NCBI GenBank assembly: GCA_947303715.1
Contig: CAMYYY010000005.1
Location: forward strand, 15,124-79,123
Source: an uncultured Bacteroidales bacterium
Lineage (GTDB): Bacteria; Bacteroidota; Bacteroidia; Bacteroidales; Bacteroidaceae
Direction of reading: 5' to 3'
DNA: 64,000 nt
A program made the position numbers and the translations under genes. How positions within the stretch are numbered: position 1 is the first letter of the stretch; each line of letters starts with the position of its first letter. The notes beneath the pieces were generated by a model. The model saw only the letters and a program-made list of their open reading frames with translations, had not been told where the DNA came from and did not search any database. This document shows, piece by piece, positions 1 through 64,000 of this stretch.

Positions 1-2163
1 ATACTTGGTGTCGAAATTGGTGTAGGCGCGGGACACTTCGGGAGCTTCGTTCAGGGCATCGATGAACTGGCGTGTGACACGGAGCAAGTCCTCGGTGGAG
101 CCGCCTTTCTTGTCCTGCACATAGAGTTCAAAGCCGCTGCCTACGCCATAACCGCTGATCATGGGGCGTGTGGAGAGGCGTATCTGGGCGGCGGTGATGG
201 GAGCCGTACGGCGGTAGATCTCTGCCATGACGGATTGGTAGTCGTCGTTCTTGCCCTTACGTTCATTCCAGTTCTTTAGACGAATGTTGAAACTGCCAGC
301 TGACGAGGTGTTCTCGAAACGGGCATTTGCGCCAACGATAGAGGAGTAGAGCTCGATTTGAGGGATATCCTCAATGGCTTCCTTCACTTCGTCTGAAATC
401 TTGGTCATCTCGGCCATGCTGGTGCCTGGCGATGCCTGTACGTTGATGCTGATGGACCCTAGGTCCTCCTGCGGTACAAGACCCGTCTTAGTCGTCATCA
501 TGAGTATGACGAGACCGGCAATGGAAGCTACGACTAGCGCTCCCGTGAGCCACCTTCTTTTAAAAAGGAAGAGGACGCCGTGTTTGTAGCGGTCGAGCAC
601 ACGCTGGAATCCTATTTGGAACGTGTCGTGAAAGCGGTCGGAGAAACTCTTCTTCTCTTCCTCGCTCGTTCGGGGTCGCATCAGCAGGGCACATAAGGCA
701 GGGCATAGGGTGAGCGAGTTGAGGCAGGATAGGGCCACGGCGACGGCCATGGTGATGCCGAACTGGGTGTAGAAGATGCCCGATGTGCCCCCCATGAAGC
801 AGACGGGAATGAACACGGCCATAAACACCAACGTGCAGGTGAAGATGGCTCCTGTCAGCCCATGCATGGCGTTGATGGTGGCCTGGTAGGGTGATGTATG
901 CCCTTCCTCGAACTTGGCCTGCACAGCCTCCACCACCACGATGGAGTTATCCACTACCGTGCCGATGACAAGAACCAAGGCAAAGAGTGTCAAGAGGTTA
1001 AGGCTGAATCCCGCCGCATAGATACAGGCAAACGTTCCCACCAATGATATGACAATAGACAGCGCAGGGATGAGCGTAGCACGGAAATCCTGAAGGAAAA
1101 GATAGACCACCAGAATGACGAGAACCAGGGCAATGAGCAGGGTGATGAGGACATTGCGGATGGAAGCATCGAGGAAGTCCTTGATGTTCATGATGGTGGC
1201 CATCTTCATGCCGTCGGGAAGTTCTTTTTCGAAGTCGGCAACGACTTTCTCTATCTGGTTGATGACAGCAACAGCGTTGGAGCCAGCTGTCTGCACAATC
1301 TGACAGTTGGAGGAGGGATGTCCGTTGACTTCACCCCGGAAGGTGTAGTTGAGTGCGCCAAGCTCGACGGTAGCTACGTCGCCCAGACGCAGCACGCGGC
1401 CGTCAGGCAGCGACTTGATGACCATCTTCTCGTAATCGACCTCCTCCTCATAACGTCCGCGGTATTTGAGCGTATATTGGAAGGCGTTCTCCGACTCGGC
1501 GCCCAGCGTGCCAGTCGGGGATTCGATGTTCTGCTCGTCCAATACGGTCGTGATATCCGAGGGCACCAGATTATAGGACGCCATTTTATTGGGGTCGAGC
1601 CAGATGCGCATGGAGTAGGCTGCGCCGAATATGTTCACCTCGCCTACACCAGGAATACGCGAAAGACGAGGTTCAAGATTGATCTTAAGATAGTTCGTCA
1701 GGAAGTTCTGCGGGTACTTGTCGTTGGGACTGTAGAGCGATATCTGCATCAGCGTACTGGTCTGGCGTTTGCGGACGGTGACGCCGGCGCGGGTCACCTC
1801 GCTCGGCAGGAGTCCCTGTGCTGAGGCCACGCGGTTCTGCACGTTTACCATAGCCATATCGGGGTCGGTACCCTGGCGGAAGAAAATGGCGATGCTGGCT
1901 GAGCCGGAGTTGCTGGCCGTAGAGGTCATGTACATCATGTTCTCTACGCCGTTCAGCGACTCCTCCAAGGGTACGATAACGCTTTTCTGTACCGTCTCGG
2001 CGCTGGCGCCCGTGTAGTTGGCATTGACGCGTACGGTGGGAGGAGCGATGTCGGGATACTGCTCAATGGGCAGCTGAAGCAGGGCAATGATGCCTATGAG
2101 GAGAATGGCAATGGAGATGACAGCCGAGAGAATAGGCCTGTCTATGAAGGTCTTGATATTCAT
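1..2163 (-). CDS. Efflux RND transporter permease (AcrB/HAE1-like); 3' end lies beyond window start
   Basis: Absent from the ORF track because there is no stop in the window. The minus frame is open from ATG at 2163 to base 1. My translation begins MNIKTFIDRPILSAVISIAILLIGIIALLQLPIEQYPDIAPPTVRVNANYTGASAE, a canonical AcrB-family N-terminus. It starts 11 nt after the adaptor gene. Confidence 0.85.
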   Translation of the reverse strand, partial: MNIKTFIDRPILSAVISIAILLIGIIALLQLPIEQYPDIAPPTVRVNANYTGASAETVQKSVIVPLEESLNGVENMMYMTSTASNSGSASIAIFFRQGTDPDMAMVNVQNRVASAQGLLPSEVTRAGVTVRKRQTSTLMQISLYSPNDKYPQNFLTNYLKINLEPRLSRIPGVGEVNIFGAAYSMRIWLDPNKMASYNLVPSDITTVLDEQNIESPTGTLGAESENAFQYTLKYRGRYEEEVDYEKMVIKSLPDGRVLRLGDVATVELGALNYTFRGEVNGHPSSNCQIVQTAGSNAVAVINQIEKVVADFEKELPDGMKMATIMNIKDFLDASIRNVLITLLIALVLVILVVYLFLQDFRATLIPALSIVISLVGTFACIYAAGFSLNLLTLFALVLVIGTVVDNSIVVVEAVQAKFEEGHTSPYQATINAMHGLTGAIFTCTLVFMAVFIPVCFMGGTSGIFYTQFGITMAVAVALSCLNSLTLCPALCALLMRPRTSEEEKKSFSDRFHDTFQIGFQRVLDRYKHGVLFLFKRRWLTGALVVASIAGLVILMMTTKTGLVPQEDLGSISINVQASPGTSMAEMTKISDEVKEAIEDIPQIELYSSIVGANARFENTSSAGSFNIRLKNWNERKGKNDDYQSVMAEIYRRTAPITAAQIRLSTRPMISGYGVGSGFELYVQDKKGGSTEDLLRVTRQFIDALNEAPEVSRAYTNFDTKY

Positions 2164-2174
2164 GGCTCGAAGGG

Positions 2175-3287
2175 TCAGTCAGCTGGTTTCACTTTCGTAC
2201 CGTCTTTCAACAGACCGGCTCCTTCGGCAATAAGCACGTCGCCCGCCTGTATGCCGCACTCTACCACGAAATCCGTTCCGTTGTTGAGTCGGAAAACCTT
2301 GACCTCGGTGCTGCGGGCTATGCCGTCAACGACCTTGAAGACGAATTTCTTCTCCTGTATTTCGTAGGTGGCGGCTTGGGGAATGACGAGACAATCCGTC
2401 AGTACCGTGGGGATGACGACGGAAGCGTTGGCGCCGCTTAGCAGCAGGTGGTCGGGATTGGGGAAGTCGGCCCGAAGTTGTACAGCTCCCGTTTTCGTGT
2501 CCACAATTCCGCTGACAGCACCCAGGTGCCCCTTTTGAGGGTAGGGCTGACCATTGCTCATGATAAGCTCCACGTCGGTGAGGCCTTTCAGGAACTCTTC
2601 GGCCGAGCCGTATTGCTGCTGCATGTCCAATACGCGGTTTTCGTTCATGGAGAAGTAGGCATAGACCTCGCTGTCGTCGCTGACGGTAACGAGAGGCTCG
2701 GCGATGTTGCTGCTTACTAAGGCTCCAACGCGGTAGGGAATCATACCCGCCAATCCATCCACAGGACTCTTGACTTCCGTGTAGGAGAGGTTGTTGGCAG
2801 CGTTGGTGAGCTGGGCTTTGGCTTGGGCTAGCGTGGCTTCGGCCGAGGCAAGGTCGCTGAGGGCCATCTGCAAGTCGTATTCCGAGACAACCTGTTTCTC
2901 GTAGAGCTTGGTTTTGCTGTCGGCAGTCAGTCGTTTGGCGGCAACAGCGGTTTCTGCGCTTTTCACATTGGCACGAGCCACCTCCAAGGCAGCCTTGTAG
3001 GGTACTTGGTCAATGATGAATAACGTCTGCCCTTTTCGCACCCGGTCTCCTTCACGAATGCGGATGGCGGTGATTATGCCGCTCACCTGCGGACGCACCT
3101 CCACCAGCTGGCGTCCCTGCAGCTTGGCGGTATAGTCCGTCTTCAGGGTTTGTGTGGATGTACCTACAGTAAATGTCTTGTACGTGGCGCCTTCGCCCTT
3201 TCCGGAGTCGGAATGTCGTGCGTTACATGCACAGAATGTGCCTATTACTGTGAGCAGACAGCAGATATAAAAAAGGACTTTTCTCAT
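2175..3287 (-). CDS. Efflux RND periplasmic adaptor (membrane fusion protein)
   Basis: Track ORF is 2175-3320. The lipoprotein-like signal MRKVLFYICCLLTVIGTFCAC starts at ATG 3287, downstream of a -7 box at 3308-3315, so 3287 is preferred. The HlyD/AcrA-like coiled-coil and barrel sequence directly precedes an RND pump. Confidence 0.85.
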   Translation of the reverse strand: MRKVLFYICCLLTVIGTFCACNARHSDSGKGEGATYKTFTVGTSTQTLKTDYTAKLQGRQLVEVRPQVSGIITAIRIREGDRVRKGQTLFIIDQVPYKAALEVARANVKSAETAVAAKRLTADSKTKLYEKQVVSEYDLQMALSDLASAEATLAQAKAQLTNAANNLSYTEVKSPVDGLAGMIPYRVGALVSSNIAEPLVTVSDDSEVYAYFSMNENRVLDMQQQYGSAEEFLKGLTDVELIMSNGQPYPQKGHLGAVSGIVDTKTGAVQLRADFPNPDHLLLSGANASVVIPTVLTDCLVIPQAATYEIQEKKFVFKVVDGIARSTEVKVFRLNNGTDFVVECGIQAGDVLIAEGAGLLKDGTKVKPAD

Positions 3288-3307
3288 GGTAATGAAAAAC
3301 TGATGCG

Positions 3308-3315
3308 CAAATATA
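3308..3315 (-). promoter_or_regulatory. -7 promoter box (TATATTTG on minus strand) for adaptor/RND operon
   Basis: Plus strand reads CAAATATA, which matches the Bacteroides TAnnTTTG consensus. It lies 20 nt upstream of ATG 3287. Confidence 0.55.
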
Positions 3316-3369
3316 GGCATTTATTTCGTTTTTCTATCACTTTTTTTGTCCTTTTTTTACATAAAAATC

Positions 3370-3825
3370 TTATTCGTGTTCCATGAGTCGCTTGCGGGCA
3401 ACCTCCTCCCACGGCGTACCGGGACGGCCGTAGTTGGCATAAGGCCAGATGGAGATGCCGCCACGGGGAGTGAAAAAGCCGGTAACCTCGATATACTTCG
3501 GATCCATGAGACGGATGAGGTCTTTCATGATGATGTTGACGCAGTCCTCGTGGAAGTCGCCGTGACTACGGAAGGAGAAGAGGTAGAGTTTGAGGCTCTT
3601 GCTCTCTACCATGCGGCGGTCGGGGACGTAGGCGATGCGGATTTCGGCAAAATCGGGTTGGCCTGTAATGGGGCAAAGAGTAGTGAATTCGGGGCAGTTG
3701 AAGCGCACCCAGTAGTCGTTGTCTGTGTGGCGGTTCTCGAAGGTTTCGAGCACTTCGGGGGCATAGTCCTGACGGTACTCGGTTTTGCGCCCTAACGCTT
3801 GCAGATGGTCTTGTTCGCGGTTCAT
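3370..3825 (-). CDS. queF: NADPH-dependent 7-cyano-7-deazaguanine (preQ0) reductase
   Basis: 151 aa with [17 protein letters not shown] (catalytic Cys region) and the [14 protein letters not shown] QueF motif. Adjacent to queC. Confidence 0.93.
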
Positions 3826-3831
3826 ATCTTA

Positions 3832-4503
3832 TTATTCATTTTCATTCTTCATTTTCAAATACTCTTCCAGTCCTTTGCGGCGGAGGTGGCAGGCGGGGCA
3901 GTTGCCGCAGCCGTCGCCGGGGATGCCGTTGTAGCATGTGAGGGTGCGCTGGCGGACGATGTCGAAGACGCCAAGGCTGTCGGCCAATGCCCACGTCTCG
4001 CACTTGTCCTTCCACATCAGAGGGGTGTGGAGGACGAACTGTTCCTCCATAGCAAGGTTGAGCGTGACGTTTAGCGAGCGGATGAAAGAGTCGCGGCAGT
4101 CAGGGTAGCCGGAAAAATCGGTTTGCGAGACGCCTGTGACGATGTTCATGATGCCCTTTTCGCGGGCATGGACGGCTGCGATAGAGAGGAAGAACAGATT
4201 CCTGCCCGGCACGAAGGTGTTGGGAGGTGTGTCGGCAGGCTTTTCAGAATCCATCTTTATGGAATCGTCGGTAAGCGAACACCCCGTGCTGAGCTGGCTG
4301 ACGAAGGGGATGTCCATGATGGTAATGGGGACACCTGCTTCGGCTGCGAGCTCACGGGCGATGTCCACTTCGCAGACGTGGCGTTGGCCGTAGCGGAAGG
4401 TGATGGCATGCACGTCAGGCCATTGTGTCTTGGCCCAATAGAGGCACGTGGTGCTATCCTGTCCGCCCGAAAAGACCACGAGGGCTTTATTTCTGTCTAA
4501 CAT
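3832..4503 (-). CDS. queC: 7-cyano-7-deazaguanine synthase
   Basis: 223 aa with the PP-loop [13 protein letters not shown] and a C-terminal Zn-binding Cys cluster [19 protein letters not shown]. Confidence 0.95.
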
Positions 4504-4510
4504 ATTGGTT

Positions 4511-4611
4511 TGATTGTTTAATGTTTAACGTTTAATGTTTAACGAACATGTCCTATTATTTCCTTTCACCAGCGCCAGCTTCGTTAAACCTTAAACGTTC
4601 TCCGTTAAACC
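4511..4611. repeat. Palindromic (GTTTAAY)n element, copy A (opposite orientation to copy B)
   Basis: TGTTTAATGTTTAACGTTTAATGTTTAACGAACATGTCCT...CAGCGCCAGCTTCGTTAAACCTTAAACGTT fills the yhhQ-queC intergenic gap. Confidence 0.85.
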
Positions 4612-4616
4612 ATTTT

Positions 4617-5309
4617 TCAGAGTTCTTTAATTTTGAAAATGTTGTAGGAGACGTTCGTGTCGTAGGCATCCACGCCTTCGCGGCGCTTCATGTAGCGGAC
4701 AACGCGCGTAGTCAACGGCAGGGCAATAACCTCGTAAAGCGTCTTTGCCGTTACCTGCAGCAGCATCAGCTTCCCCAATTCGTGGATGGGCATCAATCCT
4801 CCGAAGGCCATGGGGAAGAAGATGAGCGAGTCGGCGCCTTCGCCCACCAGCGTACTGAGGATAGCGCGCCAGGCAAATCGGCGTTCCTTGTCGCGCAGCT
4901 TCAGGCGGCTCATCACCCAGGCATTGAGGAACGAGCCGATGAGGAATGCCGTCAGGCTGGCTACGGCGATGCGCGGAGCGAGGCCGAAGACAAAGCGGAA
5001 CGCCTCGTCGCCCTCCCAGAACGGGGCAGCAGGAAGTGCAACGGCGATACCCCCCATCGTGACAACGAAGAAATTCATCAGGAACCCCATCCAGATGATG
5101 AGCCTCGCCTTGCGGAAGCCCCACACCTCGGCGATGCAGTCGTTGAGGATGTACGAAATGGGGAATACGATGAAGCCTGCCGTCATGGAGAATGAGCCTA
5201 CTTGCACGATTTTCGTCTCGAACAGATTGGCAGCAATGAGGCAGACGCAGAACAGTATCCCCATAATCATGAAGGATACACTAACGGTTTTTTTACTGTT
5301 TTCTTGCAT
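4617..5309 (-). CDS. yhhQ: Queuosine-precursor transporter (YhhQ/DUF165, VUT family)
   Basis: 230-aa multi-pass membrane protein (FPISYILNDCIAEVWG...) of the COG1738 type. First gene of the yhhQ-queC-queF string. Confidence 0.85.
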   Translation of the reverse strand: MQENSKKTVSVSFMIMGILFCVCLIAANLFETKIVQVGSFSMTAGFIVFPISYILNDCIAEVWGFRKARLIIWMGFLMNFFVVTMGGIAVALPAAPFWEGDEAFRFVFGLAPRIAVASLTAFLIGSFLNAWVMSRLKLRDKERRFAWRAILSTLVGEGADSLIFFPMAFGGLMPIHELGKLMLLQVTAKTLYEVIALPLTTRVVRYMKRREGVDAYDTNVSYNIFKIKEL

Positions 5310-5311
5310 AT

Positions 5312-5341
5312 CTTGTTTTTTACGTGGTTTTCAAGCACACG
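5312..5341 (-). promoter_or_regulatory. Candidate preQ1-I riboswitch aptamer
   Basis: Minus-strand RNA is CGUGUGCUUGAAAACCACGUAAAAAACAAG followed by AU-AUG. P1 is CGUG/CACG, with an unpaired C before the P1 3' strand. The loop CUUG can pair with CAAG after a UAAAAAA tract to form an H-type pseudoknot. It ends 2 nt before the yhhQ ATG. Confidence 0.55.
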
Positions 5342-5382
5342 GCAGCTGCACTTCGCAAAGCCGCTATTGTTTTTAAAATGTT

Positions 5383-6900
5383 TTAATTTCCAACAAACAC
5401 TTTCCTTGTCGTGCCGTCGGATTGCCTCTCTATGCAAAGTCCCTTAGGGCTTTCCATCCTTCGTCCGTGAAGGTCAAAGAATATACTCCCTGGCTTTTTA
5501 CTTTTATCTACCTTCGGATTGTCGATGAGTGTATCGTCGTTATCAATCATGAAGATAAAGGTGTTGAGGCTGCGTGGGGGCATGGTGGTTAGATATTCCT
5601 CTATGGGCTCGCTGATGTCTAAGGGTATTTCCTTACAGAGGGCATCGTTGCCCGTTGATTGCAGGAGGGTGCCACTCTTCACTTTGAAGGGGAACTTGAT
5701 TTTCAGGTCGTTTCCAGTTTTGGTGGTATCAATAGCCATCACGATGAGCGAGTCGCCCTTGATATAGGCCGAATTCTCGAAGTATCCATTTGTGGTAGCT
5801 GAGATGTTGCATTGGGTGCCCAGACGAGTGGAGCCTGTGACGTGCTTCGAGAAGTGTGACATGACGTAGGCACGCGGCAGCAGCTTGTTCTTTGTGTTGC
5901 CTGGATTGTACTTCGACTCGCCCGTGCCGACGAAGGCCCAATGAGCACGCATGTACCAATAGATGTAGCCCGTGCAGCCAGCCTGCATACACTCGTTCAG
6001 CTCTTCGGCGAAAAGCAGTTGTTCATGCCAGTTCGGCAGACGGTTGATATTGTCTGTCACGGAGTGCTCAGTCATCCACACCTCCTTGCCGTACTTTTCC
6101 GCCAGGACGGCAGCACTCTTCATGTTCCCCAATGGCGGATGGCCGTAGAGATGCCCTGCGATGATGTCAATCTGCTCGCGCGTCGTTTCGTTCCGCAACA
6201 GCATGTCGGAGTATTTGGGGTCGAAGCCCAGAGGCTCGGCACTAATCAGGCGTACTCCCTTGAACTTTTCCCTGTCAAGCATGTGGGCATAGTTCTTAAC
6301 AAGATTGTACTGCTGCTGAGGCGTGTAGAGGCAGCCCGAGTAGTCGACCCACCAGTCAGGCTCGTTCTGAATGGAGACGGCGTCAACGTCGACACCATTC
6401 TTCTGCATGTATTCCAGGAACGTGTTCAGCCAGGGGAAGAACTTCTCGTAGCAGTCCTCGCGCAGTTCGCCCCGTTGGTTGCCCTGATTGTCGGCATTTC
6501 CACCCTGGGCTGAGCCGTTGGTCTTATAGTCTCCTGGGGGCGACCAAGGAGTGCCGAAGACGATGCCGCCCCGTTGCTTGACAATCTTGGCTGACGGAAG
6601 CGAGCCCTTCCAGTCGTACGGAGAATCCCAATTGTTCCATTCAGGGACGATGACGTCGCCTATGAAGTTCGGCGAAATCTCCATTCGCATGATATTCAGT
6701 CCTATGGGGGAATCGGGGCCGTAAAGCAGTTTGACGGGCTGGGTGTCTGTGCCGAAGGGGCACATGGCACCATCGCAGGCAGCAGCACCAAAACCCGTCA
6801 CCGTCTGATACCGCGTGTCGTTCACGATGACGATGATGGTTCTTGCGTGGATAGCCGTAGCCATTGCCAGCACTAGAATAGAGGTTAGAATCCTTTTCAT
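5383..6900 (-). CDS. Glycoside hydrolase family 30-like enzyme with T9SS C-terminal sorting domain
   Basis: Track ORF starts at a TTG (6927) that overlaps the -7 box. ATG 6900 (MKRILTSILVLAMATAIHA signal) is preferred. It has SIQNEPDWW (NEP acid/base region) and the C-terminus FFDLHGRRM...GLCIERQSDGTTRKVFVGN typical of Por/T9SS CTDs. Confidence 0.75.
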   Translation of the reverse strand: MKRILTSILVLAMATAIHARTIIVIVNDTRYQTVTGFGAAACDGAMCPFGTDTQPVKLLYGPDSPIGLNIMRMEISPNFIGDVIVPEWNNWDSPYDWKGSLPSAKIVKQRGGIVFGTPWSPPGDYKTNGSAQGGNADNQGNQRGELREDCYEKFFPWLNTFLEYMQKNGVDVDAVSIQNEPDWWVDYSGCLYTPQQQYNLVKNYAHMLDREKFKGVRLISAEPLGFDPKYSDMLLRNETTREQIDIIAGHLYGHPPLGNMKSAAVLAEKYGKEVWMTEHSVTDNINRLPNWHEQLLFAEELNECMQAGCTGYIYWYMRAHWAFVGTGESKYNPGNTKNKLLPRAYVMSHFSKHVTGSTRLGTQCNISATTNGYFENSAYIKGDSLIVMAIDTTKTGNDLKIKFPFKVKSGTLLQSTGNDALCKEIPLDISEPIEEYLTTMPPRSLNTFIFMIDNDDTLIDNPKVDKSKKPGSIFFDLHGRRMESPKGLCIERQSDGTTRKVFVGN

Positions 6901-6924
6901 TAATGGGTAATTCAATTTCATCGG

Positions 6925-6956
6925 CAAAGATAGTGCAAGGCGGGCAAAAAAGCAAA
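6925..6956 (-). promoter_or_regulatory. Promoter (-33 TTTG, 20-nt spacer, -7 TATCTTTG) for the GH30 gene
   Basis: Plus strand has CAAAGATA at 6925-6932 and CAAA at 6953-6956. The spacer sequence CCGCCTTGCAC belongs to the dispersed promoter-cassette family. Confidence 0.7.
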
Positions 6957-7003
6957 TATATTTGAGTATTTAACTTCGTTTTCGTCCCTCACAACTCGGC
7001 AAG

Positions 7004-7087
7004 ATATTCCCTTGCTCTATTCAATTATTCCCTTATTCTATTTTTTTATTCCCTTACGCTATTTTTTTATTCGCCTATTCTATTTTC
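7004..7087 (+). repeat. Four TTATTC[CG]C[CT]T motifs at exact 21-bp phasing
   Basis: TTATTC-type motif starts fall at 7004, 7025, 7046 and 7067. A fifth, out-of-phase copy is at 7105. Confidence 0.85.
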
Positions 7088-7269
7088 TGATCAAGCCATT
7101 CGTTTTATTCGCCCAATCCGCCGACAAAAAGTGTTTATATGAACGGCAAATTATCCGAATGAAACGAATTTTCTATAGTGCTTTTTCCGCAAAACCGCAA
7201 AAAACTGTGTAGATTGTGTAGAATAACAAGCTACATCCTTTTGAAATGAAGCCATATCCCAAAGGGAGA

Positions 7270-7749
7270 TCAGAAGTATCTTCCCACGCGTTTTTTGTAG
7301 TCCAGATATTCTTGGCCGAAGTCTTGCTCTAATCGCTTCTCTTCGCTACGCACTTGCAGGGTCAGCAGAATAACTTCGGCGAGGAAAATGAGCAGCGGAA
7401 GGGCTTTCCAAAGCCAGATGAGAACGCCAGCATCATAGATGTAGATGCCCACGAGCATAGGGTTGCGGCAAATGCGGTAGGGGCCGCTGGTCATCAGCTG
7501 GCTGGTGCGTGGCGCCACCTCATGGCCGTAGGCGTCGAAGGGATTCCCCTTGCCAACGCGGCGCATATAAACGATACTCCAGATGCTGAGCGCCAGTCCG
7601 CCAACGACAAATAATGCTGCGACGATAATCCGTACGGGCGAATCAGGAACATAAAACCACATCCGTCCGGACACTAACCACATTAGGGCAGGAATGCCGA
7701 TGACGAAGATGAGCAAGCCTAAGAGATAACCGAAAGCGTGTGACTTCAT
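7270..7749 (-). CDS. Isoprenylcysteine carboxyl / phospholipid methyltransferase-family membrane protein
   Basis: 159 aa, multi-TM, with the SGPYRICRNPMLVGIYIY motif of the ICMT/PEMT family. Confidence 0.75.
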   Translation of the reverse strand: MKSHAFGYLLGLLIFVIGIPALMWLVSGRMWFYVPDSPVRIIVAALFVVGGLALSIWSIVYMRRVGKGNPFDAYGHEVAPRTSQLMTSGPYRICRNPMLVGIYIYDAGVLIWLWKALPLLIFLAEVILLTLQVRSEEKRLEQDFGQEYLDYKKRVGRYF

Positions 7750-7777
7750 GGGGAAGATTATTCTTAACTCTTAACTT

Positions 7778-9082
7778 TTAAGATATGTGGAGGCGGACTT
7801 GAAGAATGCGTCCTGGGGCGGCTTTGAGGATGGTGAACTGGGCTTCGCCGCGACCGACGGCGAGGGGGAGGTCTATTTTGTCGCCCACGACGGGGATGCT
7901 GCGATGATAATGGAGGATGAGGCCTCCGATGGTGTAGTATTCGTCGGAAACGGGAAGCTCAAGGTCAAACATCTCGTTGACTTTCTCAATCTCCAGACGG
8001 GCGGAGAGGACATAGGTGTCGTTGCCGACGGAGCGGGCTACAAGACGGGTGGTGTCGTGTTCGTCCTCGATGTCGCCGGTTAACTCCTCAAGAATATCCT
8101 CAAGGGAGACGATGCCTGCTGTACCGCCGAACTCGTCAACCACGACGGCGAGAGATTTCTTCTGCTGCATGAGGGTGGTCATGAGCTTCTGGGCGTTGGC
8201 TGTCTCAGGGACGATAGGGAGGGACTGGATATAGTTAGAAATAAGGAAAGAGGAATTAGGAATGGAGGATGATTCTGTACGGAAGAGGTCGGAGGAGTGG
8301 ATGTAGCCGACGATGTTGTCGATGGTGTCTTCGTAAACGATGATTTTGGAGTAGCCCGTCTTGACGAAGAGGCGGAGGAGCTCGTCGGGGGTGCAGTCGT
8401 TCTTGTCGATGGCGGCAATCTCGTTGCGGGGCACCATGCAGTCGCGAACGCGGAGGGTGGAGAAGTCGAGGGCGTTGCGGAAAATTTGCACCTCGGTAGA
8501 GGCGGGTTCGTCGCTGGTACCGATGCCCGACTCGATGAGGTCGTCAAGATCCATCTTGGTGAAGAGCTTGCCGGTGTTCTCCTTTTCGATGCGGATGCCT
8601 CCAATCCGGAGCAGCCCTCGTGCACACCACGTGGCGAAGAGTGAAAGAGGGTAGAGGAGGATATAGAAAAGGTAGGCAGGCAGCGAGAGATTGGCGAGGG
8701 TGCCGTTTGCGTTGCGGCGGAAGAGCATCTTGGGGATGTACTCGCCGAAGATGATGACGACGATGGTGGAGAGAATCGTGTCGATGAGCAGGAGCAACGA
8801 GTCGGAGATGCCGGGCATGAGGGCCGTGAGCCAAGGGTCGAGCAGCTTGGCCATGAGGATGCTGTAGATAACAAGCACGGCATTGTTGCCTACGAGCATG
8901 GTGGAGATATAGCTGTCGGGGTGGCGATAGAAGACGCCGAGCAGACGCGACGAGATGCTGCGGTCGGCCTTATCGACCTCGTAGCGCAGCTTGCTGCTGG
9001 AGACAAACGCTATCTCCATGCCGCTGAAGAAGGCGGAAAGAAGCAGGGCTACGATGAGGAGGACTATCTCGGCTGTACTCAT
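7778..9082 (-). CDS. CNNM/DUF21-CBS-CorC_HlyC hemolysin-family protein (GldE-like)
   Basis: 434 aa with an N-terminal 4-TM DUF21 region, a CBS pair region (VRDCMVPRNEIAAID...) and a C-terminal transporter-associated domain. Its position next to lptC is typical of Bacteroidetes. Confidence 0.8.
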   Translation of the reverse strand: MSTAEIVLLIVALLLSAFFSGMEIAFVSSSKLRYEVDKADRSISSRLLGVFYRHPDSYISTMLVGNNAVLVIYSILMAKLLDPWLTALMPGISDSLLLLIDTILSTIVVIIFGEYIPKMLFRRNANGTLANLSLPAYLFYILLYPLSLFATWCARGLLRIGGIRIEKENTGKLFTKMDLDDLIESGIGTSDEPASTEVQIFRNALDFSTLRVRDCMVPRNEIAAIDKNDCTPDELLRLFVKTGYSKIIVYEDTIDNIVGYIHSSDLFRTESSSIPNSSFLISNYIQSLPIVPETANAQKLMTTLMQQKKSLAVVVDEFGGTAGIVSLEDILEELTGDIEDEHDTTRLVARSVGNDTYVLSARLEIEKVNEMFDLELPVSDEYYTIGGLILHYHRSIPVVGDKIDLPLAVGRGEAQFTILKAAPGRILQVRLHIS

Positions 9083-9092
9083 GATGTCTTCA

Positions 9093-9129
9093 TTCTAAAC
9101 TCTTAACTCTAAACTCTTAACTCTTAACT
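9093..9129. repeat. (TCTTAAC/TCTAAAC)n heptamer spacer
   Basis: TTCTAAACTCTTAACTCTAAACTCTTAACTCTTAAC fills the whole gap between the lptC-like stop and the gldE-like start. A shorter copy sits at 7761-7780. Confidence 0.9.
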
Positions 9130-9757
9130 ACATTACGTTAGTGGAATCTGCGACAATCTCGCCAGCCTCGTTACGGGTAGCACGATCGTTCTCCTCAATG
9201 GGGAAGATGCCCTGCGTGCGGCGGATGCGGTAGTCGGTAAACTGCTGGTTGCTGGTGAAACCGTAGCCCGTGACGACGGTACCGTTTGCCTTCTCAATAC
9301 GAATGTAGGCATCGGACCATACGCGCTCCGTATCCTGATTCCAGAAGAGGGTGTCGGTATCGAAGATTTCGCCCTCGAGGTTCTCGATGTGGACGCTACC
9401 GTAGAGTTCCCAGAGCTTGCTTTGGTCGTAGTAGTAGGCGGTATCGGCGCGGACGGTAGCGTTGATGGTGAGGCTGTCGGAGAATTTTTCCAGATAGACA
9501 CCTTCTTCAAAAGCCCATTTGGAGGGATTGAGCTGGTCGTAGACATCCCAGCGATCCGCAAGGATGCGATAGCGAACGACACCCGAGTCAGATATCAGCG
9601 TCTCGATGTCGTAGGTGGTGAGGCCGGGGACGGAGTCGCGATTGGTGACGGCGTCGGTGTATTGTTTGTTATTGCGGCTGCACGAGGTAAATACGAGCAA
9701 AGCAATCGTCAGCAGGGCGATTGCTTTACACGTATTATGTATAGGAATGCTATCCAA
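9128..9757 (-). CDS. lptC: LPS export periplasmic protein LptC-like lipoprotein
   Basis: 209 aa with lipobox LVFTSC. The segment ...YRILADRWDVYDQ...EGVYLEKF...ADTAYYYDQSKLWELYGSVHIENLEGEIFDTDTLFWNQ...GYGFTSNQQFTDY resembles Bacteroidetes LptC. Confidence 0.6.
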   Translation of the reverse strand: MDSIPIHNTCKAIALLTIALLVFTSCSRNNKQYTDAVTNRDSVPGLTTYDIETLISDSGVVRYRILADRWDVYDQLNPSKWAFEEGVYLEKFSDSLTINATVRADTAYYYDQSKLWELYGSVHIENLEGEIFDTDTLFWNQDTERVWSDAYIRIEKANGTVVTGYGFTSNQQFTDYRIRRTQGIFPIEENDRATRNEAGEIVADSTNVM

Positions 9758-9760
9758 GCG

Positions 9761-11143
9761 TCAACGGATGGTGGTGTCCTCGTCGATGATGCCGCCTACG
9801 TGGACAGTATCACCAGGCTTAAGGCCGAGGAAGAACAGGTTGGCGGGGTCGGGCGTATGATCCTTGTAGACTCCGATGAGGCGGTTAGCTTCGGAAGTTA
9901 CGCTTTCATCAACGCTCTTGGCGCGGGCCAGCTTGTCGAGTACAACGTAGTACTTGCAGGGATTGAGCTCGGGCTTGTCGCTCCAGTTGGGGGCAGCGGC
10001 GTAGATGTTGGCGAGCAGGATGTAGTAGGAACCCTTGCGTCCGTTGAGGCCGATGGCGGTCTTGACGTAGCCCTTAGCCTTGGCGAGCTTCTTGTCGCTG
10101 TTGGCGATGACGGCAGCCTTGTAGTTGTACTCGGCCTTCTTGGCGTTGTCCTCTTCGAGGCTGATGGCCTGGTCGAAGAACTCGAGGCTCTTGTTGACGT
10201 CGCCACGCTTGTAGTAGCTGTAGGCGCAACCGGCAGCCGTGCCAGCCGTAGGCTGGATGTTGTGGGCGTGCTCAGAAGCTGCATAGTAGACGTCGCTCTC
10301 CGTGCAGTTCAGCAGAGCCATGACGGCAACCACCTTGCGCAGGTACTCGAGGTTCTCCTTGTTCTCCTCCACCTTGGGGGCGTAGATCTTCTGGAGCTGG
10401 TCGCAGTCGGCTGCGCCGCTGTTGATGAAGTAGGCGTCGACGTTGTCCTTCGTCTTCGTCACGGCGTTGATCATCTCGTTAGCCTTCTCCTCGGAGGGAT
10501 ACTCCGTGTCGATGGCCTTGCCGTAGATCTGGGCGATAAGCTCAGAGGCATAGAGGTAGTCCTGGATGAAGTCCTCGCGGAAGCTCTCGTCGGCTTTGAA
10601 AATGCCTGAGGAGGTCTTCATGAGGTCGCCGAGCAGATAGTACTCGCTGTCGATGCCGCCTGCCTCGAGGGATTTCATGAGCATCTCACGAGCCTGACGG
10701 GCGTCCATCTTGGGGTAATAGGTGATATAGTCGTGTGCCTTCTGACCGATGATGCGGTACTCCTTCAAGGGGTTCTTGAGGATGAGGTTGAGCTGGGGCA
10801 CGTACTTGACGTACTGGTCGTAGACCGCCATCAGCTCGTCGGCGTATGCCTTGCGGGGCTCAAGTTCCTTGCTCTTCGAGATGAGGTTCTTCAGGATGAC
10901 GATACCCTTCGTATAGGTAGCAGCCTGAGCGCAGGGAGCCTCCTGGAAGACCTTCTTCCACGGCTCGTAAGCCTCCTCGAAATTGTTGGTTTTGACGTAC
11001 TCGCTGTAGATGCTGATGTTGTTGAGGCAGTTGATGCTGTCTTGTCCGTGACCGAAGCGGGAACCGTCTTCAACGCCTTTCTGTGCAAATGCCATCGTGG
11101 CCGTGAGTGCCATGAGGCCGATCATCAAGAATAACTTTTTCAT
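9761..11143 (-). CDS. Secreted tetratricopeptide-repeat protein
   Basis: 460 aa with signal peptide MKKLFLMIGLMALTATMAFA and a helical repeat composition rich in A/Y/K/E. Confidence 0.6.
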   Translation of the reverse strand: MKKLFLMIGLMALTATMAFAQKGVEDGSRFGHGQDSINCLNNISIYSEYVKTNNFEEAYEPWKKVFQEAPCAQAATYTKGIVILKNLISKSKELEPRKAYADELMAVYDQYVKYVPQLNLILKNPLKEYRIIGQKAHDYITYYPKMDARQAREMLMKSLEAGGIDSEYYLLGDLMKTSSGIFKADESFREDFIQDYLYASELIAQIYGKAIDTEYPSEEKANEMINAVTKTKDNVDAYFINSGAADCDQLQKIYAPKVEENKENLEYLRKVVAVMALLNCTESDVYYAASEHAHNIQPTAGTAAGCAYSYYKRGDVNKSLEFFDQAISLEEDNAKKAEYNYKAAVIANSDKKLAKAKGYVKTAIGLNGRKGSYYILLANIYAAAPNWSDKPELNPCKYYVVLDKLARAKSVDESVTSEANRLIGVYKDHTPDPANLFFLGLKPGDTVHVGGIIDEDTTIR

Positions 11144-11257
11144 ATCCGTATAGGTTTTTTAGTTGAGTTAATATTCGTTGTTATGCTCTCTTGTTTTTGG
11201 TTTTTTGACTTGCTATATGGGGAAATGGTTTAAATATGATTCGTAAATGGCAGATTC

Positions 11258-11307
11258 TCAAATCTTCAATTTTCAATCTTCAATATTCAATATTCAATCT
11301 TCAATCT
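11258..11307. repeat. (TTCAATM)n heptamer spacer
   Basis: TCAAATCTTCAATTTTCAATCTTCAATATTCAATATTCAATCTTCAATCTTA abuts the stop of the OMP gene. The same heptamer family occurs at 29468-29492, 35153-35190 (inverted) and 45869-45891. Confidence 0.9.
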
Positions 11308-12614
11308 TAGTTGACTTTCCACTTGGTGAACCAGTTCTCGATGAACGATACGCTGAGGTTGAGGCGGAGGCAGTTCTCGGCTATCATGCCCGGCAGGGCG
11401 GGCTGGAGGCGGACGTACTGCCCCGAGATGTTGATGGTCGAGCGCTGATTCCAGCGGTTGATGATGGGGATGGCAAGTCCTACCGAAGCACCATACTCCG
11501 TAGGGCCTGCTGCGCCGTTCACATTATAATAAGGAGTGGCGTAGTGGACACCTGCGCGGTAGTGCATACAACGGAACAGGTTGTGGCGGTTGTAGGTGGG
11601 GATGTATTGCATTCCCAGCGCATAACGCCATTGGTCAACGCCCTTCTCGCCAAAGAATTCCGAGCCCGAGAAACGGGTAAGCCGTGCATCGGCAGCCAGC
11701 GTCAGATGATCGCCGTGTTTCCACGAAAGTCCGGCGCCGAGGGTCTCAGGAAGCGACAGGGGATTGTAGCTGAGGGTGTCGGCGCTCGTGGCCACGCTAC
11801 TGGTGACGACGTAATCGACGACGTAGGGCTGTCCCTTCATGGTGAGGGCGGGGCTATAGGTGGCGCCGAGGACGAAGCGGTTCTGCTTCGTACCCAGAGA
11901 AATCTGTACGCCTGCGTTCCAGCTGAATGAACTCACGTCGGCCGAATAGATCTTCGTTCGCGAGCTGATGGAACTGCTTGTGCTGCCCGATGCCGATCCG
12001 CCTGCCGATTCGCTGTAGCTGTTGGCCACCGTGTGCTGCAGGTAGCCGTAGGTATAGATGCCGTTAGCGCCGATGGAAATCCAGCGGAAGGGTTCCCATC
12101 CCAGACCGACGAAGGCCTGATGCAGACCTCCCTCGCCCGTGTAGCTGGTGGAGGTGGTGACGATGCCGTCGTCATCCTGACGGACGACAGCCGAGTTGCT
12201 GTACGCGTAGCCCACATTGCTGAAGGGCAGGTAGGCCAGCGTCATTCCCAGCCCGGGGAAGAGGCGCCATTGAGCAGCTAAGTAGTCGAACGTCGTATTG
12301 CGGGCATTCCGTCTGACGGAACCTTCGACGAAATTGGTGTTCTGCAGGCTCATGCCCATGTCGAATATAAAGGTAAGCGTGTCGACGGAGCTGTACGACG
12401 CAGGGTTCATCATGTTAATCTGGTTGTAGTTCCTGAGTCCCGTGCCTGTGCCGCCCATAGCCTTGTGGATGCCCATCTCGGGCAAGGCCAGTTGTCCGAA
12501 ACCGAAGCGGGTGTAGGGCGAGTTCATGCCGTTCTCAGCCCACGCAGCAGAGCCTCCTGCCAGCATGAGCAGACAGATTGCCACAATGTATAGCTTTTTC
12601 GTCATTACCTGCAT
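11307..12614 (-). CDS. Outer-membrane beta-barrel protein of unknown function
   Basis: Track ORF runs to 12722, but a -7 box lies at 12631-12638. ATG 12614 (MQVMTKKLYIVAICLLMLAGGSAAWA signal) is preferred. Alternating aromatic/Gly-rich strands and the C-terminal ...NWFTKWKVN are typical of an OMP. Confidence 0.6.
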   Translation of the reverse strand: MQVMTKKLYIVAICLLMLAGGSAAWAENGMNSPYTRFGFGQLALPEMGIHKAMGGTGTGLRNYNQINMMNPASYSSVDTLTFIFDMGMSLQNTNFVEGSVRRNARNTTFDYLAAQWRLFPGLGMTLAYLPFSNVGYAYSNSAVVRQDDDGIVTTSTSYTGEGGLHQAFVGLGWEPFRWISIGANGIYTYGYLQHTVANSYSESAGGSASGSTSSSISSRTKIYSADVSSFSWNAGVQISLGTKQNRFVLGATYSPALTMKGQPYVVDYVVTSSVATSADTLSYNPLSLPETLGAGLSWKHGDHLTLAADARLTRFSGSEFFGEKGVDQWRYALGMQYIPTYNRHNLFRCMHYRAGVHYATPYYNVNGAAGPTEYGASVGLAIPIINRWNQRSTINISGQYVRLQPALPGMIAENCLRLNLSVSFIENWFTKWKVN

Positions 12615-12630
12615 TTTCGCAAATCGGGTG

Positions 12631-12638
12631 CAAAGATA
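12631..12638 (-). promoter_or_regulatory. -7 box (TATCTTTG) with cassette-type spacer CTCGCCTTGTAC
   Basis: Plus strand reads CAAAGATAGTACAAGGCGAG, 17 nt upstream of ATG 12614. Confidence 0.65.
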
Positions 12639-12720
12639 GTACAAGGCGAGTGAAGAACAAAATAAATAAACATTTTTTATTTTTTCTTCCGAGCTCAAAG
12701 CTTCGGAAGCAGAAATAATC

Positions 12721-12941
12721 ATTAGCGGTTAAAAAGTTAATATAATTTTAGTAAATATAAGCCGCTCACGTGCTCGATATATTTATTATATATTATTTCA
12801 TTATTTTATATATTATATATATTATAATTATATATGAAAAAACCTACTGTTTCCACAATTCCTATGAATGCCGCATATGCGCACGCAGGAGGCTTAAAAG
12901 TTATATTAACTAAAAATTATATTAACTTTTTAACCGCTAAT
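12721..12941. mobile_element. MITE-like element: 29-bp perfect terminal inverted repeats around an AT-rich core
   Basis: ATTAGCGGTTAAAAAGTTAATATAATTTT at 12721-12749 is the exact reverse complement of 12913-12941. The core contains a (TATATATTAT)-like low-complexity tract. Confidence 0.5.
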
Positions 12942-13050
12942 GCGGCAAAATCAAACTCTGTTTATCTGGATTTTGGCTCCGGAATTATATTGTCAGACTC
13001 TAAATTTTTATTATCAAACTCTAAATTTTAATTGTTTGATTTTGGAAATT

Positions 13051-13155
13051 CGCTCAGCTTACCCTATCTTTAATCCCCTTCGGGGCTTTTAGATAGGCTG
13101 CGGCTCGGATAATTGCAAATACATTTGCATTATCGCTCGCCTTGCACTATCTTTG
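13051..13155 (+). repeat. Promoter-cassette repeat, single copy ending in a functional-looking promoter
   Basis: CGCTCAGCTTACCCTATCTTTAATCCCCTTCGGGGCTTTTAGATAGGCTGCGGCTCGGATAATTGCAAATACATTTGCATTATCGCTCGCCTTGCACTATCTTTG. The -33 TTTG is at 13124-13127 and the -7 at 13148-13155, with a 20-nt spacer. Confidence 0.85.
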
Positions 13156-13185
13156 CCAGACCGAATCAGAAGAAAGAAGACGACT

Positions 13186-13833
13186 ATGAACATCCGATTA
13201 GAACAACCCAAAGATTATCGCGAGGTGGAGAGCCTCACACGCGAGGCGTTTTGGAACGTCTATCGCCCGGGATGTACGGAGCATTATGTGCTCAATCAGT
13301 ATAGAACCAATCCCGATTTCATCCCCGAACTTGATTTCGTGATGGAGGAAGACGGAGGTCGCATCATAGGCCACATCATGTTCTCGCGCGCCGAGTTGGT
13401 GCTCGACGACGGCAGCAAAACGCCCTCCTGGACCTTTGGCCCCATCAGCATTCACCCCGATTATAAGCGCCAGGGTTACGGCCTGCGGCTGCTGAATTAT
13501 TCGTTGGAGAGGGCCCGCGAACTGGGCGTCGGCTTCCTTTGCATGGAGGGCAACATCGACTTCTATCGTCATGCCGGCTTCGGCCTTGCCAGCCGTTTGG
13601 GCATCCACTACCACGCCGAGCCGCGCGACGCCGAGGTGCCCTATTTCCTTGCCCAGGAACTTATTCCCGGCTGGCTGAAGAGCCAAGGAATCACTAGTGC
13701 CACCTATTGCCCCCCATGTGGATACTTTGTGGCAGATAATAACCCTGAAGCCTTCGAGGCCTACGAGGCTACTTTCCCTCCGAAAGAAAAGCTCCGCCTC
13801 CCGGGGCAGTTAGACGATGAGAAAAAGTGTTAA
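13186..13833 (+). CDS. GNAT-family N-acetyltransferase
   Basis: The track ORF starts at a TTG inside the -7 box, so ATG 13186 (MNIRLEQPKDYREVE) is preferred. The acetyl-CoA motif region is HPDYKRQGYGLRLLNYSLERARELG. Confidence 0.8.
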   Translation: MNIRLEQPKDYREVESLTREAFWNVYRPGCTEHYVLNQYRTNPDFIPELDFVMEEDGGRIIGHIMFSRAELVLDDGSKTPSWTFGPISIHPDYKRQGYGLRLLNYSLERARELGVGFLCMEGNIDFYRHAGFGLASRLGIHYHAEPRDAEVPYFLAQELIPGWLKSQGITSATYCPPCGYFVADNNPEAFEAYEATFPPKEKLRLPGQLDDEKKC

Positions 13834-13869
13834 GCGATAGTCCGTCCCTTGCTTAATGGCAGACCTGAA

Positions 13870-14775
13870 CTAAGTTCGAGCCTGCTCATGCTCGGCAGAG
13901 TCGATGCGAGCATCATCCTGCCCTTGCTTAATCGCATCCTTGACCTTTGACATGTTGCTGCGCGAGACGGGGAGTGATTCGTGGCCGTGTCTGATGAGCA
14001 GCTGGGTGGAACCGGAATGCGAGATGATTTGCTCTACCTGACCGAGGTTGACCAGGAAGGCGCGATGGCAGCGGACAATCGACGGATAGCCATGCAACGC
14101 TTCCTCCATTTGTTTCATAGTGGCACGCAGCAGGTCGCTTTGCACCTGTCCGTCGCGCAGCTGAAAGACTTTCACGTAGTTGCCTACGGCTTCGATATAG
14201 AGGAGGTCGGGGATGCGGAGCGTGACGGTCTCGCTGGTGTTGCCGGTGAGCGTGACGGCCGACGGGGGCTGGGAGGGGATGGAGGTGGTCTGCGACCGGG
14301 ACAGCTGTTCGTTCAGCAGGCGTGTCTCCTCCAGCTCGGCGGCCAGGTAGCGGCTGCGGAACTTGAAGCGCCAGTAGAGTCCGATGGCGAACGAGCAAAA
14401 GGCAATGATGGCGAGCGTCTCGAGGAAGTTACTCCACGAGAGGTGGTTGCTCTCCATCCGGTTGCTCAGCACCCTGTCCCGATAGAGGCATATCATCAGC
14501 GATACCAGTGGCGTGTTGATGAGCTGGAACCAGAGGTTGCGGCGTATGATGTATTCAATCCCCGGCTCGGCTGAGCGCGGCTTTCCGACGATATACGTCA
14601 GTATGGCTTCCGTCAGGAGGCAGACGCCGAAGCCCAGCACGCCCACCGCCAGCAGATGGGCGTAGGCCTCCCATTGCCAGACGGCAAGTCCGAAGGGCTT
14701 GAATATCGCTAATGCCAGCACGACGAATCCGACACTGACAACGCGGACGCGGATAAACTCCTTTTCCATGATCAT
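13870..14775 (-). CDS. Membrane-anchored LytTR-domain DNA-binding protein
   Basis: ATG 14775 (MIMEKEF...) is preferred over the track start 14862. It has 4-5 TM helices followed by the LytTR domain (LLYIEAVGNYVKVFQL...IVRCHRAFLVNLGQVEQI). Confidence 0.8.
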   Translation of the reverse strand: MIMEKEFIRVRVVSVGFVVLALAIFKPFGLAVWQWEAYAHLLAVGVLGFGVCLLTEAILTYIVGKPRSAEPGIEYIIRRNLWFQLINTPLVSLMICLYRDRVLSNRMESNHLSWSNFLETLAIIAFCSFAIGLYWRFKFRSRYLAAELEETRLLNEQLSRSQTTSIPSQPPSAVTLTGNTSETVTLRIPDLLYIEAVGNYVKVFQLRDGQVQSDLLRATMKQMEEALHGYPSIVRCHRAFLVNLGQVEQIISHSGSTQLLIRHGHESLPVSRSNMSKVKDAIKQGQDDARIDSAEHEQART

Positions 14776-14779
14776 GCGG

Positions 14780-14787
14780 CAAATATA
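14780..14787 (-). promoter_or_regulatory. -7 box (TATATTTG) ending 4 nt before the LytTR ATG
   Basis: Plus strand reads CAAATATA at 14780-14787. Confidence 0.5.
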
Positions 14788-14887
14788 CGACATTTTCTGA
14801 AACGATGATTCATTTCCGTTACAAAAAATGCCGTTTGTCCCATTCTTCCTGCCACTCGTCACAAAACCCAGCAGAATATCCCAGAAA

Positions 14888-14919
14888 TTTGTGCGTATCG
14901 GCGGAGCGCCCTACTTTTG
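14888..14919 (+). promoter_or_regulatory. Promoter (-33 TTTG, 20 nt, -7 TACTTTTG) for the outer-membrane receptor gene
   Basis: TTTG at 14888-14891 and TACTTTTG at 14912-14919. The leader to ATG 15010 is about 90 nt. Confidence 0.65.
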
Positions 14920-15009
14920 CAGCCGAAATGCACCAGCCATGCATCTTTTTGGTCACACCGGCGGTGTCAGTATCCGGAATGACGATAGAAACGAATAAAA
15001 AATAAAACA

Positions 15010-17424
15010 ATGAAAAGAGACAAACTGAGAGTGGCCCTGCTGATGGCTGCCTTGATGATGACCGTGACGGCTTTTGCCAAGAAGGCCCATGACGTCGATG
15101 GAAAAGTAGTTGACGAGAAAGGCCAGCCGCTGGCGTTCGTGAACGTGGTGCTACTGTCGCTGCCCGATTCGGCCTTCGTGCAAGGCACGGTGACGGACGA
15201 GGACGGCCAGTTCTCCCTCGTCGCCGACAAAAGCGGCGGCGTGCTGCGGGTGTCGAGCGTGGGCTATGTGACGCAATACCTCAGCGTGACGGCGGTTTCC
15301 GGGTTCGCCGTCCAGCTGAAGGAGGACGCCCAGATGCTGGGCGAGGTGGTGGTCGCCGGCCATCTGCCCAAGACCAAGCTGACAGGCGAGGGTCTGCAGA
15401 TGAACGTCGAGGGGTCGGTGCTGGCCAACGTGGGCTCGGCGGAGGACGTGCTGTCCAAGACCCCCGGAATCATCAAGAACGCCAACGGCCTGGAGGTCAT
15501 CGGCAAGGGCTCGCCGCTCGTCTATATCAACGGCCGGCGCGTCACCGACATGAGCGAGCTCGAACGCCTGCAGAGCAACGAAATCCAAAGCGTCGAGGTC
15601 ATCACCAACCCTGGCGCCCAGTACGATGCCACCGTGCGCAGCGTCGTCCGCATCCGCACCGTCCGCCGTCAGGGCGACGGCTTCGGATTCAATCTGAATG
15701 CATCTGATGAACAGTCGTTTAGATGGGACAGGGGCAACGACCCCTTCGGCGCTGTCAACGTGAACTACCGCACGGGAGGGTTGGACTTCTTCGGCGGAGT
15801 CAACTATGCCCGCAACACCTCCCGGCAGGAAAGCGAGTTGGAGAAGCAGACCTTTGGCACGACCGTCGCAGGGAACGACTGGCTCTTCGAGAACAAGGGA
15901 ACGCTCCTGAACGAATATGTCGGCAGCACACTCTATGGCAACGCCGGCGTGAACTGGCAGATGGCTGACAACCACTTCCTGGGCGGCAAGGTGGAATGGG
16001 GCCGACACCTCACCTACGACGTGCATACGGAGGTGAAAGACAATGTGTTCGAAAACCGGACGCTAGTGGACAAGCTTACCACGGTGTCGGATGACACGAT
16101 GGGGGAGTGGACACCTTACAACCTGGGCGCCAACCTCTATTACAACGGCCTTGCCCAGGGCAATTTGGGCATTGATATCAACCTGGACTATTACGGAACG
16201 GACGATAGTTCCAAGTCCGTATCTATGGAAACGAGCGACATGACGCACAACGCCGCCATCCGGAGCGGCAGCACCAATGCAGGCCGTATGTACGCCGCCA
16301 AGGCGGTGCTGTCCTATCCCATCTGGAAGGGTCAGGTGCAGGCCGGGACGGAAGAGACTTTCTCCCACCGGATGGACAATTATTCGGTGGACGGTATCGA
16401 CATCCCAGCTTCGCAGGCCACAGTAAAGGAGGATAATATCGCCGGATTCGCCTCTTACGGCTGCTATTTGCCCAAGGTAGGGCAGCTGAACGCTGGTGCG
16501 CGTTACGAGTGGGTGCATTACGCCTACGAGGATGCAGTGACGCCCGCTAATGACCTAACCCGCGACTACGGAAACTGGTTCCCCAATGTCTCCTACGCCG
16601 GTGTCATCGGCGCTCAGTCGCAGAATCCGGTTCAGGTAATGCTGAATTACAGCACCAAAACCAGCAGGCCGCATTATGGGAATCTGTCGAGTGCAATACG
16701 CTATAACAGCCGATATATCTGGCAGAGCGGCAATTCCCAGTTGCAGCCGGAGCTGTCCCATAATATCGGCCTTACTACAGTGTGGAAGTATATCACAGTC
16801 ATGTTGAACTATTCCCGCACGGACGATGCCATCGTCACCTGGTCGGCTCCTTACGGTGCCGATGGCGTAGTGCTGGTAAAGCCCCGTAACATTGAAACGC
16901 CTTTCCGCATGATGTCCGCCTACGTGAACCTGACCCCTACAGTGGGCCCCTGGAATATCAATTATACATTGGGTATCCTGCCTCAGTGGTTCACGATAAA
17001 TGCCCCGGATCCGCGTGAAGCATCCGGCATACGAGTGACCACGTTCAACAACAAGCCCATCTTCTTTGCCCAGCTTTTCAATACCTTCACCGTGAAGGGA
17101 GGATGGCAGTTTGAACTGGGAGGAGTGTTTATGAGTCCCGGCTATTCCCGGAACCTGTATATGACCAACTGGTTCGTTGACCTCACTGCCGCCGTGCAGA
17201 AGACGCTGCTCCGTGACGGCTCGCTTGTACTGCGCCTTGAAGGAGAGGACCTTACACGTACTGCACATTTCAATGTCAATTCCGATTTCGGTAGCCATAC
17301 CATCATGCAGACAAACATGATGGACACACAGAAGGTGAAACTATCCGTCCGCTACAACTTCAACACAGCCCAGAGCAAGTACCGCGGCACCGGCGCCGGC
17401 GCCGACAGCAAGGCCAGAATGTAA
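15010..17424 (+). CDS. TonB-dependent-receptor-like outer-membrane beta-barrel protein with carboxypeptidase-regulatory-like N-domain
   Basis: 804 aa with a signal peptide. It has a CarbopepD_reg-like segment (GKVVDEKGQPLAFVNVVLLS...GTVTDEDGQFSL) and a plug-like segment (VEVITNPGAQYDA), followed by a long barrel. Confidence 0.8.
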   Translation: MKRDKLRVALLMAALMMTVTAFAKKAHDVDGKVVDEKGQPLAFVNVVLLSLPDSAFVQGTVTDEDGQFSLVADKSGGVLRVSSVGYVTQYLSVTAVSGFAVQLKEDAQMLGEVVVAGHLPKTKLTGEGLQMNVEGSVLANVGSAEDVLSKTPGIIKNANGLEVIGKGSPLVYINGRRVTDMSELERLQSNEIQSVEVITNPGAQYDATVRSVVRIRTVRRQGDGFGFNLNASDEQSFRWDRGNDPFGAVNVNYRTGGLDFFGGVNYARNTSRQESELEKQTFGTTVAGNDWLFENKGTLLNEYVGSTLYGNAGVNWQMADNHFLGGKVEWGRHLTYDVHTEVKDNVFENRTLVDKLTTVSDDTMGEWTPYNLGANLYYNGLAQGNLGIDINLDYYGTDDSSKSVSMETSDMTHNAAIRSGSTNAGRMYAAKAVLSYPIWKGQVQAGTEETFSHRMDNYSVDGIDIPASQATVKEDNIAGFASYGCYLPKVGQLNAGARYEWVHYAYEDAVTPANDLTRDYGNWFPNVSYAGVIGAQSQNPVQVMLNYSTKTSRPHYGNLSSAIRYNSRYIWQSGNSQLQPELSHNIGLTTVWKYITVMLNYSRTDDAIVTWSAPYGADGVVLVKPRNIETPFRMMSAYVNLTPTVGPWNINYTLGILPQWFTINAPDPREASGIRVTTFNNKPIFFAQLFNTFTVKGGWQFELGGVFMSPGYSRNLYMTNWFVDLTAAVQKTLLRDGSLVLRLEGEDLTRTAHFNVNSDFGSHTIMQTNMMDTQKVKLSVRYNFNTAQSKYRGTGAGADSKARM

Positions 17425-17432
17425 AAAATTCC

Positions 17433-17440
17433 TATATTTG
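17433..17440 (+). promoter_or_regulatory. -7 box TATATTTG
   Basis: Lies 24 nt upstream of ATG 17464. Confidence 0.55.
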
Positions 17441-17463
17441 AAACGCAAAAAGTGAAGTGTTAT

Positions 17464-18189
17464 ATGGAAATGAAGTTTTGTCAAAGTTGCGGAATGCCGC
17501 TCACAGATGAAGTCCTCGGCACCAATGCCGACGGCACGAAGAATGAGGATTACTGCATGTACTGCTTTCGAGAAGGTAAGTTCCTGCAGGACTGCACGAT
17601 GGACGAAACGATTGAGCACTGCGCCCAATTCATCGATGAGGTGAACAAAGGGTTGCCGAATCCCATCACAAAGGAAGAGTACATCGGCCAGATGAAGATG
17701 TATTTTCCGCATCTGAAACGTTGGCGCAAAGAACTGACACTTACGGATTCTATGCCGGAGAATCCCGCTCTGGCCGGCGTGAAGGAACTCATCGGTCAAA
17801 TGGCCGATACACTCCCGATTGCCTTCATTTCTTCCGTGGATGATGAAGGATACCCCTGCACAAAGGCCATGCTCTCGCCGCGAGTGCGTGAGGGCATTAA
17901 GGTGTTCTATTTCACCACCAATACCTTCTCCCTGCGAGTAGCGCAATACAAGGCGAATCCCAAGGCCAGCATCTACTTCTGTGACGCCGAGGGCTTCAAG
18001 GGTATGATGTTGCGCGGCACGATGGAGGTGCTGACGGATGCCGCCTCGAAGGAGATGATCTGGCGCGACGGCGACGAGCAGTATTACCCCGGCGGCGTCA
18101 CCGACTCGAACTACTGCGTCTTGAAGTTCACCGCCACCGACGGCCGTTTCTACAGCGACTTCTATCCCCGCAGTTTTGTGATTGAGTAA
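17464..18189 (+). CDS. Zinc-ribbon domain fused to a pyridoxamine 5'-phosphate oxidase-family (FMN-binding split barrel) domain
   Basis: The N-terminus M(E)MKFCQSCGMPLTDEVLGTNADGTKNEDYCMYCFREGKF is a paralog of ORF 24009-24275. The C-terminus IAFISSVDDEGYPCTKAM...ASIYFCDAEGFKGMMLRGTMEVL is PNPOx-like. The track start is a GTG at 17452. Confidence 0.7.
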   Translation: MEMKFCQSCGMPLTDEVLGTNADGTKNEDYCMYCFREGKFLQDCTMDETIEHCAQFIDEVNKGLPNPITKEEYIGQMKMYFPHLKRWRKELTLTDSMPENPALAGVKELIGQMADTLPIAFISSVDDEGYPCTKAMLSPRVREGIKVFYFTTNTFSLRVAQYKANPKASIYFCDAEGFKGMMLRGTMEVLTDAASKEMIWRDGDEQYYPGGVTDSNYCVLKFTATDGRFYSDFYPRSFVIE

Positions 18190-18226
18190 ATGATGAGCAA
18201 CAAAGTACGTCATCGGTTACATTGAT

Positions 18227-18601
18227 ATGTGCTATAGAGAAGAAGCCATCGAATGTGTAAAAGGTCATGTTCTCCAGATACATAAGCAAATATATGCCAA
18301 GTATGAAGGGAATTTTGACAAGATCTTTACGGAAGGGTACAACAGCAAGTCCTATACGGGTAGGGTGGTTGAGCCAGGAAAGATTTATGAACTGAGTTAT
18401 CTGGAATGTACGTGCCCTAAAGTTAAATGTGGGCTGAGAAACCATCCGCAGCAGTGTGAGTGCTCACGACAGAGCATTCTATATATCTTGTCGCAACTTG
18501 AACCGGACAGCCAATTCGATGTTCGGATTGAGAATACGATTCTCAGGGGAAGCGACCGCTGTACTTTCAGAATAACAAAGCATTCGTCAGAGTGCCAATG
18601 A
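18227..18601 (+). CDS. Cys-rich hypothetical protein
   Basis: 124 aa with CTCPKVKC...HPQQCECSRQ...DRCTF, which suggests a metal-binding protein. No confident family assignment. Confidence 0.4.
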   Translation: MCYREEAIECVKGHVLQIHKQIYAKYEGNFDKIFTEGYNSKSYTGRVVEPGKIYELSYLECTCPKVKCGLRNHPQQCECSRQSILYILSQLEPDSQFDVRIENTILRGSDRCTFRITKHSSECQ

Positions 18602-19086
18602 AACATCTGCCAAATATCCTCTCGTCGCTCCGAATGGTGGGGGCTGTTGCCCTGCTGCTGGCTGGTGTGTCAAGCACTCCTTTCTGGGTGCTTTACATCG
18701 TTTGCGGCATTAGCGACATAGCCGATGGGTGGCTGGCGCGAAAGCTGGGTTGTGCCACCCAAACAGGAGCTTTACTGGACAGTCTGGCTGATATCTGTTT
18801 TGTGGTTTGTTGTGCCCTGCGGCTGCTTCCTATATTGGAGCTTCCTACTTGGTTGTGGATTTGGGCTGGCGTAATCGTTGTAATTAAAATCATCAACCAG
18901 GTGTCGGCCCTCGTGATGTTCAGGCGTTGCTGCTTCCCTCACACTACGGCAAACAAGGTGACGGGATTCCTGCTCTTCATTGCTGTCCCCATGACATTTT
19001 GGTCCATCATTCCCCTCTCTTTGGTGGCAGCTTTTGCCACGTTTGCTGCCATTCAAGAGGGCCATTTCATCAGGACAAAGTGTTAA
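18598..19086 (+). CDS. CDP-alcohol phosphatidyltransferase-family membrane protein
   Basis: The signature DIADGWLARKLGCATQTGALLDSLAD matches D-x2-DG-x2-AR...G-x3-D-x3-D. ATG 18598 overlaps the upstream stop (ATGA). The track start is a GTG at 18592. Confidence 0.8.
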   Translation: MKHLPNILSSLRMVGAVALLLAGVSSTPFWVLYIVCGISDIADGWLARKLGCATQTGALLDSLADICFVVCCALRLLPILELPTWLWIWAGVIVVIKIINQVSALVMFRRCCFPHTTANKVTGFLLFIAVPMTFWSIIPLSLVAAFATFAAIQEGHFIRTKC

Positions 19087-19170
19087 AGTCGTGTTAAAAT
19101 CTTCATTTCTCTTGACTCGTCCCTTAGGGGAGGATGTAACTTCGCACTCGCTTAGCAAAAAAATCGCGCG

Positions 19171-19998
19171 ATGATGAGTTACAAAACCAAATTAAAAATC
19201 GGAGAGTTCTCCAAGCTGATGCAAGTGACGGTAAAGACCTTGCGTCACTACGAGCAGAAGGGACTACTCCTGCCTGACGAGGTGGATGAGTGGACGGGAT
19301 ATCGCTACTACGGTATCGGTCAGATGCAGACGCTTCAAGCCATCCGCGACCTGCAAAGGCTCGGATTCTCGCTGGATGAGATCAAGGACCTGTTTGACGA
19401 AGGCTCGCACACGCCCAGCATCCGGCAGATAGATGAGAAAATCAGGGAGACGGAGGCCCAGCTCGGGCAACTGATTGCCCGCCGAGACCAACTGCACGGG
19501 CTAAGAGACTCTCGCAAACACATCACATCAATGGAAAAATTCAGCATTCAATCGTTGCCCGCAATTATCGTGGCAAGTCATCGGGAAATCATCCCCAATT
19601 ATGCCGCTCTCGGCCCACTCTGCGTCGAGACGATCGGCCCTGAGATGCAGCGTCTTGGCTGCAAGTGCCCTCCGCCGGGCTATTGCTTCACAATGGAACA
19701 CGACAAGGAATACACGCCGACGAACATTGACATCGAGTATTGTGAGCAGGTGGAGGAGATGGGCAAGGACAGCGCCATCATCCAGTTCAAACGCCTGCCT
19801 GCCGTGCCCAAGGCCTTATGCATGAAGCACGTCGGTCCATACGAACGTTTTTATGAATCATATGTCGAGGCCTTCCGTTACATCGAGGAACGAGGCTACA
19901 AAATTATCGGGCAGCATCGCACATGCTACGTTGACGGCGTCTGGAATCAGGAAGACCCGGAAAAATGGTTGTCAATCATCCAGATACCAATTGAATAA
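19171..19998 (+). CDS. MerR-family transcriptional regulator with GyrI-like effector-binding domain (BmrR-like)
   Basis: N-terminal HTH IGEFSKLMQVTVKTLRHYEQKGLLLP...GYRYY, a coiled-coil linker and a C-terminal SRPBCC/GyrI-like half. Confidence 0.85.
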   Translation: MMSYKTKLKIGEFSKLMQVTVKTLRHYEQKGLLLPDEVDEWTGYRYYGIGQMQTLQAIRDLQRLGFSLDEIKDLFDEGSHTPSIRQIDEKIRETEAQLGQLIARRDQLHGLRDSRKHITSMEKFSIQSLPAIIVASHREIIPNYAALGPLCVETIGPEMQRLGCKCPPPGYCFTMEHDKEYTPTNIDIEYCEQVEEMGKDSAIIQFKRLPAVPKALCMKHVGPYERFYESYVEAFRYIEERGYKIIGQHRTCYVDGVWNQEDPEKWLSIIQIPIE

Positions 19999-20012
19999 CT
20001 CAAGTTAAAATT

Positions 20013-20050
20013 GTCTGCCCCATGTCTTCGTGGGGCAGACATTGTTTCTT
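20013..20050 (+). terminator. Intrinsic terminator after the MerR gene
   Basis: GTCTGCCCCA-tgtcttcg-TGGGGCAGAC (10-bp stem) followed by ATTGTTTCTTCTT. Confidence 0.7.
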
Positions 20051-20124
20051 CTTCGGGGCTTTTAGGTATTCCCGCTCGTGACGGACGAAAACGCAGTTAA
20101 ATATCCAAATAAATTTGGTATTTT

Positions 20125-20395
20125 CTCGGCTCACCCTATCTTTAACCCCCTTCGGGGCTTTTAGATAGGCTGCGGCTCGGATAATAGCAAATATATTTGC
20201 ATTATCGCTCGGCTCACCCTATCTTTAACCCCCTTCGGGGCTTTTAGATAGGCTGCGGCTCGGATAATAGCAAATATATTTGCATTATCGCTCGCCTTGC
20301 ACTATCTTTAACCCCCTTCGGGGCTTTTAGATAGGCTGCGGCTCGGATAATTACAAATATTTTTGCATTATCGCTCGCCTTGCACTATCTTTGCA
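20125..20395 (+). repeat. Three tandem 83-bp promoter-cassette units plus a terminal promoter arm
   Basis: Unit starts (CTCGGC/CTCGCC) fall at 20125, 20208, 20291 and 20374. A degenerate copy lies at 20050-20124. Only the last arm carries a consensus -7 TATCTTTG (20386-20393) with -33 TTTG at 20362-20365. The internal arms read TATCTTTA. Confidence 0.9.
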
Positions 20396-20423
20396 TGTTG
20401 TTATCGGTTTTGCTTCAAAATAG

Positions 20424-21407
20424 ATGATGAAAGTCCTCAGATATCTTGTAAGTGGAAGGAAACGTAAAGTTCTGTCGCGCGCCTTCCACATCTGGCAGCT
20501 TAGGCCGGCGAAGATAACACCTCTTTCAGAAACCGTTGACACATGTGCATCCTGCGGCACAGAGTTTCAGGGGAATTACTGCCCCCGTTGTGGGCAGTCG
20601 GCAAGTGTGAGACGCTTCTCCCTCAGGAAGACGATACTGCTTTTCTTGGACGAATGGGGATTGGGCAACCGGAATCTGCTGTTCCGTTGTTTGCGTGACC
20701 TGATGCTCCGTCCCGGCTACATGATCAGGGACTATCTGTCTGGTATGCAGTCGGCTTATTTCTCACCTTTCAAGTTGTTTTTCCTGCTGACGGCTATTTC
20801 GCTTATTGTGGAACAGGGGTTAAAACTTGACATAGATGCGCCGAAGTATCAGCCAGAGGAAACAAATACGGAGGTGGTAGAAAAGGCAGAAGAGGTTGGA
20901 GAGGCAGAAACGGCAGAAGCGCTTGATAAGGAGGTGGAAGAGAAGAATGACTCTTCGCAGTTGACAATCAATGGAAAAGTGGTGTTGAATGATGTCTCAC
21001 CTATTCTCGCGGCTACGGATAGGTTCGTCCGCCTGATGAAGGCTCTTATGGACAAGAACCCCGCCCTTTTCGCCCTTCTGGTGTTGGTGTTGTTCTCATC
21101 GCCCATGTTCCTTTTCTTCCGTCGGAGCCCAAACATCCCTAACCTCAGGTTCTCGGAGTTTATCTTGGCACTTGTCTATACCGCTGATGTGTTCAGTATC
21201 TATTCGTTAGTCGGGGATTTGCTGAAACTCGATTTCTTCTTCTTGATAGCTCTTCTGATGATATTCGTTGCCCTCAAGCAGCTGTTTGGGTTCAAGAAAC
21301 GCCGCTTGCTCTTGTATATGATTCTGACAAGCGTGATATCGAGCATCCTGCTGATATTGTTGATAGCAGCAGGGGTCTTTTTCGTCTATTTGTTTTCGAA
21401 GAAATAA
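20424..21407 (+). CDS. DUF3667-like zinc-ribbon membrane protein
   Basis: 327 aa with CASCGTEFQGNYCPRCG near the N-terminus, several TM helices and an acidic low-complexity insert (EETNTEVVEKAEEVGEAETAEALDKEVEEK). Confidence 0.65.
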   Translation: MMKVLRYLVSGRKRKVLSRAFHIWQLRPAKITPLSETVDTCASCGTEFQGNYCPRCGQSASVRRFSLRKTILLFLDEWGLGNRNLLFRCLRDLMLRPGYMIRDYLSGMQSAYFSPFKLFFLLTAISLIVEQGLKLDIDAPKYQPEETNTEVVEKAEEVGEAETAEALDKEVEEKNDSSQLTINGKVVLNDVSPILAATDRFVRLMKALMDKNPALFALLVLVLFSSPMFLFFRRSPNIPNLRFSEFILALVYTADVFSIYSLVGDLLKLDFFFLIALLMIFVALKQLFGFKKRRLLLYMILTSVISSILLILLIAAGVFFVYLFSKK

Positions 21408-21491
21408 TTCGCCTATTCTACGAATTTATTCGCCTGCGCTGTGAATTTATTCGCCTGCTCTGTGAATTTATTCGCCTGCTCTGTGAGAATA
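21406..21491 (+). repeat. Four TTATTCGCCTGCKCTGTG motifs at exact 21-bp phasing
   Basis: TTCGCCT starts fall at 21408, 21429, 21450 and 21471. The array lies between convergent genes and overlaps the 3' end of ORF 21468-22013. Confidence 0.9.
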
Positions 21492-22013
21492 CTTTTTACA
21501 TTCCGCATGCAGGCAAAGGGAGAAGACTATTTCGATAATGATCATCAGGGCTGCCAGCACATAGGGCGGGTAGAGGAGTCCGATAATGAGCGACAGGATG
21601 GGAATGACGATGGAAAGTATCAGATAGCTCCTTGACTGGTAGAGCCAGGAGAACGGCATCAGATGGGCGCCGAAAATCATGGCATAAACCATCAGCATCT
21701 TTTCGGGTACGGCAGCATACACCCACATGGCAATCAGGATGTAGAGCATCTGGTTGATGCTGAACAGGATGCCGGCCTTCGTCAGCGGATTACCCTTGCC
21801 TTCAAAATCAATCTTTAGGGCTTTCGACAGCATCCATGCCAAAGGGAACAAGACAGCCGAGCAGCAGAAGGTGATGAGGTTCTTCTGCCCGATAGTCAGG
21901 TTAGTGAGGTACACGATGAGTATCAGCGTCCAAATCACGATGGATGCCACGATGAAGTGCATCCCTTTCTTCTGCCTGCGCGCACAATCCTGAATCAGTT
22001 CGTTAAGTTCCAT
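21468..22013 (-). CDS. Hypothetical multi-pass membrane protein
   Basis: 181 aa with about 5 hydrophobic helices. No recognised family. Confidence 0.5.
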   Translation of the reverse strand: MELNELIQDCARRQKKGMHFIVASIVIWTLILIVYLTNLTIGQKNLITFCCSAVLFPLAWMLSKALKIDFEGKGNPLTKAGILFSINQMLYILIAMWVYAAVPEKMLMVYAMIFGAHLMPFSWLYQSRSYLILSIVIPILSLIIGLLYPPYVLAALMIIIEIVFSLCLHAECKKYSHRAGE

Positions 22014-22019
22014 AGATGT

Positions 22020-23093
22020 CTATTTAACAACGACTTTTCTGCCATCACGTATTTGGACGCCCTTTTGTGTCCTGTCGGTAATACGACGCCCCTGTAAGTC
22101 ATAGTTCCGAACGGAATTGGCATCAGAAGGGGATTGTGGAGTAAGGCCGGTAATGAGAGCTCTATAATCGTTGTTGTCGGTTATGGGAATGGATACATTG
22201 TAGCCGTTTTTTGATGATAAGGTGATATCGCCCTCGTACAAACATACGGTATATGCCTTGTCTTGTCCGTCCTCGTCTTTCGTCAGGATAGTATGGTTCA
22301 GTCGTAGGTGATACGATTCTTTCAAAATATTGACGATATTAAAAAACAAGTGAGCTGCGCGATTGCAGCTTTTCTCTGGGATGCCATCAGTCAGTACGCT
22401 GATCACCAGGGTGCTGTCTTTGTCGAACTCAGCCTGAACGTCCAGATATGTGTATTCGCAGGGTAACGAATAGTTCTTGTACACGCAGTCAAACCATTGG
22501 CTGCCATAGTCATTGATTTCCAGGCTTTGGCTCAAATCTTTGCCTGGGGTAATATAGTCTGTTATTTCGTAGGACCAGAAGCCTTGCACATTGACAGGAT
22601 AGTCAAAGCCCTCCTCATTTGCCTGCTCCAGCGTTTCCAAATCGATTTCTACCACGGAGTGCTCTTTAAAAGATATTGTGCCTAAATCCTTTCCACCCAG
22701 CATCATTTGGTATTCGTCCTCCAAGGCATCGTAGAGGGTGAAATAGATATTGATGGAACACATACAGGAGGCTATGACATCGCCTAAGCCTTCATCAACG
22801 CTGAGGGCGAGTTTTTGTCCTTCTTCTTGACACATTACGTTGATGCGGCCGTATGCACAATTCACTCGATAGTTGTTCAGTTCGCCCAGCAGGCCGTTTT
22901 CAAAGCGGGTCAGTTTGAGCGTCGGGTGCCCCATAACGCTTTCGGCTCTCGTATCATCGTGGCAATTCGTATTTGACACGTTTTTAACCGCCACCGTGCC
23001 GTCTGCCATAATAGTATTTGTCGTTCCTGCTAAAATAGCCAAAAACATTATGGCTTTTAGCAACGAGTTCTTTTTTGTAAAAATCATCTTCAT
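22020..23093 (-). CDS. Secreted hypothetical protein with T9SS C-terminal sorting domain
   Basis: Signal peptide MKMIFTKKNSLLKAIMFLAILAGTTNTIMA. The C-terminus VRNYDLQGRRITDRTQKGVQIRDGRKVVVK is a typical Por-secretion CTD. Confidence 0.65.
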   Translation of the reverse strand: MKMIFTKKNSLLKAIMFLAILAGTTNTIMADGTVAVKNVSNTNCHDDTRAESVMGHPTLKLTRFENGLLGELNNYRVNCAYGRINVMCQEEGQKLALSVDEGLGDVIASCMCSINIYFTLYDALEDEYQMMLGGKDLGTISFKEHSVVEIDLETLEQANEEGFDYPVNVQGFWSYEITDYITPGKDLSQSLEINDYGSQWFDCVYKNYSLPCEYTYLDVQAEFDKDSTLVISVLTDGIPEKSCNRAAHLFFNIVNILKESYHLRLNHTILTKDEDGQDKAYTVCLYEGDITLSSKNGYNVSIPITDNNDYRALITGLTPQSPSDANSVRNYDLQGRRITDRTQKGVQIRDGRKVVVK

Positions 23094-23118
23094 ATTGAAT
23101 CCAATTTAAATGTCGGGG

Positions 23119-23126
23119 CAAATATA
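23119..23126 (-). promoter_or_regulatory. -7 box (TATATTTG) for the T9SS cargo gene
   Basis: Plus strand reads CAAATATA, 25 nt upstream of ATG 23093. Confidence 0.55.
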
Positions 23127-23178
23127 CAAATATTAGTTGAAAGATTCGCCTATATTCCAAAATTTATTGGGTATTTTG

Positions 23179-23281
23179 CTCGGCTCACCCCATCTTTAAC
23201 CCCCTTCGGGGCTTTTAGATAGGCTGCGGCTCGGAAACACTCAAATAAATTTGGTGTTTCTCTCGCCTTGCACTATCTTTG
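23179..23281 (+). repeat. Promoter-cassette repeat (CCAAATAAATTTGG-type variant) ending in a promoter
   Basis: CTCGGCTCACCCCATCTTTAACCCCCTTCGGGGCTTTTAGATAGGCTGCGGCTCGGAAACACTCAAATAAATTTGGTGTTTCTCTCGCCTTGCACTATCTTTG. The -33 is at 23250-23253 and the -7 at 23274-23281. Confidence 0.85.
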
Positions 23282-23304
23282 TGCGGCGAAATACAGAAGA
23301 AACG

Positions 23305-23991
23305 ATGAAAATACTTGTATTCAACGGAAGTCCAAAGAGGGACGCGAGCGATACGATGCACATAACCCGTGCCTTTTTGGATGGAATGAACGAAGCCGCT
23401 GCGCAGGAAGTGAAGACAATCCACGTCATCGACAAGCACATCGAATACTGCACAGGCTGCTTTGCGTGCAAGCGTAACGGCGGTACCTGCATCCACACAG
23501 ACGACATGCGCGACATCCTGGACGAAATCCTCCAGAGCGACATGCTGCTGTTCAATTTCCCGCTCTACAATTACGGCATCCCCGCTCCGCTGAAGGCTTT
23601 GTTGGACCGCACGATGCCGCTCTCAAGCTTAGCTATGCAGAGGGTGGGCGACCATTATGCGCATCCCTGCCAGGCCGACTTCTCCCGCCTGCGGTATGTG
23701 ATGATTTGCGGTTGCGGATTTCCGAACAGCCGTCACAATTTCGAGCCTGCCGTAGCGCAGTTCAAGCTGATGTTCCCCTCGAACCATACCATCATCACCA
23801 TTCCTGAAAGCCCCATGTTCAACGCTCCTGAAGCGGCTGTGGTGACCCTCCCCCGGCTGGAACTGGTGAAGTGTGCAGGAAGACAGTTCGCTGAAAACGG
23901 AGAGATTGCTCCCGACTTGTTGGCGGAAATCGGTTCGCCCATGATACCCGAGGAGACTTACGCCGCCATCGTCAACCGGAAGGAATCATAA
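23305..23991 (+). CDS. Flavodoxin-like NAD(P)H-dependent FMN reductase / iron-sulfur flavoprotein-family protein
   Basis: ATG 23305 (MKILVFNGSPKRDASDT...) is preferred over the track start inside the promoter. It has a CTGCFACKRNGGTC Cys motif. Confidence 0.75.
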   Translation: MKILVFNGSPKRDASDTMHITRAFLDGMNEAAAQEVKTIHVIDKHIEYCTGCFACKRNGGTCIHTDDMRDILDEILQSDMLLFNFPLYNYGIPAPLKALLDRTMPLSSLAMQRVGDHYAHPCQADFSRLRYVMICGCGFPNSRHNFEPAVAQFKLMFPSNHTIITIPESPMFNAPEAAVVTLPRLELVKCAGRQFAENGEIAPDLLAEIGSPMIPEETYAAIVNRKES

Positions 23992-24008
23992 TATAATATA
24001 AATAAGAA

Positions 24009-24275
24009 ATGGAAAAGTTTTGCCAGAGCTGCGGAATGCCGCTCACAGAGGAAAATCTCGGCACGAATGCCGACGGTAATAAGAACGAGGAATACTGCAT
24101 GTACTGCTATAAGGACGGGGCGTTCACCAACGACTGCACTATGGAGGAGATGATTGAATTCTGCGCGCAGTTTGTGGACGAGGTGAACAAAAACATGCCC
24201 CAGCCGATGACCAAGGAGCAGTACAAGCAGATGATGCAGCAGTACTTCCCGACGCTGAAGAGATGGCAGAAATAA
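24009..24275 (+). CDS. Stand-alone zinc-ribbon domain protein (paralog of the N-domain of 17464-18189)
   Basis: MEKFCQSCGMPLTEENLGTNADGNKNEEYCMYCYKDGAFTNDCTMEEMIEFCAQFVDEVNK aligns residue-for-residue with the other copy. Confidence 0.7.
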   Translation: MEKFCQSCGMPLTEENLGTNADGNKNEEYCMYCYKDGAFTNDCTMEEMIEFCAQFVDEVNKNMPQPMTKEQYKQMMQQYFPTLKRWQK

Positions 24276-24277
24276 AA

Positions 24278-24362
24278 TGGTTTAATGTTTAACGTTTAAC
24301 GAGGCTGGCGCGATAGCATCGAAGGACGTGTTCGTTAAACCTTAAACGTTAAACATTAAACA
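24278..24362. repeat. Palindromic (GTTTAAY)n element, copy B
   Basis: Arms are GGTTTAATGTTTAACGTTTAACGA and TCGTTAAACCTTAAACGTTAAACATTAAAC, around a roughly 30-nt loop. Its reverse complement matches copy A at 4511-4611. Confidence 0.85.
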
Positions 24363-24377
24363 AAAAAATAAGAATCG

Positions 24378-24902
24378 TTGGAAACGGAGAGGATTATCCT
24401 CCGCCCGTGGAGGGAAAGTGATGCGGAGGCGTTATATCGTTATGCCTCCGACCCTGACGTGGGCCCTCGTGCCGGCTGGCCTCCGCATCAGAGCGTGGAG
24501 GAGAGTTTGGAGATTATCCGCACCATCTTCCATAGCGACCATATTTGGGCCATCGAGCTTAAGGAAACGGGAGAGCCCATCGGCTGCATCGGTTACTATG
24601 CTTATGGCGAGAGCAATATTGACATCAGCCCCAATGATGCCGAGGCGGGGTATTGGATAGCTAAGCCCTACTGGAACCTTGGCATCTGTACCGAGGCGCT
24701 AAGGTTGCTGATAGACTACTGCTTCAACGTGAAGGGCTTCGATACCCTCTGGTGCGACTTCTTTGTGGATAACCCAGCCTCGGGCCGCGTCATGGAGAAG
24801 TGTGGCTTCCGCGACACGGGTAAAGTCAACTATTGCAGCCAACTTCAGGTTGGCTCCGACCGCCCCGTCAGAATCATGCGCTTAGACCGGGAAAACAGAT
24901 AA
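24378..24902 (+). CDS. GNAT-family N-acetyltransferase (RimJ/RimL-like)
   Basis: 174 aa starting at a TTG. ERIILRPWRESDAEALYRYASDPDV... is typical of the Acetyltransf_3 type. Confidence 0.75.
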   Translation: METERIILRPWRESDAEALYRYASDPDVGPRAGWPPHQSVEESLEIIRTIFHSDHIWAIELKETGEPIGCIGYYAYGESNIDISPNDAEAGYWIAKPYWNLGICTEALRLLIDYCFNVKGFDTLWCDFFVDNPASGRVMEKCGFRDTGKVNYCSQLQVGSDRPVRIMRLDRENR

Positions 24903-24942
24903 AGAAACACCCGATGTGAAGACGTCACATGTGGCGTCTCTA

Positions 24943-25614
24943 CTACCAGATAAAAGGAATGAGGCGGTAGCGGATCCGCTCCGTGTAGGCTTTGTATCCG
25001 CCAAGGTCCTGTCCCAGCACCTTCTCTTCGTTACGGATGCGCTTGACGATGATGGGAATATACAGCAGCATGATAAGGAACGACCACGGCGAGGCGAGGA
25101 TGAGGGGAATCGTGAGAAAGAGCAGAAGCGTGGCGAAGTACATGGGGTGACGGACAAGACCGTAGAGTCCCGAGTCAACGACTTGCTGATGATCCTGCAC
25201 CTCGATGGTCCTCGACAACCAGACGTTCTCGCGCATTACCGCGCCATACAGGACATAGCCCAGCAGAAACACGATTGCTGCTATGATGACAAACTTGTCC
25301 GAAAGCACCCACCACCCGAAGCGGTAGTTCAACCCCGCTGTGACAAACATGGCGATAAACAGGAGGCCGCTTATGAGGACGACGCTCTTCTGTTCCGTCT
25401 CCTTTTCCTTGGCATCGAGGCGGCTGCGAAGGAGATCAGGATTGCGAAACATCAGGATGATTCCCACTACGAACATCGGCACGAACAGGATGCCGATGAA
25501 CAGCCACGCTTGCCAGTAATGGAGCGTTCCTGCCGGAACAAATATCAGCACCATTACGAGAACCAGCCCCAAGAAGAATTTCGCCAGGGCTTGAAAGAAT
25601 AACCGGGTTGTCAT
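24943..25614 (-). CDS. ICMT/PEMT-family methyltransferase membrane protein
   Basis: 223 aa, multi-TM, with the GLYGLVRHPMYFATLLLF motif. Confidence 0.75.
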   Translation of the reverse strand: MTTRLFFQALAKFFLGLVLVMVLIFVPAGTLHYWQAWLFIGILFVPMFVVGIILMFRNPDLLRSRLDAKEKETEQKSVVLISGLLFIAMFVTAGLNYRFGWWVLSDKFVIIAAIVFLLGYVLYGAVMRENVWLSRTIEVQDHQQVVDSGLYGLVRHPMYFATLLLFLTIPLILASPWSFLIMLLYIPIIVKRIRNEEKVLGQDLGGYKAYTERIRYRLIPFIW

Positions 25615-25626
25615 GGCTTCTTCATT

Positions 25627-27990
25627 TTATCTTCTTAGGAGTTTCATCGGGGCCTGAGGCTTCAGCACATCATTCACCTTCGTCTTCTGTGCCTTAACGG
25701 CGGCAGGAAGCGTGGCTTTGATGTCTTGGGCTGAGGCTCCGATGAGGAACTGGTATTCGCCCTCGTCTACCACCCATGCCGAGGCGTCAGCATCGAACGA
25801 GGCCAGGTCGGCAGCTTTCACAAGGAGCGTCAGGGTCTCGCTCTCGCCAGGCTTCAGCAGTTTTGTCTTGGCAAAGGCCTTCAGTTCCTTGGCCGGCTTG
25901 TTGGCAGCCTTGCTGTCGGGGGCAGCAACGTAGAGTTCCACCACCTCCTTGCCTTCGCTCTTGCTGGTATTCTTTACGGTAACGGTTACCTCGAAATCCT
26001 CGCCTTGGGCGGCTAGTTTGGCGTTGCTGTATTCAAACGTGGCGTAGCTCAGGCCATATCCGAAAGGATAGCTCACGGGCACGTCGAACGAGTCGTAGTA
26101 GCGATAGCCCACGTAGATGTCTTCTTCATAATCTGTATAATCGACGTTGCGGACATCGGAACTCTTCTTGCCCTGATTCATCATGTCAATGCGAGGATCC
26201 TGGTCGATGGGGAAGTTCTTCGAGGAGTAGGCATCGGTAAACTTCACAGGCCATGTCATGGTGAACTTGCCTGAGGGCGTCTGCCTGCCGCTGAGTACGT
26301 CAACCACGCTATTACCGCCCTCCTGGCCTGCCTGCCATGCGCAAAGGATGGCATCAGGCAGATCCTTCCACGAAGCGGTCTCGATGACGCCACCGATATT
26401 CAACAGCACGACCACCTGCTTGCCGGCCTTGTGGTAGACATCGCACACCTGACTGATGAGCTGGCGCTCGGAGTCGCTCAGGTTGAAGTCTTTCTCGCTG
26501 CGGTCCATGAACTCGCCGGAGATGCGGCCGAGGGTAATGACTGCGATGTCGGAAGCAGCTGCCTGTTTTTTCAGTTCGTTGGCCGTGAAAAGCTTCTCAG
26601 CGGGTAAAGGACGCGGCATGAAGCGGAGCAGCATGGCGTTACCAGGGTTGTTCTTTGCCGCAGCCTTGATTTCCTCCTCGGTTTTCTTTTTGCAGTCGGC
26701 GGCATAGGCTTCGTAGGTGGCCTTCAGCTCCTCTGAAACGGTATAGCCGCCGTTTTTCAGGCCGTCGAGGAGGGATACGACGTAGGCATGGTTCACGTTA
26801 CCGGAACCCGTGCCGCCGGCGATGAAGTCGTAGGAGGTGTTGCCGTAGAGGGCTACGTTCTTCACGCTCTTGGCGAAGGGCAGCGCCTTTTCGTTCTTCA
26901 TCAGCACCATGCCTTCGGCAGCCGATTGGCGCGTCACTTCGGCATGGGCCTTCAGGTCGGGTTTGTTCGAGAACTGATAGCCCTGGAAGCGCGGGCTCTT
27001 CTCCACGAGGTTTAAGATACGGGCCACGTTTCGGTCGAGGTCAGCCTCTGCGAGTTTGCCGCTTTTCACGCCAGCCACGATGGAATCGAACTGTTCGGCC
27101 TTGCCTGGTTGCAGCATGTCGTTTCCGGCCCACATCTGTATGGCGCCGTCTTTTCCGCCGAACCAGTCGGTCATCACGGTTCCCTCGTAGCCCCATTCAT
27201 CGCGAAGGATAGTCTCCACAAGTTCTTTGCTCTCAGAGGTGTAGGTGCCGTTTATGTAGTTATAGGACGTCATTACCGTCCATGGCTTGCTCTCCTTGAT
27301 GGCAATCTCAAATCCCTTCAGGTAGATTTCGCGGAGGGCGCGCTGGGAGATGTGCGCATCGTTGTTCATACGGTTGGTCTCCTGATTGTTGGCTGCGAAG
27401 TGCTTGATGCTTGTGCCCACATCGTTCTTCTGCACACCCGTAATGTAGGCCGCCGCGGTTTTTCCGGCTACGAGGGGATCCTCGGAGTAGTATTCGAAGT
27501 TTCTTCCGCAGAGCGGGTTTCGCATGATGTTCAGGGCAGGAGCCAACAGCACGTCGACGCCATATTCCTTCACCTCTTCGCCAATAGCCTGACCCACCTC
27601 TTCGATGAGTTGGGTGTTCCAGGTCGAGGCGAGTAGCGTACCGATGGGGAAGTGTGTGCAATAATACGTAAGAGAGTCGTTTCTGCGGATGGGGTCGATG
27701 CGGAGTCCGGCAGGGCCGTCGGCCAGCACGATGGCGGGAAGGCCGAGAGCCTCAAGAGGGTAGGTGGTGCCGGCAGCACCCGGTACGAGACTGCGGGTAG
27801 CGCCGATGACAGCATCGTTGCCGCTAAAGCCAGCCATGCCGGTACCGATGACGAAATGAGCCTTGTCTTCGAGCGACATCTTGGCTAGCGTCTCTTTTTT
27901 GCTGATGGTTTTCTTGGTCACAGATTTGTCTGCGGTCGTACAGCCTGATAGGATGGCTACGGCGAGAAGGAACAAAACAGTTTTTTTCAT
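25627..27990 (-). CDS. Glycoside hydrolase family 3 beta-glucosidase/beta-xylosidase-like lipoprotein
   Basis: 787 aa with lipobox LSGC. It has GH3 N-domain motifs (GPAGLRI, KHFAANNQE, VMTDWFGG nucleophile region) and C-terminal Fn3-like GYGLSYATFEY. Confidence 0.92.
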   Translation of the reverse strand: MKKTVLFLLAVAILSGCTTADKSVTKKTISKKETLAKMSLEDKAHFVIGTGMAGFSGNDAVIGATRSLVPGAAGTTYPLEALGLPAIVLADGPAGLRIDPIRRNDSLTYYCTHFPIGTLLASTWNTQLIEEVGQAIGEEVKEYGVDVLLAPALNIMRNPLCGRNFEYYSEDPLVAGKTAAAYITGVQKNDVGTSIKHFAANNQETNRMNNDAHISQRALREIYLKGFEIAIKESKPWTVMTSYNYINGTYTSESKELVETILRDEWGYEGTVMTDWFGGKDGAIQMWAGNDMLQPGKAEQFDSIVAGVKSGKLAEADLDRNVARILNLVEKSPRFQGYQFSNKPDLKAHAEVTRQSAAEGMVLMKNEKALPFAKSVKNVALYGNTSYDFIAGGTGSGNVNHAYVVSLLDGLKNGGYTVSEELKATYEAYAADCKKKTEEEIKAAAKNNPGNAMLLRFMPRPLPAEKLFTANELKKQAAASDIAVITLGRISGEFMDRSEKDFNLSDSERQLISQVCDVYHKAGKQVVVLLNIGGVIETASWKDLPDAILCAWQAGQEGGNSVVDVLSGRQTPSGKFTMTWPVKFTDAYSSKNFPIDQDPRIDMMNQGKKSSDVRNVDYTDYEEDIYVGYRYYDSFDVPVSYPFGYGLSYATFEYSNAKLAAQGEDFEVTVTVKNTSKSEGKEVVELYVAAPDSKAANKPAKELKAFAKTKLLKPGESETLTLLVKAADLASFDADASAWVVDEGEYQFLIGASAQDIKATLPAAVKAQKTKVNDVLKPQAPMKLLRR

Positions 27991-28035
27991 AGGGCGTTAT
28001 AATTTATCAATAATGTTAATCATGGTTAGAGAGTG

Positions 28036-28104
28036 CAAAGATAGTTCAAGCCGAGCGAAAAAGCAAATATTATTTGCATTTTCTCTTGCCTTGCACTATC
28101 TTTG
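28036..28104. promoter_or_regulatory. Compact bidirectional promoter (prototype of the cassette family)
   Basis: The palindrome GCAAATATTATTTGC gives two back-to-back -33 boxes (28064-28067 minus, 28073-28076 plus). Each is followed after 20 nt by TATCTTTG (28036-28043 minus, 28097-28104 plus). Confidence 0.75.
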
Positions 28105-28125
28105 TCGCCGTTTTTAGAGTAGAGT

Positions 28126-29358
28126 ATGAAGCGATTTGTTTCAATAGCTTTGGCGTGGTTGCTGACGCTGGCAGCATGGGCGCAGACGGATAGCGTGGCT
28201 GTGGCGCAGGATAGCCTGATTGTCGCGCCGGATAGTGCGGTTGTGGCGTTGCCGGATACGGTTGTAGCGTATGTCCCTCGTGTGAGCCTGCTGACGTGCA
28301 GCCCTGCCGCTGAGGTATGGCAGCAGTATGGGCATACCGCCATCCGCTACGAGGATACCGAGCAGGACATCGACGTGGTGTTCAACTACGGGCTGTTTGA
28401 TTTCGATACTCCCCATTTCATCTGGCGTTTCTGCCTGGGGCAGACGGACTACATCGTGGGCGCCGAGATGTACGATTCTTTTAAAAAGGAATATATGGAG
28501 CGTGGCTCGTCGATTACCGAGCAGGAACTGGCCCTCACGCCGCAAGAGGCAGACCGCCTTTGGAATCTTCTTGCCCTGAACTGCCGCCCTGAAAACCGTA
28601 CCTACCGCTATAATTTCTTTTACAACAATTGCAGCACAAAAGCCCGCGACATCATCTATCAGTCGTTGGGTCAGCCTGTCAGCGTGGCTCGCACGGATTC
28701 CGTCAGCCTGCGTACCGTCCTCCATACTTACAATTCGGCCTATCCCTGGGCCTCGTTCGGCATCGACTTGCTGCTGGGTACCGAAGCCGACCGTCCCGTT
28801 CCTCACGATTTGCAGGAGTTCGCCCCGCTCAATCTTGAAGAGAGTTTTGCAAGGGCAACAAGGAGTGGGGGAGAACTGTTCGTGTCGTCTACCACCGTCA
28901 TTCAGCCTACAACGTCCAATGTCTCCCAAAGAGGCTTCCCCCTCACCCCTGTGCAGCTGATGATAGTAGTGCTGCTGATTACGGCTATAATATGCACGCT
29001 TGAGCTGCTGACGGGGCATCGCAATTGGTGGTACGACATCGTGCTCTACGGCACGCAGGGCGTGGCGGGGCTCATCGTTGCCTTCCTGTTCCTTTTCTCC
29101 ACCCATCCCGCAGTAAACTCGAACGTGCTGGTTATTGTGCTGAATCCGCTAGTGCTGGTGTTGCTACCCTTCCTGCTGCGCCAGTCGCGCCGTCGCACAA
29201 TGCCCTGGGCGGCCTGGGCGGAAGTGGGGCTCATCGCCCTCTTGGTTGTGGTATGGCTCTTCGTGCGTCAGGACATTCCCGTTGCGGCATGGGTGTTCTT
29301 CGGCTCGCTTCTCCTCCGTTCCGTACACCATATCATTCGTGCTTCGCACAAAAAGTGA
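28126..29358 (+). CDS. DUF4105 (Lnb N-terminal periplasmic domain) membrane protein
   Basis: 410 aa with VSLLTCSPAAEVWQQYGHTAIRYED...VVFNYGLFDF and C-terminal TM helices. Confidence 0.8.
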   Translation: MKRFVSIALAWLLTLAAWAQTDSVAVAQDSLIVAPDSAVVALPDTVVAYVPRVSLLTCSPAAEVWQQYGHTAIRYEDTEQDIDVVFNYGLFDFDTPHFIWRFCLGQTDYIVGAEMYDSFKKEYMERGSSITEQELALTPQEADRLWNLLALNCRPENRTYRYNFFYNNCSTKARDIIYQSLGQPVSVARTDSVSLRTVLHTYNSAYPWASFGIDLLLGTEADRPVPHDLQEFAPLNLEESFARATRSGGELFVSSTTVIQPTTSNVSQRGFPLTPVQLMIVVLLITAIICTLELLTGHRNWWYDIVLYGTQGVAGLIVAFLFLFSTHPAVNSNVLVIVLNPLVLVLLPFLLRQSRRRTMPWAAWAEVGLIALLVVVWLFVRQDIPVAAWVFFGSLLLRSVHHIIRASHKK

Positions 29359-29366
29359 AAGATAAA

Positions 29367-30992
29367 ATGCTCCGAATAACGAAAAATGAAGAATTAAAAA
29401 TGAAAAATAGGATGTCACATAAGCCGTTTCCCATCTGCAAGGCTATTTATTTTTTATTCTTCATCCTTCAATTTTCAATCTTCAATCTTCAGTTTCCCAT
29501 CTCCGCCTCTGCCCGTACGCCTCGTCTGGTGGTGGGGATTGTGGTTGACCAGCTGCGTTCGGACTATGTGGAGAAATTCTCCTACCTCTATGGCGAGGAT
29601 GGGCTGAAGCGGCTGTGGAGCGAAGGAACCGTCTATGTGAATGGCGGCTACGACTTCATCTCCCCCGACCGCTCGTCGGCTACCGCTTCCGTCTATGCCG
29701 GTACGGAGCCCTGCTATCACGGCATCATCGGCAACCGCTATCTCGAGCGCAAGACGCTGAAGGTGAAGGCCTGCACGGACGATGCCGCGTTTCGTGGCAT
29801 CCATACTGCTGAGAGCACTTCGCCCTCGGGCATCCTCGTTACCACCCTTGCCGACGAACTGAAAATCGCTACGGGAGGGCGCGCCACCATCCTCTCCATT
29901 GCCCCTGAGCGCGATATGGCCGTACTTGCCGGCGGACATGCTGCCGATGCCGCCCTCTGGCTCGATGATGCCGAGGCCATGTGGGCCTCCTCGACGTTTT
30001 ACGACGGCGTGCCCTCGTGGGTGAACCTCTATAACCGTCGCTCAAACTCGCCCTACGACTTCAAGTCGCTGAAATGGACGCCCTACTATCCGCAGTCGTC
30101 GTACCGCGACCTCCCCGAAGAGTCTGCCAAGGACTTCTGCCACACCTTCACCTCCAAGAGCGTCAGCCGTTACAAGACCTCTGCCATCGTCAACGACGAG
30201 GTGACGCAGCTGGCCAAGACCTGCGTTATCAGCTCCCCCCTGGGGCGCGACGACCGTCCCGATTTGCTCTGCGTGGGTTATTATGCCGGAGTCTACGACC
30301 ATCAGGCCGAGGCGTACGCCCCGCTGGAGCTTCGCGATATCTATTGCCGTCTCGACCGTAACATCGCCGATCTCATTCAGACTGTCGAGCAGCATGTGGG
30401 GCTTGACAACGTGCTGTTCTTTATCACCTCCACGGGCTACAACGATGTCCATCAGCCTGCCGTCGGAGCCTACAATCTGCCTACAGGTGAGGTGCGCATG
30501 GAGCGTTGTGCGGCCCTGCTGAACCTCTATCTAGGCGCCATATACGGCTCAGGCAACTGGGTGGAGGCCTCCTACCGGAACCAAATCTACCTTAATCACG
30601 CCCTCGTCGAAAGCCTCCAACTGAAGCTGCGCGACGTGCAGGAACGCTGCTCGGAGTTCCTTGGGCAGATGAGCGGCGTCACCCGTGTTTATACCTCCAC
30701 GGAGCTGATGGAGGGCGACAGCAGCCCTGCCGTACGTGGCGCGTTCCATCAGGGACGCTCAGGCGACATCCTGCTGGAGATAGCCCCGGGATGGTCGTTG
30801 GTGGATGAGCGCTGGGGCGAGACTGTTTGGTCAAGCCGCGCTCTCGTGCCCGTCCCTGTGGTGTTCTTCGGCAGCGATGTGGCAGCCATGAAAACGAGCG
30901 ACCCCGTTTCCGTTAACGCTATTGCCCCCACGGTAGCCTCGCTGTTGAAAATGGGCATCCCCAACGCCTGCTCCGCCAAGCCGTTGTTCTGA
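29367..30992 (+). CDS. Alkaline-phosphatase-superfamily (nucleotide pyrophosphatase/phosphodiesterase-like) exported protein
   Basis: The track ORF starts at 29025 inside the upstream gene, which I rejected. In-frame ATGs are at 29367, 29400 and 29412. The mature part begins RLVVGIVVDQLRSDYVEKF. Pairing with DUF4105 is common in Bacteroidales. Confidence 0.7.
   Translation: MLRITKNEELKMKNRMSHKPFPICKAIYFLFFILQFSIFNLQFPISASARTPRLVVGIVVDQLRSDYVEKFSYLYGEDGLKRLWSEGTVYVNGGYDFISPDRSSATASVYAGTEPCYHGIIGNRYLERKTLKVKACTDDAAFRGIHTAESTSPSGILVTTLADELKIATGGRATILSIAPERDMAVLAGGHAADAALWLDDAEAMWASSTFYDGVPSWVNLYNRRSNSPYDFKSLKWTPYYPQSSYRDLPEESAKDFCHTFTSKSVSRYKTSAIVNDEVTQLAKTCVISSPLGRDDRPDLLCVGYYAGVYDHQAEAYAPLELRDIYCRLDRNIADLIQTVEQHVGLDNVLFFITSTGYNDVHQPAVGAYNLPTGEVRMERCAALLNLYLGAIYGSGNWVEASYRNQIYLNHALVESLQLKLRDVQERCSEFLGQMSGVTRVYTSTELMEGDSSPAVRGAFHQGRSGDILLEIAPGWSLVDERWGETVWSSRALVPVPVVFFGSDVAAMKTSDPVSVNAIAPTVASLLKMGIPNACSAKPLF
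29380..29466. repeat. Palindromic (AATGAAR)n element, copy 1
   Basis: The left arm is AAATGAAGAATTAAAAATGAAAAATAGG and the right arm is GCTATTTATTTTTTATTCTTCAT. It overlaps the 5' end and signal-peptide codons of the phosphatase gene. Confidence 0.8.
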
Positions 30993-31008
30993 ATTACCTG
31001 AGTTTTTA

Positions 31009-31092
31009 ACGCAGGGGAATGGCGGCTCAGCGCAGGGGAATAAAAAATTAGCGCAGGGGAATGAGGAATTAGCGCAGGGGAATAAAGTGGGT
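31009..31092 (-). repeat. Four TTATTCCCCTGCGCT motifs at exact 21-bp phasing (minus orientation)
   Basis: GCAGGGGAA starts fall at 31011, 31032, 31053 and 31074. The array lies between convergent genes. Confidence 0.9.
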
Positions 31093-31145
31093 CAATGAGG
31101 CGAAAAGCAGGAAAAGACTAAGACTTAGGTAAGGTTGCCTTAGTG

Positions 31146-31607
31146 CTATTCCACCACGTGGTGGTCGATGTCGATGAGGCGCATGGCGCGGTTGAAGGTG
31201 AGCTCGGTACCGTCGGCAAGGTCGATTTCGAATAGACGACGGTTGTGTTCGTACTTCACGATGTCCTTGTCGAGATAAAGCTGGCGAACCTGCTGCAGGA
31301 TGTTGGCGGGGATAACTTCGTCGGGCACCACAGAGCCGGGTTTCTTGCACTCAATCTCGGTACAGACGCCGTTGCGGTCGAACTGGAGGTCGATGCCGCC
31401 CTTCAAGTCAACGTTGTACTGCATGAGGCTGGCGCGTTTCTCGATGGTGATATCCTTTATTTTCACATCGCTATAGTGCTTCTTGATGAACTCCTGAGCC
31501 GGAGCGGGGAGGGCTGTAAGGGGGACGGACTTGTCCTGACGGTCGTGGGACGTATTGACACAGCCGACAAAAAGGCAGAGAAGAAGGAGAGAAAACAGCT
31601 TTTTCAT
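31146..31607 (-). CDS. PepSY-like (DUF2874-type) lipoprotein
   Basis: ATG 31607 (MKKLFSLLLLCLFVGC lipobox) is preferred. It follows a TACCTTTG -7 box (31641-31648). It has two PepSY-like repeats (PAPAQEFIKKHYSDVKIKDI..., PANILQQVRQLYLDKDIVKYE...). Confidence 0.6.
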   Translation of the reverse strand: MKKLFSLLLLCLFVGCVNTSHDRQDKSVPLTALPAPAQEFIKKHYSDVKIKDITIEKRASLMQYNVDLKGGIDLQFDRNGVCTEIECKKPGSVVPDEVIPANILQQVRQLYLDKDIVKYEHNRRLFEIDLADGTELTFNRAMRLIDIDHHVVE

Positions 31608-31742
31608 GACAATTATTCGATGGAGTGATAAAGTTAGGTGCAAAGGTAGTATTTTTTTTGCTATGGCACGCTTTTTGTGTAAAGAATTATGAAAAAATGG
31701 GTCTTTTTTCCAAAAAACGGCTCGGGATTGAGAATATTATTG

Positions 31743-31750
31743 TAATTTTG
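31743..31750 (+). promoter_or_regulatory. -7 box TAATTTTG upstream of secA
   Basis: Matches TAnnTTTG. The leader to ATG 31841 is about 90 nt. Confidence 0.45.
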
Positions 31751-31840
31751 CACGATATTGCCGAAATGAAAATTCAGAATTAACAATTGACATTGGTACG
31801 ATTAACCATTCAAAACTGACAAAAAACAAGAAAACAGAAT

Positions 31841-34800
31841 ATGGGATTTAACGATGTAATCAGCAAATTATTTGGAAATAAGAGTACGCGTGACATGCGC
31901 GAGATACAGCCTTGGGTAGAGAAAGTCAAGGCGGCTTATGCCGAGGTGGAGCAGCTCTCGAACGATGACCTCCGCGCCCGCACGATGGTGCTGAAGGCCC
32001 GCATCCTGGCATCGGCCGAGGAGGACAGGGCTAAGATTGCCGATTTGAAGGCGAAGGTGGAATCCACGGAGCTGGAAGACCGCGAAGCGCTGTTCAACCA
32101 GATTGACAAGCTGGAGAAGGACGTCCTCGAAATCTACGAGAAGGCGATGGACGAGGCCCTGCCCGAGGCGTTTGCCATCGTCAAGGAGACCGCCCGACGC
32201 TTTGCCGAGAACGAGGAAGTCGTCGTCACGGCTACGGACTTCGACCGCGACCTCTCCATCACCAAGGATTTCGTCCGCATCGAGGGCGACAAGGCCATCT
32301 ACGTGAACCATTGGCAGGCAGGCGGCAACGAGACGGTGTGGAATATGATTCACTACGACGTGCAGCTCTTCGGCGGCGTCGTCCTCCACAAGGGAAAGAT
32401 TGCCGAGATGGCAACGGGTGAAGGTAAGACCCTCGTGGCTACACTCCCCGTCTTCCTCAACGCCCTCACGGGCAACGGCGTCCATGTGGTTACCGTCAAC
32501 GACTACCTGGCCAAGCGTGACTCGGAGTGGATGGGCCCGCTCTACATGTTCCATGGCCTGAGCGTCGATTGCATCGACAAGCACCAGCCCAACAGCGAAG
32601 CCCGTCGCAAGGCGTATTTGGCTGACATCACTTTCGGTACGAACAACGAGTTCGGCTTCGACTACCTGCGTGACAACATGGCCTCGAGCCCCGAAGACCT
32701 CGTCCAGCGCTCTCACAACTTCGCCATCGTTGATGAGGTGGACTCCGTGCTTATCGACGATGCCCGTACGCCCCTTATCATCAGCGGCCCTGTGCCCAAA
32801 AGCGAGGACCAACTGTTCGAAGAGCTCCGTCCCTACGTGGAGCGTCTGGTGGAGGCACAGAAACGCCTTGCCACCCAGCTGCTGGCTGAGGCGAAGAAGC
32901 TCATCCCCTCTGAGAAACCCGAGGAGGTGGAGGCGGGCTTCCTTTCGTTATTCCGCGCCTTCAAGGCCCTGCCAAAGAACAAGGCCCTCATCAAATACCT
33001 CTCCGAGCCCGGCATCAAGACTGGCCTTCTGAAGACAGAGGCCATCTACATGGAGCAGAACAACCGTCGTATGCCCGAGGCTACCGACGCCCTCTATTTC
33101 GTCATCGACGAGAAGCTCAACTCCGTGGATATGACTGACAAGGGTACCGACCTCATCACGGGCAACATGTCCGACAGCACCTTCTTCGTCCTGCCCGATA
33201 TTGCCGCCCAGCTCTCGGAACTGGAGGGACAGCATCTGCCCGACGAGGAACGTCTGCAGAAGAAGGACGAACTGCTCACCAACTACGCCATCAAGAGCGA
33301 GCGCATCCACACCATCAACCAGCTACTCAAGGCCTACACGATGTTCGAAAAGGATGTCGAGTACATCGTCGATGAGGAAGGGCATGTGAAGATTGTCGAT
33401 GAGCAGACGGGCCGTATCATGGAGGGCCGCCGCTACTCCGATGGTCTCCATCAGGCCATCGAGGCCAAGGAGCGTGTGAAGGTTGAGGCTGCCACGCAGA
33501 CCTTCGCTACCATTACCCTGCAGAACTACTTCCGTATGTATCACAAGCTGGCGGGTATGACCGGTACGGCTGAGACGGAGGCAGGCGAGTTCTGGGACAT
33601 CTACAAACTAGATGTGGTTGTCATCCCCACGAACAAGCCCGTCATCCGCAACGACATGAACGACCGTGTCTATAAGACCAAGCGCGAGAAGTACAAGGCC
33701 GTCATCGAGGAGATTGAAAAGATGCGCAACGAGGGACGTCCTGTACTGGTGGGTACCACGAGCGTCGAAATCAGCGAGATGCTGAGCCGTATGCTTGACA
33801 TGCGCAAGATTCCCCACAATGTCTTGAACGCCAAGCTCCACCAGAAGGAGGCTGAGATTGTTGCCCATGCCGGCGAACGTGGTACGGTCACCATCGCCAC
33901 CAACATGGCGGGTCGTGGTACGGATATCAAGCTGACGCCCGAGGTGCGCGAGGCAGGCGGTCTGGCCATCATCGGTACGGAGCGTCACGAGAGCCGCCGT
34001 GTGGACCGTCAGTTGCGCGGACGTTCCGGACGTCAGGGCGATCCGGGCTCCAGCGTCTTCTACGTCTCGCTTGAGGATAACCTGATGCGCCTCTTCGCCA
34101 GCGACCGCATCGCCTCCGTCATGGACCGCATGGGATTCAAGGAGGGCGAGATGCTGGAACACAAGATGATCAGCAAGTCCATCGAGAATGCGCAGAAGAA
34201 GGTGGAGGAGAACAACTTCGGCATCCGTAAGCGTCTGCTTGAGTACGACGACGTGATGAACAAACAGCGCTCGGTGGTCTATACCAAGCGCCGTCACGCC
34301 CTCATCGGCGAGCGCCTCGGCATGGACATCAGCAACATGATCTGGGACCGCTGCGTGGAGGCCATTGAGAATAACGACTACGAGGGCATCAAGGAGCAGC
34401 TCTTCCGCGTCCTCGCCATGGAGACGCCCTTCACCGAGCAGGAATTCCACGATACCCCCGCTCAGGAGCTGGCCGAGAAGACCTTCGCCCAGGCTATGGA
34501 GAACTTCAAGCGCAAGACCGATACGCTGGCAGGCATCGCCAACCCCGTCATCCAGCGCGTCTATGAGGAGCAGGGCAACCGCTACGAGAATATCCTCATC
34601 CCCATCACCGACGGCAAGCGCCTCTATCAGATTCCCGTCAACCTGAAGGCTGCCGCCGAGAGCGAAGGCAAGGAGGTGGTGAAGTCGTTCGAGAAGGCCA
34701 TCATGCTCCATGTTATCGACGAGGCCTGGAAGGAAAACCTCCGCGAACTGGACGAACTGAAGCACTCTGTGCAGAACGCCTCGTACGAACAGAAAGACCC

Positions 34801-35152
34801 GCTGCTTATCTTCAAGCTCGAGTCCGTCAACCTGTTCGACGCGATGGTCAACAAAATCAACAATCAGACCGTCAGCATCCTCATGCGCGGACAGATTCCT
34901 ATCCGCGAACCGGAACAGGTGCGCGAAGCCCCTCCCCAGACGCGCGCCCAGCGCCGTCAGCAGTACCACGAGAACAAGGGTGCCGCTGCCGAGTCGCTTA
35001 CCGACCGCAACCAACAGAACGCTGCCCGTCAGGACACGCGCGAGCAGCCTGTCCGTCAGCCCATCCGCAAGGAGGTTACCGTGGGGCGCAACGATCCCTG
35101 CCCCTGCGGCTCCGGCAAGAAGTATAAGAACTGCCACGGACGGTTTGCGTAA
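31841..35152 (+). CDS. secA: Preprotein translocase ATPase SecA
   Basis: 1103 aa with [14 protein letters not shown] (Walker A), [31 protein letters not shown] and the C-terminal Zn-finger [14 protein letters not shown]. Confidence 0.98.
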
Positions 35153-35190
35153 ATTGAAGATTGAAAATTGAAGATTAAAGATTGAAAACA
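35153..35190. repeat. (GATTGAA)n heptamer spacer (inverse of the TTCAATC family)
   Basis: AATTGAAGATTGAAAATTGAAGATTAAAGATTGAAAAC lies directly after the secA stop. Confidence 0.9.
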
Positions 35191-35194
35191 GTCT

Positions 35195-35300
35195 GGAATG
35201 AAGAATAAAGAGTTTTGTATGCAGCATTCCGACGGCCTGTCTCGCATACGACGTGCCGCTTGCAAGGCTCTTTATTTTTCTTTTTTCATTTTTTCCTTAT
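35195..35300. repeat. Palindromic (AATGAAR)n element, copy 2
   Basis: GGAATGAAGAATAAAGAG ... TGCAAGGCTCTTTATTTTTCTTTTTTCATT. The right arm is about 25 nt similar to copy 1 (TGCAAGGCTATTTATTTTTTATTCTTCAT). Confidence 0.75.
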
Positions 35301-36289
35301 TTATCTCCTGCGTCAGCATCAAATACGTTGCCATTGAGCAGTTTGTCCCGGCCCCCTATCCGATGCCCGAGGGCCTGAGCATAGCTGTACTCAATAACCT
35401 CAGCCCCCATAACATCTCCTTTCTCGACGAAGATGTCTATGCCTATTCCTTCGATGGCGATTCGCTCATGGAGTATGTGGCACAGGCTTTTGCCGATGCG
35501 GAGCTGTTCAGCGAAGTTGTCGTGCTCGACTCGTGCATCTATCCTCAGGGCGACACCATCTACCACCAGTTGAAGGAACAGGAGGTGCGCTATCTCTGTG
35601 ACCTCCTCGCGGTGGATATGCTCTACGTCTGCGACTATGGCTGTGTCACTTCGTGGGGGCCTGAAGCCATCGACGGCGAGCGTAAGGCCTACATCGCCTC
35701 TCACCTCTATGTCCCCAATGGGGAGGTGCATATCAAGGAGCTTGATCCTTCGCGCCCGTTAATGTTCATCCTCTACCAGTACTTGACTCGTGGCACCTAT
35801 CGTACTCGTCATGAGGCCGATCGTTGGATTGAGCGTTCCTATCCCATCGTGAGCCGGATGGCTGTCGAGTGCTTCGCCTCTCATTGGGAGTCGCGCGACC
35901 GTCTTTTTTTCCATGGCACCAGCCCCAACCTGCGCGAGGCCACGGTCTGTGTCCGCGACGGCGATTGGGACGGCGCCTATCACTACTGGCAGCGGCAGGC
36001 TCAGAAACGTAGCCCCCGCCAGCGTCTCATCTCCCTTTACAATCAGGCACTCTATCACGAGATGAACGACAGCGTCGACCTCGCCCTCCGCACGCTTGAC
36101 CTGGCTGACACCTATGCTTCTGATACCATGGCTGTTGATACCCTTGCCTTGCGCGAATGGTTTAATGTCGACCTCGCTATCGGTGATTATCCCTACACGG
36201 ATCATCAGCGAATTGTCAACTACCGTAACCTCCTCCGTGACCGCAAGGTAGAGCTCCAGAAACTTGATTCTATTATGTCCAATCCCTAA
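35198..36289 (+). CDS. Hypothetical lipoprotein
   Basis: 363 aa with a lipobox-like FIFSLFISC. The C-terminal half is helical and TPR-like. No confident family. Confidence 0.5.
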   Translation: MKNKEFCMQHSDGLSRIRRAACKALYFSFFIFSLFISCVSIKYVAIEQFVPAPYPMPEGLSIAVLNNLSPHNISFLDEDVYAYSFDGDSLMEYVAQAFADAELFSEVVVLDSCIYPQGDTIYHQLKEQEVRYLCDLLAVDMLYVCDYGCVTSWGPEAIDGERKAYIASHLYVPNGEVHIKELDPSRPLMFILYQYLTRGTYRTRHEADRWIERSYPIVSRMAVECFASHWESRDRLFFHGTSPNLREATVCVRDGDWDGAYHYWQRQAQKRSPRQRLISLYNQALYHEMNDSVDLALRTLDLADTYASDTMAVDTLALREWFNVDLAIGDYPYTDHQRIVNYRNLLRDRKVELQKLDSIMSNP

Positions 36290-36332
36290 TACCTGATAAT
36301 TTATTTCTAATTCCTAATTATTCCATCCTCCC

Positions 36333-36776
36333 ATGCTCTCCCTTGCCGACATCCTTCAGACCATTGTCCGCACCTACACCCGTGCAGACGAAGACGTAGT
36401 GCTAACCGACATCCACTTCCAGCCTGTCCAGGACACGGGCGAACTGTTTGTCTTCGATGATGAAGACCAGCCTATTGCTCACACCGTAGTAGAGTCGTGG
36501 GCCGACCTGCCTGACGACGCCTTCCTCCTCACCGTGCGTGCCGACCTTGAGCAGGCCATTGCCGCAGCAAACGCCGACGGCGCCCTCGAACGTCTCTCCA
36601 TCTTCCGCCCCTACAGCCTTGTTCTTGTCGATGACGAGCGCGAAACCATCTGCGACCTTCTTCTCGTCGACGACGATACCCTCATCCTTTCCGACCAGCT
36701 CCTCTCCGATCTCGACTCCGACCTCGACGCCTTCCTCGACAACCTGTTGGACGATACTTCGGCTGATAGTTTCTAA
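36333..36776 (+). CDS. Highly acidic hypothetical protein
   Basis: 147 aa, rich in D/E/L. Its coding-like periodicity is stronger than that of the antisense ORF. Confidence 0.45.
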   Translation: MLSLADILQTIVRTYTRADEDVVLTDIHFQPVQDTGELFVFDDEDQPIAHTVVESWADLPDDAFLLTVRADLEQAIAAANADGALERLSIFRPYSLVLVDDERETICDLLLVDDDTLILSDQLLSDLDSDLDAFLDNLLDDTSADSF

Positions 36777-36781
36777 AAAAC

Positions 36782-36880
36782 ATCTACACAATCTACACGA
36801 ACCACGTATGTGGTTCATATATAGGTATTTAATTCGTGCAGATGATTGAATTTATCTACACTATCTACACAATCTACACG
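36782..36880 (+). repeat. (ATCTACAC)n octamer repeats flanking a GAACCAC-GTAT-GTGGTTC hairpin
   Basis: ATCTACACAATCTACACG at 36782-36799 and ATCTACACTATCTACACAATCTACACG at 36854-36880. An inverted copy lies at about 7206-7222. Confidence 0.8.
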
Positions 36881-37121
36881 CATTCTCCCCAATTCTTGAA
36901 AAGAGTGGCATATTATTTATGCATGAAGTCATTTTATAGAGCCGTTTTGCTGGCGTTTGACGTGGTCTATAAACAGCGCCCGTGTTTATATAAACAGGAC
37001 TCCTGTCTATAAATAGTTGCTTGCTCTGAGAAATTATTTGCCTGTGCTGGGTAAAAAAGAGAAAACATTCATTTTACAATACATTTGCCATTTTTTAGAA
37101 AATTGTTTTGTGCATTGAACA

Positions 37122-37153
37122 TTTGTAGATTCGAGAAAATAATTGTACTTTTG
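37122..37153 (+). promoter_or_regulatory. Promoter (-33 TTTG, 20 nt, -7 TACTTTTG) for the GH31 gene
   Basis: TTTG at 37122-37125 and TACTTTTG at 37146-37153. Confidence 0.65.
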
Positions 37154-37190
37154 CAGACGTAATCATAAATCCCATAAAACAATTACTATT

Positions 37191-39470
37191 ATGACTCATA
37201 AACTGCTGTTTTTTATCCTTGCGCTTGGGCTGATAGGGTGCGCGGGCGATGGCGCTCGTGAACAGGCGGCGAGCGAGGCTGGGCAGGGTGAGAGTATCTC
37301 ATTGGGTGAAGGGACGTTGCAGCTGCTGCCGCTTGCGGAGGGGGCTGTACGCGTGCGCTATACGTTGGGCGACATCGAGCCGCTGGAGGAGCTCATTTAT
37401 ACGGAACAGGTGGCGTGCCCGAAATATAAGGTCCAGCGAAGCGAGACGGAAACCAGACTGACCATGCGGCAGATGGAGGTAAGGCTCGACCATGCGACGG
37501 GGCAGCTGACATTCCTCGACGCGAAGGGGCATGTGCTGCTGCAGGAATTGCCTGCCGGCAGGAAGGCAAAGACGACGCAGATGCGCGGCATGAAGGTGCT
37601 CGATGTGGAGCAACGTTTCCTCTCGCCTGATGACGAATGCCTGTTCGGCACGGGACAGTTCCAGGACGGCTACTTGAACATCCGCGGGCTGAGCCGACGA
37701 CTGACACAAGTGAACACACAGATTTCCATCCCCTTCATCCTCTCCAGTAAGGGCTATGGCCTGCTTTGGAACAATTATGGTCTGACGGAGCTGAATCCCT
37801 CTCCCAACAGCCTGACGCTCATCCCATCGAACGAGAAGGGCGAGGCCTACGAGGTGACGGCAACGGGCACCACGGGCGCCGTGCGCGAAAGGCGAGTCAT
37901 GGACACATTTTCGGGTCAGATAGAGGTAACGGAGGCGGGCGACTATGCCCTGCTGCTCGACATGGGGCAGACGATGAGCCGCCGTCAGTATCTGGCTATT
38001 GACGGGCAGGTACTCACGGATCAGCGTAACCTCTGGCTGCCGCCCACGACGTCGCTCATCGTGCCCCTCGAGGCGGGCATGCATACCGTCGTCGTGAAGG
38101 GCGTGCAAGGCGACCGTCCCACAATGGGCTGGGGCAGGGTAGAGGCGCAGACTGTGCTCCATTCGCCTGTGGCACAGGCGCTCGACTATACCGTCTTTGC
38201 CGGCACGCCCGACGAGGTCGTCGCCACCTATCGCAAGCTCACGGGCCCTGCGCCGCTCATGCCCGACTGGATGCTGGGCTACGTACACTGCCGCGAGCGC
38301 TACCACTCGCAGCAGGAACTGCTGGAGAACGCCCGCATGTTCCGCGAGAAGGACATCCCCGCCAGCGTCATCGTGCAGGACTGGCAATGGTGGGGACGGA
38401 CGGGCTGGAACTCCATGCAGTTCGACCCCGAGCTCTTCCCCCAGCCGAAGGAATTGGTGGACGAGCTGCACGGGATGAACTTCCGCATGATGCTCTCTGT
38501 GTGGTCGAAAGTCGACAGGAACAGCACGCTGGGGCGCGAATTCGCCAAGCGTAACTATTACATCCACGGAACGGACTGGATTGATTTCTTCCGTCCCGAA
38601 GCGGCGCAGTTCTATTGGACGAACTTCCGCGACAGCCTCGTACGGAAGTACGGCATCGATTCGTGGTGGCTGGATGCCACAGAGCCTGAGAACGATGACC
38701 TTGTCGGACGCCGTGTGGCAGGTGGCACGCTGCCGGGCGAGCTGGTGCGCAACGTCTATCCTGTAAAGGTGGTCAGTACCGTCTATAACGGGCTGTGCGA
38801 GGAAATGCCGGGGAAGGTACCCGTCATCCTCACGCGTAGCGCGTTTGCCGGCATGCAACGCTATAATGCCGTCACGTGGAGCGGCGATGTGGGGAACGAC
38901 GGCGAAACGCTACGACGTCAGATTGTGGGCGGACTGGGCTATATGGCCTGTGGAATGCCATGGTGGACCTACGATGCCGGAGGCTTCTTCCGTCCAGGCA
39001 ACCAATACACAGATGCCGCCTATCAGGAGATGATGCTCCGCTGGATAGAGTGTAGCGTCTTCCTGCCCATTATGCGCGTGCATGGATACATCAGTAATAC
39101 CGAGCCGTGGAACTATCCGGTAGAGACGGAGCAGATCTTCACGGAGTGCATCCGCCAGCGGACGGAGCTGCTGCCATATCTCAGGAAATGTGCCAAGCGC
39201 GTAGCCAAGGAGGGCTATACGCTGATGCGCCCGCTGGTGTTCGACTTTGCCGACGATGTCGAGGCCCTGCGCCAGCAGACGGAGTATATGTTCGGCCCGC
39301 GCTATCTCGTCTGCCCCGTCACGGAGGCAGGTGCCACGGAATGGCGCGTCTATCTGCCCCACAATCCCCGTGGCTGGGACGACCTCTACACACAAGTCCA
39401 CTACGACGGAGGCCAGTACATCACCATCCCCCTCACCCTCGATAAGATACCCGTGTTTGTGAGGAAGTGA
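37191..39470 (+). CDS. Glycoside hydrolase family 31 (alpha-xylosidase/alpha-glucosidase-like) lipoprotein
   Basis: ATG 37191 (MTHKLLFFILALGLIGC) is preferred over the track start. It has DSWWLDATEPEN (nucleophile region) and VTWSGDVGND (acid/base region). Confidence 0.9.
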   Translation: MTHKLLFFILALGLIGCAGDGAREQAASEAGQGESISLGEGTLQLLPLAEGAVRVRYTLGDIEPLEELIYTEQVACPKYKVQRSETETRLTMRQMEVRLDHATGQLTFLDAKGHVLLQELPAGRKAKTTQMRGMKVLDVEQRFLSPDDECLFGTGQFQDGYLNIRGLSRRLTQVNTQISIPFILSSKGYGLLWNNYGLTELNPSPNSLTLIPSNEKGEAYEVTATGTTGAVRERRVMDTFSGQIEVTEAGDYALLLDMGQTMSRRQYLAIDGQVLTDQRNLWLPPTTSLIVPLEAGMHTVVVKGVQGDRPTMGWGRVEAQTVLHSPVAQALDYTVFAGTPDEVVATYRKLTGPAPLMPDWMLGYVHCRERYHSQQELLENARMFREKDIPASVIVQDWQWWGRTGWNSMQFDPELFPQPKELVDELHGMNFRMMLSVWSKVDRNSTLGREFAKRNYYIHGTDWIDFFRPEAAQFYWTNFRDSLVRKYGIDSWWLDATEPENDDLVGRRVAGGTLPGELVRNVYPVKVVSTVYNGLCEEMPGKVPVILTRSAFAGMQRYNAVTWSGDVGNDGETLRRQIVGGLGYMACGMPWWTYDAGGFFRPGNQYTDAAYQEMMLRWIECSVFLPIMRVHGYISNTEPWNYPVETEQIFTECIRQRTELLPYLRKCAKRVAKEGYTLMRPLVFDFADDVEALRQQTEYMFGPRYLVCPVTEAGATEWRVYLPHNPRGWDDLYTQVHYDGGQYITIPLTLDKIPVFVRK

Positions 39471-39571
39471 TTCCCCCTTGGTTAGATCCCACGATTGCAA
39501 ATATATCTTAAATAGCCCTTTCAGAGGGCGGATTTAGGGGGCGCTTTTTTCGTTATGCGAAAAAATATGCG

Positions 39572-39579
39572 TAATTTTG
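39572..39579 (+). promoter_or_regulatory. -7 box TAATTTTG for the tolC-HD-adaptor-RND operon
   Basis: Lies 35 nt upstream of ATG 39614. It is bracketed by the inverted repeat TTATGCGAA (39553-39561) and TTCGCATAA (39594-39602). Confidence 0.5.
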
Positions 39580-39613
39580 CGCGATTTTTTTCATTCGCAT
39601 AAAAATAAGTATA

Positions 39614-40939
39614 ATGAAAACTAGAAAAATGACGATGACGCTGGTGCTGGCGTTGGCGCTGATGCCTGCTTGGGTTAGCGAGGCAAGCGGGCAGGAAGCC
39701 CTGCGGCTGACGTTGGAACGGGCCATTGAGATTGCGCTGGCTGACAACCCCACCATAAAGATTGCTGAGCAGGATATCCAACTGAAGGAGATGGCCAAGC
39801 TGGAGACCACCATGGGGCTGCTGCCCGAGGCCAGCCTGGCCGGCTCGTACCAGCGCACCATCGAGAAGCAGACGATGGTGATGAACAACATGCAGTTCAA
39901 GGTGGGTGTCAACAACATGTATACCGGCGGCCTCACCGTCAGCCTGCCCGTGTTTGCCCCGGCGCTCTATAAGAGTATGACGCTGACGCGCACGGACGTG
40001 GAACTTGCCATGGAACAGGCACGCGCCTCAAAACAGGACCTTGTGTGTCAGGTCACCAAGGCCTTCTACCAGCAGATGCTGGCGCAGGACAGCTATGCTG
40101 TGCTCCAGAAGAGCTATGCCCAGAGCGAGGAGAATTTCCGCATCGTTTCTGCCAAATACGACGAAGGTCGTGTGAGCGAATATGACAGAATCAGCGCCGA
40201 GGTGCAGATGCGTAACCTGAAGCCCTCTGTCATTAGCGCCCGAAACGCCGTCGATCTGAGCCAACTGCAACTGAAGGTGCTGATGGGCGTGACGGCAGAC
40301 GTGGATGTCGTCGTGGAAGGCAACCTCAAAGACTACGAGGAGCAGATGTACGCCTCGATGCTGGGGCTCGACAGCCTGTCGTTGGAACGCAACAGCTCCC
40401 TCATGCAGTTGGACCTCAACAGCCGCTTGCTGCGCAACACACTCTCCGTTCAGAAGCAGAACTTTATGCCCAACGTCGCCCTGCAGTTCAACTATATGTA
40501 CACCTGCATGGCAGACAACTTCGACTTCGGAACCTACAACTGGAACCCCTACGCCAACGTCTCCCTGAGCGTGAGCGTTCCCCTCTTCAGGTACAGCAAT
40601 TTCAGCACAGTCAAGAAGACGCGCCTGCAGATGAACCAACTGCAACTGAACCGCGACTATGCCGAGCGCCAGTTGCGTATGCAGATGAACACCTACTTGA
40701 ACAACATGACTGCCAGCGCCGAGCAGGTAAGCTCGAACAAGGAGGCTATCGCGCAGGCGCAAAAAGGGCGCGACATCGCCCAGACGCTCTACGACGTGGG
40801 GCGCGGCACGGTACTTGAGCTCAACAGCGCCGAGGTGGCGCTCACTCAGAGCGAACTCACCTACAGCCAATCCGTCTTCGATTGGCTGACAGCCAAAGCC
40901 GATCTGGACAAGCTGACGGGAGAAGACTACGTGGAATAA
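39614..40939 (+). CDS. TolC-family outer-membrane efflux protein
   Basis: 441 aa with a signal peptide and two OEP repeats (LTLERAIEIALADNPTIKIAEQDI...; ...LYDVGRGTVLELNSAEVALTQSEL). Confidence 0.9.
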   Translation: MKTRKMTMTLVLALALMPAWVSEASGQEALRLTLERAIEIALADNPTIKIAEQDIQLKEMAKLETTMGLLPEASLAGSYQRTIEKQTMVMNNMQFKVGVNNMYTGGLTVSLPVFAPALYKSMTLTRTDVELAMEQARASKQDLVCQVTKAFYQQMLAQDSYAVLQKSYAQSEENFRIVSAKYDEGRVSEYDRISAEVQMRNLKPSVISARNAVDLSQLQLKVLMGVTADVDVVVEGNLKDYEEQMYASMLGLDSLSLERNSSLMQLDLNSRLLRNTLSVQKQNFMPNVALQFNYMYTCMADNFDFGTYNWNPYANVSLSVSVPLFRYSNFSTVKKTRLQMNQLQLNRDYAERQLRMQMNTYLNNMTASAEQVSSNKEAIAQAQKGRDIAQTLYDVGRGTVLELNSAEVALTQSELTYSQSVFDWLTAKADLDKLTGEDYVE

Positions 40940-40963
40940 AGGAATGTGAGTGATTAGGGCAAG

Positions 40964-41527
40964 ATGAATGCAAGAGAGTATCTGGAAATATTGCATATTG
41001 CAGAGCGACTGAAGGACACACCCCGTCATTGCACCACCACAAAGGGGAGGACGGAAAGTGTGGCTGAACATAGCTGGCGTGTTGCGCTTATGGCATTTCT
41101 TCTTACACATCAATTTCCTGAGATTGATTGCAATAAGGTTGTCGGTATGTGCTTGATTCATGATTTGGGAGAGTGCTTCACGGGGGATATCCCCACCTTC
41201 CTTAAGACAGAGAAGGACAGGAATGTGGAAGATTCCTTATTAGGGCAATGGGTATCATCACTACCTGTTGAAATATCAGTAGAACTCAAGGCATTGTATA
41301 GTGAGATGGATGCCCAACAGACGAAAGAGGCAAAACTCTATAAATCACTTGACAAACTGGAGGCCTTGATACAGCATAATGAATCGCCCTTGAATACTTG
41401 GTCAGAAAACGAATATGAACTGAATAAAACATACGCATTCGACACGGTGTCCTTTTCAGAATGGCTGAGTGGGCTAAGAAAAGAGATTCTTAAAGATACA
41501 CTTGAAAAAATTGAAAACGAAAAATAA
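40964..41527 (+). CDS. HD-domain phosphohydrolase (YfbR-like fold)
   Basis: 187 aa with ESVAEHSWRVALMAFLL ... IHDLGECFTGDIP (H...HD...D metal ligands). Confidence 0.75.
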   Translation: MNAREYLEILHIAERLKDTPRHCTTTKGRTESVAEHSWRVALMAFLLTHQFPEIDCNKVVGMCLIHDLGECFTGDIPTFLKTEKDRNVEDSLLGQWVSSLPVEISVELKALYSEMDAQQTKEAKLYKSLDKLEALIQHNESPLNTWSENEYELNKTYAFDTVSFSEWLSGLRKEILKDTLEKIENEK

Positions 41528-41528
41528 T

Positions 41529-42557
41529 ATGCGAAACAAAAGACTACAGCACAGCGTTCTGTTCCTGTTGGCAACCTGCATGATGGTCGCTTGCGCGGAT
41601 GGGCAGAAGAAACAGAGTGGCGGTCCCGTCGGAGGCGAAAAGCCCAAGGTGCGCCTGGCAGCCGTCAACAAGCGGGCCGTCGACCAGGTGCGCGACTACA
41701 CCTGCACCGTCGAGGCCGAAGTGAAGAACAACATCGCCCCGCAGACACCCGGGCGCATCAGCCGCATCTTCGTCGAGGTGGGCGACCACGTCGTCAAGGG
41801 CCAGAAGCTGGTGCAGATGGACGCCTCGTCGCTGCGTCAGCTTGAGCTCCAGATTGCCAACCAGAAGACCGACTTCGAGCGCATCGAGAAGCTCTACAAG
41901 ATTGGCGGTGCCAGCAAGGCCGAGTACGACAACGCCAAGATGTCGCTCGACATCAACGAGACCAGCTATGCCAACCTGAAGGAGAACACCACGCTGCTGA
42001 GCCCCATCACGGGCATCGTGACGGCCCGCAACTACGACAACGGCGACCTCTACGCCGGCAGCCCCGTGCTCACCATCCAGCAGATACGTCCCGTGAAGCT
42101 GCTCATCAACGTCAGCGAGCAGTATTTCAGCCGCGTGCAGAAGGGCGACCGCGCCGTCATCCGTCTCGACGCCCTGCCCGGCAAGGAATACGACGCCAAG
42201 GTGACGCTGGTCTATCCGACCATCAACGCCGCCACCCACACCTTCCCCGTCGAGCTGAGCCTGCCCAACGTCGACGAGGCCGTGCGCCCCGGCATGTTTG
42301 CCCGCGCCACCCTCAACTTCGGCACCGAGCAGCACGTCGTGGTGCCCGACCAGGCCATCGTCAAGCAGCCCGGCAGCGGCGAGCGTTTTGTCTATACCTA
42401 TAACAACGACGGCACCGTCAGCTACATGAAGGTCGAGCTCGGACAGCGTCTCGACGACAGCTACGAGCTGCTGAGCGGCGTCAGCGACGGTGCACGCATC
42501 GTCGTCGCCGGACAGAGCAAGCTCGTCGACGGCGCCGAAGTGCAGGTGGTGGAATGA
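41529..42557 (+). CDS. Efflux RND periplasmic adaptor
   Basis: ATG 41529 (MRNKRLQHSVLFLLATCMMVAC lipobox) lies 1 nt after the HD stop. The sequence is HlyD_D23/biotin-lipoyl-like. Confidence 0.88.
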   Translation: MRNKRLQHSVLFLLATCMMVACADGQKKQSGGPVGGEKPKVRLAAVNKRAVDQVRDYTCTVEAEVKNNIAPQTPGRISRIFVEVGDHVVKGQKLVQMDASSLRQLELQIANQKTDFERIEKLYKIGGASKAEYDNAKMSLDINETSYANLKENTTLLSPITGIVTARNYDNGDLYAGSPVLTIQQIRPVKLLINVSEQYFSRVQKGDRAVIRLDALPGKEYDAKVTLVYPTINAATHTFPVELSLPNVDEAVRPGMFARATLNFGTEQHVVVPDQAIVKQPGSGERFVYTYNNDGTVSYMKVELGQRLDDSYELLSGVSDGARIVVAGQSKLVDGAEVQVVE

Positions 42558-42565
42558 TACTTTTT

Positions 42566-42666
42566 AATGAAAAATGAAGAATGAAAAATGAAGAATAAAT
42601 AGCTTTGCAATCGGAATGTTGCACGCAGGACATTCTATTTTTCATTCTTCATTCTTCATTTTTCAT
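42566..42666. repeat. Palindromic (AATGAAR)n element, copy 3, inside the RND operon
   Basis: The arms AATGAAAAATGAAGAATGAAAAATGAAGAATAAATAG and CTATTTTTCATTCTTCATTCTTCATTTTTCAT give a roughly 30-bp imperfect stem. The loop carries its own GAATGT/ACATTC hairpin. Confidence 0.85.
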
Positions 42667-42699
42667 ATAAATAAAATTCTCAACTAACAACATCCGACT

Positions 42700-45600
42700 A
42701 TGAGTCTATACGAAGGTTCGGTCAAACGGCCGATTATGACCTCACTGATATTCACGGCCATTGTGGTGATGGGCGTCTTCTCGCTCACCAAGCTGCCCGT
42801 GAACCTCTTCCCCGACATCGACACGAACACCATCATGGTGATGACGTCCTACAGCGGTGCCTCGGCCGAGGACATCGAGCAGAACGTCACCCGCCCCCTC
42901 GAGAACACGCTGAACACCGTCGGCAACCTGAAGCACCTCACCAGCCGCTCGTCCGAGAACGTCTCCATCATCACGCTCGAGTTTGAGTATGGCTACGACA
43001 TCGACGACCTCACGAACGACGTCCGCGACAAGCTCGACATGGTGAAGCGCGCGCTGCCCGACGGGGCCACCGACCCCATCATCTTCAAGTTCGACTCGGA
43101 CATGATGCCCATCCTGCTCCTCTCCGTGCAGGCCGACCAGAGCGTCAACGGTCTCTACAAGATTCTCGACGAGAACGTGGCCAACCCGCTGGCGCGCATC
43201 GCGGGCGTGGGCAGCGTCAGCATCGGCGGCGCACCCGAGCGCGAGATCTACGTCTATTGCGACCCCGTCAAGCTCGAGGCCTACAACCTCACCGTCGAGG
43301 CCATCTCGAACATCATCACCCAGGAGAACCGCAACATCCCCGGCGGCTCGTTCGACGTCGGCAACGAGACCTTCCCCCTGCGCGTCGAGGGCGAGTTCAA
43401 CGACCCCCGCGAGATGGAGAACATCGTCGTGGCCAGCGTGGCCGGCAGCGACATCTACCTGCGCGACGTCGCCGAGGTGGTCGACACCCTGCAGGAACGC
43501 GGACAGATGTCATTCACCAACGGCGTCCGCGGCGCCACCATCATCGTACAGAAGCAGTCGGGCGCCAACTCCGTCGAAATCTGCAACAAGGTGAAGAAGA
43601 TGCTGCCCGAGCTCGAGCGCAACCTCCCCTCCGACGTCCACATCGGCATGATCAACGACACCTCCGAGAGCATCATGAACTCCATCGGCTCGCTCGAAGA
43701 GACCGTCTTCTTCGCCCTGCTGTTCGTGGTGCTGGTGGTGCTGTTCTTCCTTGGCCGCTGGCGCGCCACGTTCGTCATCGCCATCACCATCCCCCTCTCG
43801 CTCATCGCCTCGTTCATCTACCTGCTGCTCAGCGGCGGCTCGCTCAACATCGTCTCGCTCTCGTGTCTCTCCATCGCCATCGGCCTCGTGGTCGACGACG
43901 CCATCGTGGTGCTCGAGAACACGACTACCCACATCGAGCGCGGCGCCGACCCCAAGCAGGCCGCCATACACGCCACCAACGAGGTCGCCATCTCCGTCAT
44001 CGCCTCCACGCTGACCATGATTGCCGTCTTCCTGCCCCTGACGATGGTGAAGGGCATGGCAGGCATGATGTTCAAGCAGCTCGGCTGGATGATGTGCGTC
44101 ATCCTCACCGTCTCGACCACCAGCGCCCTCTCGTTCACGCCCATGCTCTGCTCGCAGATGCTCAGGCTGAAGAAGAAGCGCAGCCGCTTCATGGAGCGCG
44201 TGTACGGCCCCATCGAGCGCTTCCTCGACCGTTTCGACCGCTGGTACCAGCGCCGCCTCAACTGGTGCGTGCGCCATCGCGGCTGGATCATCGGCGTCTG
44301 CGTCGTCATCTTCGCCGCCAGCCTCCTCACCGTCCGCACCCTCGGCACCGAGTTCTTCCCCTCGAGCGACGACAGCCGCCTGACCATCAAGGTGTGGATG
44401 CCCATCGGGACGCGCACCGAGCGCAGCCAGCAGGTCGCCGAGGAGCTCGCCGAGAAGTGGCGCGCCGACTTCGGCAAGGACACACGCGTCATCAACTACA
44501 CCGTCGGACAGGCATCCGAGGACAACACCTTCGCCTCGATGCAGGACAACGGCACACACATCATCTCCTACAACGTCCGCCTGAAGAACCCCAGCGAGCG
44601 CAAGGTGACGGCCTTCGACGTCGCCGCCATCATCCGTGCCGACCTCGGCGCACGGCCCGAGATTGACCGCTTCACCGTCAGCGCCGGCGGCGGTGCCGGC
44701 ATGGGCGGACAGTCCACCGTCGCCTTCGAGGTCTATGGCTGGGACTTCACCGAGACCGACAACGTGGCCAAGATGCTGCGCACCGAGCTCAAGAAAGAGC
44801 CCGGCGTGGCCGAGGTGCGCATCAGCCGCGACGAGTACCAGCCCGAGTACCACGTCGAGTTCGACCGCGAGAAGCTCGCCCGCCACGGACTCAACATGTC
44901 CACCGCCGCCACCTACCTGCGCAACCGCATCAACGGCGCCACCGCCTCCTACTACCGCGAGGACGGCGAGGAGTACGACATCAAGGTGCGCTTCGCCCCT
45001 GAGTTCCGCACCTCCATCCAGGACATCGAGAACATCCTGCTCTACGGCTCGCAGGGCAACGCCGTCCGCGTCAAGGACGTCGGCACCGTCGTCGAGAGCT
45101 TCACCCCGCCCACCATCCAGCGCAAGGACCGCCAGCGCATCAACACCGTCACCGCCATCGTCGAGAAAGGCTTCCCCATGAGCACCGTCGTCGAGGCCGG
45201 ACAGCGCATCATCCGCGAGGGCGACATCCCCCTCGGCGTCACCGTCGGCATCGCCGGCGACTTCGAAGAGCAGCAGGACTCCTTCTCCGACCTGCTCCTG
45301 CTCGGACTGCTCATCCTCATGCTCGTCTATATCGTCATGGCGGCACAGTTCGAGAGCTTCTCCGACCCGTTCATCATCATGCTCAGCGTGCCCTTCGGCG
45401 TGGGCGGCGTGCTCATCGCCCTATGGCTCAGCGGCACCACCCTCAACCTGATGAGCGCCCTCGGCATGGTGCTGCTGCTCGGCATCGTGGTGAAGAACGG
45501 CATCGTGCTCATCGACTACATCCGTCTCTGCCGCGAGCGCGGGCAAGGCGTCGTCAAGGCCGTCGTCACCGCCGGCCGCAGCCGTCTGCGCCCCGTCCTC

Positions 45601-45867
45601 ATGACCACCCTCACCACCATCCTCGGCATGGTTCCCATGGCCGTCGGACGCGGCGAGGGCTCCGAGCTCTGGCGCCCACTCGGCGTCAGCGTCATCGGCG
45701 GACTGACCCTCTCCACCGTGCTCACCCTCATCCTCGTGCCCGTCGTCTATTGCACCTTCGCCGGAGGACAGATCAAGCGCCAGCGCCGCAAGCACGCCCG
45801 CCAGCTCGCCCTCGACGCCTACTGGAAAGAGAACAAGTCCAAACACATCAAGGCAGCGAAAAAGTAA
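42700..45867 (+). CDS. Efflux RND transporter permease (AcrB/CzcA superfamily)
   Basis: 1055 aa with 12-TM architecture. The N-terminus is [33 protein letters not shown]. Confidence 0.95.
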
Positions 45868-45891
45868 ATTTCTTCAATCTTCAATTCATAA

Positions 45892-46185
45892 ATGAAAGCC
45901 ATATTTATAGCCTACGACCAAGCGTATAAAGAGCGCATCCAGACGCTCCTCGACCATAACGGCTGCCGGGGTTTCAGCATGTTTCCGCAGGTGCAGGGAC
46001 GCGGCAGCGTCAGCGGCGACCCCCACTACGGCAGCCACGCCTGGCCCTCGATGAACAGCGCCATCCTCACCATCGTCGACGACGCCCGCGTCGATGCCCT
46101 CCTCGACGCCCTCCACGCCCTCGACCTCGAGACAGAGAAGCTCGGCCTCCGCGCCTTCGTCTGGGACATCGAGAAAACCATCTGA
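45892..46185 (+). CDS. Small PII-like transporter-associated protein (resembles the PG0541 family)
   Basis: 97 aa directly after the RND pump, with a beta-alpha-beta pattern (MKAIFIAYDQAYKERIQTLLDHNGCRGFSMFPQVQGRG...). The family name is from memory and unverified. Confidence 0.45.
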   Translation: MKAIFIAYDQAYKERIQTLLDHNGCRGFSMFPQVQGRGSVSGDPHYGSHAWPSMNSAILTIVDDARVDALLDALHALDLETEKLGLRAFVWDIEKTI

Positions 46186-46247
46186 CGCCCCCGCCAGCAG
46201 CGGGCATTCATCCCCTCCGCTCTCCTTCGCGGACACACGGACAGAAA

Positions 46248-46309
46248 CAGGGTAACACCGCATGTGTTGGTGTTACCCTGTTACCGTGATACCGTGTTAC
46301 CGTGACACC
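46248..46309 (-). repeat. (GGTAWCAC)n array 1 with 12-bp-stem hairpin
   Basis: CAGGGTAACACC-gcatgtgtt-GGTGTTACCCTG is followed by GTGTTACC CTGTTACC GTGATACC GTGTTACC GTGACACC (46270-46309). Confidence 0.85.
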
Positions 46310-46315
46310 GCGCGT

Positions 46316-46747
46316 TTACTGCACGGGATAGAGGCTGCTCTTGACGTTCTGGAACTTGGCGTTGGCGATGGCGCGCTTCAGCTTCGGGCTCTGACGCCAG
46401 CGGATGCCCACGCCCTTAATGTACGTGCCCGGATCGAACGCGTCCGTGGGGATGACGGACTGGGCGAAACACTTGCTCTTGACGTTCGCCTCGATGATGC
46501 CCAGGTCGGTGACGCCGTCCTTGAGGTCGCACATCTGCCCCGCCAGAAGATGCTCGCGCAGATGCATACCCATGGCGCTGACGACGGCCACGATGTCGGC
46601 ACGCGTGCACGTGGTGTCACGCTCGATGGCCTGCACAATCTGGACGGGCGTCAGCGACTGCTCGCTGTAGGCGCGGTTGCAGGCATAGTCCACACCCTCG
46701 GCACCCTTCGGGTTACTGCACCCGACAACTTTATACTTGATAGACAT
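46316..46747 (-). CDS. Bacteroidales HU-like DNA-binding protein (paralog 1)
   Basis: 143 aa. MSIKYKVVGCSNPKGAEGVDYACNRA...TRADIVAVVSAM... aligns with the two neighbours. Confidence 0.75.
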   Translation of the reverse strand: MSIKYKVVGCSNPKGAEGVDYACNRAYSEQSLTPVQIVQAIERDTTCTRADIVAVVSAMGMHLREHLLAGQMCDLKDGVTDLGIIEANVKSKCFAQSVIPTDAFDPGTYIKGVGIRWRQSPKLKRAIANAKFQNVKSSLYPVQ

Positions 46748-46753
46748 AGGGGA

Positions 46754-46787
46754 AATTAGGAATTAGGAATTAGGAATTAGGAATTGG
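46754..46787. repeat. (AATTAGG)n heptamer spacer
   Basis: Lies directly upstream of the HU paralog 1 start. A second array at 47317-47352 sits upstream of paralog 2, and an inverted short copy at 36308-36321. Confidence 0.9.
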
Positions 46788-46875
46788 CAGCCTCCCCCTT
46801 ACCCCTCCTGAAGGAGGGGGGACTGATTACTACCGCTCGGGTCCCCTTCCCTTTAGGGGAGGGCTGGGGTGAGGC
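46788..46875 (+). repeat. GC-rich double-hairpin element, copy 1
   Basis: CAGCCTCCCCCTTACCCCTCCTGAAGGAGGGGGGACTGATTACTACCGCTCGGGTCCCCTTCCCTTTAGGGGAGGGCTGGGGTGAGGC. Confidence 0.85.
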
Positions 46876-46896
46876 TTCGGGGAGAGAGGCTATTCG

Positions 46897-47313
46897 TCAG
46901 GACATCAGCTCCGAGGGGTCGCGGCGCAGGGTGGCGTAGCGGCGGATGTACTTCTTCAGGTCGGCACTGGGCTGGAAGGCCACGCGGTAGCCCTTGATGT
47001 AGCTCTGCGGACGGAAGCCGTCCGTGGGGATGGCCGACTGGGCGAAGCACTTGCTCTTGAGCGAGGGACGGAACGAGCCGAAGTTCTGCATCGTCACCGT
47101 ACGGCCCTGCAGGATGCCCTGCTCAATCTCGTAGATGTAGGCGCTGATGACGGCCACCACGTCCGCTTCGGTGACGGTGGTGGAATGGCTGACGTCGGCA
47201 GCCAGCTCTTTCAGGCTGTACGTGCCCGACTTGGTGGCGCGGTTGCAGGCGTACTCGACACCCTCCGCACCCTTCGGGTTCGTGCACCCGACAACTTTGT
47301 AATGGATAGGCAT
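46897..47313 (-). CDS. Bacteroidales HU-like DNA-binding protein (paralog 2)
   Basis: 138 aa. MPIHYKVVGCTNPKGAEGVEYACNRA...TEADVVAVISAY... Confidence 0.75.
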   Translation of the reverse strand: MPIHYKVVGCTNPKGAEGVEYACNRATKSGTYSLKELAADVSHSTTVTEADVVAVISAYIYEIEQGILQGRTVTMQNFGSFRPSLKSKCFAQSAIPTDGFRPQSYIKGYRVAFQPSADLKKYIRRYATLRRDPSELMS

Positions 47314-47355
47314 AATGGAAATTAGGAATTAGGAATTTGGAATTAGGAATTATGA

Positions 47356-47443
47356 GCCTCACCCCAGCCCTCCCCTAAAGGGAAGGGAGCGCGAGCGGAA
47401 GTAATTAGTCCCCCCTCCTTCAGGAGGGGACGGGGGAGGCTTG
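47356..47443 (-). repeat. GC-rich double-hairpin element, copy 2 (inverted relative to copy 1)
   Basis: Its reverse complement matches 46788-46875 with roughly 10 mismatches. It overlaps the last codons of HU paralog 3. Confidence 0.85.
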
Positions 47444-47839
47444 GTCGGCGAGTTCGACGGTGGCGTTGTCGGCCATCCAGCGGCGGATGCCGATGAAGGG
47501 GATGAAGCGCAGGCGGAAGCCCTTGATGATGGTCTGCACGCGGAAGCCGGGCTGCTGCACCGTCTCGGCAGGCGTCAGCCGCGAGTCGACGTTGATGAAG
47601 AAGCGCCCCAGGCCGCGGTACTCCACCGAGCAGCCCTCGAGCAGACGGCGCTTGGTGTGCTCGATGAGGGCCTCCATGGCCGCCGCCACGTCGGCACGCG
47701 TCAGCGAACAGCTGTGGGCGATGTCGTCAGCCATCATGTCGAACGTGTAGAGCCCCGCCGACATGTGCTGCGCGGTCACCCCCGCGCCCCCGGCCTTGCG
47801 GGGATTGGTGTTGTGGTTGAGAATGCATTTCAGTGACAT
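47420..47839 (-). CDS. Bacteroidales HU-like DNA-binding protein (paralog 3, most divergent)
   Basis: 139 aa. ...NTNPRKAGGAGVTAQH...LTRADVAAAMEAL... has the same layout as paralogs 1 and 2. Confidence 0.65.
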   Translation of the reverse strand: MSLKCILNHNTNPRKAGGAGVTAQHMSAGLYTFDMMADDIAHSCSLTRADVAAAMEALIEHTKRRLLEGCSVEYRGLGRFFINVDSRLTPAETVQQPGFRVQTIIKGFRLRFIPFIGIRRWMADNATVELADQASPVPS

Positions 47840-48138
47840 GGCTTTGTTGGGTGTGTCAAGAAGTTGTTTTTTTTTATGAACAGAGAAGAGGATATATGGC
47901 GGTGGCGGGAAAGAAGAGAAATTTTGGAACGTACTTCAGGAAAATCCAAAGCTGCATCTGAACGTTCCTGAGCGCGGCGGCGAAGTGGGAGGCGGCACGC
48001 GCGGCCCGCGCCGCATTACGTCATGCCCTCCATATATATAGTATCCCGAAAAAATCGAAAAATTACGATTTTACCCCATTTTTTTCAACTTTTTTCAAAA
48101 TAGCACTCACAGCGCCTTCTCGCCGGGGGGGGCGTCGC

Positions 48139-48333
48139 GGTATCAGGTATCACGGTATCACGGTATCACACAGACACCCTCACTTTCGCCGCCCCTGTTT
48201 CTATAGGTGGTTTATATTATATATTTATATCAAAGAAAAAAGAGAAATACAAAGAGAACAAAGAAAGTAAAAAAGGGTGAAACGGGTATCATAGGTGTCT
48301 GCGTGATACCGTGATACCTGATACCGTGATACC
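48139..48333. repeat. 40-bp inverted repeats built from (GGTATCAC)n, flanking a 115-bp AT-rich spacer
   Basis: The left arm (48139-48178) is GGTATCAGGTATCACGGTATCACGGTATCACACAGACACC. The reverse complement of the right arm (48294-48333) is GGTATCACGGTATCAGGTATCACGGTATCACGCAGACACC. Confidence 0.85.
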
Positions 48334-48698
48334 CCCCACACCCCGTCATCCCTGCCGTCAGCCTGTCGGCTGTCCATCCTGTTATAGACATCGTTGAGAT
48401 CGACCACATAAATCTGCAAGCAGAGGTCACGTATCTGGCATGAAATAACTCAAATATCAGCATATTTATGAACTTTTATTGTTGATGTTCAAATTTATTG
48501 TGTAACTTTGTGTGCAAAATATGACAAATTGAATAATACCGTCAATTTTGCAAAAGGAAAATAGTTAATGTACACATCAACCGCATCAAAACGATTTTCG
48601 GCAGAGAAAGAGGCAAGTCTATTGAATGGCTATAAGAAAAGATTGACCGCAATACTAGAAATAATTGCAGTATGATAATCCATAAAAAGTAGTAGGAG

Positions 48699-50042
48699 AT
48701 GACAAAATACAGCGCAAATAATATAATTAACAAGAATTCGAAAGCTTATCATGACATCGTCAGTTTTCAAAAGACACTCGGAGATATTATAGATGAGAAC
48801 AGATGTGATGAAAGTCAATATCCTATCATCCTATTTCCTAATAGTTTAGTGGATTACATTGATGAATTTCGTGACCTTGATCCTGACAAATATCTTTCTG
48901 TTGGAAATATTATGAACTTCATTATTAAAAATGGCGAAGATACAGAAACGATACAGAACGATTGGCAAAAGTATAAGAACGAGCCAATAGTACCTACATT
49001 ATACGTCCCAAGGCCCAGAACTCCCCAAAAGAAAGTTGCGCATAAACATGAGGTGCTCACCAAACAAAAGGAAGAAATTAAAGTATTCCGTCCTGGAGGT
49101 TGTTTGATCTTGTCAAGTTTGTTATTTCTCATTTTGTTAGTTATGACTATCGCAAACAAAGATGCGGGCTATATTCTATATTTCCTTTTGTGGATTCCGG
49201 CAATACTTTTAGGTGTAGCACAGGAGGGATTGGGTGAAAAAATCAAAAAAACAGTATTTCGAAAACGAAGCAAAGAGGACATTAAACGTGATGAAGAAAA
49301 AGCGGAATTCGATTATCAGCAGCAAATGGATATATTCGAAGAAGATTACCAAAAACAATTAGAATACAACAAAAAACTGCCCACTTTGATAAAGCAATAT
49401 GAGGAGGAATATGAGATAGAGAAAGAAAAATTTCAAAAAAAGATAGAAGAACGAGAGGATTATTGGAATAAACTACCAATATTAATTGACAAGGAATTCT
49501 GCCGTGCATTTTCTTGCATGATATTGGAAAAAATATCTACGCAGGTTGAGTATAAACGCATAGACCAAGAAAACATGCCTCAAAAAGGTGCAACAGAGGA
49601 TACACTTTTTTATGCCCTCATGAAATATGGAGTGACAGACATTAAAACAGATGTGTTTGTCAATGATTATTACCCAGATATAGCAATCATTGGATGTGGC
49701 TATATGATTGATATAGAAATAGATGAACCTTACACCCATAAAACAAAGAGACTTACTCATTACATAGGATGCGGAGATGAGGAACGTAATGCCAAATTCC
49801 AAGAGACGGGAGCATTTGTTATCCGTTTCTCTGAAGAACAAATAACTAATAATTTGGGTACATGTGTAGAAATTGTATCCAAAATCCAGGGTTTTGCAAA
49901 GACTGGTAATTGTATTTATTTGAATGAAGTTCAAAAGTTGTACTATTCAATAGCTCAAGATCGTTGGACTAAAGAAGATGCACGATGTTATATGATAGAA
50001 GACAGTAGAGAAAAACAAAAAAGAAAAGAAAATGGGAACTGA
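48699..50042 (+). CDS. Membrane-anchored protein with C-terminal DUF559/Vsr-like PD-(D/E)xK endonuclease domain
   Basis: 447 aa. It has two TM helices (GGCLILSSLLFLILLVMTIA, GYILYFLLWIPAILLGVA) and an E/K-rich coiled coil. The C-terminus is TEDTLFYALMKYG...YYPDIAII...IDIEIDEPYTH...ERNAKFQETGAFVIRFSEEQI. It lies in the AT-rich island. Confidence 0.5.
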   Translation: MTKYSANNIINKNSKAYHDIVSFQKTLGDIIDENRCDESQYPIILFPNSLVDYIDEFRDLDPDKYLSVGNIMNFIIKNGEDTETIQNDWQKYKNEPIVPTLYVPRPRTPQKKVAHKHEVLTKQKEEIKVFRPGGCLILSSLLFLILLVMTIANKDAGYILYFLLWIPAILLGVAQEGLGEKIKKTVFRKRSKEDIKRDEEKAEFDYQQQMDIFEEDYQKQLEYNKKLPTLIKQYEEEYEIEKEKFQKKIEEREDYWNKLPILIDKEFCRAFSCMILEKISTQVEYKRIDQENMPQKGATEDTLFYALMKYGVTDIKTDVFVNDYYPDIAIIGCGYMIDIEIDEPYTHKTKRLTHYIGCGDEERNAKFQETGAFVIRFSEEQITNNLGTCVEIVSKIQGFAKTGNCIYLNEVQKLYYSIAQDRWTKEDARCYMIEDSREKQKRKENGN

Positions 50043-50889
50043 CACGTTATATATAATTGGTAACGGATTTGATCGCCATCATGAAATCAAATCAAGTTAT
50101 TTGGATTTCAAAGAATGGTTAAACATCAACAATCATCCATTATTTGAAAAAGCAGATTTGGCATTTAGAAACAATACCGAATTCTGGAGTGATATGGAAA
50201 CACAGCTTGGGCATTTGGACACAGAGCAGTTTCATAAAGATAATTTCAAAGAAATAAGTTTACCTGCAAATAAGGATTTCTACTTTAGCGACTTTCAAAA
50301 TCATTCATCGGAGAAGGCATTAAGAATAATGGTTGAAGAGTTCATTGAGAATCTTAAGCTGTGGGTTCTTTCCTTTGATTATTCCTATGTGAAAGCTGAT
50401 GTCAGTCTCAATAAAAATGCATTCTTCATTACGTTCAACTATACTGATACATTGGAAACGTGTTATGGAGTGCCCAATAATCAAATCCTTTATATACATG
50501 GGAGAGCAAACTCTAATGATAAGCTTATTTTAGGTAGCGGTGTAAGTTCTGGAGACATACTTGAAAATGTTTTTTGTGGTGAATATACAGGTGATGAAGA
50601 TTTTGACAATCTGATTATGGAAGCGGGAAAACTAAAGAAACCTGTTTATCCGATTATACATAAGAATTCTCAGGTTTTCAAGAAACATAATGAACTTGAA
50701 AAAATAACCGTTATTGGATTTTCGTTTTCAGAAATAGATATCCCGTATTTGGAACGTCTAAATTCTCTAAATCCACAGGTTGCAAAATGGAATTTGTGTT
50801 TTCACACATTTGGGGATTTGCGTAGAATTGTCAAGTTCATAAAAACGAGTGGAATATCATGCGACAGAGTGCAGTTGAATTGTTTTTAA
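50032..50889 (+). CDS. AbiH-family abortive-infection protein
   Basis: 285 aa. The N-terminus TLYIIGNGFDRHHEIKSSYLDFKEWL is the AbiH signature. The start overlaps the upstream gene by 11 nt. Confidence 0.7.
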   Translation: MGTDTLYIIGNGFDRHHEIKSSYLDFKEWLNINNHPLFEKADLAFRNNTEFWSDMETQLGHLDTEQFHKDNFKEISLPANKDFYFSDFQNHSSEKALRIMVEEFIENLKLWVLSFDYSYVKADVSLNKNAFFITFNYTDTLETCYGVPNNQILYIHGRANSNDKLILGSGVSSGDILENVFCGEYTGDEDFDNLIMEAGKLKKPVYPIIHKNSQVFKKHNELEKITVIGFSFSEIDIPYLERLNSLNPQVAKWNLCFHTFGDLRRIVKFIKTSGISCDRVQLNCF

Positions 50890-51026
50890 AGTGAGAGCAT
50901 ATGACGAACGAGATATTCATCATAGAAGTAGACTCCGATGGGGTAATCGCAAATCACAAGGACATGCACTTCGATAGATTTCAGGCAATCGACAGGGTGT
51001 AAAACGTTATAAATTAAAAGAATACT

Positions 51027-52568
51027 ATGGCACTAGCAATAAACATAGAAGACCTGCTGAACAAGCAGAAAATTGAATCCAACAGGATAGAATTCAAGAA
51101 AGGTTGGAATCCGGCAAGCATATATCATAGTGTATGTGCTTTCGCAAATGATTTCGAAGATCTTGGCGGTGGATACATACTCGTGGGCGTAGATTGTGAT
51201 AATACAGGTAGGGCAATCCGTCCTGTAGAAGGAGTTCCCGTTGAGAAGATTGACGGTATCCTTCAGGAGATGGTGGGCTATAACAATAAGTTGTCTCCAT
51301 ACTACATGCCCAGGACTAGCGTTGAGGACGTGGATGGTCGGGAGGTGCTGGTGATATGGTGTCCTGCGGGCATCAATAGACCTTACTCTGTGACTGAAAA
51401 TGTAACGGCAAAGAGCGGCAGTAAGGATTACTTCTACGTCCGTAGTGGGACGAGTAGCATTATCGCTAAGGGTGATGTGCTTGACGAATTACGTGAGTTA
51501 GCCAGTCGTGTTCCCTTCGATGAGCGTGGAAATCCGGATATTACGGTGGAGGACATCTCCACGATTCTTTTGCGCGAATACTTGGTGAAGGTGGGTAGCA
51601 AACTGGCCAATGAACTATATCAGCGACCCTTGAATGAAATCTTGGAGCAGATGGACTTGTTTGTGGGCCCAACGGAAAACAGAATGCTGAGAAATGTGGC
51701 GGCGATGATGTTCTGCGAGGATCCATGCAAGTTTTTCAAACGGACACAGGTTGAGATAGTTTTTTTTCCTGAAGGGAGACTTAAGAACCCTAACAGCCTA
51801 TACGAGGGACCGGTGATAACTGGCTCTGTGACGCAGATTATCAATCGCACACTTGAATACCTGAACCGTATGTTGGTGATGCAGACGGTCGTCAAGCCCA
51901 AAGATGATAACCGTAGTCAGAAGTTCTTTACATACCCCTATCAGGCATTGGAAGAAAGTGTCACGAATTCGCTTTATCACAGAGATTATCGCGAATGGGA
52001 ACCTGTAGTGATTACAGTTGAGCCACAGGGAATTACCATCCAGAATGTGGGCGGTCCTGACCGAAGTATATCAAAAGCAGACATAGAGCGGGGTGAACTA
52101 TTCATTTCGAAACGCTACCGTAACCGCAGACTAGGCGAATACTTGAAGGAACTGGATTTGACGGAAGGTAGAAGCACTGGAATCCCAACCATTCAGAACG
52201 AGTTAAAGGAAAACGGCTCTCCACGTGCTATAGTAGTAACTGATGAAGACCGCACTTTTTTCCGCATCACTATCCCATGTCATGAATTAGCCGGCAACAT
52301 CATCGCAGACATTGCAAGCAAGGACAATTCACAAAAGGGTTCACAAAAAGATTCACAAAAGAGTTCACAAAAGAATCAGAATTCACAAATGATTATGGAT
52401 ATGATTCGACTGAACCCGAATGTGACTACTTCTGATATGGCAGAAAAGATTGGCATTTCACGCCGCACTATTGCAAAGATTACAAACAAGCTTCAAACTG
52501 AAGGTGTAATACGTCGCGTCGGAGCTCGAAAAGACGGTCATTGGGAAGTTATTGACAGAGAAAATTAA
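51027..52568 (+). CDS. Schlafen/AlbA_2-type (divergent AAA) + HATPase_c_4-like + C-terminal winged-HTH protein
   Basis: 513 aa. The N-terminus is LLNKQKIESNRIEFKKGWNP...CAFANDFEDLGGGYILVGV, and the mid region has SVTNSLYHRDY. An SQKGSQKDSQKSSQKNQNSQ linker precedes the HTH MAEKIGISRRTIAKITNKLQTEGVIRRVG. Confidence 0.75.
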   Translation: MALAINIEDLLNKQKIESNRIEFKKGWNPASIYHSVCAFANDFEDLGGGYILVGVDCDNTGRAIRPVEGVPVEKIDGILQEMVGYNNKLSPYYMPRTSVEDVDGREVLVIWCPAGINRPYSVTENVTAKSGSKDYFYVRSGTSSIIAKGDVLDELRELASRVPFDERGNPDITVEDISTILLREYLVKVGSKLANELYQRPLNEILEQMDLFVGPTENRMLRNVAAMMFCEDPCKFFKRTQVEIVFFPEGRLKNPNSLYEGPVITGSVTQIINRTLEYLNRMLVMQTVVKPKDDNRSQKFFTYPYQALEESVTNSLYHRDYREWEPVVITVEPQGITIQNVGGPDRSISKADIERGELFISKRYRNRRLGEYLKELDLTEGRSTGIPTIQNELKENGSPRAIVVTDEDRTFFRITIPCHELAGNIIADIASKDNSQKGSQKDSQKSSQKNQNSQMIMDMIRLNPNVTTSDMAEKIGISRRTIAKITNKLQTEGVIRRVGARKDGHWEVIDREN

Positions 52569-52581
52569 GAACAAAGGAAGC

Positions 52582-52700
52582 ATGGATGTGTTATTAGGAA
52601 ACAAAAACTAAGAAATACGTGACGAACAGGATATACGTCAACGACAATTGGCGGATATGCTGGATATAGATGTACCTATGTTCAACAGACAATCATGGGT
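52582..52700 (+). pseudogene. Decayed XRE-family HTH gene (in-frame stop, truncated after helix 3)
   Basis: It reads MDVLLGNKN*EIRDEQDIRQRQLADMLDIDVPMFNRQSW, with TAA at 52609-52611. HTH_3-like similarity ends where the composition switches back to GC-rich at about 52700. Confidence 0.5.
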
Positions 52701-52776
52701 CGGGGTATGCCTCATGCCCCCCTCCGCTCAGGCCGGAAAATTGTGGAAAAAGTGTGGATAACTTTTGCAGGAATCG

Positions 52777-52808
52777 TTTGGAGGTGTGAGGGGAATGTTG
52801 TATCTTTG
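52777..52808 (+). promoter_or_regulatory. Promoter (-33 TTTG, 20 nt, -7 TATCTTTG)
   Basis: TTTG at 52777-52780 and TATCTTTG at 52801-52808, 23 nt before ATG 52832. Confidence 0.6.
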
Positions 52809-52831
52809 TCGTATCTAACTGAGATGGCAAT

Positions 52832-53248
52832 ATGGCACAGGATAACACTCTCGAAGGGGCAGCGATGACGATGGAAACGCTTCAGCTGATTGACGACTAT
52901 GAGACGCTCAAAGGCAAGTACGACGAACTGAAGAGAAAGTACGCGGCGTCGCGAAGCGAAAACGACGTGCTGCGCGAACAGATGGCGGCGCTGCACGAGC
53001 AGCAGGCCTACATGCTGCGCAACCCCCGGCCGTCGGCCGAGATGGAGCAGCAGATGGAGGCCCTCGCCGAACGCTGCGAAAAGGCAGAACGGCTGCTGGC
53101 GCTGCGCAACAGGGAACTGAGCGAGCTGCGGGCGGAACTGCAGCAGCGCACGGAGGCGCAGCAGACGGTGAACATCCACTCCGGAGGGCTGTACGTCAAC
53201 ACCCTCGACAAGCAGTTCAACGGCTTCAAGCCGGAACTGGTAAGCTAA
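52832..53248 (+). CDS. Coiled-coil hypothetical protein
   Basis: 138 aa with heptad-rich E/L/R/Q sequence and a promoter upstream. Preferred over the antisense ORF 52712-53257. Confidence 0.5.
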   Translation: MAQDNTLEGAAMTMETLQLIDDYETLKGKYDELKRKYAASRSENDVLREQMAALHEQQAYMLRNPRPSAEMEQQMEALAERCEKAERLLALRNRELSELRAELQQRTEAQQTVNIHSGGLYVNTLDKQFNGFKPELVS

Positions 53249-53277
53249 CACAAACACACAAAATCTGACACAACACT

Positions 53278-53817
53278 ATGGGCGACAGGATTTTCAACAT
53301 GGAAAAGGGTGCCATCTACATCGAGCACCTCGAGAACCAGGTCAACTACTTCACGACGGACAAGGTGCAGGTGGTCAACGCCTCGCCCTTGCCTCCCCCG
53401 GCCGAAACGGTCACACCTTCTCCCACTCCCACACCGCCGCTGACGCCGGAGGAGCGGACGCGGCAGAGCGTGCGCGACGCGCTCGGCACGATGGCGCGTA
53501 AGCTGCAGACGGAGGAGTTGAAGGACCTGCCCCGTACGGCCTTGTGGCAGGGCGTCTACCGCGTGCTGGAGGACCGCGGCATCGTCAAGGCCGAGGACTA
53601 TGCAGGGTTCGGACGGTACATCAACGCGCTGGAGGTGGAGGGGATGACGCTGGCCGACAACGGCAAGAGCATCAGCAAGACCGACGGCGGCATACTGAGG
53701 AAACCGCTGGCAGAGTGGAACCCGACGAGTTTCGACGGCCGGAAGAGCACGTACGACCGGTTTCACCTGGCCGCCACCACCTTCGACGAAATCCTCACAG
53801 CGTGTATGAAAAACTGA
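53278..53817 (+). CDS. Hypothetical protein with Pro/Thr-rich linker
   Basis: 179 aa with PLPPPAETVTPSPTPTPPLTPEE between two small domains. No family recognised. Confidence 0.45.
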   Translation: MGDRIFNMEKGAIYIEHLENQVNYFTTDKVQVVNASPLPPPAETVTPSPTPTPPLTPEERTRQSVRDALGTMARKLQTEELKDLPRTALWQGVYRVLEDRGIVKAEDYAGFGRYINALEVEGMTLADNGKSISKTDGGILRKPLAEWNPTSFDGRKSTYDRFHLAATTFDEILTACMKN

Positions 53818-53831
53818 GTAGACACGTAAAA

Positions 53832-53876
53832 GCGGTATCAGGTATCACGGTATCACGCGTAACACGCTGATACCGC
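53832..53876 (+). repeat. (GGTAWCAC)n array 4
   Basis: GCGGTATCAGGTATCACGGTATCACGCGTAACACGCTGATACCGC. The first 26 nt are identical to 48137-48162, and the ends form a 9-bp hairpin (GCGGTATCA/TGATACCGC). Confidence 0.85.
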
Positions 53877-53998
53877 AACGCACCACCCTCTCCCTCGTTC
53901 CCCCTCTTTGGGTGACGGGGGGGAGGTCTTTTTTTTCACACCCTCGGCTGAGGACGCCCCCCTCCTCACGGCCAAACTTGCGCTGGAACTAGGGCGAC

Positions 53999-54820
53999 AT
54001 GTACCGCAACGCCTGGGACAACGCTTCGTACTCGCAGGACTACATGAGCGACTCCACCTTCAGCGGACGCGTGAACCTCTTCCTCAACATCCTCGCCACG
54101 GGTACACCTGAGCAGGTGATGAAATTCTACGACAATCCCGAGAACGGACTGATTTCGCGCATCAGCATCTGCCCGATTGCCAATCAGGAATACGCCAGCA
54201 TACCCGTGTGGAGCGAGCTGACCGACGACGAACAGCGGGAGTTCAACAACGTGATGGACTATGCCGACGCCCTGACCTACACGACCGACGACGAAGGGGT
54301 GGAGAGCATCAAGCCACGCACGGACATCACCGACGGGATGCTCTTCATCCACCATCCGCTGGAGGCGTGGCTCGAAGAGAAACGCCTGCTGGCGCTGCGT
54401 ACCCAGGACCAGGCACTCGACCACTTCCGCAAACGCGAGGCCGTGAAGATGTTCCGTATGGCCATGGTATGTTACGGCTGTTTCAGCGGCAATCTGACCG
54501 ATGCAAACCGTCAGGACATCACCGACTTCTGCCTGTGGTGGGGCGAGCAGGACCTGAAGAACCTCACCGACCTATACGGAGAAATGGTTAAGGACACCAT
54601 GCAACGGAGCTACTCGAAAAAAGATGACATCTTTGCACGGCTGTCCGACACCTTCACGGCTGCCGACGTGGAAAAAGCCCGCACAGAGGCTCACATAGCC
54701 ACACCCACAAAGGTGATTGTCTATCGATGGAAAAAGGCGGGACTGATTGCGAAGGACGAGGAAAACAACCTGTACCGCAAACTCGCCGACAGTAACACGG
54801 TAACACCGGTAACACGGTAA
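53999..54820 (+). pseudogene. 5'-truncated DUF3987 (primase-associated helicase-like) gene, C-terminal half only
   Basis: 273 aa. LNILATGTPEQVMKFYDNPENGLISRISICPI and the C-terminal ...IFARLSDTFTAADVEKA...VIVYRWKKAGLI resemble the distal half of Bacteroidales DUF3987 proteins. No Walker-A region is present, and a TAG closes the frame at 53990. Confidence 0.5.
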
Positions 54821-54832
54821 CAAGGTAACAAG
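54791..54832 (+). repeat. (GGTAACAC)n array 5
   Basis: AGTAACAC GGTAACACC GGTAACAC GGTAACAA GGTAACAAG. It encodes the last residues (NTVTPVTR) and the stop of the truncated gene. Confidence 0.85.
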
Positions 54833-54840
54833 AAAGAGTG

Positions 54841-54875
54841 GCGGACATGCACATCGTGTCCGCCCTTTCCTTTAT
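54841..54875 (+). terminator. Hairpin terminator candidate
   Basis: GCGGACA-tgcacatcg-TGTCCGC followed by CCTTTCCTTTAT. Confidence 0.45.
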
Positions 54876-54879
54876 ATAA

Positions 54880-55085
54880 ATGCTCAAATAAATTGGACAT
54901 TTCTCTCGCCTTGACCTTCGGTCTAAAATGCTCACGCTCGGCAAAAGAAAAATTTATTTTCTTTTTGCCCTCGCTTAATTGCATTTTTGCACTATCTTTA
55001 ATCCCCCTTCGGGGGCTTTTAGATAGGGGTCGCCTCGGATAATTGCAAATAAATTTGCATTATCGCTCGGCTCACCCTATCTTTG
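54880..55085 (+). repeat. Promoter-cassette repeats (about two units, first degenerate) ending in a promoter
   Basis: ...TGCACTATCTTTAATCCCCCTTCGGGGGCTTTTAGATAGGGGTCGCCTCGGATAATTGCAAATAAATTTGCATTATCGCTCGGCTCACCCTATCTTTG. The -33 is at 55054-55057 and the -7 at 55078-55085. Confidence 0.85.
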
Positions 55086-55089
55086 TGGC

Positions 55090-55941
55090 ATGATGAAGAA
55101 CACGTGGCATAATCTGGCTTCTACCCTCGGCAGGAAATATCCGCTGCCTGCGGAGGGACGTGTGGCGAGGGACTGCCTGCTGTACTTCGCCCTCGTATTC
55201 CTGATCCTGCTCCTGCTCCAGCCCTTCGGCATTAGCGTCTATAAGGGGAGCAAGTTTATGGTGGCGTTGCTCTTCGGGGCGATGACGTTCGTGTGCAGCT
55301 TTGTCGTCAAGCGGTTCATCGTCGCCCCCTTGCAGAAGCGTGTGCCGACATGGCGCATCTGGCATCAGCTGACGGCGGTCGTCGCGATGGTGCTGATTAT
55401 CGGGCTCGGCAATTATTTCCTCTATACCGTCCTGTTCCACACTCCGATAGACGTGGGGGGCTGTCTGGCGGTACTGTCGTGGACGTTTATAATCGGCGTG
55501 ATCATCACCATCCTCTCTACCATGACGTCCTACCAGCGCCACATGCATGGGCAGCTGCACGACCTGCTCGACAAGACGACTCACGAGCAGGAGGGCACGA
55601 CCGTCGTCCTCCACGACAACCGCGTCAGGGGGAACGACCTCGGCCTTCTCCTGAACGACTTGCTGTACGTCGAGGCGCAGAAGAACAACGTGGCCGTGTT
55701 CTACGTCGAGGGAGGACGTTTGGAGAGGAGGGAGATACAGAGCACGCTCTCGGCCGTGTTGGACGAGCTGAGCGACTACCCCAACATCTTCCAATGCCAT
55801 CGCTCCTTCGTGGTGAACCTGAACAGCATCACCTCGGCGAAAGGGAACTCCAACGGCTACACGCTGGAGCTGGGGGGGGGGCTTGCGACGGTACAGGTGT
55901 CGCGTTCGTTTGTGTCCAAACTGAAGTCTTTTATCTCCTGA
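55090..55941 (+). CDS. Membrane-anchored LytTR-domain DNA-binding protein
   Basis: 283 aa with 4 TM helices followed by LLYVEAQKNNVAVFYVEGG...IFQCHRSFVVNLNSI. The ATG lies 4 nt after the -7 box. Confidence 0.8.
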   Translation: MMKNTWHNLASTLGRKYPLPAEGRVARDCLLYFALVFLILLLLQPFGISVYKGSKFMVALLFGAMTFVCSFVVKRFIVAPLQKRVPTWRIWHQLTAVVAMVLIIGLGNYFLYTVLFHTPIDVGGCLAVLSWTFIIGVIITILSTMTSYQRHMHGQLHDLLDKTTHEQEGTTVVLHDNRVRGNDLGLLLNDLLYVEAQKNNVAVFYVEGGRLERREIQSTLSAVLDELSDYPNIFQCHRSFVVNLNSITSAKGNSNGYTLELGGGLATVQVSRSFVSKLKSFIS

Positions 55942-56073
55942 GGAGGAGGGGGCGGTTAGTTTTTCGTCCGCCGACGTTAGCCATCCGTCCCTGGCGTTTG
56001 GAGGGACGGTTTTCAGGCGTTATCTTTGTGGGCGAAATCAAAATCATTTACTAACCACTAATAAAAAAATGTC

Positions 56074-56652
56074 ATGAAACGTATTTTCATTACCCTTCTG
56101 GTGGCGCTATCGACAGTCGGCCTGTCGAACGCCCAGACAACACAAAAAGTCAGCTATGGCGATCTCAAAGGTAGTTATAACCCTAAGGAGTATGTCCGTC
56201 AGGCGACCGACCCGTACAACGTGGGCTGGTACGGGGTATCGTCGTTCTTCCTTCCCGGCATAGGGCAGCTGCTGTCGGGCGAGACGTGGCGCGGACTGGC
56301 GTTCATGGGCGGAGAGGCGGTATTGCTCTCCATCGTGAAAAGCGCAGCCGACAACCTAGAGAGCCTTGCCATCACCAACGAAAAGGGGATTCTCACCGGT
56401 TTTACCGACGAGGCGGCAGGAAGGAAGAACATGATTGTCCTGCTCAGCGCCCTCGGAGCGGACCTGGGGCTTTCCATCTGGTCGTGCATCGATGCAAAGA
56501 GGGTGGTCAAGGTGAAGAACATGTATTACCAGGAGCTTCTGGGCCGCAAGGGCTCGGTGGAGATGAGCTTCACCCCGACGTTTTCCGCCTCGCCCACTCC
56601 GTCAGGTCCTCTTTCGCCCACAGCCGGCGTAGCGATAGGACTGCGGTTCTGA
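56074..56652 (+). CDS. Hypothetical exported/membrane protein
   Basis: 192 aa with signal peptide MKRIFITLLVALSTVGLSNA and a hydrophobic segment FLPGIGQLLSGETWRGLAFMGGEAVLL. Confidence 0.5.
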   Translation: MKRIFITLLVALSTVGLSNAQTTQKVSYGDLKGSYNPKEYVRQATDPYNVGWYGVSSFFLPGIGQLLSGETWRGLAFMGGEAVLLSIVKSAADNLESLAITNEKGILTGFTDEAAGRKNMIVLLSALGADLGLSIWSCIDAKRVVKVKNMYYQELLGRKGSVEMSFTPTFSASPTPSGPLSPTAGVAIGLRF

Positions 56653-56669
56653 CCCGCCGGTAGCCTTCC

Positions 56670-56755
56670 CCGGCCCCTCCGAAAGGAGGGGTGACTTTCA
56701 GTCCTTCCCTTCAGAGGAGGATTGTGAAGAGGCTAGGTATCTGCCTTAGCCTCTC
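56670..56755. repeat. GC-rich multi-hairpin element related to 46788-46875
   Basis: CCCCTCC-gaaa-GGAGGGG, TCCTTCCCTTCAGAGGAGGA and AGAGGCTAGG...CCTTAGCCTCT. The first hairpin may act as a terminator. Confidence 0.6.
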
Positions 56756-56818
56756 CGTTTTCGTTGCGTTCCGCTACCGTGGTGACGCGGGCCTGCTGGA
56801 ACAGCAGGGCGGCGTAGG

Positions 56819-56923
56819 GCTCGGCTCACCCTATCTTTAATCCCCCTTCGGGGCTTTTAGATAGGGGTCGCCTCGGAAAAATCCAAATAAATTTGGTTTT
56901 TCGCTCGGCTCACCCTATCTTTG
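56819..56923 (+). repeat. Promoter-cassette repeat ending in a promoter
   Basis: GCTCGGCTCACCCTATCTTTAATCCCCCTTCGGGGCTTTTAGATAGGGGTCGCCTCGGAAAAATCCAAATAAATTTGGTTTTTCGCTCGGCTCACCCTATCTTTG. The -33 is at 56892-56895 and the -7 at 56916-56923. Confidence 0.85.
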
Positions 56924-56953
56924 CAACATGGAAAACTTTAACACCCAAATGTC

Positions 56954-58972
56954 ATGAAAAAGAACTCATTTTTGTTACTCGCTTTCGCAGCTGTGCTGCC
57001 CGTCATCGTGGCCTGCCAAGGCAACGCCGGCTCGTCGTCCCCAGCCGCCGGAAAAACGGGCAAGACCTTCGTCACCCCCGCCGACGACTACACCACACCC
57101 TTCGATGCCCCGGCCTTCGGCAAGGCTGCCGAGGGGGGCGTCTATCTCGAACCCCTCTGCTGGTGGGTGGGCATGAAACAGCCCCTACAGCTGATGGCGC
57201 ACGCCGACGGCATCGGCGACTGTGACGTCCGCATCGAGGGCGTCAGGGGCGTCAAGGTGAAGACCGTCCACAAGGCGGACAGCCCGAACTACCTCTTCGT
57301 TGACGTGGACATCGCTGCCTCGGCCAAGGCCGGCACGGCGGAGGTCGTCTTCAGCCGGGACGGCAAGGAGGTGGCACGCCAGCCCTATCCCCTCTATGCG
57401 CGTGCCCAGGGCTCGGCCGACCGCGTGGGCTTCACCACAGCCGATATGATCTACCTCATCATGCCCGACCGCTTCGCCAACGGCGACCCCTCGAACGACT
57501 CGTCGCCCCTCTGCCCCGAAGGCCCCAACCGCTCGAACTCGTTCGGCCGTCACGGCGGCGACCTGCAGGGCATCATCAACCACCTCGACTACCTGGAGCA
57601 GCTGGGCGTCACCGCCATCTGGTGCACCCCCCTGACGCTCGACAACGAGCGCCGCGCCTCGTTCCACGGCTATGCCGCCTCGGACTACGTACACATCGAC
57701 CCGCGCTACGGCTCGAACGCCCTCTTCAAGAGCTATGTCGCCGCCTGCCATCAGCACGGCATCAAGGTCGTCACCGACTTCGTGCCCAACCACTGCGGCG
57801 CTCAGCACTGGTGGATGCGCGACCTCCCCTTCACCGACTGGGTACACCAGTTCCCCAACTACACGCGCAGCCTCTTCAACTTCGCCCCCAACATGGACGT
57901 CAACGGCTCGAAAAAAGACCTCTACTACCAGGAGAGCGGATGGTTCGCCCCCTCGATGCCCGACATGAACCTCGACAATCCCTTCGTGCTGCGCTACTTC
58001 CAGCAGGTGGCCATCTGGTGGGTTGAGTGGAGCGGCCTCGACGGCATACGCATCGACACCTATCCCTACAACGAGAAGGTGCCGGCCTCGCTGCTCTGCA
58101 AGGCCGTGATGGACGAGTTCCCCTACCTGAACATCGTGGGCGAGTGCTGGACGCAGAGCGTGCCCCAGCTGGCTTACTGGCAGGGCGGCAACCCCAACAG
58201 CGACGGCTTCGACAGCCACCTGCCCTCCATCATGGACTTCCCGCTGCGCGACGCCATCGTGAACGGCATCCCCGCCCGGCGCGGAGGCGGCATGAACCGC
58301 ATCTTCGAGGCTCTCTCGCACGACTTCGCCTATCACGACCTCTCGCACATGATGATCTTCGCCGCCAACCACGACACCGAGCGCATCGGCAGCATCGTGG
58401 GGGCCGACATACGCCGCATGAAGATGATCACCGCCCTGCTGGCTACCCTGCGCGGCATTCCCCAGACCTATTACGGCGACGAGCAGATGTTCCTCTCGAC
58501 CAACGACTCGGGCGACAGTGCATGGCGCTGCGAGTTCCCCGGCGGCTGGGAGGGCGACAGCATAAACCTCTTCACCGCCGAGGGACGCTCGGCCGAGCAG
58601 AACGAGCTCTTCGACTACAACCGCCGCCTCTGGCAGTGGCGCAAGAGCGCCGAGGTCATCCACCGCGGACGCACCCTCCACTTCATCCCCCGCGACAACG
58701 CCTACGGCTACTTCCGCTACCTCACCGCCGGCGACGACAACGCCCCCGACGCCCGCGTCAGCAAGGCCGTCTTCGTCTTCATCAACAACAGCGACACCGA
58801 CCGTCAGCTGCCGTGGAGCTACTACGACGAGTTCACCCCGCGCCTCGCTCCCCTCGCCGGCGACAATCCCGCCGCCGCAGCTAAGGGCACCGACGTCCTC
58901 ACCGGTCAGACCGTCACCCTCTCCGACGCCACCGTCGTCCCCGCCGGCGGCACGCTGGTCGTAGAGTTCTGA
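56954..58972 (+). CDS. Glycoside hydrolase family 13 (cyclomaltodextrinase/neopullulanase-like alpha-amylase) lipoprotein
   Basis: 672 aa with lipobox VIVAC. It has DRFANGDPSND, GGDLQGIINHLDYLEQLGVTAIWCTP, DGIRIDTYPY, VGECW and FAANHD (the four conserved GH13 regions). Confidence 0.93.
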   Translation: MKKNSFLLLAFAAVLPVIVACQGNAGSSSPAAGKTGKTFVTPADDYTTPFDAPAFGKAAEGGVYLEPLCWWVGMKQPLQLMAHADGIGDCDVRIEGVRGVKVKTVHKADSPNYLFVDVDIAASAKAGTAEVVFSRDGKEVARQPYPLYARAQGSADRVGFTTADMIYLIMPDRFANGDPSNDSSPLCPEGPNRSNSFGRHGGDLQGIINHLDYLEQLGVTAIWCTPLTLDNERRASFHGYAASDYVHIDPRYGSNALFKSYVAACHQHGIKVVTDFVPNHCGAQHWWMRDLPFTDWVHQFPNYTRSLFNFAPNMDVNGSKKDLYYQESGWFAPSMPDMNLDNPFVLRYFQQVAIWWVEWSGLDGIRIDTYPYNEKVPASLLCKAVMDEFPYLNIVGECWTQSVPQLAYWQGGNPNSDGFDSHLPSIMDFPLRDAIVNGIPARRGGGMNRIFEALSHDFAYHDLSHMMIFAANHDTERIGSIVGADIRRMKMITALLATLRGIPQTYYGDEQMFLSTNDSGDSAWRCEFPGGWEGDSINLFTAEGRSAEQNELFDYNRRLWQWRKSAEVIHRGRTLHFIPRDNAYGYFRYLTAGDDNAPDARVSKAVFVFINNSDTDRQLPWSYYDEFTPRLAPLAGDNPAAAAKGTDVLTGQTVTLSDATVVPAGGTLVVEF

Positions 58973-59028
58973 GAAATCCCAAGACGTAAAAATGGGCGTT
59001 AAAATGGGCGTAAAATAATAGAGTATCC

Positions 59029-62000
59029 ATGAAAAAGAAATCCCTTCTCCTGATTCTTCTTTGCGTGGTGGCAGGGACGGCGGCACTCATCCTTGCCACG
59101 CGGGTACAGACGGTGACGCTCAGCAAGGACGTCCTGCTGGACAAAATCAAAGGCGGCTGGGCGGGACAGACCATCGGCTGCGCCTACGGCGGCCCCACGG
59201 AGTTCGGCTATCGCGGCGTGATGATTCCCGACGAGACGCCCATCGTCTATCCCGAACATCACCTGCAGTACTTCTTCGACCATGCACCAGGCCTCTACGA
59301 CGACATCTACATGGACCTCACGTTCGTGAGCGTCCTCGCCCGTCTTGGCCTCGACGCCCCCATCGATTCCATTGCCGCAGCCTACGCCTACGCTCCCTAT
59401 CCGCTGTGGCATGCCAATCAGGCCGCCCGCTACAACATCCAGCACGGCATCCTGCCGCCCGCCTCGGGACACTGGCTCAACAACCCCCATGCGGACTGCA
59501 TCGACTATCAGATTGAGGCCGACTATGCCGGACTGCTCTCGCCCGCCATGCCCAATGCGGCCTCGGCACTCAGCGACCGTATAGGTCACATCATGAACTA
59601 CGGCGACGGCTGGTATGGCGGTGTCTTCGTCGGCGCCATGTATGCGCTGGCGTTCACGGAGAGCGATGTCGAGCGCGTCGTCACCCGCGCGCTGACGACC
59701 ATCCCTGCGGAGAGCAAGTTCCACCGCTGCCTGAGCGACGTCATCCGCTGGTACCGTGAGGACCCTGCGGACTGGAAACGCACCTGGCAGCTCTACAACG
59801 ACAAGTGGAGCGAGGACGTGGGCTGCCCCGAGCTGGTGCTTGCCCCGGGCAACATCGACGCTACGATGAACAGCGCCTACGTCGCCATCGGGCTGCTCTT
59901 TGGGCATGGTGACTTCGGCCGCACCATCGACATCGCCACCCGCTGCGGACAGGACTCGGACTGCAACCCCTCGACGGCTGCCGGCGTGCTGGGCACGATG
60001 CTCGGATACAGCCACATCCCCGCCGAATGGATGGCGAACGTCCGCGAGGTGGAGGACCGCCCCTTCGCCTACACCGACATCTCGCTCAATAAGGCTTACG
60101 GCATGACCTACGAGCTTGCCCTGCAGCAGATTGTCCGCAATGGCGGGCGCGTGAAGGAGCATGGCGTGCGCATCCGTGCGCAGCGTCCGCGTGCCGTCCG
60201 CCTCGAACAGAGCTTCCCCGACCTACACCCCGTGCTGGTGGCTGAGAATATCGCCCACGTGGGTACCGCCGAGGCCACCGTGAAATCTGTCACCTTCGAG
60301 GGCAAGGGCATCGCAGTCCATGGTCAGGTGAGCTGTCCCGACAAGAGCTACTCCGCCCAACTGGAGGTCAGCATCGATGGTGTAGTTGACCATGTGGTCG
60401 ACCTTCCTGCCGCCTACTTGCGTCGCTCGGCCGACTGCCTCTATTGGAACTACGACCTTCCCGCAGGTCGCCACACCATCGCCTTCCGCCTCCTCAACCC
60501 CCGTTCTGATGCCGATATCACCGCTTGGAAAATCATCGGCTATGAGCAGGGAAAGGGTCAGGAACAGCTGTCGGATGTGCTGGAGAACGTCAATCTTTTC
60601 ATTGGTACGGCAGACGACTATGGGCAGATGGCACCTGGGGCATGCATGCCCTACAGTCAAATTCAGGTCTCTCCCGACAGCAAGCCGCGCCAACATCCGG
60701 GCTACGACTATGAGGTGGCGCGAATCTCGGGCTTCAGCATTAACCGCCTCTCCGGCGTGGGCGGCAGCGGATGCGGAGGCAATGTGTCTCTAATGCCCGA
60801 CGAGACGGGTGCCGACGTGCGGCTGATGAAGGAGACGGAGCGGGCCGTCCCGGGCTGCTATAGCGTGCAGCTGACGAACGGCGTGACGTTCGCCGCCACG
60901 GCCGACCGCCGCATGGCCGTAGAGCGCTTCACGTTCCCCTCGGCCGATAAAGCGGTGCTTATTCTGAACCCCTCGTCGGCCTTTGATAAGGTACATCAAG
61001 CCTCGTTCCGGCAGACTGGCGAACGCGTGGGACAGGGATACTTCGCTGGCGCCAACACCTGCGGTCGCGGAAGCTACCACTTGCACTATCGTCTCTATTC
61101 ATCGGCACCCTTCGTCATGGAGGAATTGGCTGACGGACTGAAGCGTCTGACGTTCCCCGCTCTTGCCGACAACCTCGTGGAGGTACGCATCGTAGTATCG
61201 ACGGGACTGGCAGAGGAACTGGATGCTCTTACGGATACTGACGTGTGGAGGACGGACTTCACGGCGCTGGCTGACAATGCTCGTCAGGCATGGCAGGAGT
61301 TGTTCTCGACCGTGGAGGTGGAGGGCGGCACAGCCGACCAGCGCATTCTTTTCTACACCTCGCTCTACCGCACCTTCCACAGCCCCTTCCAGGTCACGGA
61401 CGGCGTGATGACGCACTATCTGGGCACGGACGGCCGCACGCACGAGGCACGCACGTTCACCTACTACAGTTCGTGGTCGCTCTGGGACACCTACCGCACG
61501 AAGTTCCCGCTGATTACGCTGCTGGACTCGCAACGCTCGGCCGACATCATGCAGTCCCTCGCCACCCTCTACACGACGGGCAAGAAGGACTGGAGTACCG
61601 ACTACGAGTGCGTGCCGACGGTGCGCACCGAACATGCCGTCGCCACCCTGCTCGACGCTTATCGTCAGGGCATCTCCATCCCCAACCTCCGCGACGCCTA
61701 TCAGGGCATGACGACGGAGGTGAAGGCCCTCCCGCTGAAGAGCCCCGACCAGTGTCTGGAGGCGGCTGGCGACTTCTGGGCGCTGGGGCAGCTGGCCGGC
61801 GAGCTGGGCATGACGGACGAGGCGGCACGCTGGACGCGCCGCGGCGTGGAGGTCTTCGACAGCATCTGGCCGCGTGAGTTCCAGACCATTGACGACTCGT
61901 TCGTGAAGATGCGCGGCAACGGCCTCTATCAGGGCACGCGCTGGCAGTACCGCTGGGGTGCGCCCATGTACCTCAATCGCATGACTGACCTTGTGGGAAA

Positions 62001-62520
62001 GAAGGAACTGGCGCAGGAACTGGTGGCCTTCTTCGAGCAGGAGCTCTACAACCAAGGCAACGAGCCTGACATCCACGTCCCCTTCCTCTTCGGCCGTCTG
62101 GGCATGCCCGCGCAAACGGGACTGACGGTACGCCCCCTCGCCACGGAGGTGGTGACACACCGCTACGGCGGCAACGATGCCTATCCCACGCCGTGGGTGG
62201 GCTGTGCCTTCGCAAACCAGCCCCGCGGCTATGCCCCCGAGATGGACGAGGACGACGGTGCCATGAGTGCCTGGTATGTGTTTGCCAGCATCGGCCTCTA
62301 TCCCTTAGTGGTGGGCGAGGCGCAGTACGAAGTCTTCTCGCCCCTCTTCGACCGTGTGACGCTGCACCTCGGCGGCAAGGAGGTCGTCATCAGCACCAAG
62401 GGACGCAAGGACATCAACCAGCCGCTGAAACGCGTCACCTGGAATGGCCGCCGTCTGCGCAACTTCCGCATCTCCGTCGCCGAACTGAAAAAAGGCGGAA
62501 ATCTGGTAATGAGGTATTAG
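59029..62520 (+). CDS. Secreted fusion: ADP-ribosylglycohydrolase-family domain + beta-sandwich + GH92-like alpha-mannosidase domain
   Basis: 1163 aa with a signal peptide. The N-part has IKGGWAGQTIGCAYGGPTEF...GQDSDCNPSTAAGVLG (ARH fold). The C-part has NLFIGTADDYGQMAPGACMPYSQIQVSPD...FSINRLSGVGGSGCGG...GNEPDIHVPFLF (GH92 signatures). Confidence 0.8.
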   Translation: MKKKSLLLILLCVVAGTAALILATRVQTVTLSKDVLLDKIKGGWAGQTIGCAYGGPTEFGYRGVMIPDETPIVYPEHHLQYFFDHAPGLYDDIYMDLTFVSVLARLGLDAPIDSIAAAYAYAPYPLWHANQAARYNIQHGILPPASGHWLNNPHADCIDYQIEADYAGLLSPAMPNAASALSDRIGHIMNYGDGWYGGVFVGAMYALAFTESDVERVVTRALTTIPAESKFHRCLSDVIRWYREDPADWKRTWQLYNDKWSEDVGCPELVLAPGNIDATMNSAYVAIGLLFGHGDFGRTIDIATRCGQDSDCNPSTAAGVLGTMLGYSHIPAEWMANVREVEDRPFAYTDISLNKAYGMTYELALQQIVRNGGRVKEHGVRIRAQRPRAVRLEQSFPDLHPVLVAENIAHVGTAEATVKSVTFEGKGIAVHGQVSCPDKSYSAQLEVSIDGVVDHVVDLPAAYLRRSADCLYWNYDLPAGRHTIAFRLLNPRSDADITAWKIIGYEQGKGQEQLSDVLENVNLFIGTADDYGQMAPGACMPYSQIQVSPDSKPRQHPGYDYEVARISGFSINRLSGVGGSGCGGNVSLMPDETGADVRLMKETERAVPGCYSVQLTNGVTFAATADRRMAVERFTFPSADKAVLILNPSSAFDKVHQASFRQTGERVGQGYFAGANTCGRGSYHLHYRLYSSAPFVMEELADGLKRLTFPALADNLVEVRIVVSTGLAEELDALTDTDVWRTDFTALADNARQAWQELFSTVEVEGGTADQRILFYTSLYRTFHSPFQVTDGVMTHYLGTDGRTHEARTFTYYSSWSLWDTYRTKFPLITLLDSQRSADIMQSLATLYTTGKKDWSTDYECVPTVRTEHAVATLLDAYRQGISIPNLRDAYQGMTTEVKALPLKSPDQCLEAAGDFWALGQLAGELGMTDEAARWTRRGVEVFDSIWPREFQTIDDSFVKMRGNGLYQGTRWQYRWGAPMYLNRMTDLVGKKELAQELVAFFEQELYNQGNEPDIHVPFLFGRLGMPAQTGLTVRPLATEVVTHRYGGNDAYPTPWVGCAFANQPRGYAPEMDEDDGAMSAWYVFASIGLYPLVVGEAQYEVFSPLFDRVTLHLGGKEVVISTKGRKDINQPLKRVTWNGRRLRNFRISVAELKKGGNLVMRY

Positions 62521-62541
62521 GATTTTCCCCTGTTCGGGTGG

Positions 62542-62724
62542 TCAGTCCTCGAAGTCGTATCTATCCAGCAGTTTGCCACATTTCGAGCAGAAAATCTCGT
62601 GCTTGTGAATGACGTTTCCGCAGTCATTGCAACGATAGGTCTGCTCTTCCTTTCTTTCTTGGGTCTCTTGGCTTTCTTGGCTTTTTGTGTCTTTGGTATC
62701 CATATTTCTGATGTATTTTACCAT
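62542..62724 (-). CDS. Small zinc-ribbon protein
   Basis: 60 aa with CNDCGNVIHKHEIFCSKCG. The start overlaps the upstream stop (ATGGTAA), which suggests translational coupling. Confidence 0.45.
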   Translation of the reverse strand: MVKYIRNMDTKDTKSQESQETQERKEEQTYRCNDCGNVIHKHEIFCSKCGKLLDRYDFED

Positions 62725-64000
62725 TCGATTAAAACCTTGACGCCTTCAGGCGAGTTTTCAAACTGCAGGTGCAGCACGTGCTCTTTCGCTGCCCAACTGA
62801 ATTGACAGGGAGTGGCGTCGGTGGTGACGTTCCGCGGCTTCTTGGGGAGGAGTATCGCCATTACATTATCCGTGTTTGCAGGACTTTTCGCTACGAACGA
62901 ATAGGAGTGCTTTGTCCTCACTTCGTCTGTCTGGCGCGAGGCAGCGGCCATCACCTGCGGCTGTCGTCTGTTAGCAACCTTGGCGACGTCGAAGAGGAAT
63001 GCTTGTTCGCCTGGATGGACGATTTTCTCCTTGACGAGGGGTAGCGTGGGGTCGAATAGGTCGATGTACGTTCCACGGAGTGTCAGGGGCTCGTCGGTGA
63101 CGCCTTCGTCCACCACGGCTGACAGCACGTAGCAGCCCCTTTCTAACACAAACGAATTCTTGTATTCGAGTTGTCCGTATGCTTGCTCAACGGCGGCCAG
63201 CAGGGGAGCATCGGCACGGGCGTTGTGGTTTATCACGAATTCCTTGGGGTCTTGGCGGATTACACGGATTGTTCCTTTCCCATACTGATAGACGTCATCC
63301 GTTGGCTGCTCGCCCATCTGCATCAGAGTGAAGAGGTGATCTGAAGGGGCGGAGAAATGATACTCTCCTTGATTCCACCACTCCATGACGTGCTGGAAGG
63401 CATCGTCGTCGCGTCCGCAGTAGATGAGGTGTCCACCCTCGTGCACCCATCGTGCAATGTCCTCATGAGCCTTGGGTCTTGAAGGTTTCAGGTTTGAATA
63501 GCTCATTAACAATACGCTGACGTCCTTCCAAGTGTCGCTGTAGCCTGTATTTTCCAGATGGGTTATGCTGATGGGAATGCCTCGTTTGACCAACGGCAGG
63601 GCGAGGCCATAGAAGTTTGACAGTTGCGGGTCGTCATAGCCCTCTACGGGAGTTGGCGAACGTTGGAACATCAGCGAATTAGCCATCAGCACGCTGATAC
63701 CCTGCGACCCGCTCACCTTGTTCGTCGACAGCGGCATCTCGCCAAGAGCATTCACCATCACCTGCATCTGAGTGGAATAGAAGCGGGGGATGTGGGCGCG
63801 CTCCTCGCTGTCACGGCTTACTCGATAGAGGCCTTCGTAGATGCGGTCGGGCCAAGGCATAATCTCGTAGTCGGCAATCTGCGGGTAGAGCAGCTGGGCT
63901 GTGAAGGTGGCCTGATAGTTGCGGCGGTAGTCTTCCCAGTCCTTGGCACGGTCCTCGATTGGGTCGGTCAGGAAAAACATCTTTCGGCCCGTGGGGCGGG
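62718..64000 (-). CDS. Hypothetical protein (possibly glycan-related); 5' end probably beyond window
   Basis: The track gives 62718-63980 (420 aa), but the frame stays open to base 64000. No family recognised. It is adjacent to the GH cluster. Confidence 0.45.
   Translation of the reverse strand, partial: RPTGRKMFFLTDPIEDRAKDWEDYRRNYQATFTAQLLYPQIADYEIMPWPDRIYEGLYRVSRDSEERAHIPRFYSTQMQVMVNALGEMPLSTNKVSGSQGISVLMANSLMFQRSPTPVEGYDDPQLSNFYGLALPLVKRGIPISITHLENTGYSDTWKDVSVLLMSYSNLKPSRPKAHEDIARWVHEGGHLIYCGRDDDAFQHVMEWWNQGEYHFSAPSDHLFTLMQMGEQPTDDVYQYGKGTIRVIRQDPKEFVINHNARADAPLLAAVEQAYGQLEYKNSFVLERGCYVLSAVVDEGVTDEPLTLRGTYIDLFDPTLPLVKEKIVHPGEQAFLFDVAKVANRRQPQVMAAASRQTDEVRTKHSYSFVAKSPANTDNVMAILLPKKPRNVTTDATPCQFSWAAKEHVLHLQFENSPEGVKVLIEW

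Follow-up and report, generated by a model that had tools for sequence, protein, structure and literature searches.

Tandem GGTAWCAC arrays in a Bacteroidales defence-gene hotspot: candidate hairpin repeats at transcription-unit ends

The window (the whole 64,000-nt stretch of DNA from an uncultured Bacteroidales bacterium that was analysed) contains a rumen Bacteroidales defence-gene hotspot (Table 1). Three tandem HU-HIG genes, kept in all strains, are followed by a conserved non-coding module, by defence cargo and by the remains of a primase-helicase gene. The gene context described in the initial annotation was borne out with two corrections. What had been called an AT-rich island plus two hypothetical genes is located where it was placed, but its content is a 447-aa unknown protein, an AbiH protein and a Schlafen/AlbA_2-wHTH protein; in other strains the cargo site holds a 229-aa 23S_rRNA_IVP-like protein or a type IIG restriction-modification (R-M) system. 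The gene described as a truncated DUF3987 is indeed truncated, and its identity can be refined to residues 499–773 (98.9% identity) of a 773-aa BT4734-like_N + DUF3987 protein, the C-terminus of which is predicted by a structure model to be a winged helix. A 2.8-kb deletion (junction 53990/53991) removed the N-terminal 498 aa of this protein and two upstream genes, one encoding 108 aa and the other a sigma-70-r2-like protein of 259 aa.

Table 1. Arrays, genes and non-coding features of the hotspot (positions in the window)
Feature	Position	Strand	Description
Array 1	46270–46309 (feature 46247..46309)	−	5 units: GGTGTCAC GGTAACAC GGTATCAC GGTAACAG GGTAACAC, read 46309→46270
HU-HIG (PF18291) tandem trio	46316..47839	−	HU#1 46316–46747, HU#2 46897–47313, HU#3 47420–47839
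Conserved non-coding module	47882–48337	−	upstream of HU#3
Array 2 (arm B)	48139–48169	+	4 units: GGTATCA + GGTATCAC ×3
AT-rich spacer	48170–48302	−	133 bp between inverted arms (arrays 2 and 3)
Array 3 (arm A)	48303–48333 (feature 48285..48333)	−	4 units, 48333→48303
Strain-specific defence cargo	48699..52568	+	low GC, 35–45%
AbiH	50032–50889	+	in defence cargo
Schlafen/AlbA_2 + wHTH protein	51027–52568	+	in defence cargo
Array 4	53834–53865 (feature 53833..53936)	+	4 units
Primase-helicase remnant	53999..54820	+	C-terminal 275 aa of BT4734-like_N + DUF3987 protein
Array 5	54791–54831 (feature 54791..54873)	+	5 units

Five GGTAWCAC arrays had been reported at these places and nowhere else in the window. 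Pairs of adjacent units, searched for with at most one mismatch allowed, occurred 11 times in 64 kb, always inside one of the five arrays, and TRF returned the identical set of five period-8 arrays. The octamer search had no match in 100 dinucleotide-preserving shuffles (the chance expectation is none); the five runs, all of the size (GGTAWCAC)4–5, are real and non-random. They are found within 8.6 kb, while the other 55 kb of the window has none, and metagenome depth is the same on the arrays as on their flanks, as for low-copy sequence. As originally described, arrays 1 and 3 run opposite to arrays 2, 4 and 5; the earlier start of array 1 at 46248 is explained by an inverted unit at 46250–46259. 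The logo of 151 units, collected from several genera, reads G-G-T-A-W-C-A followed by a variable eighth base (C in 70%), with six of the eight positions invariant; units are spaced by 8 bp (78%), 7 bp (13%) or 9 bp (9%). The AT-rich heptamer arrays of the window, located 7–13 nt upstream of start codons, are a separate class.

Arrays 1, 4 and 5 are in sense orientation: each either occupies the interval from a stop codon to an intrinsic terminator or contributes the 5′ arm of the terminator. Array 1 begins 6 nt past the HU#1 stop codon; its last unit and the inverted unit mentioned above form a 14-bp hairpin that precedes a U-rich tail (RNA folding energy −50.5 kcal/mol, z = −5.2). Array 4 begins 16 nt past the stop of a 179-aa ORF and is enclosed by a CGGTATCAG/CTGATACCG stem (53833–53875), with a canonical intrinsic terminator (13-bp stem at 53887–53926, then U8) ∼20 nt further on; its position is kept in L013, L014, L016 and L018. 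Array 5 overlaps the stop codon of the primase-helicase remnant (54818–54820), encodes its last residues (..SNTVTPVTR*) and is followed after 9 nt by an intrinsic terminator (10-bp stem at 54840–54864, then CTTTCCTTT). Metatranscriptome contigs, which are unstranded and may include DNA carry-over, cross arrays 4 and 5 and stop at the terminators (53707–53937 over array 4, and a read-length contig, 54713–54861, over array 5). In RNA folding, neither array 5 nor arm B formed a convincing hairpin by itself (z = −0.7 for the latter).

Arrays 2 and 3 are the arms of the module upstream of HU#3, which consists, in order, of arm A, the spacer, arm B, a GCGAGAAGG block, a 37-nt block GTAATTTTTCGATTTTTTCGGGATACTATATATATGG (48030–48066), a GC-rich stretch and a hairpin. 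Arm A has an inverted unit at 48285–48291 able to pair with its last unit and followed by a U-rich tract on the minus strand, and arm B is adjoined by a G-run and a conserved block, GCGAGAAGGCGCTGTG in the minus-strand reading (48108–48123). The spacer has 36% GC overall and 27% in a 96-bp core, and its minus strand carries a near-pure pyrimidine tract; the blocks TTTACTTTCTTTkTTCTCTT, TCTCTTTTTTCTTT and ATATATAATA are kept across species. The MAG RUI054 carries one copy of the module that is 89–90% identical (L001) and a second that is ∼74% identical (L011/L036), both without an adjoining HU or primase gene. Across species, arm B is among the best-conserved blocks of the module, and 23 pairs between arms A and B are kept, with A-U↔U-A double changes at W in three units.

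The same design recurs elsewhere. Other strains have a sixth array behind an HTH_34 gene, built like those of the window from units, a hairpin and a U-rich tract. In L001, arm A is in sense orientation ∼100 nt past the stop of an AMP-binding gene; in L011 a unit-built hairpin of 14–16 bp lies ∼50 nt past a racemase gene; and in L012 an array is located between two canonical terminators. The orientation is not always sense, which counts against placing the arrays at 3′ ends: three extra arrays behind the racemase gene of L011 and the array of L007 are antisense to the nearest gene. Also against it, octamer arrays located between core genes in an Alistipes MAG do not follow genes but fold into long hairpins within a divergent promoter region.

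We compared about 12 assemblies of the same species. The array positions are constant, with arrays 1, 4 and 5 in synteny throughout the strains. At these fixed positions the unit number varies from 3 to 8 (4–6 in array 1, 4–8 in arm A and 4–7 in the HTH_34 array). The outer edge of array 3 (48333–48337) is a recurrent boundary, at which cross-strain homology ends exactly and three different defence cargos begin.

Our preferred explanation, to which we assign a probability of roughly 45%, is that the arrays are a slippage-prone, terminator-associated family of hairpin repeats marking the ends of transcription units. The family would consist of rare, lineage-restricted, hairpin-prone simple-sequence repeats with the unit GGTAWCA plus one variable base, placed on the sense strand at 3′ ends between the stop codon and the intrinsic terminator; alternatively, the last unit would pair with a single inverted unit immediately downstream and so provide the 5′ arm of a terminator-like hairpin. 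Units would be gained and lost through replication slippage. In each transcription unit the array would be the conserved element furthest out, and with defence cargo being swapped next to it, homology would therefore stop at the edge of an array. Two such ends facing each other across the conserved AT-rich intergenic module would give the inverted repeat of arrays 2 and 3. Two observations point another way: the low copy number and clustering, unlike those of generic terminators or REP elements, hint at a locus-specific role, and the 7-nt core common to Alistipes, RUI054 and RGIG6315 suggests recognition by a factor and not hairpin formation only.

Among known repeats, the REP/BIME palindromes of Enterobacteria and Pseudomonas are extragenic elements of one 20–40-nt palindrome each. 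The arrays share with them the short length, extragenic location, relatively high GC content, hairpins, both orientations and inverted pairs, as well as the location behind stop codons near or as terminators, the conservation across related genera and the frequent presence at edges of variable DNA; they differ in being a variable number of tandem 8-bp units at a handful of loci. Intergenic direct repeats of short units are also represented by the TAACTGA heptamer arrays of Beggiatoaceae, Cyanobacteria and some Bacteroidetes (PMC4679880) and by prokaryotic ‘satellites’ (PMC6749651), which similarly have 2–10 tandem copies of a 7–8-nt unit, one unit occurring at many sites in a restricted lineage. 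However, the TAACTGA arrays are located a few nucleotides upstream of start codons, like the AT-rich heptamers of the window, while the GGTAWCAC arrays are GC-balanced and follow stop codons, next to terminators and with inverted units as pairing partners.

The initial annotation had interpreted the arrays as recombination sites rather than ordinary terminators. Its description of arrays in the gaps between gene modules holds; its mechanism, that of attC/shufflon-like cassette boundaries, appears very improbable, and so does the variant in which arrays 2 and 3 bound an invertible promoter (inverton) switching expression of HU#3 or the cargo. Gene-content differences between strains were expected to be delimited by arrays, and this is so at the outer edge of array 3, but the opposite boundary of the variable region is off the arrays (52718/52719 in the window, inside a 179/363-aa gene in L014). 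In a relative (L072), two direct (TTGATTAT)n arrays do stand on either side of a type I R-M system, and arrays 2 and 3, as inverted repeats of 31 bp, enclose a 133-bp spacer whose AT-rich motifs resemble promoters, dimensions within the size range of Bacteroidales invertons. Nevertheless, the spacer has one orientation in all assemblies and across species, with no inverted copy among more than 12 assemblies or contig sets, no deletion or inversion joint with arrays at both ends was present in the assemblies or the DNA and RNA contigs, and contigs of the region from DNA and RNA runs showed no strand-switch or skip joint at arrays. Both real indels of the window, the 2.8-kb deletion and a 2-kb insertion (54883–56870, with 83-bp repeats on its flanks), break away from arrays. 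In line with the initial annotation, none of 40 ORFs scanned in the window is a recombinase. With attC, shufflon sfx sites and Bacteroidales invertons the arrays share the location at module boundaries, the mixed orientation and one boundary at strain-variable cargo, but they are made of tandem units, whereas those sites are imperfect palindromes with conserved cores, and they have no attC-like core or structure. Products of inversion or excision were not found, and instead of one site per gene, several cargo genes lie between two arrays: three of them share one flank with no array in between. Octamer arrays also occur between core genes (the Alistipes MAG) or beside them (the RUI054 MAG), and the arrays are physically tied to terminators.

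We also regard it as unlikely that the arrays act at the DNA level, as repeated sites to which a dimeric protein binds (iterons, operators or centromere-like sites). A binding-site array would fit the conserved 7-nt core with its tolerated eighth base, the occurrence in both orientations, the low copy number and the tight clustering. The omega repressor/centromere protein of inc18 plasmids binds WATCACW heptad arrays. By analogy, the arrays might be comparable in their contiguous 7–8-bp units, direct and inverted, at several places per locus, and in the ATCAC within the T-type unit; but no ribbon-helix-helix gene was identified here, and the arrays are mostly behind genes, not over promoters. 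In the strongest form of this proposal, arrays 2 and 3 would be two iteron sets flanking a melting region in a PICI/SaPI/P4-type origin serving the BT4734-like primase-helicase of the island, with arrays 1, 4 and 5 auxiliary, like crr in phage P4. The two inverted 4-unit sets around the spacer match the published layout of PICI origins, in which iteron sets flank an AT-rich region (PMC6092414). Moreover, the intact island encodes a protein with primase and helicase domains, the predicted winged helix of which would be the kind of domain that P4 alpha uses for binding origin repeats (PMC4234260); variable accessory/defence cargo adjoins; and at a homologue locus (L073) inverted 9-mer sets surround an AT-rich 105 bp, 9 nt past the gene stop. 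The module is, however, 5.5 kb from the primase-helicase gene on its 5′ side, not immediately 3′, and the arrays are intact in the window despite the destroyed helicase gene. The octamer does not co-vary with the protein, being absent at six homologue loci (30–62% identity) and present beside a 29% homologue with a different C-terminus, and both RUI054 copies of the module lack a primase-helicase or HU gene within 3–5 kb. Arrays of period 7–9 occur behind 23% of ordinary genes in these genomes, so their presence behind the primase gene in 4 of 7 cases is no enrichment. The island, fixed in all strains compared, showed no integrase, att site or presence/absence polymorphism in the strain comparison, and primase-helicase homologues are essentially absent from plasmid and phage collections. 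It is likewise improbable that the arrays are neutral, i.e. a functionless, slippage-prone octamer that spread locally by duplication or gene conversion and persists as harmless intergenic DNA. Such an origin would agree with the strain polymorphism in unit number, the abundance of other 7–9-bp arrays in these genomes, the octamer as a plain microsatellite in unrelated organisms (Chitinophaga, E. albertii, Chloroflexaceae, coral and termite metagenomes) and the double changes in arms A and B, explicable by inter-arm gene conversion. It is at odds with array positions kept between species with flanks only ∼74% identical, with the conservation of arm B and of the unit core, and with the regular placement relative to stop codons and terminators.

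As terminator-associated hairpin repeats, the arrays would have arisen by slippage of a terminator arm. They may be transcribed and act within 3′-UTRs as hairpin elements with several pairing registers, functioning in termination, insulation or 3′-end protection.

The octamer arrays are confined to one part of the window. A search for paired adjacent GGTAWCAC units (at most one mismatch) gave 11 matches, all 11 within the five arrays, and none of 100 dinucleotide-preserving shuffles of the window had any paired-unit match. Tandem Repeats Finder reported the same five period-8 arrays, and direct reading agreed; the positions, orientations and absence from the rest of the 64 kb claimed in the initial annotation are all correct. 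The five arrays fall within 8.6 kb, with none across the other 55 kb. Among 151 units from the window and related loci the consensus reads G-G-T-A-W-C-A with a final base that varies (C in 70%), and the unit spacings are 8 bp (78%), 7 bp (13%) and 9 bp (9%). In metagenome contigs the octamer arrays and their flanks have equal depth, thus the family is low-copy; the heptamer arrays, the 83-bp repeat and the 88-bp hairpin described below occur at 100-2500x. No Rfam family was found at gathering score in the whole window, E-value-level matches being generic hairpin (miRNA) noise only, and a literature search for the octamer returned primers only. Two ideas about the unit were dropped: two-G runs separated by 6-nt loops make poor G-quadruplexes, and a DnaA box has one base that the octamer lacks.

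Positions and contents of features in the window and in the compared loci
Feature	Locus	Position	Strand	Content	Basis
Array 1	Window	46270-46309	-	5 units	Read directly
Array 2 (arm B)	Window	48139-48169	+	4 units	Read directly
Array 3 (arm A)	Window	48303-48333	-	4 units	Read directly
Array 4	Window	53834-53865	+	4 units	Read directly
Array 5	Window	54791-54831	+	5 units	Read directly
RND efflux operon	Window	to 46185		Last gene P-II-like	Gene-order scan
HU-HIG genes	Window	46316-47839	-	Three genes	Gene-order scan
Defence genes	Window	48699-52568		447-aa protein, AbiH, Schlafen/AlbA_2-wHTH protein; 35-45% GC	PADLOC matches
Genes after the defence cargo	Window			Two small ORFs (138 aa, 179 aa), then 273-aa ORF	Gene order
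Cargo between array 3 and the 138/179-aa genes	Window			AbiH and Schlafen-like
Same cargo position	L013, L016-L018			229-aa 23S_rRNA_IVP-like protein
Same cargo position	L014, L015, L033			Type IIG restriction-modification system
Hotspot interval	Window	48699-52568
Hotspot interval	L014	3084-9183
Hotspot interval	L071	324-8517
Hotspot interval	L072	4179-10314
CTAGA 9-bp repeats	L013	9200-9330, 5200-5260
CTAGA 9-bp repeats	L071	1021-1081, 5241-5293
83-bp repeat	Window	20125-20392		3.2 tandem copies
83-bp repeat	Window	13050-13154, 23179-23283, 54987-55087, 56820-56925
Heptamer arrays (among others)	Window	4515-4542, 7762-7781, 9094-9129, 14994-15016, 35153-35186, 42637-42666, 46754-46785, 47320-47352
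Period-21/42 repeats	Window	7005-7086, 21407-21486, 28188-28248, 31006-31087

The arrays are found at gene ends. Array 4 lies 16 nt beyond the stop of the 179-aa ORF, inside a CGGTATCAG/CTGATACCG stem, with a canonical terminator (13-bp stem and U8) directly 3′ of it. The primase-helicase gene has its stop codon within array 5, and a terminator with a 10-bp stem lies 9 nt beyond the array; overlap with the last 10 codons makes array 5 a partial exception to extragenic placement. Array 1 is located 6 nt past the HU#1 stop, where its last unit and a single inverted unit form a 14-bp hairpin (z = -5.2) with a U-rich tail, and a sixth array, which some strains have behind an HTH_34 gene beyond the RND operon, has the same design of units, hairpin and U-rich tail. 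These two arrays make the hairpin themselves, with tails that are merely U-rich, and arm B makes none. Metatranscriptome contigs (low depth, unstranded and possibly DNA) extend across arrays 4 and 5 and stop at the terminators. We tentatively read the arrays, at a probability of about 0.45, as a rare, lineage-restricted family of octamer repeats that are prone to slippage, form hairpins and occupy transcription-unit 3′ ends, where an array may serve as the 5′ arm of a terminator-like hairpin or as a transcribed element just ahead of the terminator.

The same HU genes were found in about a dozen contigs of the same species, in which the array positions are constant and the number of units varies: 4-6 in array 1 and 4-8 in array 3, with arrays 4 and 5 fixed at 4 (array 5 of the window reads as 5). 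Changes in unit number recall phase variation with its switching of genes on and off, yet the arrays follow coding regions; in array 5 every frame of the A-type units contains TAA, and a different unit number would therefore alter only the last few residues. Like REP/BIME elements, the arrays are extragenic (array 5 in part), hairpin-forming and situated behind genes in both orientations; unlike them, the octamer family is neither high-copy nor dispersed, as seen from its clustering in the window, its metagenome depth and the 1-2 loci per species representative.

The initial annotation had proposed the arrays as attC-like or shufflon-like recombination sites and as cassette boundaries. In favour of this stands one fact: homology to all strains with other cargo ends at 48333-48337, the outer edge of array 3, which is thus a cargo junction. 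The opposite end of the variable stretch is not at any array, and neither are the indels of the window. A private 2.8-kb deletion relative to the same-species locus L013 has its junction at 53990/53991, lacks microhomology and is 125 bp from array 4. A private 2-kb insertion (54883-56870), which carries a gene for a 192-aa membrane protein and is missing from the other strains, has copies of an 83-bp repeat on both sides; these repeats, not octamer arrays, bound the difference. The 83-bp family, a CCCCTTCGGGG hairpin with a GCAAATATATTTGC palindrome, also occurs in MAG RUI054. An 8.5-kb joint (48337 to 56856) in one sequencing run, considered as a deletion, is really an alternative cargo type bearing a copy of this repeat.

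Several other predictions of site-specific recombination failed as well. Integrons have an integrase gene intI (a tyrosine recombinase) and attI beside the cassette array, and attC sites are imperfect palindromes with R''/L''-L'/R' cores, one per promoterless gene and uniform in orientation; here, by contrast, we find tandem octamers in mixed orientations and three cargo genes with no array between them. The remark that the window encodes no recombinase was borne out by a Pfam scan of 40 window ORFs (including every ORF of at least 100 aa in 39.6-62.5 kb), and the 20-kb loci of other strains likewise yielded none. More than 12 assemblies, and the contigs of DNA and RNA runs (contigs hide minority forms), all have the spacer between arrays 2 and 3 (48170-48302) in one orientation; none has it inverted, and we consider an inverton improbable. 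The contigs of four DNA and five RNA-labelled runs contain no strand-switch or skip joint with arrays at both ends. Recombination sites are, in our judgement, highly improbable. Under the 3′-end reading each transcription unit has an array as its outermost conserved element, which explains both why arrays and module boundaries fall together and why cargo replacement ends at array 3; the replacement itself would most simply be homologous exchange via the conserved flanks.

Arrays 2 and 3 are inverted arms of four units each around a 133-bp spacer (GC 36% overall, 27% in the core) and, with ∼290 bp toward HU#3, make a conserved non-coding module, 47882-48337. MAG RUI054 has two copies, one 89-90% identical (L001) and a second ∼74% identical (L011/L036), neither with an HU or primase-helicase gene within 3-5 kb; in one, arm A is ∼100 nt behind an AMP-binding gene, and the other faces the 3′ end of a convergent gene. 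Near-invariant blocks include GCGAGAAGG, a 37-nt block with CGGGATACTATATATATGG at its end, arm B and a tract of pyrimidines. Some strains have GGTAACAC or GGTGACAC units in place of GGTATCAC, and both arms switch jointly. Twenty-three base pairs between the arms are kept in nine sequences, and in three units the W position has changed on both sides of the pair (A-U to U-A and the reverse); in sequence terms these changes fit pairing, and gene conversion between the arms could produce them equally well. Each arm, on its own sense strand, is directed into the spacer with T-rich sequence next, so that arrays 2 and 3 can be read as two transcription-unit ends face to face.

Beyond arm B, on the minus strand, the stretch 47882-48066 comprises the GCGAGAAGG block, the invariant 37-nt block GTAATTTTTCGATTTTTTCGGGATACTATATATATGG and a GC-rich region with a closing stem and a hairpin before AAAATTTC (counterparts in RUI054: L001 2964-3299 and L011 1984-2320). 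It matches no Rfam family; since a gene follows it in some cases and not in others, it might represent a promoter together with a small RNA. A Logan contig of ERR12024228 (L019) switches inside the shared module: its left 7.3 kb is 97-98% identical to RUI054, and its HU#3 is 100% nucleotide-identical to that of the window species. We rejected it as an alternative genomic context or horizontal transfer; it is probably an assembly chimera, recent transfer being less likely.

The octamer is rare. Three perfect units were found at 12 loci among 185,579 species representatives and at 48 metagenome loci, with only 1-2 loci of at least three perfect units per representative; matches outside Bacteroidales look like unrelated microsatellites. 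Within Bacteroidales, arrays occur in RUI054, an Alistipes MAG, one further Bacteroidales MAG and RGIG6315. In the Alistipes MAG they form long intergenic hairpins between core genes (among them SBF transporter, DUF1573, NusB-like and formiminotransferase genes). In RGIG6315 inverted arrays 7.4 kb apart enclose a segment that encodes a homologue of the primase-helicase (29% identity); the right array has a terminator on either side.

The window comes from an uncultured bovine-gut/rumen Bacteroidales, and the same sequence is found in MAG GCA_002309805.1 and many rumen and digester metagenomes. The ORF of the 447-aa protein (48699-50042) overlaps the AbiH start by 11 nt, and its product has no match in Pfam or PADLOC. 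The DUF3987 gene described initially as truncated is indeed so: the 273-aa ORF corresponds, at 98.9% identity, to the C-terminal 275 residues of a protein that other strains have intact (773 aa). Lost in the 2.8-kb deletion were the genes for a 259-aa sigma-70-region-2-like protein and a 108-aa protein, together with primase-helicase codons 1-498; the 273-aa, ATG-initiated ORF is what is left. In the intact protein (L013) BT4734-like_N, which is a primase-like domain, scores 42.5 bits and DUF3987 37.3 bits, both above the Pfam cut-offs. A structural model of the remnant (pLDDT 75.6) has a C-terminal helix-helix-strand-strand winged-helix topology at residues 211-262, with weak and local PDB matches only, such as the MCM8 WH domain. 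By sequence the primase-helicase has no match in the PDB, and in plasmid and phage collections only distant partial ones. CTAGA-containing 9-bp tandem repeats are seen upstream of the 23S_rRNA_IVP-like genes and within the primase-helicase gene (encoding LENLENLEPLE). The conserved promoter region of the 138-aa gene, at the point (52719) from which the other strains are again homologous, contains a perfect DnaA box TGTGGATAA and a near copy TTGTGGAAA (52737-52766); by chance, 64 kb would have ∼0.5 such boxes.

According to a passage in PMC6092414, PICI/SaPI origins consist of an AT-rich region between two iteron sets, immediately 3′ of the initiator gene. In P4 alpha a winged helix binds the origin repeats, and the pRN1 origin is just downstream of its primase-helicase gene (PMC4234260). 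Arrays 2 and 3, inverted four-unit sets flanking an AT-rich spacer, match the PICI/SaPI layout, and the intact L013 protein has the primase and helicase domains of a PICI/SaPI/P4 initiator, with a predicted winged helix, the window gene being truncated. The paired arrays are, however, ∼5.5 kb from the primase-helicase gene and on the 5′ side of the operon; directly after that gene comes the single array 5 and at once a terminator. Also unlike PICI/SaPI/P4, the island has no integrase, and all same-species contigs have it at the same site, with no presence/absence polymorphism; a search for an empty site via the neighbouring P-II-like gene returned the same arrangement only. The resemblance of arrays 2 and 3 to a PICI/SaPI origin remains, and three defining features set the island apart from that class.

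Co-variation was assessed at six loci of BT4734-like homologues (30-62% identity). GGTAWCAC arrays were found at none of the six and are present beside the 29%-identical homologue of RGIG6315; the octamer therefore does not co-vary with the primase-helicase. Some loci have 8-9-bp arrays of other units right after the homologue gene (ATTGCATT, ATCAATTT, ATTTGTTTC). At these loci arrays follow the primase-helicase gene in 4/7 cases and other genes in 19/81 (23%), which is not an enrichment, and the array of L071 (a locus in another genus) is the leader of the following gene, 7 nt from its start codon. Lineage-specific arrays after the gene were rejected as evidence for iterons on this 23% background, the L071 leader array and the failure of GGTAWCAC to follow the protein tree.

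The window has other repeat families. AT-rich heptamer tandem arrays (TGTTTAA, TCTTAAC, ATTGAAG, AATTAGG and others; 3-7 copies) precede the start codons of unrelated genes by 7-13 nt, instead of following genes as do the octamer arrays of ∼50% GC, and resemble the TAACTGA leader repeats (PMC4679880). A few heptamer units are used repeatedly, and in metagenome contigs, both DNA and RNA, (AATTAGG)n has a depth of 100-2500x and is joined to a wide variety of sequences. An ∼88-bp element behind HU#2 (46787-46876) recurs as its reverse complement (∼90-93% identity) behind HU#3 (47355-47441); it is hairpin-like, with sub-threshold Rfam hairpin matches, and multi-copy in metagenomes with many different flanks. 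Period-21 (or 42) tandem repeats, with differing units in 3-4 copies, are in part intergenic.

Low copy number, clustering and constancy of the core across genera are not well explained by the 3′-end reading, and these properties keep alive two alternatives, that the arrays are DNA-binding sites, the origin variant included, or that they are neutral satellites, each of which we consider unlikely. A further reading, quite improbable in our estimate, takes the arrays as cis sites of a domesticated satellite-like replicative island of rumen Bacteroidales. Arrays 2 and 3 with the AT-rich polypyrimidine spacer would then be an origin or a structured DNA site, the GGTAWCA core would be bound by the intact BT4734-like primase-helicase or by the three fast-evolving HU-HIG proteins, arrays 1, 4 and 5 would act as auxiliary sites or as boundaries, and the system would amplify or insulate the defence hotspot.

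The octamer arrays are akin to known prokaryotic short-unit satellites and REP-like elements, and are new as a variant. If the 3′-end reading holds, they are an example of simple-sequence repeats growing out of terminator stems, and show that repeats can seem to partition islands without acting as recombination sites, a caution for island and cassette prediction. HU-HIG and BT4734-like loci, two large gene families, are common across Bacteroidales and still unexplained. If the arrays are protein-bound iterons or an origin, they would give the first cis-acting handle on both families, and the satellite-island reading would provide the first cis element and a testable function for their loci. 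The more promising leads are the conserved module and the defence hotspot. The hotspot adjoins BT4734-like/HU-HIG genes, with AbiH and a Schlafen-like protein here and type IIG restriction-modification in sister strains, and type I restriction-modification adjoins 57-60% identical primase-helicase homologues in other genera. Whichever reading holds, the locus defines a defence hotspot of uncultured rumen Bacteroidales, with HU-HIG genes on one side and a BT4734-like primase-helicase on the other, and contains a conserved non-coding module common to different species.

Follow-up and report, generated by a model that had tools for sequence, protein, structure and literature searches.

AbiH of Lactococcus lactis (PF14253) is listed by DefenseFinder and PADLOC as a single-gene system. 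It is located on horizontally mobile DNA (PMC13064643). According to what PMC13064643 cites from Prevots 1996, the lactococcal AbiH acts as a single gene, and abortive-infection resistance to phage from an AbiH gene alone has been shown only for this protein. AbiH has been placed in the SIR2-like 'SIRim' group, with the NADases ThsA, DSR1/2, SIR2-HerA, and SPARSA, by phylogeny and predicted structure, and NAD+ depletion has been proposed (bioRxiv 10.1101/2024.09.18.613514; PMC13064643). SNIPE, a single-gene system, is a GIY-YIG nuclease at the membrane that cuts phage DNA while it is being injected (bioRxiv 10.1101/2025.11.03.685801). The DUF559/Vsr fold (PF04480) is represented by NGO0050 (3HRL), I-Bth0305I (3R3P), and E. 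coli Vsr (1CW0). Zorya and Kiwa are conserved systems of several genes, each with a membrane complex of its own, in which a membrane component is placed where it can sense phage entry and is linked to DNA targeting.

In this study, we analysed two genes in a 64,000-nt stretch of DNA from an uncultured Bacteroidales bacterium (the window). ORF A (447 aa, 48699..50042, + strand) and ORF B (285 aa, 50032..50889, + strand) both start with ATG in the ORF list. They overlap by 11 nt: ORF B begins with its ATG at 50032, and ORF A ends with its TGA at 50040-50042. A first-pass annotation had described both ORFs and the overlap correctly, and had proposed that they form a translationally coupled two-gene abortive-infection system. 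We favour another explanation, with a probability of about 0.6: the genes are horizontally acquired cargo in a defence hotspot, and are independent modules that happen to be co-transcribed.

AbiH identity of ORF B

ORF B begins with LYIIGNGFDRHHEIKSSYLDF and carries the AbiH family motifs LYIIGNGFD (N-terminal), FNYTxT, and HG. It matched the Pfam AbiH profile PF14253 with an E-value of 2.6e-46 and 159.3 bits against a cut-off of 30.9, and its residues 6-253 covered the profile end to end (positions 1-256 of 260). The PADLOC AbiH profile was also matched (E 1.5e-22). These matches confirmed the AbiH identity claimed for ORF B in the first-pass annotation. G10-N11-G12, N136-Y137-T138-D139, and H156-G157 are conserved in ORF B, which also has the residues invariant in 36 AbiH homologues, namely L6, Y7, G10, N11, G12, D14, F135, N136, Y137, T138, T140, and H156. 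Like the AbiH of L. lactis, ORF B keeps the invariant GNGFD, FNYTxT, and HG motifs and is found on horizontally mobile DNA. It differs in coming from Bacteroidota, in lying in an operon-like array, and in being approximately 60 residues shorter, with 285 aa compared to the 346 aa that the lactococcal protein reportedly has. ORF B is an ordinary stand-alone AbiH, which the literature makes SIR2-like (SIRim).

As judged by motif, residues of ORF B would correspond to the GAGxS and TxNYD motifs and the catalytic His of SIR2. A comparison of the AbiH profile with PDB sequences gave only chance matches to membrane or coiled-coil segments and did not reach SIR2 structures. Compared with the SIRim NADases, ORF B has neither a fused sensor domain nor a conserved partner, and the NADase role of AbiH is a proposed one. 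By analogy with ThsA, DSR, and SIR2-HerA, ORF B may be a NADase; most likely, a phage cue would activate it, NAD+ would be degraded, and the infection would be aborted. It had been stated earlier that the mechanism of AbiH is unknown. This is only partly up to date, as the SIRim placement with NAD+ depletion had already been proposed.

Domain structure and family of ORF A

ORF A had been divided into an N-terminal domain, two transmembrane helices, a coiled coil, and a C-terminal block, and all four parts proved to be real. They were delimited on a full-length AlphaFold model (mean pLDDT 84.5) and an alignment of 16 full-length relatives. The N-terminal domain (residues 1-130, 48699..49088, + strand) is small and helical, with helices at approximately 15-92 followed by a Pro-rich linker, and its Y41-P42, P47, and P99 are invariant. 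It was found only in approximately 40-50 clusters of the ORF A family, and most relatives start near the membrane hairpin. The hairpin (residues 134-153 and 158-177, 49098..49229, + strand) consists of two hydrophobic segments in the Kyte-Doolittle profile, which are helices in the model and are separated by a 4-residue loop. Its flanks are net positive (+2 and +3), and by the positive-inside rule both termini are predicted to be cytoplasmic. Residues 192-279 (49272..49535, + strand) form a long single helix or coiled coil in the model (pLDDT 86-95) that is rich in E, K, and Q, with 55% of its residues charged or Gln. The nuclease core described below is followed by a C-terminal helical tail of approximately 60 residues (386-447, 49854..50039, + strand), which was defined from the alignment, a tail HMM, the domain model, and the comparison with the second copy of the pair (locus L009). 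The tail has helices at 386-445 and invariant F399, L408, W423, and R437, and in the HMM search it always went with the nuclease core.

The C-terminal block had been assigned to the DUF559/Vsr-like fold. ORF A itself was below the Pfam DUF559 (PF04480) threshold, with 13.7 bits against 20.6 and an E-value of 0.059 over profile positions 69-104; therefore, the nuclease assignment needs family-level and structural evidence. Among its relatives, 9 of 16 matched DUF559 at E<=0.1 and 30 of 47 at E<=0.01, the best with 5.6e-6, and the putative membership of ORF A is supported transitively, via these relatives only. The family profile gave only chance matches to membrane or coiled-coil segments among PDB sequences and did not reach Vsr structures. 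A Foldseek search of the PDB with the full-length model gave nothing below E 1.7 because this model is multi-domain with a long helix, and use of the C-domain alone solved the problem. The C-domain modelled alone reached a pLDDT of 90.8 (AlphaFold; H10-22, E40-44, E47-54, H72-81, E85-90). Its best PDB matches were 3r3p (I-Bth0305I) and 3hrl (NGO0050), with a probability of 0.99 and target TM-scores of 0.65-0.70, followed by Hjc, Bax1, RecU, and Vsr. In the viral library BFVD, four matches with E<=1e-3 (2.2e-4 to 1e-3, probability 1.00) were named endonuclease-like, DUF559, or DNA mismatch endonuclease (Vsr). The assigned fold was thus borne out by AlphaFold, Foldseek, and the DUF559 matches of relatives. 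On these predicted structures, ORF A is rightly described as anchored in the membrane and as having a C-terminal restriction-endonuclease fold of the Vsr/DUF559 type.

The core of this Vsr/DUF559-like PD-(D/E)xK nuclease was placed at residues 295-385 (49581..49853, + strand) from the model, Foldseek, and the relatives' DUF559 matches. It has in common with DUF559/Vsr proteins an alpha-beta-beta-beta-alpha-beta module, here at 298-378. The motifs YYPDIAII, IDIEIDEPYTH, and ERNAKFQETGAFVIRFSEEQI are present, and conservation within the family is highest there. E300, D327, D338, E340, D342, E343, H354, and D360 are invariant in the 16 full-length relatives, as are R363 and R376, and P-D, D-x-E-I-D-E-P-Y, and H are invariant across 47 relatives. 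When mapped onto Vsr E25/D51/H69/D97 by order and spacing only, E300, D327, H354, and D360 agree with the composite E-D-x-H-D motif of Vsr. The endonuclease is apparently catalytically intact, and we infer that ORF A has nuclease activity. ORF A adds to the DUF559/Vsr core an acidic cluster, D338-x-E340-x-D342-E343, and the dedicated 60-residue tail. In ORF A, the core is also joined to a coiled coil and a membrane hairpin, an architecture that has not been described for DUF559.

The family of ORF A is large and unnamed. Its members combine a membrane anchor and a coiled coil with a Vsr/DUF559-like nuclease, and no model for the family exists in Pfam, NCBIfam, PADLOC, or PHROGs. At 50% identity, the family comprises 2,022 clusters with E<=1e-3, 225 of them with E<=1e-30, mostly in Bacteroidota and Cyanobacteria. 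The exact sequence of ORF A (P0001) had no database record. The family was absent from 50,697 phage records, and on annotated plasmids five cyanobacterial matches were found, which cover the C-domain only and are all annotated as hypothetical. Many immediate neighbours of family members are housekeeping genes. The commonest neighbour is Mob_Pre (5 of 134), and the P0010-P0014 subfamily adjoins Mob_Pre relaxases with an integrase. In the literature, we found no description of a membrane-anchored DUF559 defence protein.

SNIPE and ORF A each combine, in one polypeptide, a membrane anchor and an elongated linker with a variable N-terminal region and a nuclease, which in both is the most conserved part. 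The nuclease is cytoplasmic in SNIPE, and that of ORF A is predicted to be so from flank charge. However, they have no sequence relationship. The nuclease of SNIPE is of the GIY-YIG type (T5orf172/MUG113), whereas that of ORF A is Vsr/DUF559-like, and SNIPE has DUF4041, whereas the only Pfam match of ORF A was the weak one to DUF559. The SNIPE anchor is an N-terminal single pass, and that of ORF A is a mid-protein hairpin with a predicted cytoplasmic N-domain. ORF A would resemble Zorya and Kiwa in having a membrane part where phages enter that is tied to DNA targeting, but PADLOC matched it to none of the components of these systems.

The mechanism that we prefer for ORF A is modelled on SNIPE. 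As a separate single-gene module, ORF A would use its hairpin to hold the cytoplasmic N-terminal adaptor domain at the membrane, and its coiled-coil stalk of approximately 13 nm would carry the Vsr/DUF559-type endonuclease. The tether would keep the nuclease off the nucleoid, and only DNA entering at the membrane, by phage injection or conjugation, would be cut. The variable N-domain could serve as a targeting adaptor. By this analogy, ORF A probably has a role in defence. Its family is of more interest than the pairing with AbiH and may be a group of SNIPE-like membrane-tethered nucleases. If ORF A does act in defence through DNA cleavage at the membrane, the problem that SNIPE solves would have been solved a second time, on an independent structural basis.

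Adjacency of ORF A and AbiH

The pair was found only in the window and in L009, with an identity of 82% for the ORF A protein, 91% for the AbiH protein, and approximately 90% for the DNA. The two copies have a common block of 2.7 kb (window 48402-51086) at approximately 90% DNA identity with unrelated flanks, and they are of one origin. In L009, the ORF A homologue stops at a TAA, leaving a 10-nt gap before the AbiH ATG. This stop codon, which lies within an A-rich tract, has been lost in the window, and the last eight codons of ORF A are a read-through extension specific to the window. Because the overlap arose from this loss and is missing in L009, it is a recent accident and not the conserved sign of translational coupling for which it had been taken.

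In both copies, ORF A and AbiH are tightly packed on the same strand. A scan for the Bacteroidetes -7 consensus TAnnTTTG gave TAACTTTG (48503..48510, + strand) as the sole match upstream of ORF A, a low-information motif that is weak evidence for a candidate promoter of both genes. Neither the final 330 nt of ORF A nor the gap that follows AbiH contained a match. Scans for Sigma-70 promoters and terminators, with models ill-suited to Bacteroidota, did not rise above shuffle expectation. The packing in both copies and the single promoter-like motif make it almost certain that the two genes are co-expressed and that they have moved together at least once.

We next consider the relatives of each gene. 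Full-length relatives of ORF A had no AbiH beside them in 13 other independent contexts. The relatives at 27-40% identity in L001-4, L005-8, L010, L011, L012, L022-L027, and L190 have other neighbours, such as those in a mobilisable element with an integrase and Mob_Pre (L001-4), TPR genes (L010), or a trypsin-like gene (L011), and L190 has no ORF within 520 nt downstream. AbiH was found within +-6 kb of none of 80 ORF A-family loci in species-representative genomes, and an ORF A-like or C-domain-like gene within +-6 kb of none of 80 metagenome AbiH loci; many contigs were short, so that failure to see a partner in the sequenced flank does not always carry information. The two families are mostly found apart. 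The proposed coupled abortive-infection system failed this adjacency comparison, in that homologues were adjacent only in one near-identical copy. A conserved two-gene system is not supported, and since relatives are almost never adjacent, we infer that ORF A and AbiH are single-gene modules with independent functions and do not make up a new system of two genes. Rejecting such a system avoids a false entry in defence catalogues. The earlier remark that a pairing of AbiH with a membrane nuclease seems undescribed agrees with our literature search, which found no such paper.

Close copies of the AbiH gene (74-78% identical in protein, 82-85% in DNA) are preceded by unrelated genes. Their DNA similarity to the window starts at 50030-50038, at the AbiH ATG, and ends at 50894-50929. 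The genes found upstream of them include one for a 752-aa WG-repeat protein together with one for an ExoX-like_C protein of 106 aa, and others for Zn-ribbon proteins, a fusion of kinase and RT, and an LRR protein. A search of these upstream regions for a hidden ORF A-like N-domain, nuclease core, or tail gave no match with filters off at E<=10. In this reading of the boundary, AbiH would travel as a unit whose 5' end is its own start codon, and ORF A and AbiH would have become neighbours through cassette shuffling. Across AbiH loci, 83 of 143 neighbours were singletons, and a same-strand ORF lay within 100 nt upstream in 51 of 72 loci, as counted from naively called ORFs. In many loci, AbiH may therefore rely on a partner encoded upstream, whose kind would vary.

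Variable slot and alternative readings

The pair lies in an AT-rich cargo segment of 4.4 kb (48283..52718) that was delimited by composition profile and comparison with sister genomes. Its GC content is 33-47% compared to 60-65% in the flanks, and it sits between HU-HIG genes and a conserved 138-aa gene. Similarity to the sister genomes (L182-L187) stops at 48282-48335 of the window and resumes at 52719-52720. In the sister genomes, the same slot is filled by Eco57I-type genes, by an 834-aa T5orf172/MUG113 protein, or solely by a gene for a four-helix bundle of 229 aa. The slot, for which at least four cargos are documented, is a defence hotspot with swappable cargo in this gut or rumen Bacteroidaceae lineage, and a good place for mining further candidates. 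No tRNA was found in the window, and no flanking direct repeats of note at the island edges.

Elsewhere, this AbiH clade is followed 11-12 nt downstream by a small ORF of 77-105 aa (MANKIL[FI]IGVG[GS]AG...). By comparison with other AbiH loci, the window has a degenerate remnant of 33 codons (50901..51002, + strand), which is truncated and has lost the glycine motif (IIEVDSDGV). The small ORF is intact in L013, L103, L104, L102, and L105 and frameshifted in L009. Together, the AbiH boundary at the start codon and this decaying ORF offer a concrete example of defence-gene shuffling.

A genuine two-gene system could still be young and specific to this lineage, with the membrane-bound ORF A sensing or processing entering phage DNA and activating the AbiH NADase or being backed by it. 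The two genes are on one strand with minimal spacing (an 11-nt overlap or a 10-nt gap), have moved as one block into two unrelated contexts, and have their only promoter-like motif ahead of ORF A, with none ahead of AbiH. The small ORF usually found after AbiH has degenerated in this lineage, as though another partner had taken its place, and in the literature SIR2 effectors are usually partnered (Thoeris, SIR2-HerA, pAgo). We nevertheless consider this unlikely: approximately 170 loci examined from either side gave no second independent pair, the overlap is confined to the window, each family is in the great majority of cases found apart from the other, and other genes stand before the AbiH start codon in copies with 82-85% DNA identity. 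The lactococcal AbiH is also sufficient alone, as far as Prevots 1996 is cited in PMC13064643. That same account counts against an improbable alternative in which this AbiH clade is a promoter-less plug-in effector cassette that is wired to any upstream gene, whether for a membrane nuclease, kinase-RT, kinase-LRR, CHAT protease, or Zn-ribbon proteins, ORF A being one of many interchangeable sensors for a SIR2-like executioner. The similarity that begins exactly at the start codon, the frequency of close same-strand upstream ORFs, and neighbours typical of conflict-system sensors (CHAT, Pkinase-LRR_5, PIN-TPR-GreABC, Pkinase-RVT_1) would fit such a cassette. However, co-directional tight packing is normal in defence islands and Bacteroidales genomes and does not show functional linkage, the neighbours are mostly singletons with no recurring family, the counts come from naive ORF calls, and in approximately 30% of AbiH loci the gene upstream is divergent or lies at a distance.

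The role of ORF A could also lie outside defence, in a selfish or housekeeping function of mobile elements that hitch-hikes beside AbiH. It would then be, for example, an entry-exclusion factor, a homing or nicking endonuclease of the Vsr kind, or a factor of mobilisable elements that processes DNA and is anchored at the transfer apparatus. Such a function has a low probability, even though a homing endonuclease domain (3r3p) gave the best structural match, a subfamily adjoins relaxases, many members have housekeeping neighbours, and the PADLOC search of ORF A was without a match. A membrane hairpin and stalk are not typical of homing endonucleases, and the window copy occupies a slot that otherwise holds restriction or defence-type genes. 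The family is missing from the phage records and nearly so from plasmids, and entry exclusion would in itself be a kind of defence. There is likewise only a small chance that several of these ideas hold jointly, namely that ORF A and AbiH are a young functional system, that SIRim genes are promoter-less cassettes wired to sensors, and that ORF A, whatever its pairing, founds a new and widespread family of SNIPE-like membrane nucleases with a different nuclease fold. In such a young system, ORF A may act where phage DNA enters and, for example, release a signal or DNA ends that trigger NAD+ depletion by AbiH. The independent, co-transcribed modules remain our preferred reading.

The third cargo gene (513 aa, 51027..52568, + strand) combines Schlafen/AlbA_2, HATPase_c_4, and winged-HTH domains by Pfam and PHROG searches (PF04326, 1e-13; PF13749, 8.8e-7; HTH_24, 9.9e-8; PHROG 12156, 4.8e-46), and is a putative DNA-binding regulator or sensor. 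The gene was rejected as a backbone common to the window and L013, as tblastn gave no similarity between the two; they have different members of the same broad type. By profile search, a Schlafen/AlbA_2-type gene was near AbiH in 8 of 90 AbiH loci compared to 0 of 91 ORF A-family loci, which suggests a mild recurrent association with AbiH.

Domain composition of the two proteins

ORF A (48699-50042, + strand, 447 aa) and ORF B (50032-50889, + strand, 285 aa) were both present where the first-pass annotation had placed them. ORF B starts with an ATG at 50032, ORF A stops with a TGA at 50040-50042, and 11 nt are common to the 3' end of ORF A and the 5' end of ORF B. ORF B had been assigned to the AbiH family, and every sequence test used agreed. 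It matched Pfam PF14253 (E 2.6e-46, profile positions 1-256 of 260) and PADLOC AbiH (E 1.5e-22), and PF14253 was found in all 243 of its homologues at E<=1e-10. The residues invariant in an alignment of 36 homologues, including L6, Y7, G10, N11, G12, D14, F135, N136, Y137, T138, T140 and H156, were all kept in ORF B. On sequence, we regard ORF B as a new member of the known AbiH family. It has been reported that AbiH groups with SIR2-like 'SIRim' proteins, and NAD+ depletion was proposed for it (bioRxiv 10.1101/2024.09.18.613514; FEMS Microbiol Rev PMC13064643). The AbiH profile gave no match against PDB sequences. In our reading, the GNG, NYTD and HG motifs of ORF B correspond, respectively, to three SIR2 elements: the glycine motif that binds the nucleotide, TxNYD and the catalytic histidine.

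An AlphaFold model of ORF A built on 16 full-length relatives was confident (mean pLDDT 84.5). Its N-domain is small and helical (helices within residues 15-92) and leads into a proline-rich linker. Next come two hydrophobic helices (residues 134-153 and 158-177) with four residues between them, an unbroken long helix (192-279), an alpha-beta-beta-beta-alpha-beta module (298-378) and a helical tail (386-445). Hydropathy gave exactly two membrane-type segments. Because both flanks of these segments carry net positive charge, we infer a membrane hairpin with the N-domain and the C-terminal part both cytoplasmic.

The C-terminus of ORF A had been assigned to a Vsr/DUF559-like fold. Its own Pfam DUF559 match was below threshold (E 0.059). 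DUF559 was matched by 9 of 16 full-length relatives and by 30 of 47 relatives with the C-terminal module (best E 5.6e-6), and other restriction-endonuclease-fold families among the latter were MTES_1575, RAP and PDDEXK_1. Residues 289-447 modelled alone gave a very confident structure (pLDDT 90.8, pTM 0.84). Its best PDB matches were 3r3p (Vsr-like catalytic domain of I-Bth0305I, a homing endonuclease) and 3hrl (NGO0050, DUF559), both with probability 0.99 and TM-score 0.65-0.70 on the target, followed by Hjc, Bax1, R2 endonuclease, RecU and Vsr; none of the PDB structure matches had E<1e-3. Four predicted viral structures annotated as endonuclease-like matched at E<=1e-3 (best 2.2e-4), with DUF559 and DNA mismatch endonuclease entries just under them. 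The relatives, the model and the structure matches together bear out the fold assignment. ORF A gave no match to PADLOC, NCBIfam or PHROGs. The family-invariant residues are E300, D327, D338, E340, D342, E343, H354, D360 and R363. I-Bth0305I and Vsr have a composite E-D-x-H-D motif (PMC3239194). The invariant residues of ORF A fit this motif in order and spacing and include an extra acidic cluster. From this fit, the domain looks catalytically competent.

When 1.84 billion cluster representatives were searched exhaustively with the ORF A family profile, 2,022 proteins matched at E<=1e-3; of these, 1,752 reached E<=1e-10 and 225 reached E<=1e-30. Full coverage of the profile, N-domain included, was seen in only about 40-50. 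A far larger number started at about profile position 100 and had the hairpin, the coiled coil, the nuclease and the tail, and others carried the nuclease-plus-tail module within larger proteins. Species-representative genomes had at least 435 loci of the family, mostly in Bacteroidota and Cyanobacteria. ORF A, the more interesting object of the pair, thus belongs to a sizeable family of membrane-anchored Vsr/DUF559-like nucleases that has no name. One subfamily (P0010-P0014, 66-70% mutual identity) adjoins a Mob_Pre relaxase (L001-L004, L023-L025), and L001 and L003 add an HTH_3 gene and a tyrosine integrase; a small mobilisable element, present in Phocaeicola, Alistipes and Bacteroides assemblies, carries this subfamily as cargo.

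Occurrence of the pair in other genomes

ORF A and AbiH had been proposed to form a translationally coupled two-gene abortive-infection system. The sole ORF A relative followed by AbiH was P0002 on locus L009 (ORF A 82% and AbiH 91% identical). L009 and the window have one common block (window 48402-51086, ~90% DNA identity) with unrelated flanks, which argues that the two copies have a single origin and that the pair was transferred once as a unit. The other full-length relatives examined (P0005, P0006, P0007, P0008, P0012, P0016 and the six genome loci L022-L027) all had neighbours other than AbiH. P0005 (40% identity to ORF A) had 520 nt without an ORF downstream, P0006 had a trypsin-like gene upstream, P0007 had TPR genes downstream, P0012 lay within a mobilisable element with an integrase and Mob_Pre, and P0016 stood alone. 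AbiH was found within +-6 kb at 0 of 80 ORF A-family loci in species-representative genomes. The immediate neighbours of the family were mixed and included no recurrent partner, the commonest family being Mob_Pre (5 of 134).

AbiH copies 74-78% identical to ORF B followed three unrelated kinds of gene: a 752-aa WG-repeat protein with a 106-aa ExoX-like_C protein (L013-16), zinc-ribbon proteins (L017-18) and an LRR protein (L104). The gene upstream of a 53%-identical AbiH (L019-21) was a kinase-reverse-transcriptase fusion. Even after HMMER filters were switched off, none of the proteins upstream of these copies had ORF A domains. These loci resemble the window in DNA (82-85%) from the AbiH start codon (50030-50038) to 50894-50929; AbiH thus behaves as its own cassette. 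No ORF A-like or C-domain-like gene was found within +-6 kb at 80 AbiH metagenome loci, and 83 of 143 immediate AbiH neighbours were singletons. In L009, a TAA stands 10 nt 5' of the AbiH ATG. The window lost this stop in an A-rich tract, and eight extra codons are read through, so the overlap from which translational coupling had been proposed is a window-specific accident. Thus the observation of the pair and both domain calls stood, and the novel two-gene system was not supported, since homologues were adjacent elsewhere only in L009, within one lineage of one origin.

Several AbiH homologues sat among conflict-system genes. An 802-aa Pkinase-RVT_1 fusion, DUF6939 and DarT were found around the homologue in L019-L021, Pkinase-LRR_5 proteins on both sides in L131, CHAT-domain proteins nearby in L133, L170 and L181, and a PIN-TPR-GreABC protein in L169. 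In L110, two AbiH genes stand in tandem.

The sole neighbour conserved within this AbiH clade was a small ORF that begins 11-12 nt beyond the stop codon of AbiH (L013:4455-4766, L103:5667-5978, L104:4245-4562, L102:3630-3863, L105:736-1020, L009:3333-3497). It encodes 77-105 aa when intact, and its N-terminus, MANKIL[FI]IGVG[GS]AG, resembles a glycine-rich nucleotide-binding motif; the intact form in L013 and L103 starts MANKILFIGVGGAG. It is frameshifted in L009 and cut to 33 codons, with the glycines lost, in the window (50901-51002). It matched nothing in Pfam or NCBIfam. Genes with Schlafen/AlbA_2, HATPase_c_4 and wHTH domains were near 8 of 90 AbiH loci compared to 0 of 91 ORF A-family loci, in about four independent contexts (L013-15, L103, L125/126/143, L137) plus the window (51027-52568). 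The window gene had no tblastn match to the others and is not their close kin. A gene of this type may be a recurrent regulator or co-cargo.

The variable slot and the proposed action

GC content was 33-47% across ORF A, ORF B and the Schlafen-type gene compared to 60-65% in the flanks, and the segment is therefore a horizontal acquisition. The RND pump encoded nearby has relatives of at least 90% protein identity that are annotated as from Bacteroidaceae MAGs. In sister genomes (L182-L187), likeness to the window stops at 48282-48335 and returns at 52719. In L182 and L185-187 a 229-aa four-helix-bundle (23S rRNA IVP-type) gene was the sole occupant of the slot. In L183 it contained a 225-aa gene, an Eco57I-type gene and two large unknowns (676 and 363 aa), and L184 had the same set with an 834-aa T5orf172/MUG113 (GIY-YIG) protein, possibly SNIPE-like. 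Since sister genomes carry other genes here, the three window genes are one of at least four alternative cargos. The slot (48283-52718), bounded by the third HU-HIG gene on one side and a conserved 138-aa gene on the other, is a variable, defence-flavoured hotspot. By association, this setting supports a defence-related role for both ORF A and AbiH, and it accounts equally well for the close packing of unrelated modules.

We favour, at a probability of about 0.6, that ORF A and AbiH are two independent single-gene modules. From its family placement, AbiH would be a SIR2-like enzyme that depletes NAD+ upon a phage cue. SNIPE, a GIY-YIG nuclease anchored in the membrane and encoded by a single gene, cuts phage DNA as it is injected and is toxic once its anchor is removed (bioRxiv 10.1101/2025.11.03.685801). 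By analogy, ORF A would be a membrane-tethered endonuclease whose tether keeps it off the chromosome while it cuts DNA entering via the membrane, and its variable N-domain would serve as an adaptor. ORF A has no DUF4041, another nuclease fold and another anchor position, and is not in the SNIPE family. If shown functional, the ORF A family would extend the idea of defence by membrane nucleases with a new variant.

A functional coupling specific to this lineage is improbable, and AbiH as a general 'plug-in effector' is about equally so. Both readings stay alive because ORF A and AbiH certainly share orientation and are probably co-transcribed, with the only Bacteroidetes-type -7 motif found by motif scan (TAACTTTG at 48503) upstream of ORF A, and because the pair moved together once. 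A same-strand ORF also lies <=100 nt upstream of AbiH in 51 of 72 loci, and the recurrent AbiH neighbours, CHAT and kinase-LRR proteins, are typical conflict-system sensors. A non-defence, mobile-element function of ORF A carries similarly little weight.

Borders of the slot

Three tandem HU-HIG paralogues (Bacteroidales HU-like; 46316-47839, - strand) are conserved in all sister genomes and directly border the slot. Their intergenic regions have short stretches of mutual DNA similarity, and the product of the gene at 47420-47839 was identical on 19 other contigs. A long imperfect inverted repeat of GGTATCAC units lies at 48127-48178 and 48294-48337 (arms of 36-40 nt that are 80-92% complementary and are separated by 115-139 nt of highly AT-rich DNA). 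The edge of sister-genome similarity falls in its right arm (48333-48335) in some genomes and just before it (48282) in others. The repeat might serve in recombination as a site, or act as an invertible or regulatory element.

To the right of the slot (52832-54820) are conserved 138-aa coiled-coil, 179-aa and 273-aa proteins with no Pfam match, followed in sister genomes by a BT4734-like_N protein (770 aa). This suggests that the whole region is part of an integrated element.

Inside the Schlafen-like gene, three tandem 12-nt ATTCACAAAAGG-like units (52327-52372) encode a repetitive linker, DSQKGSQKDSQKSSQK, N-terminal to the wHTH domain. Directly after this gene (~52590-52700) lies a putative remnant of an XRE/HTH_3-type gene (...QLADMLDIDVPMFNRQ...). 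It echoes L013 and L014, where the gene after the Schlafen-like one is an intact HTH_3 gene.
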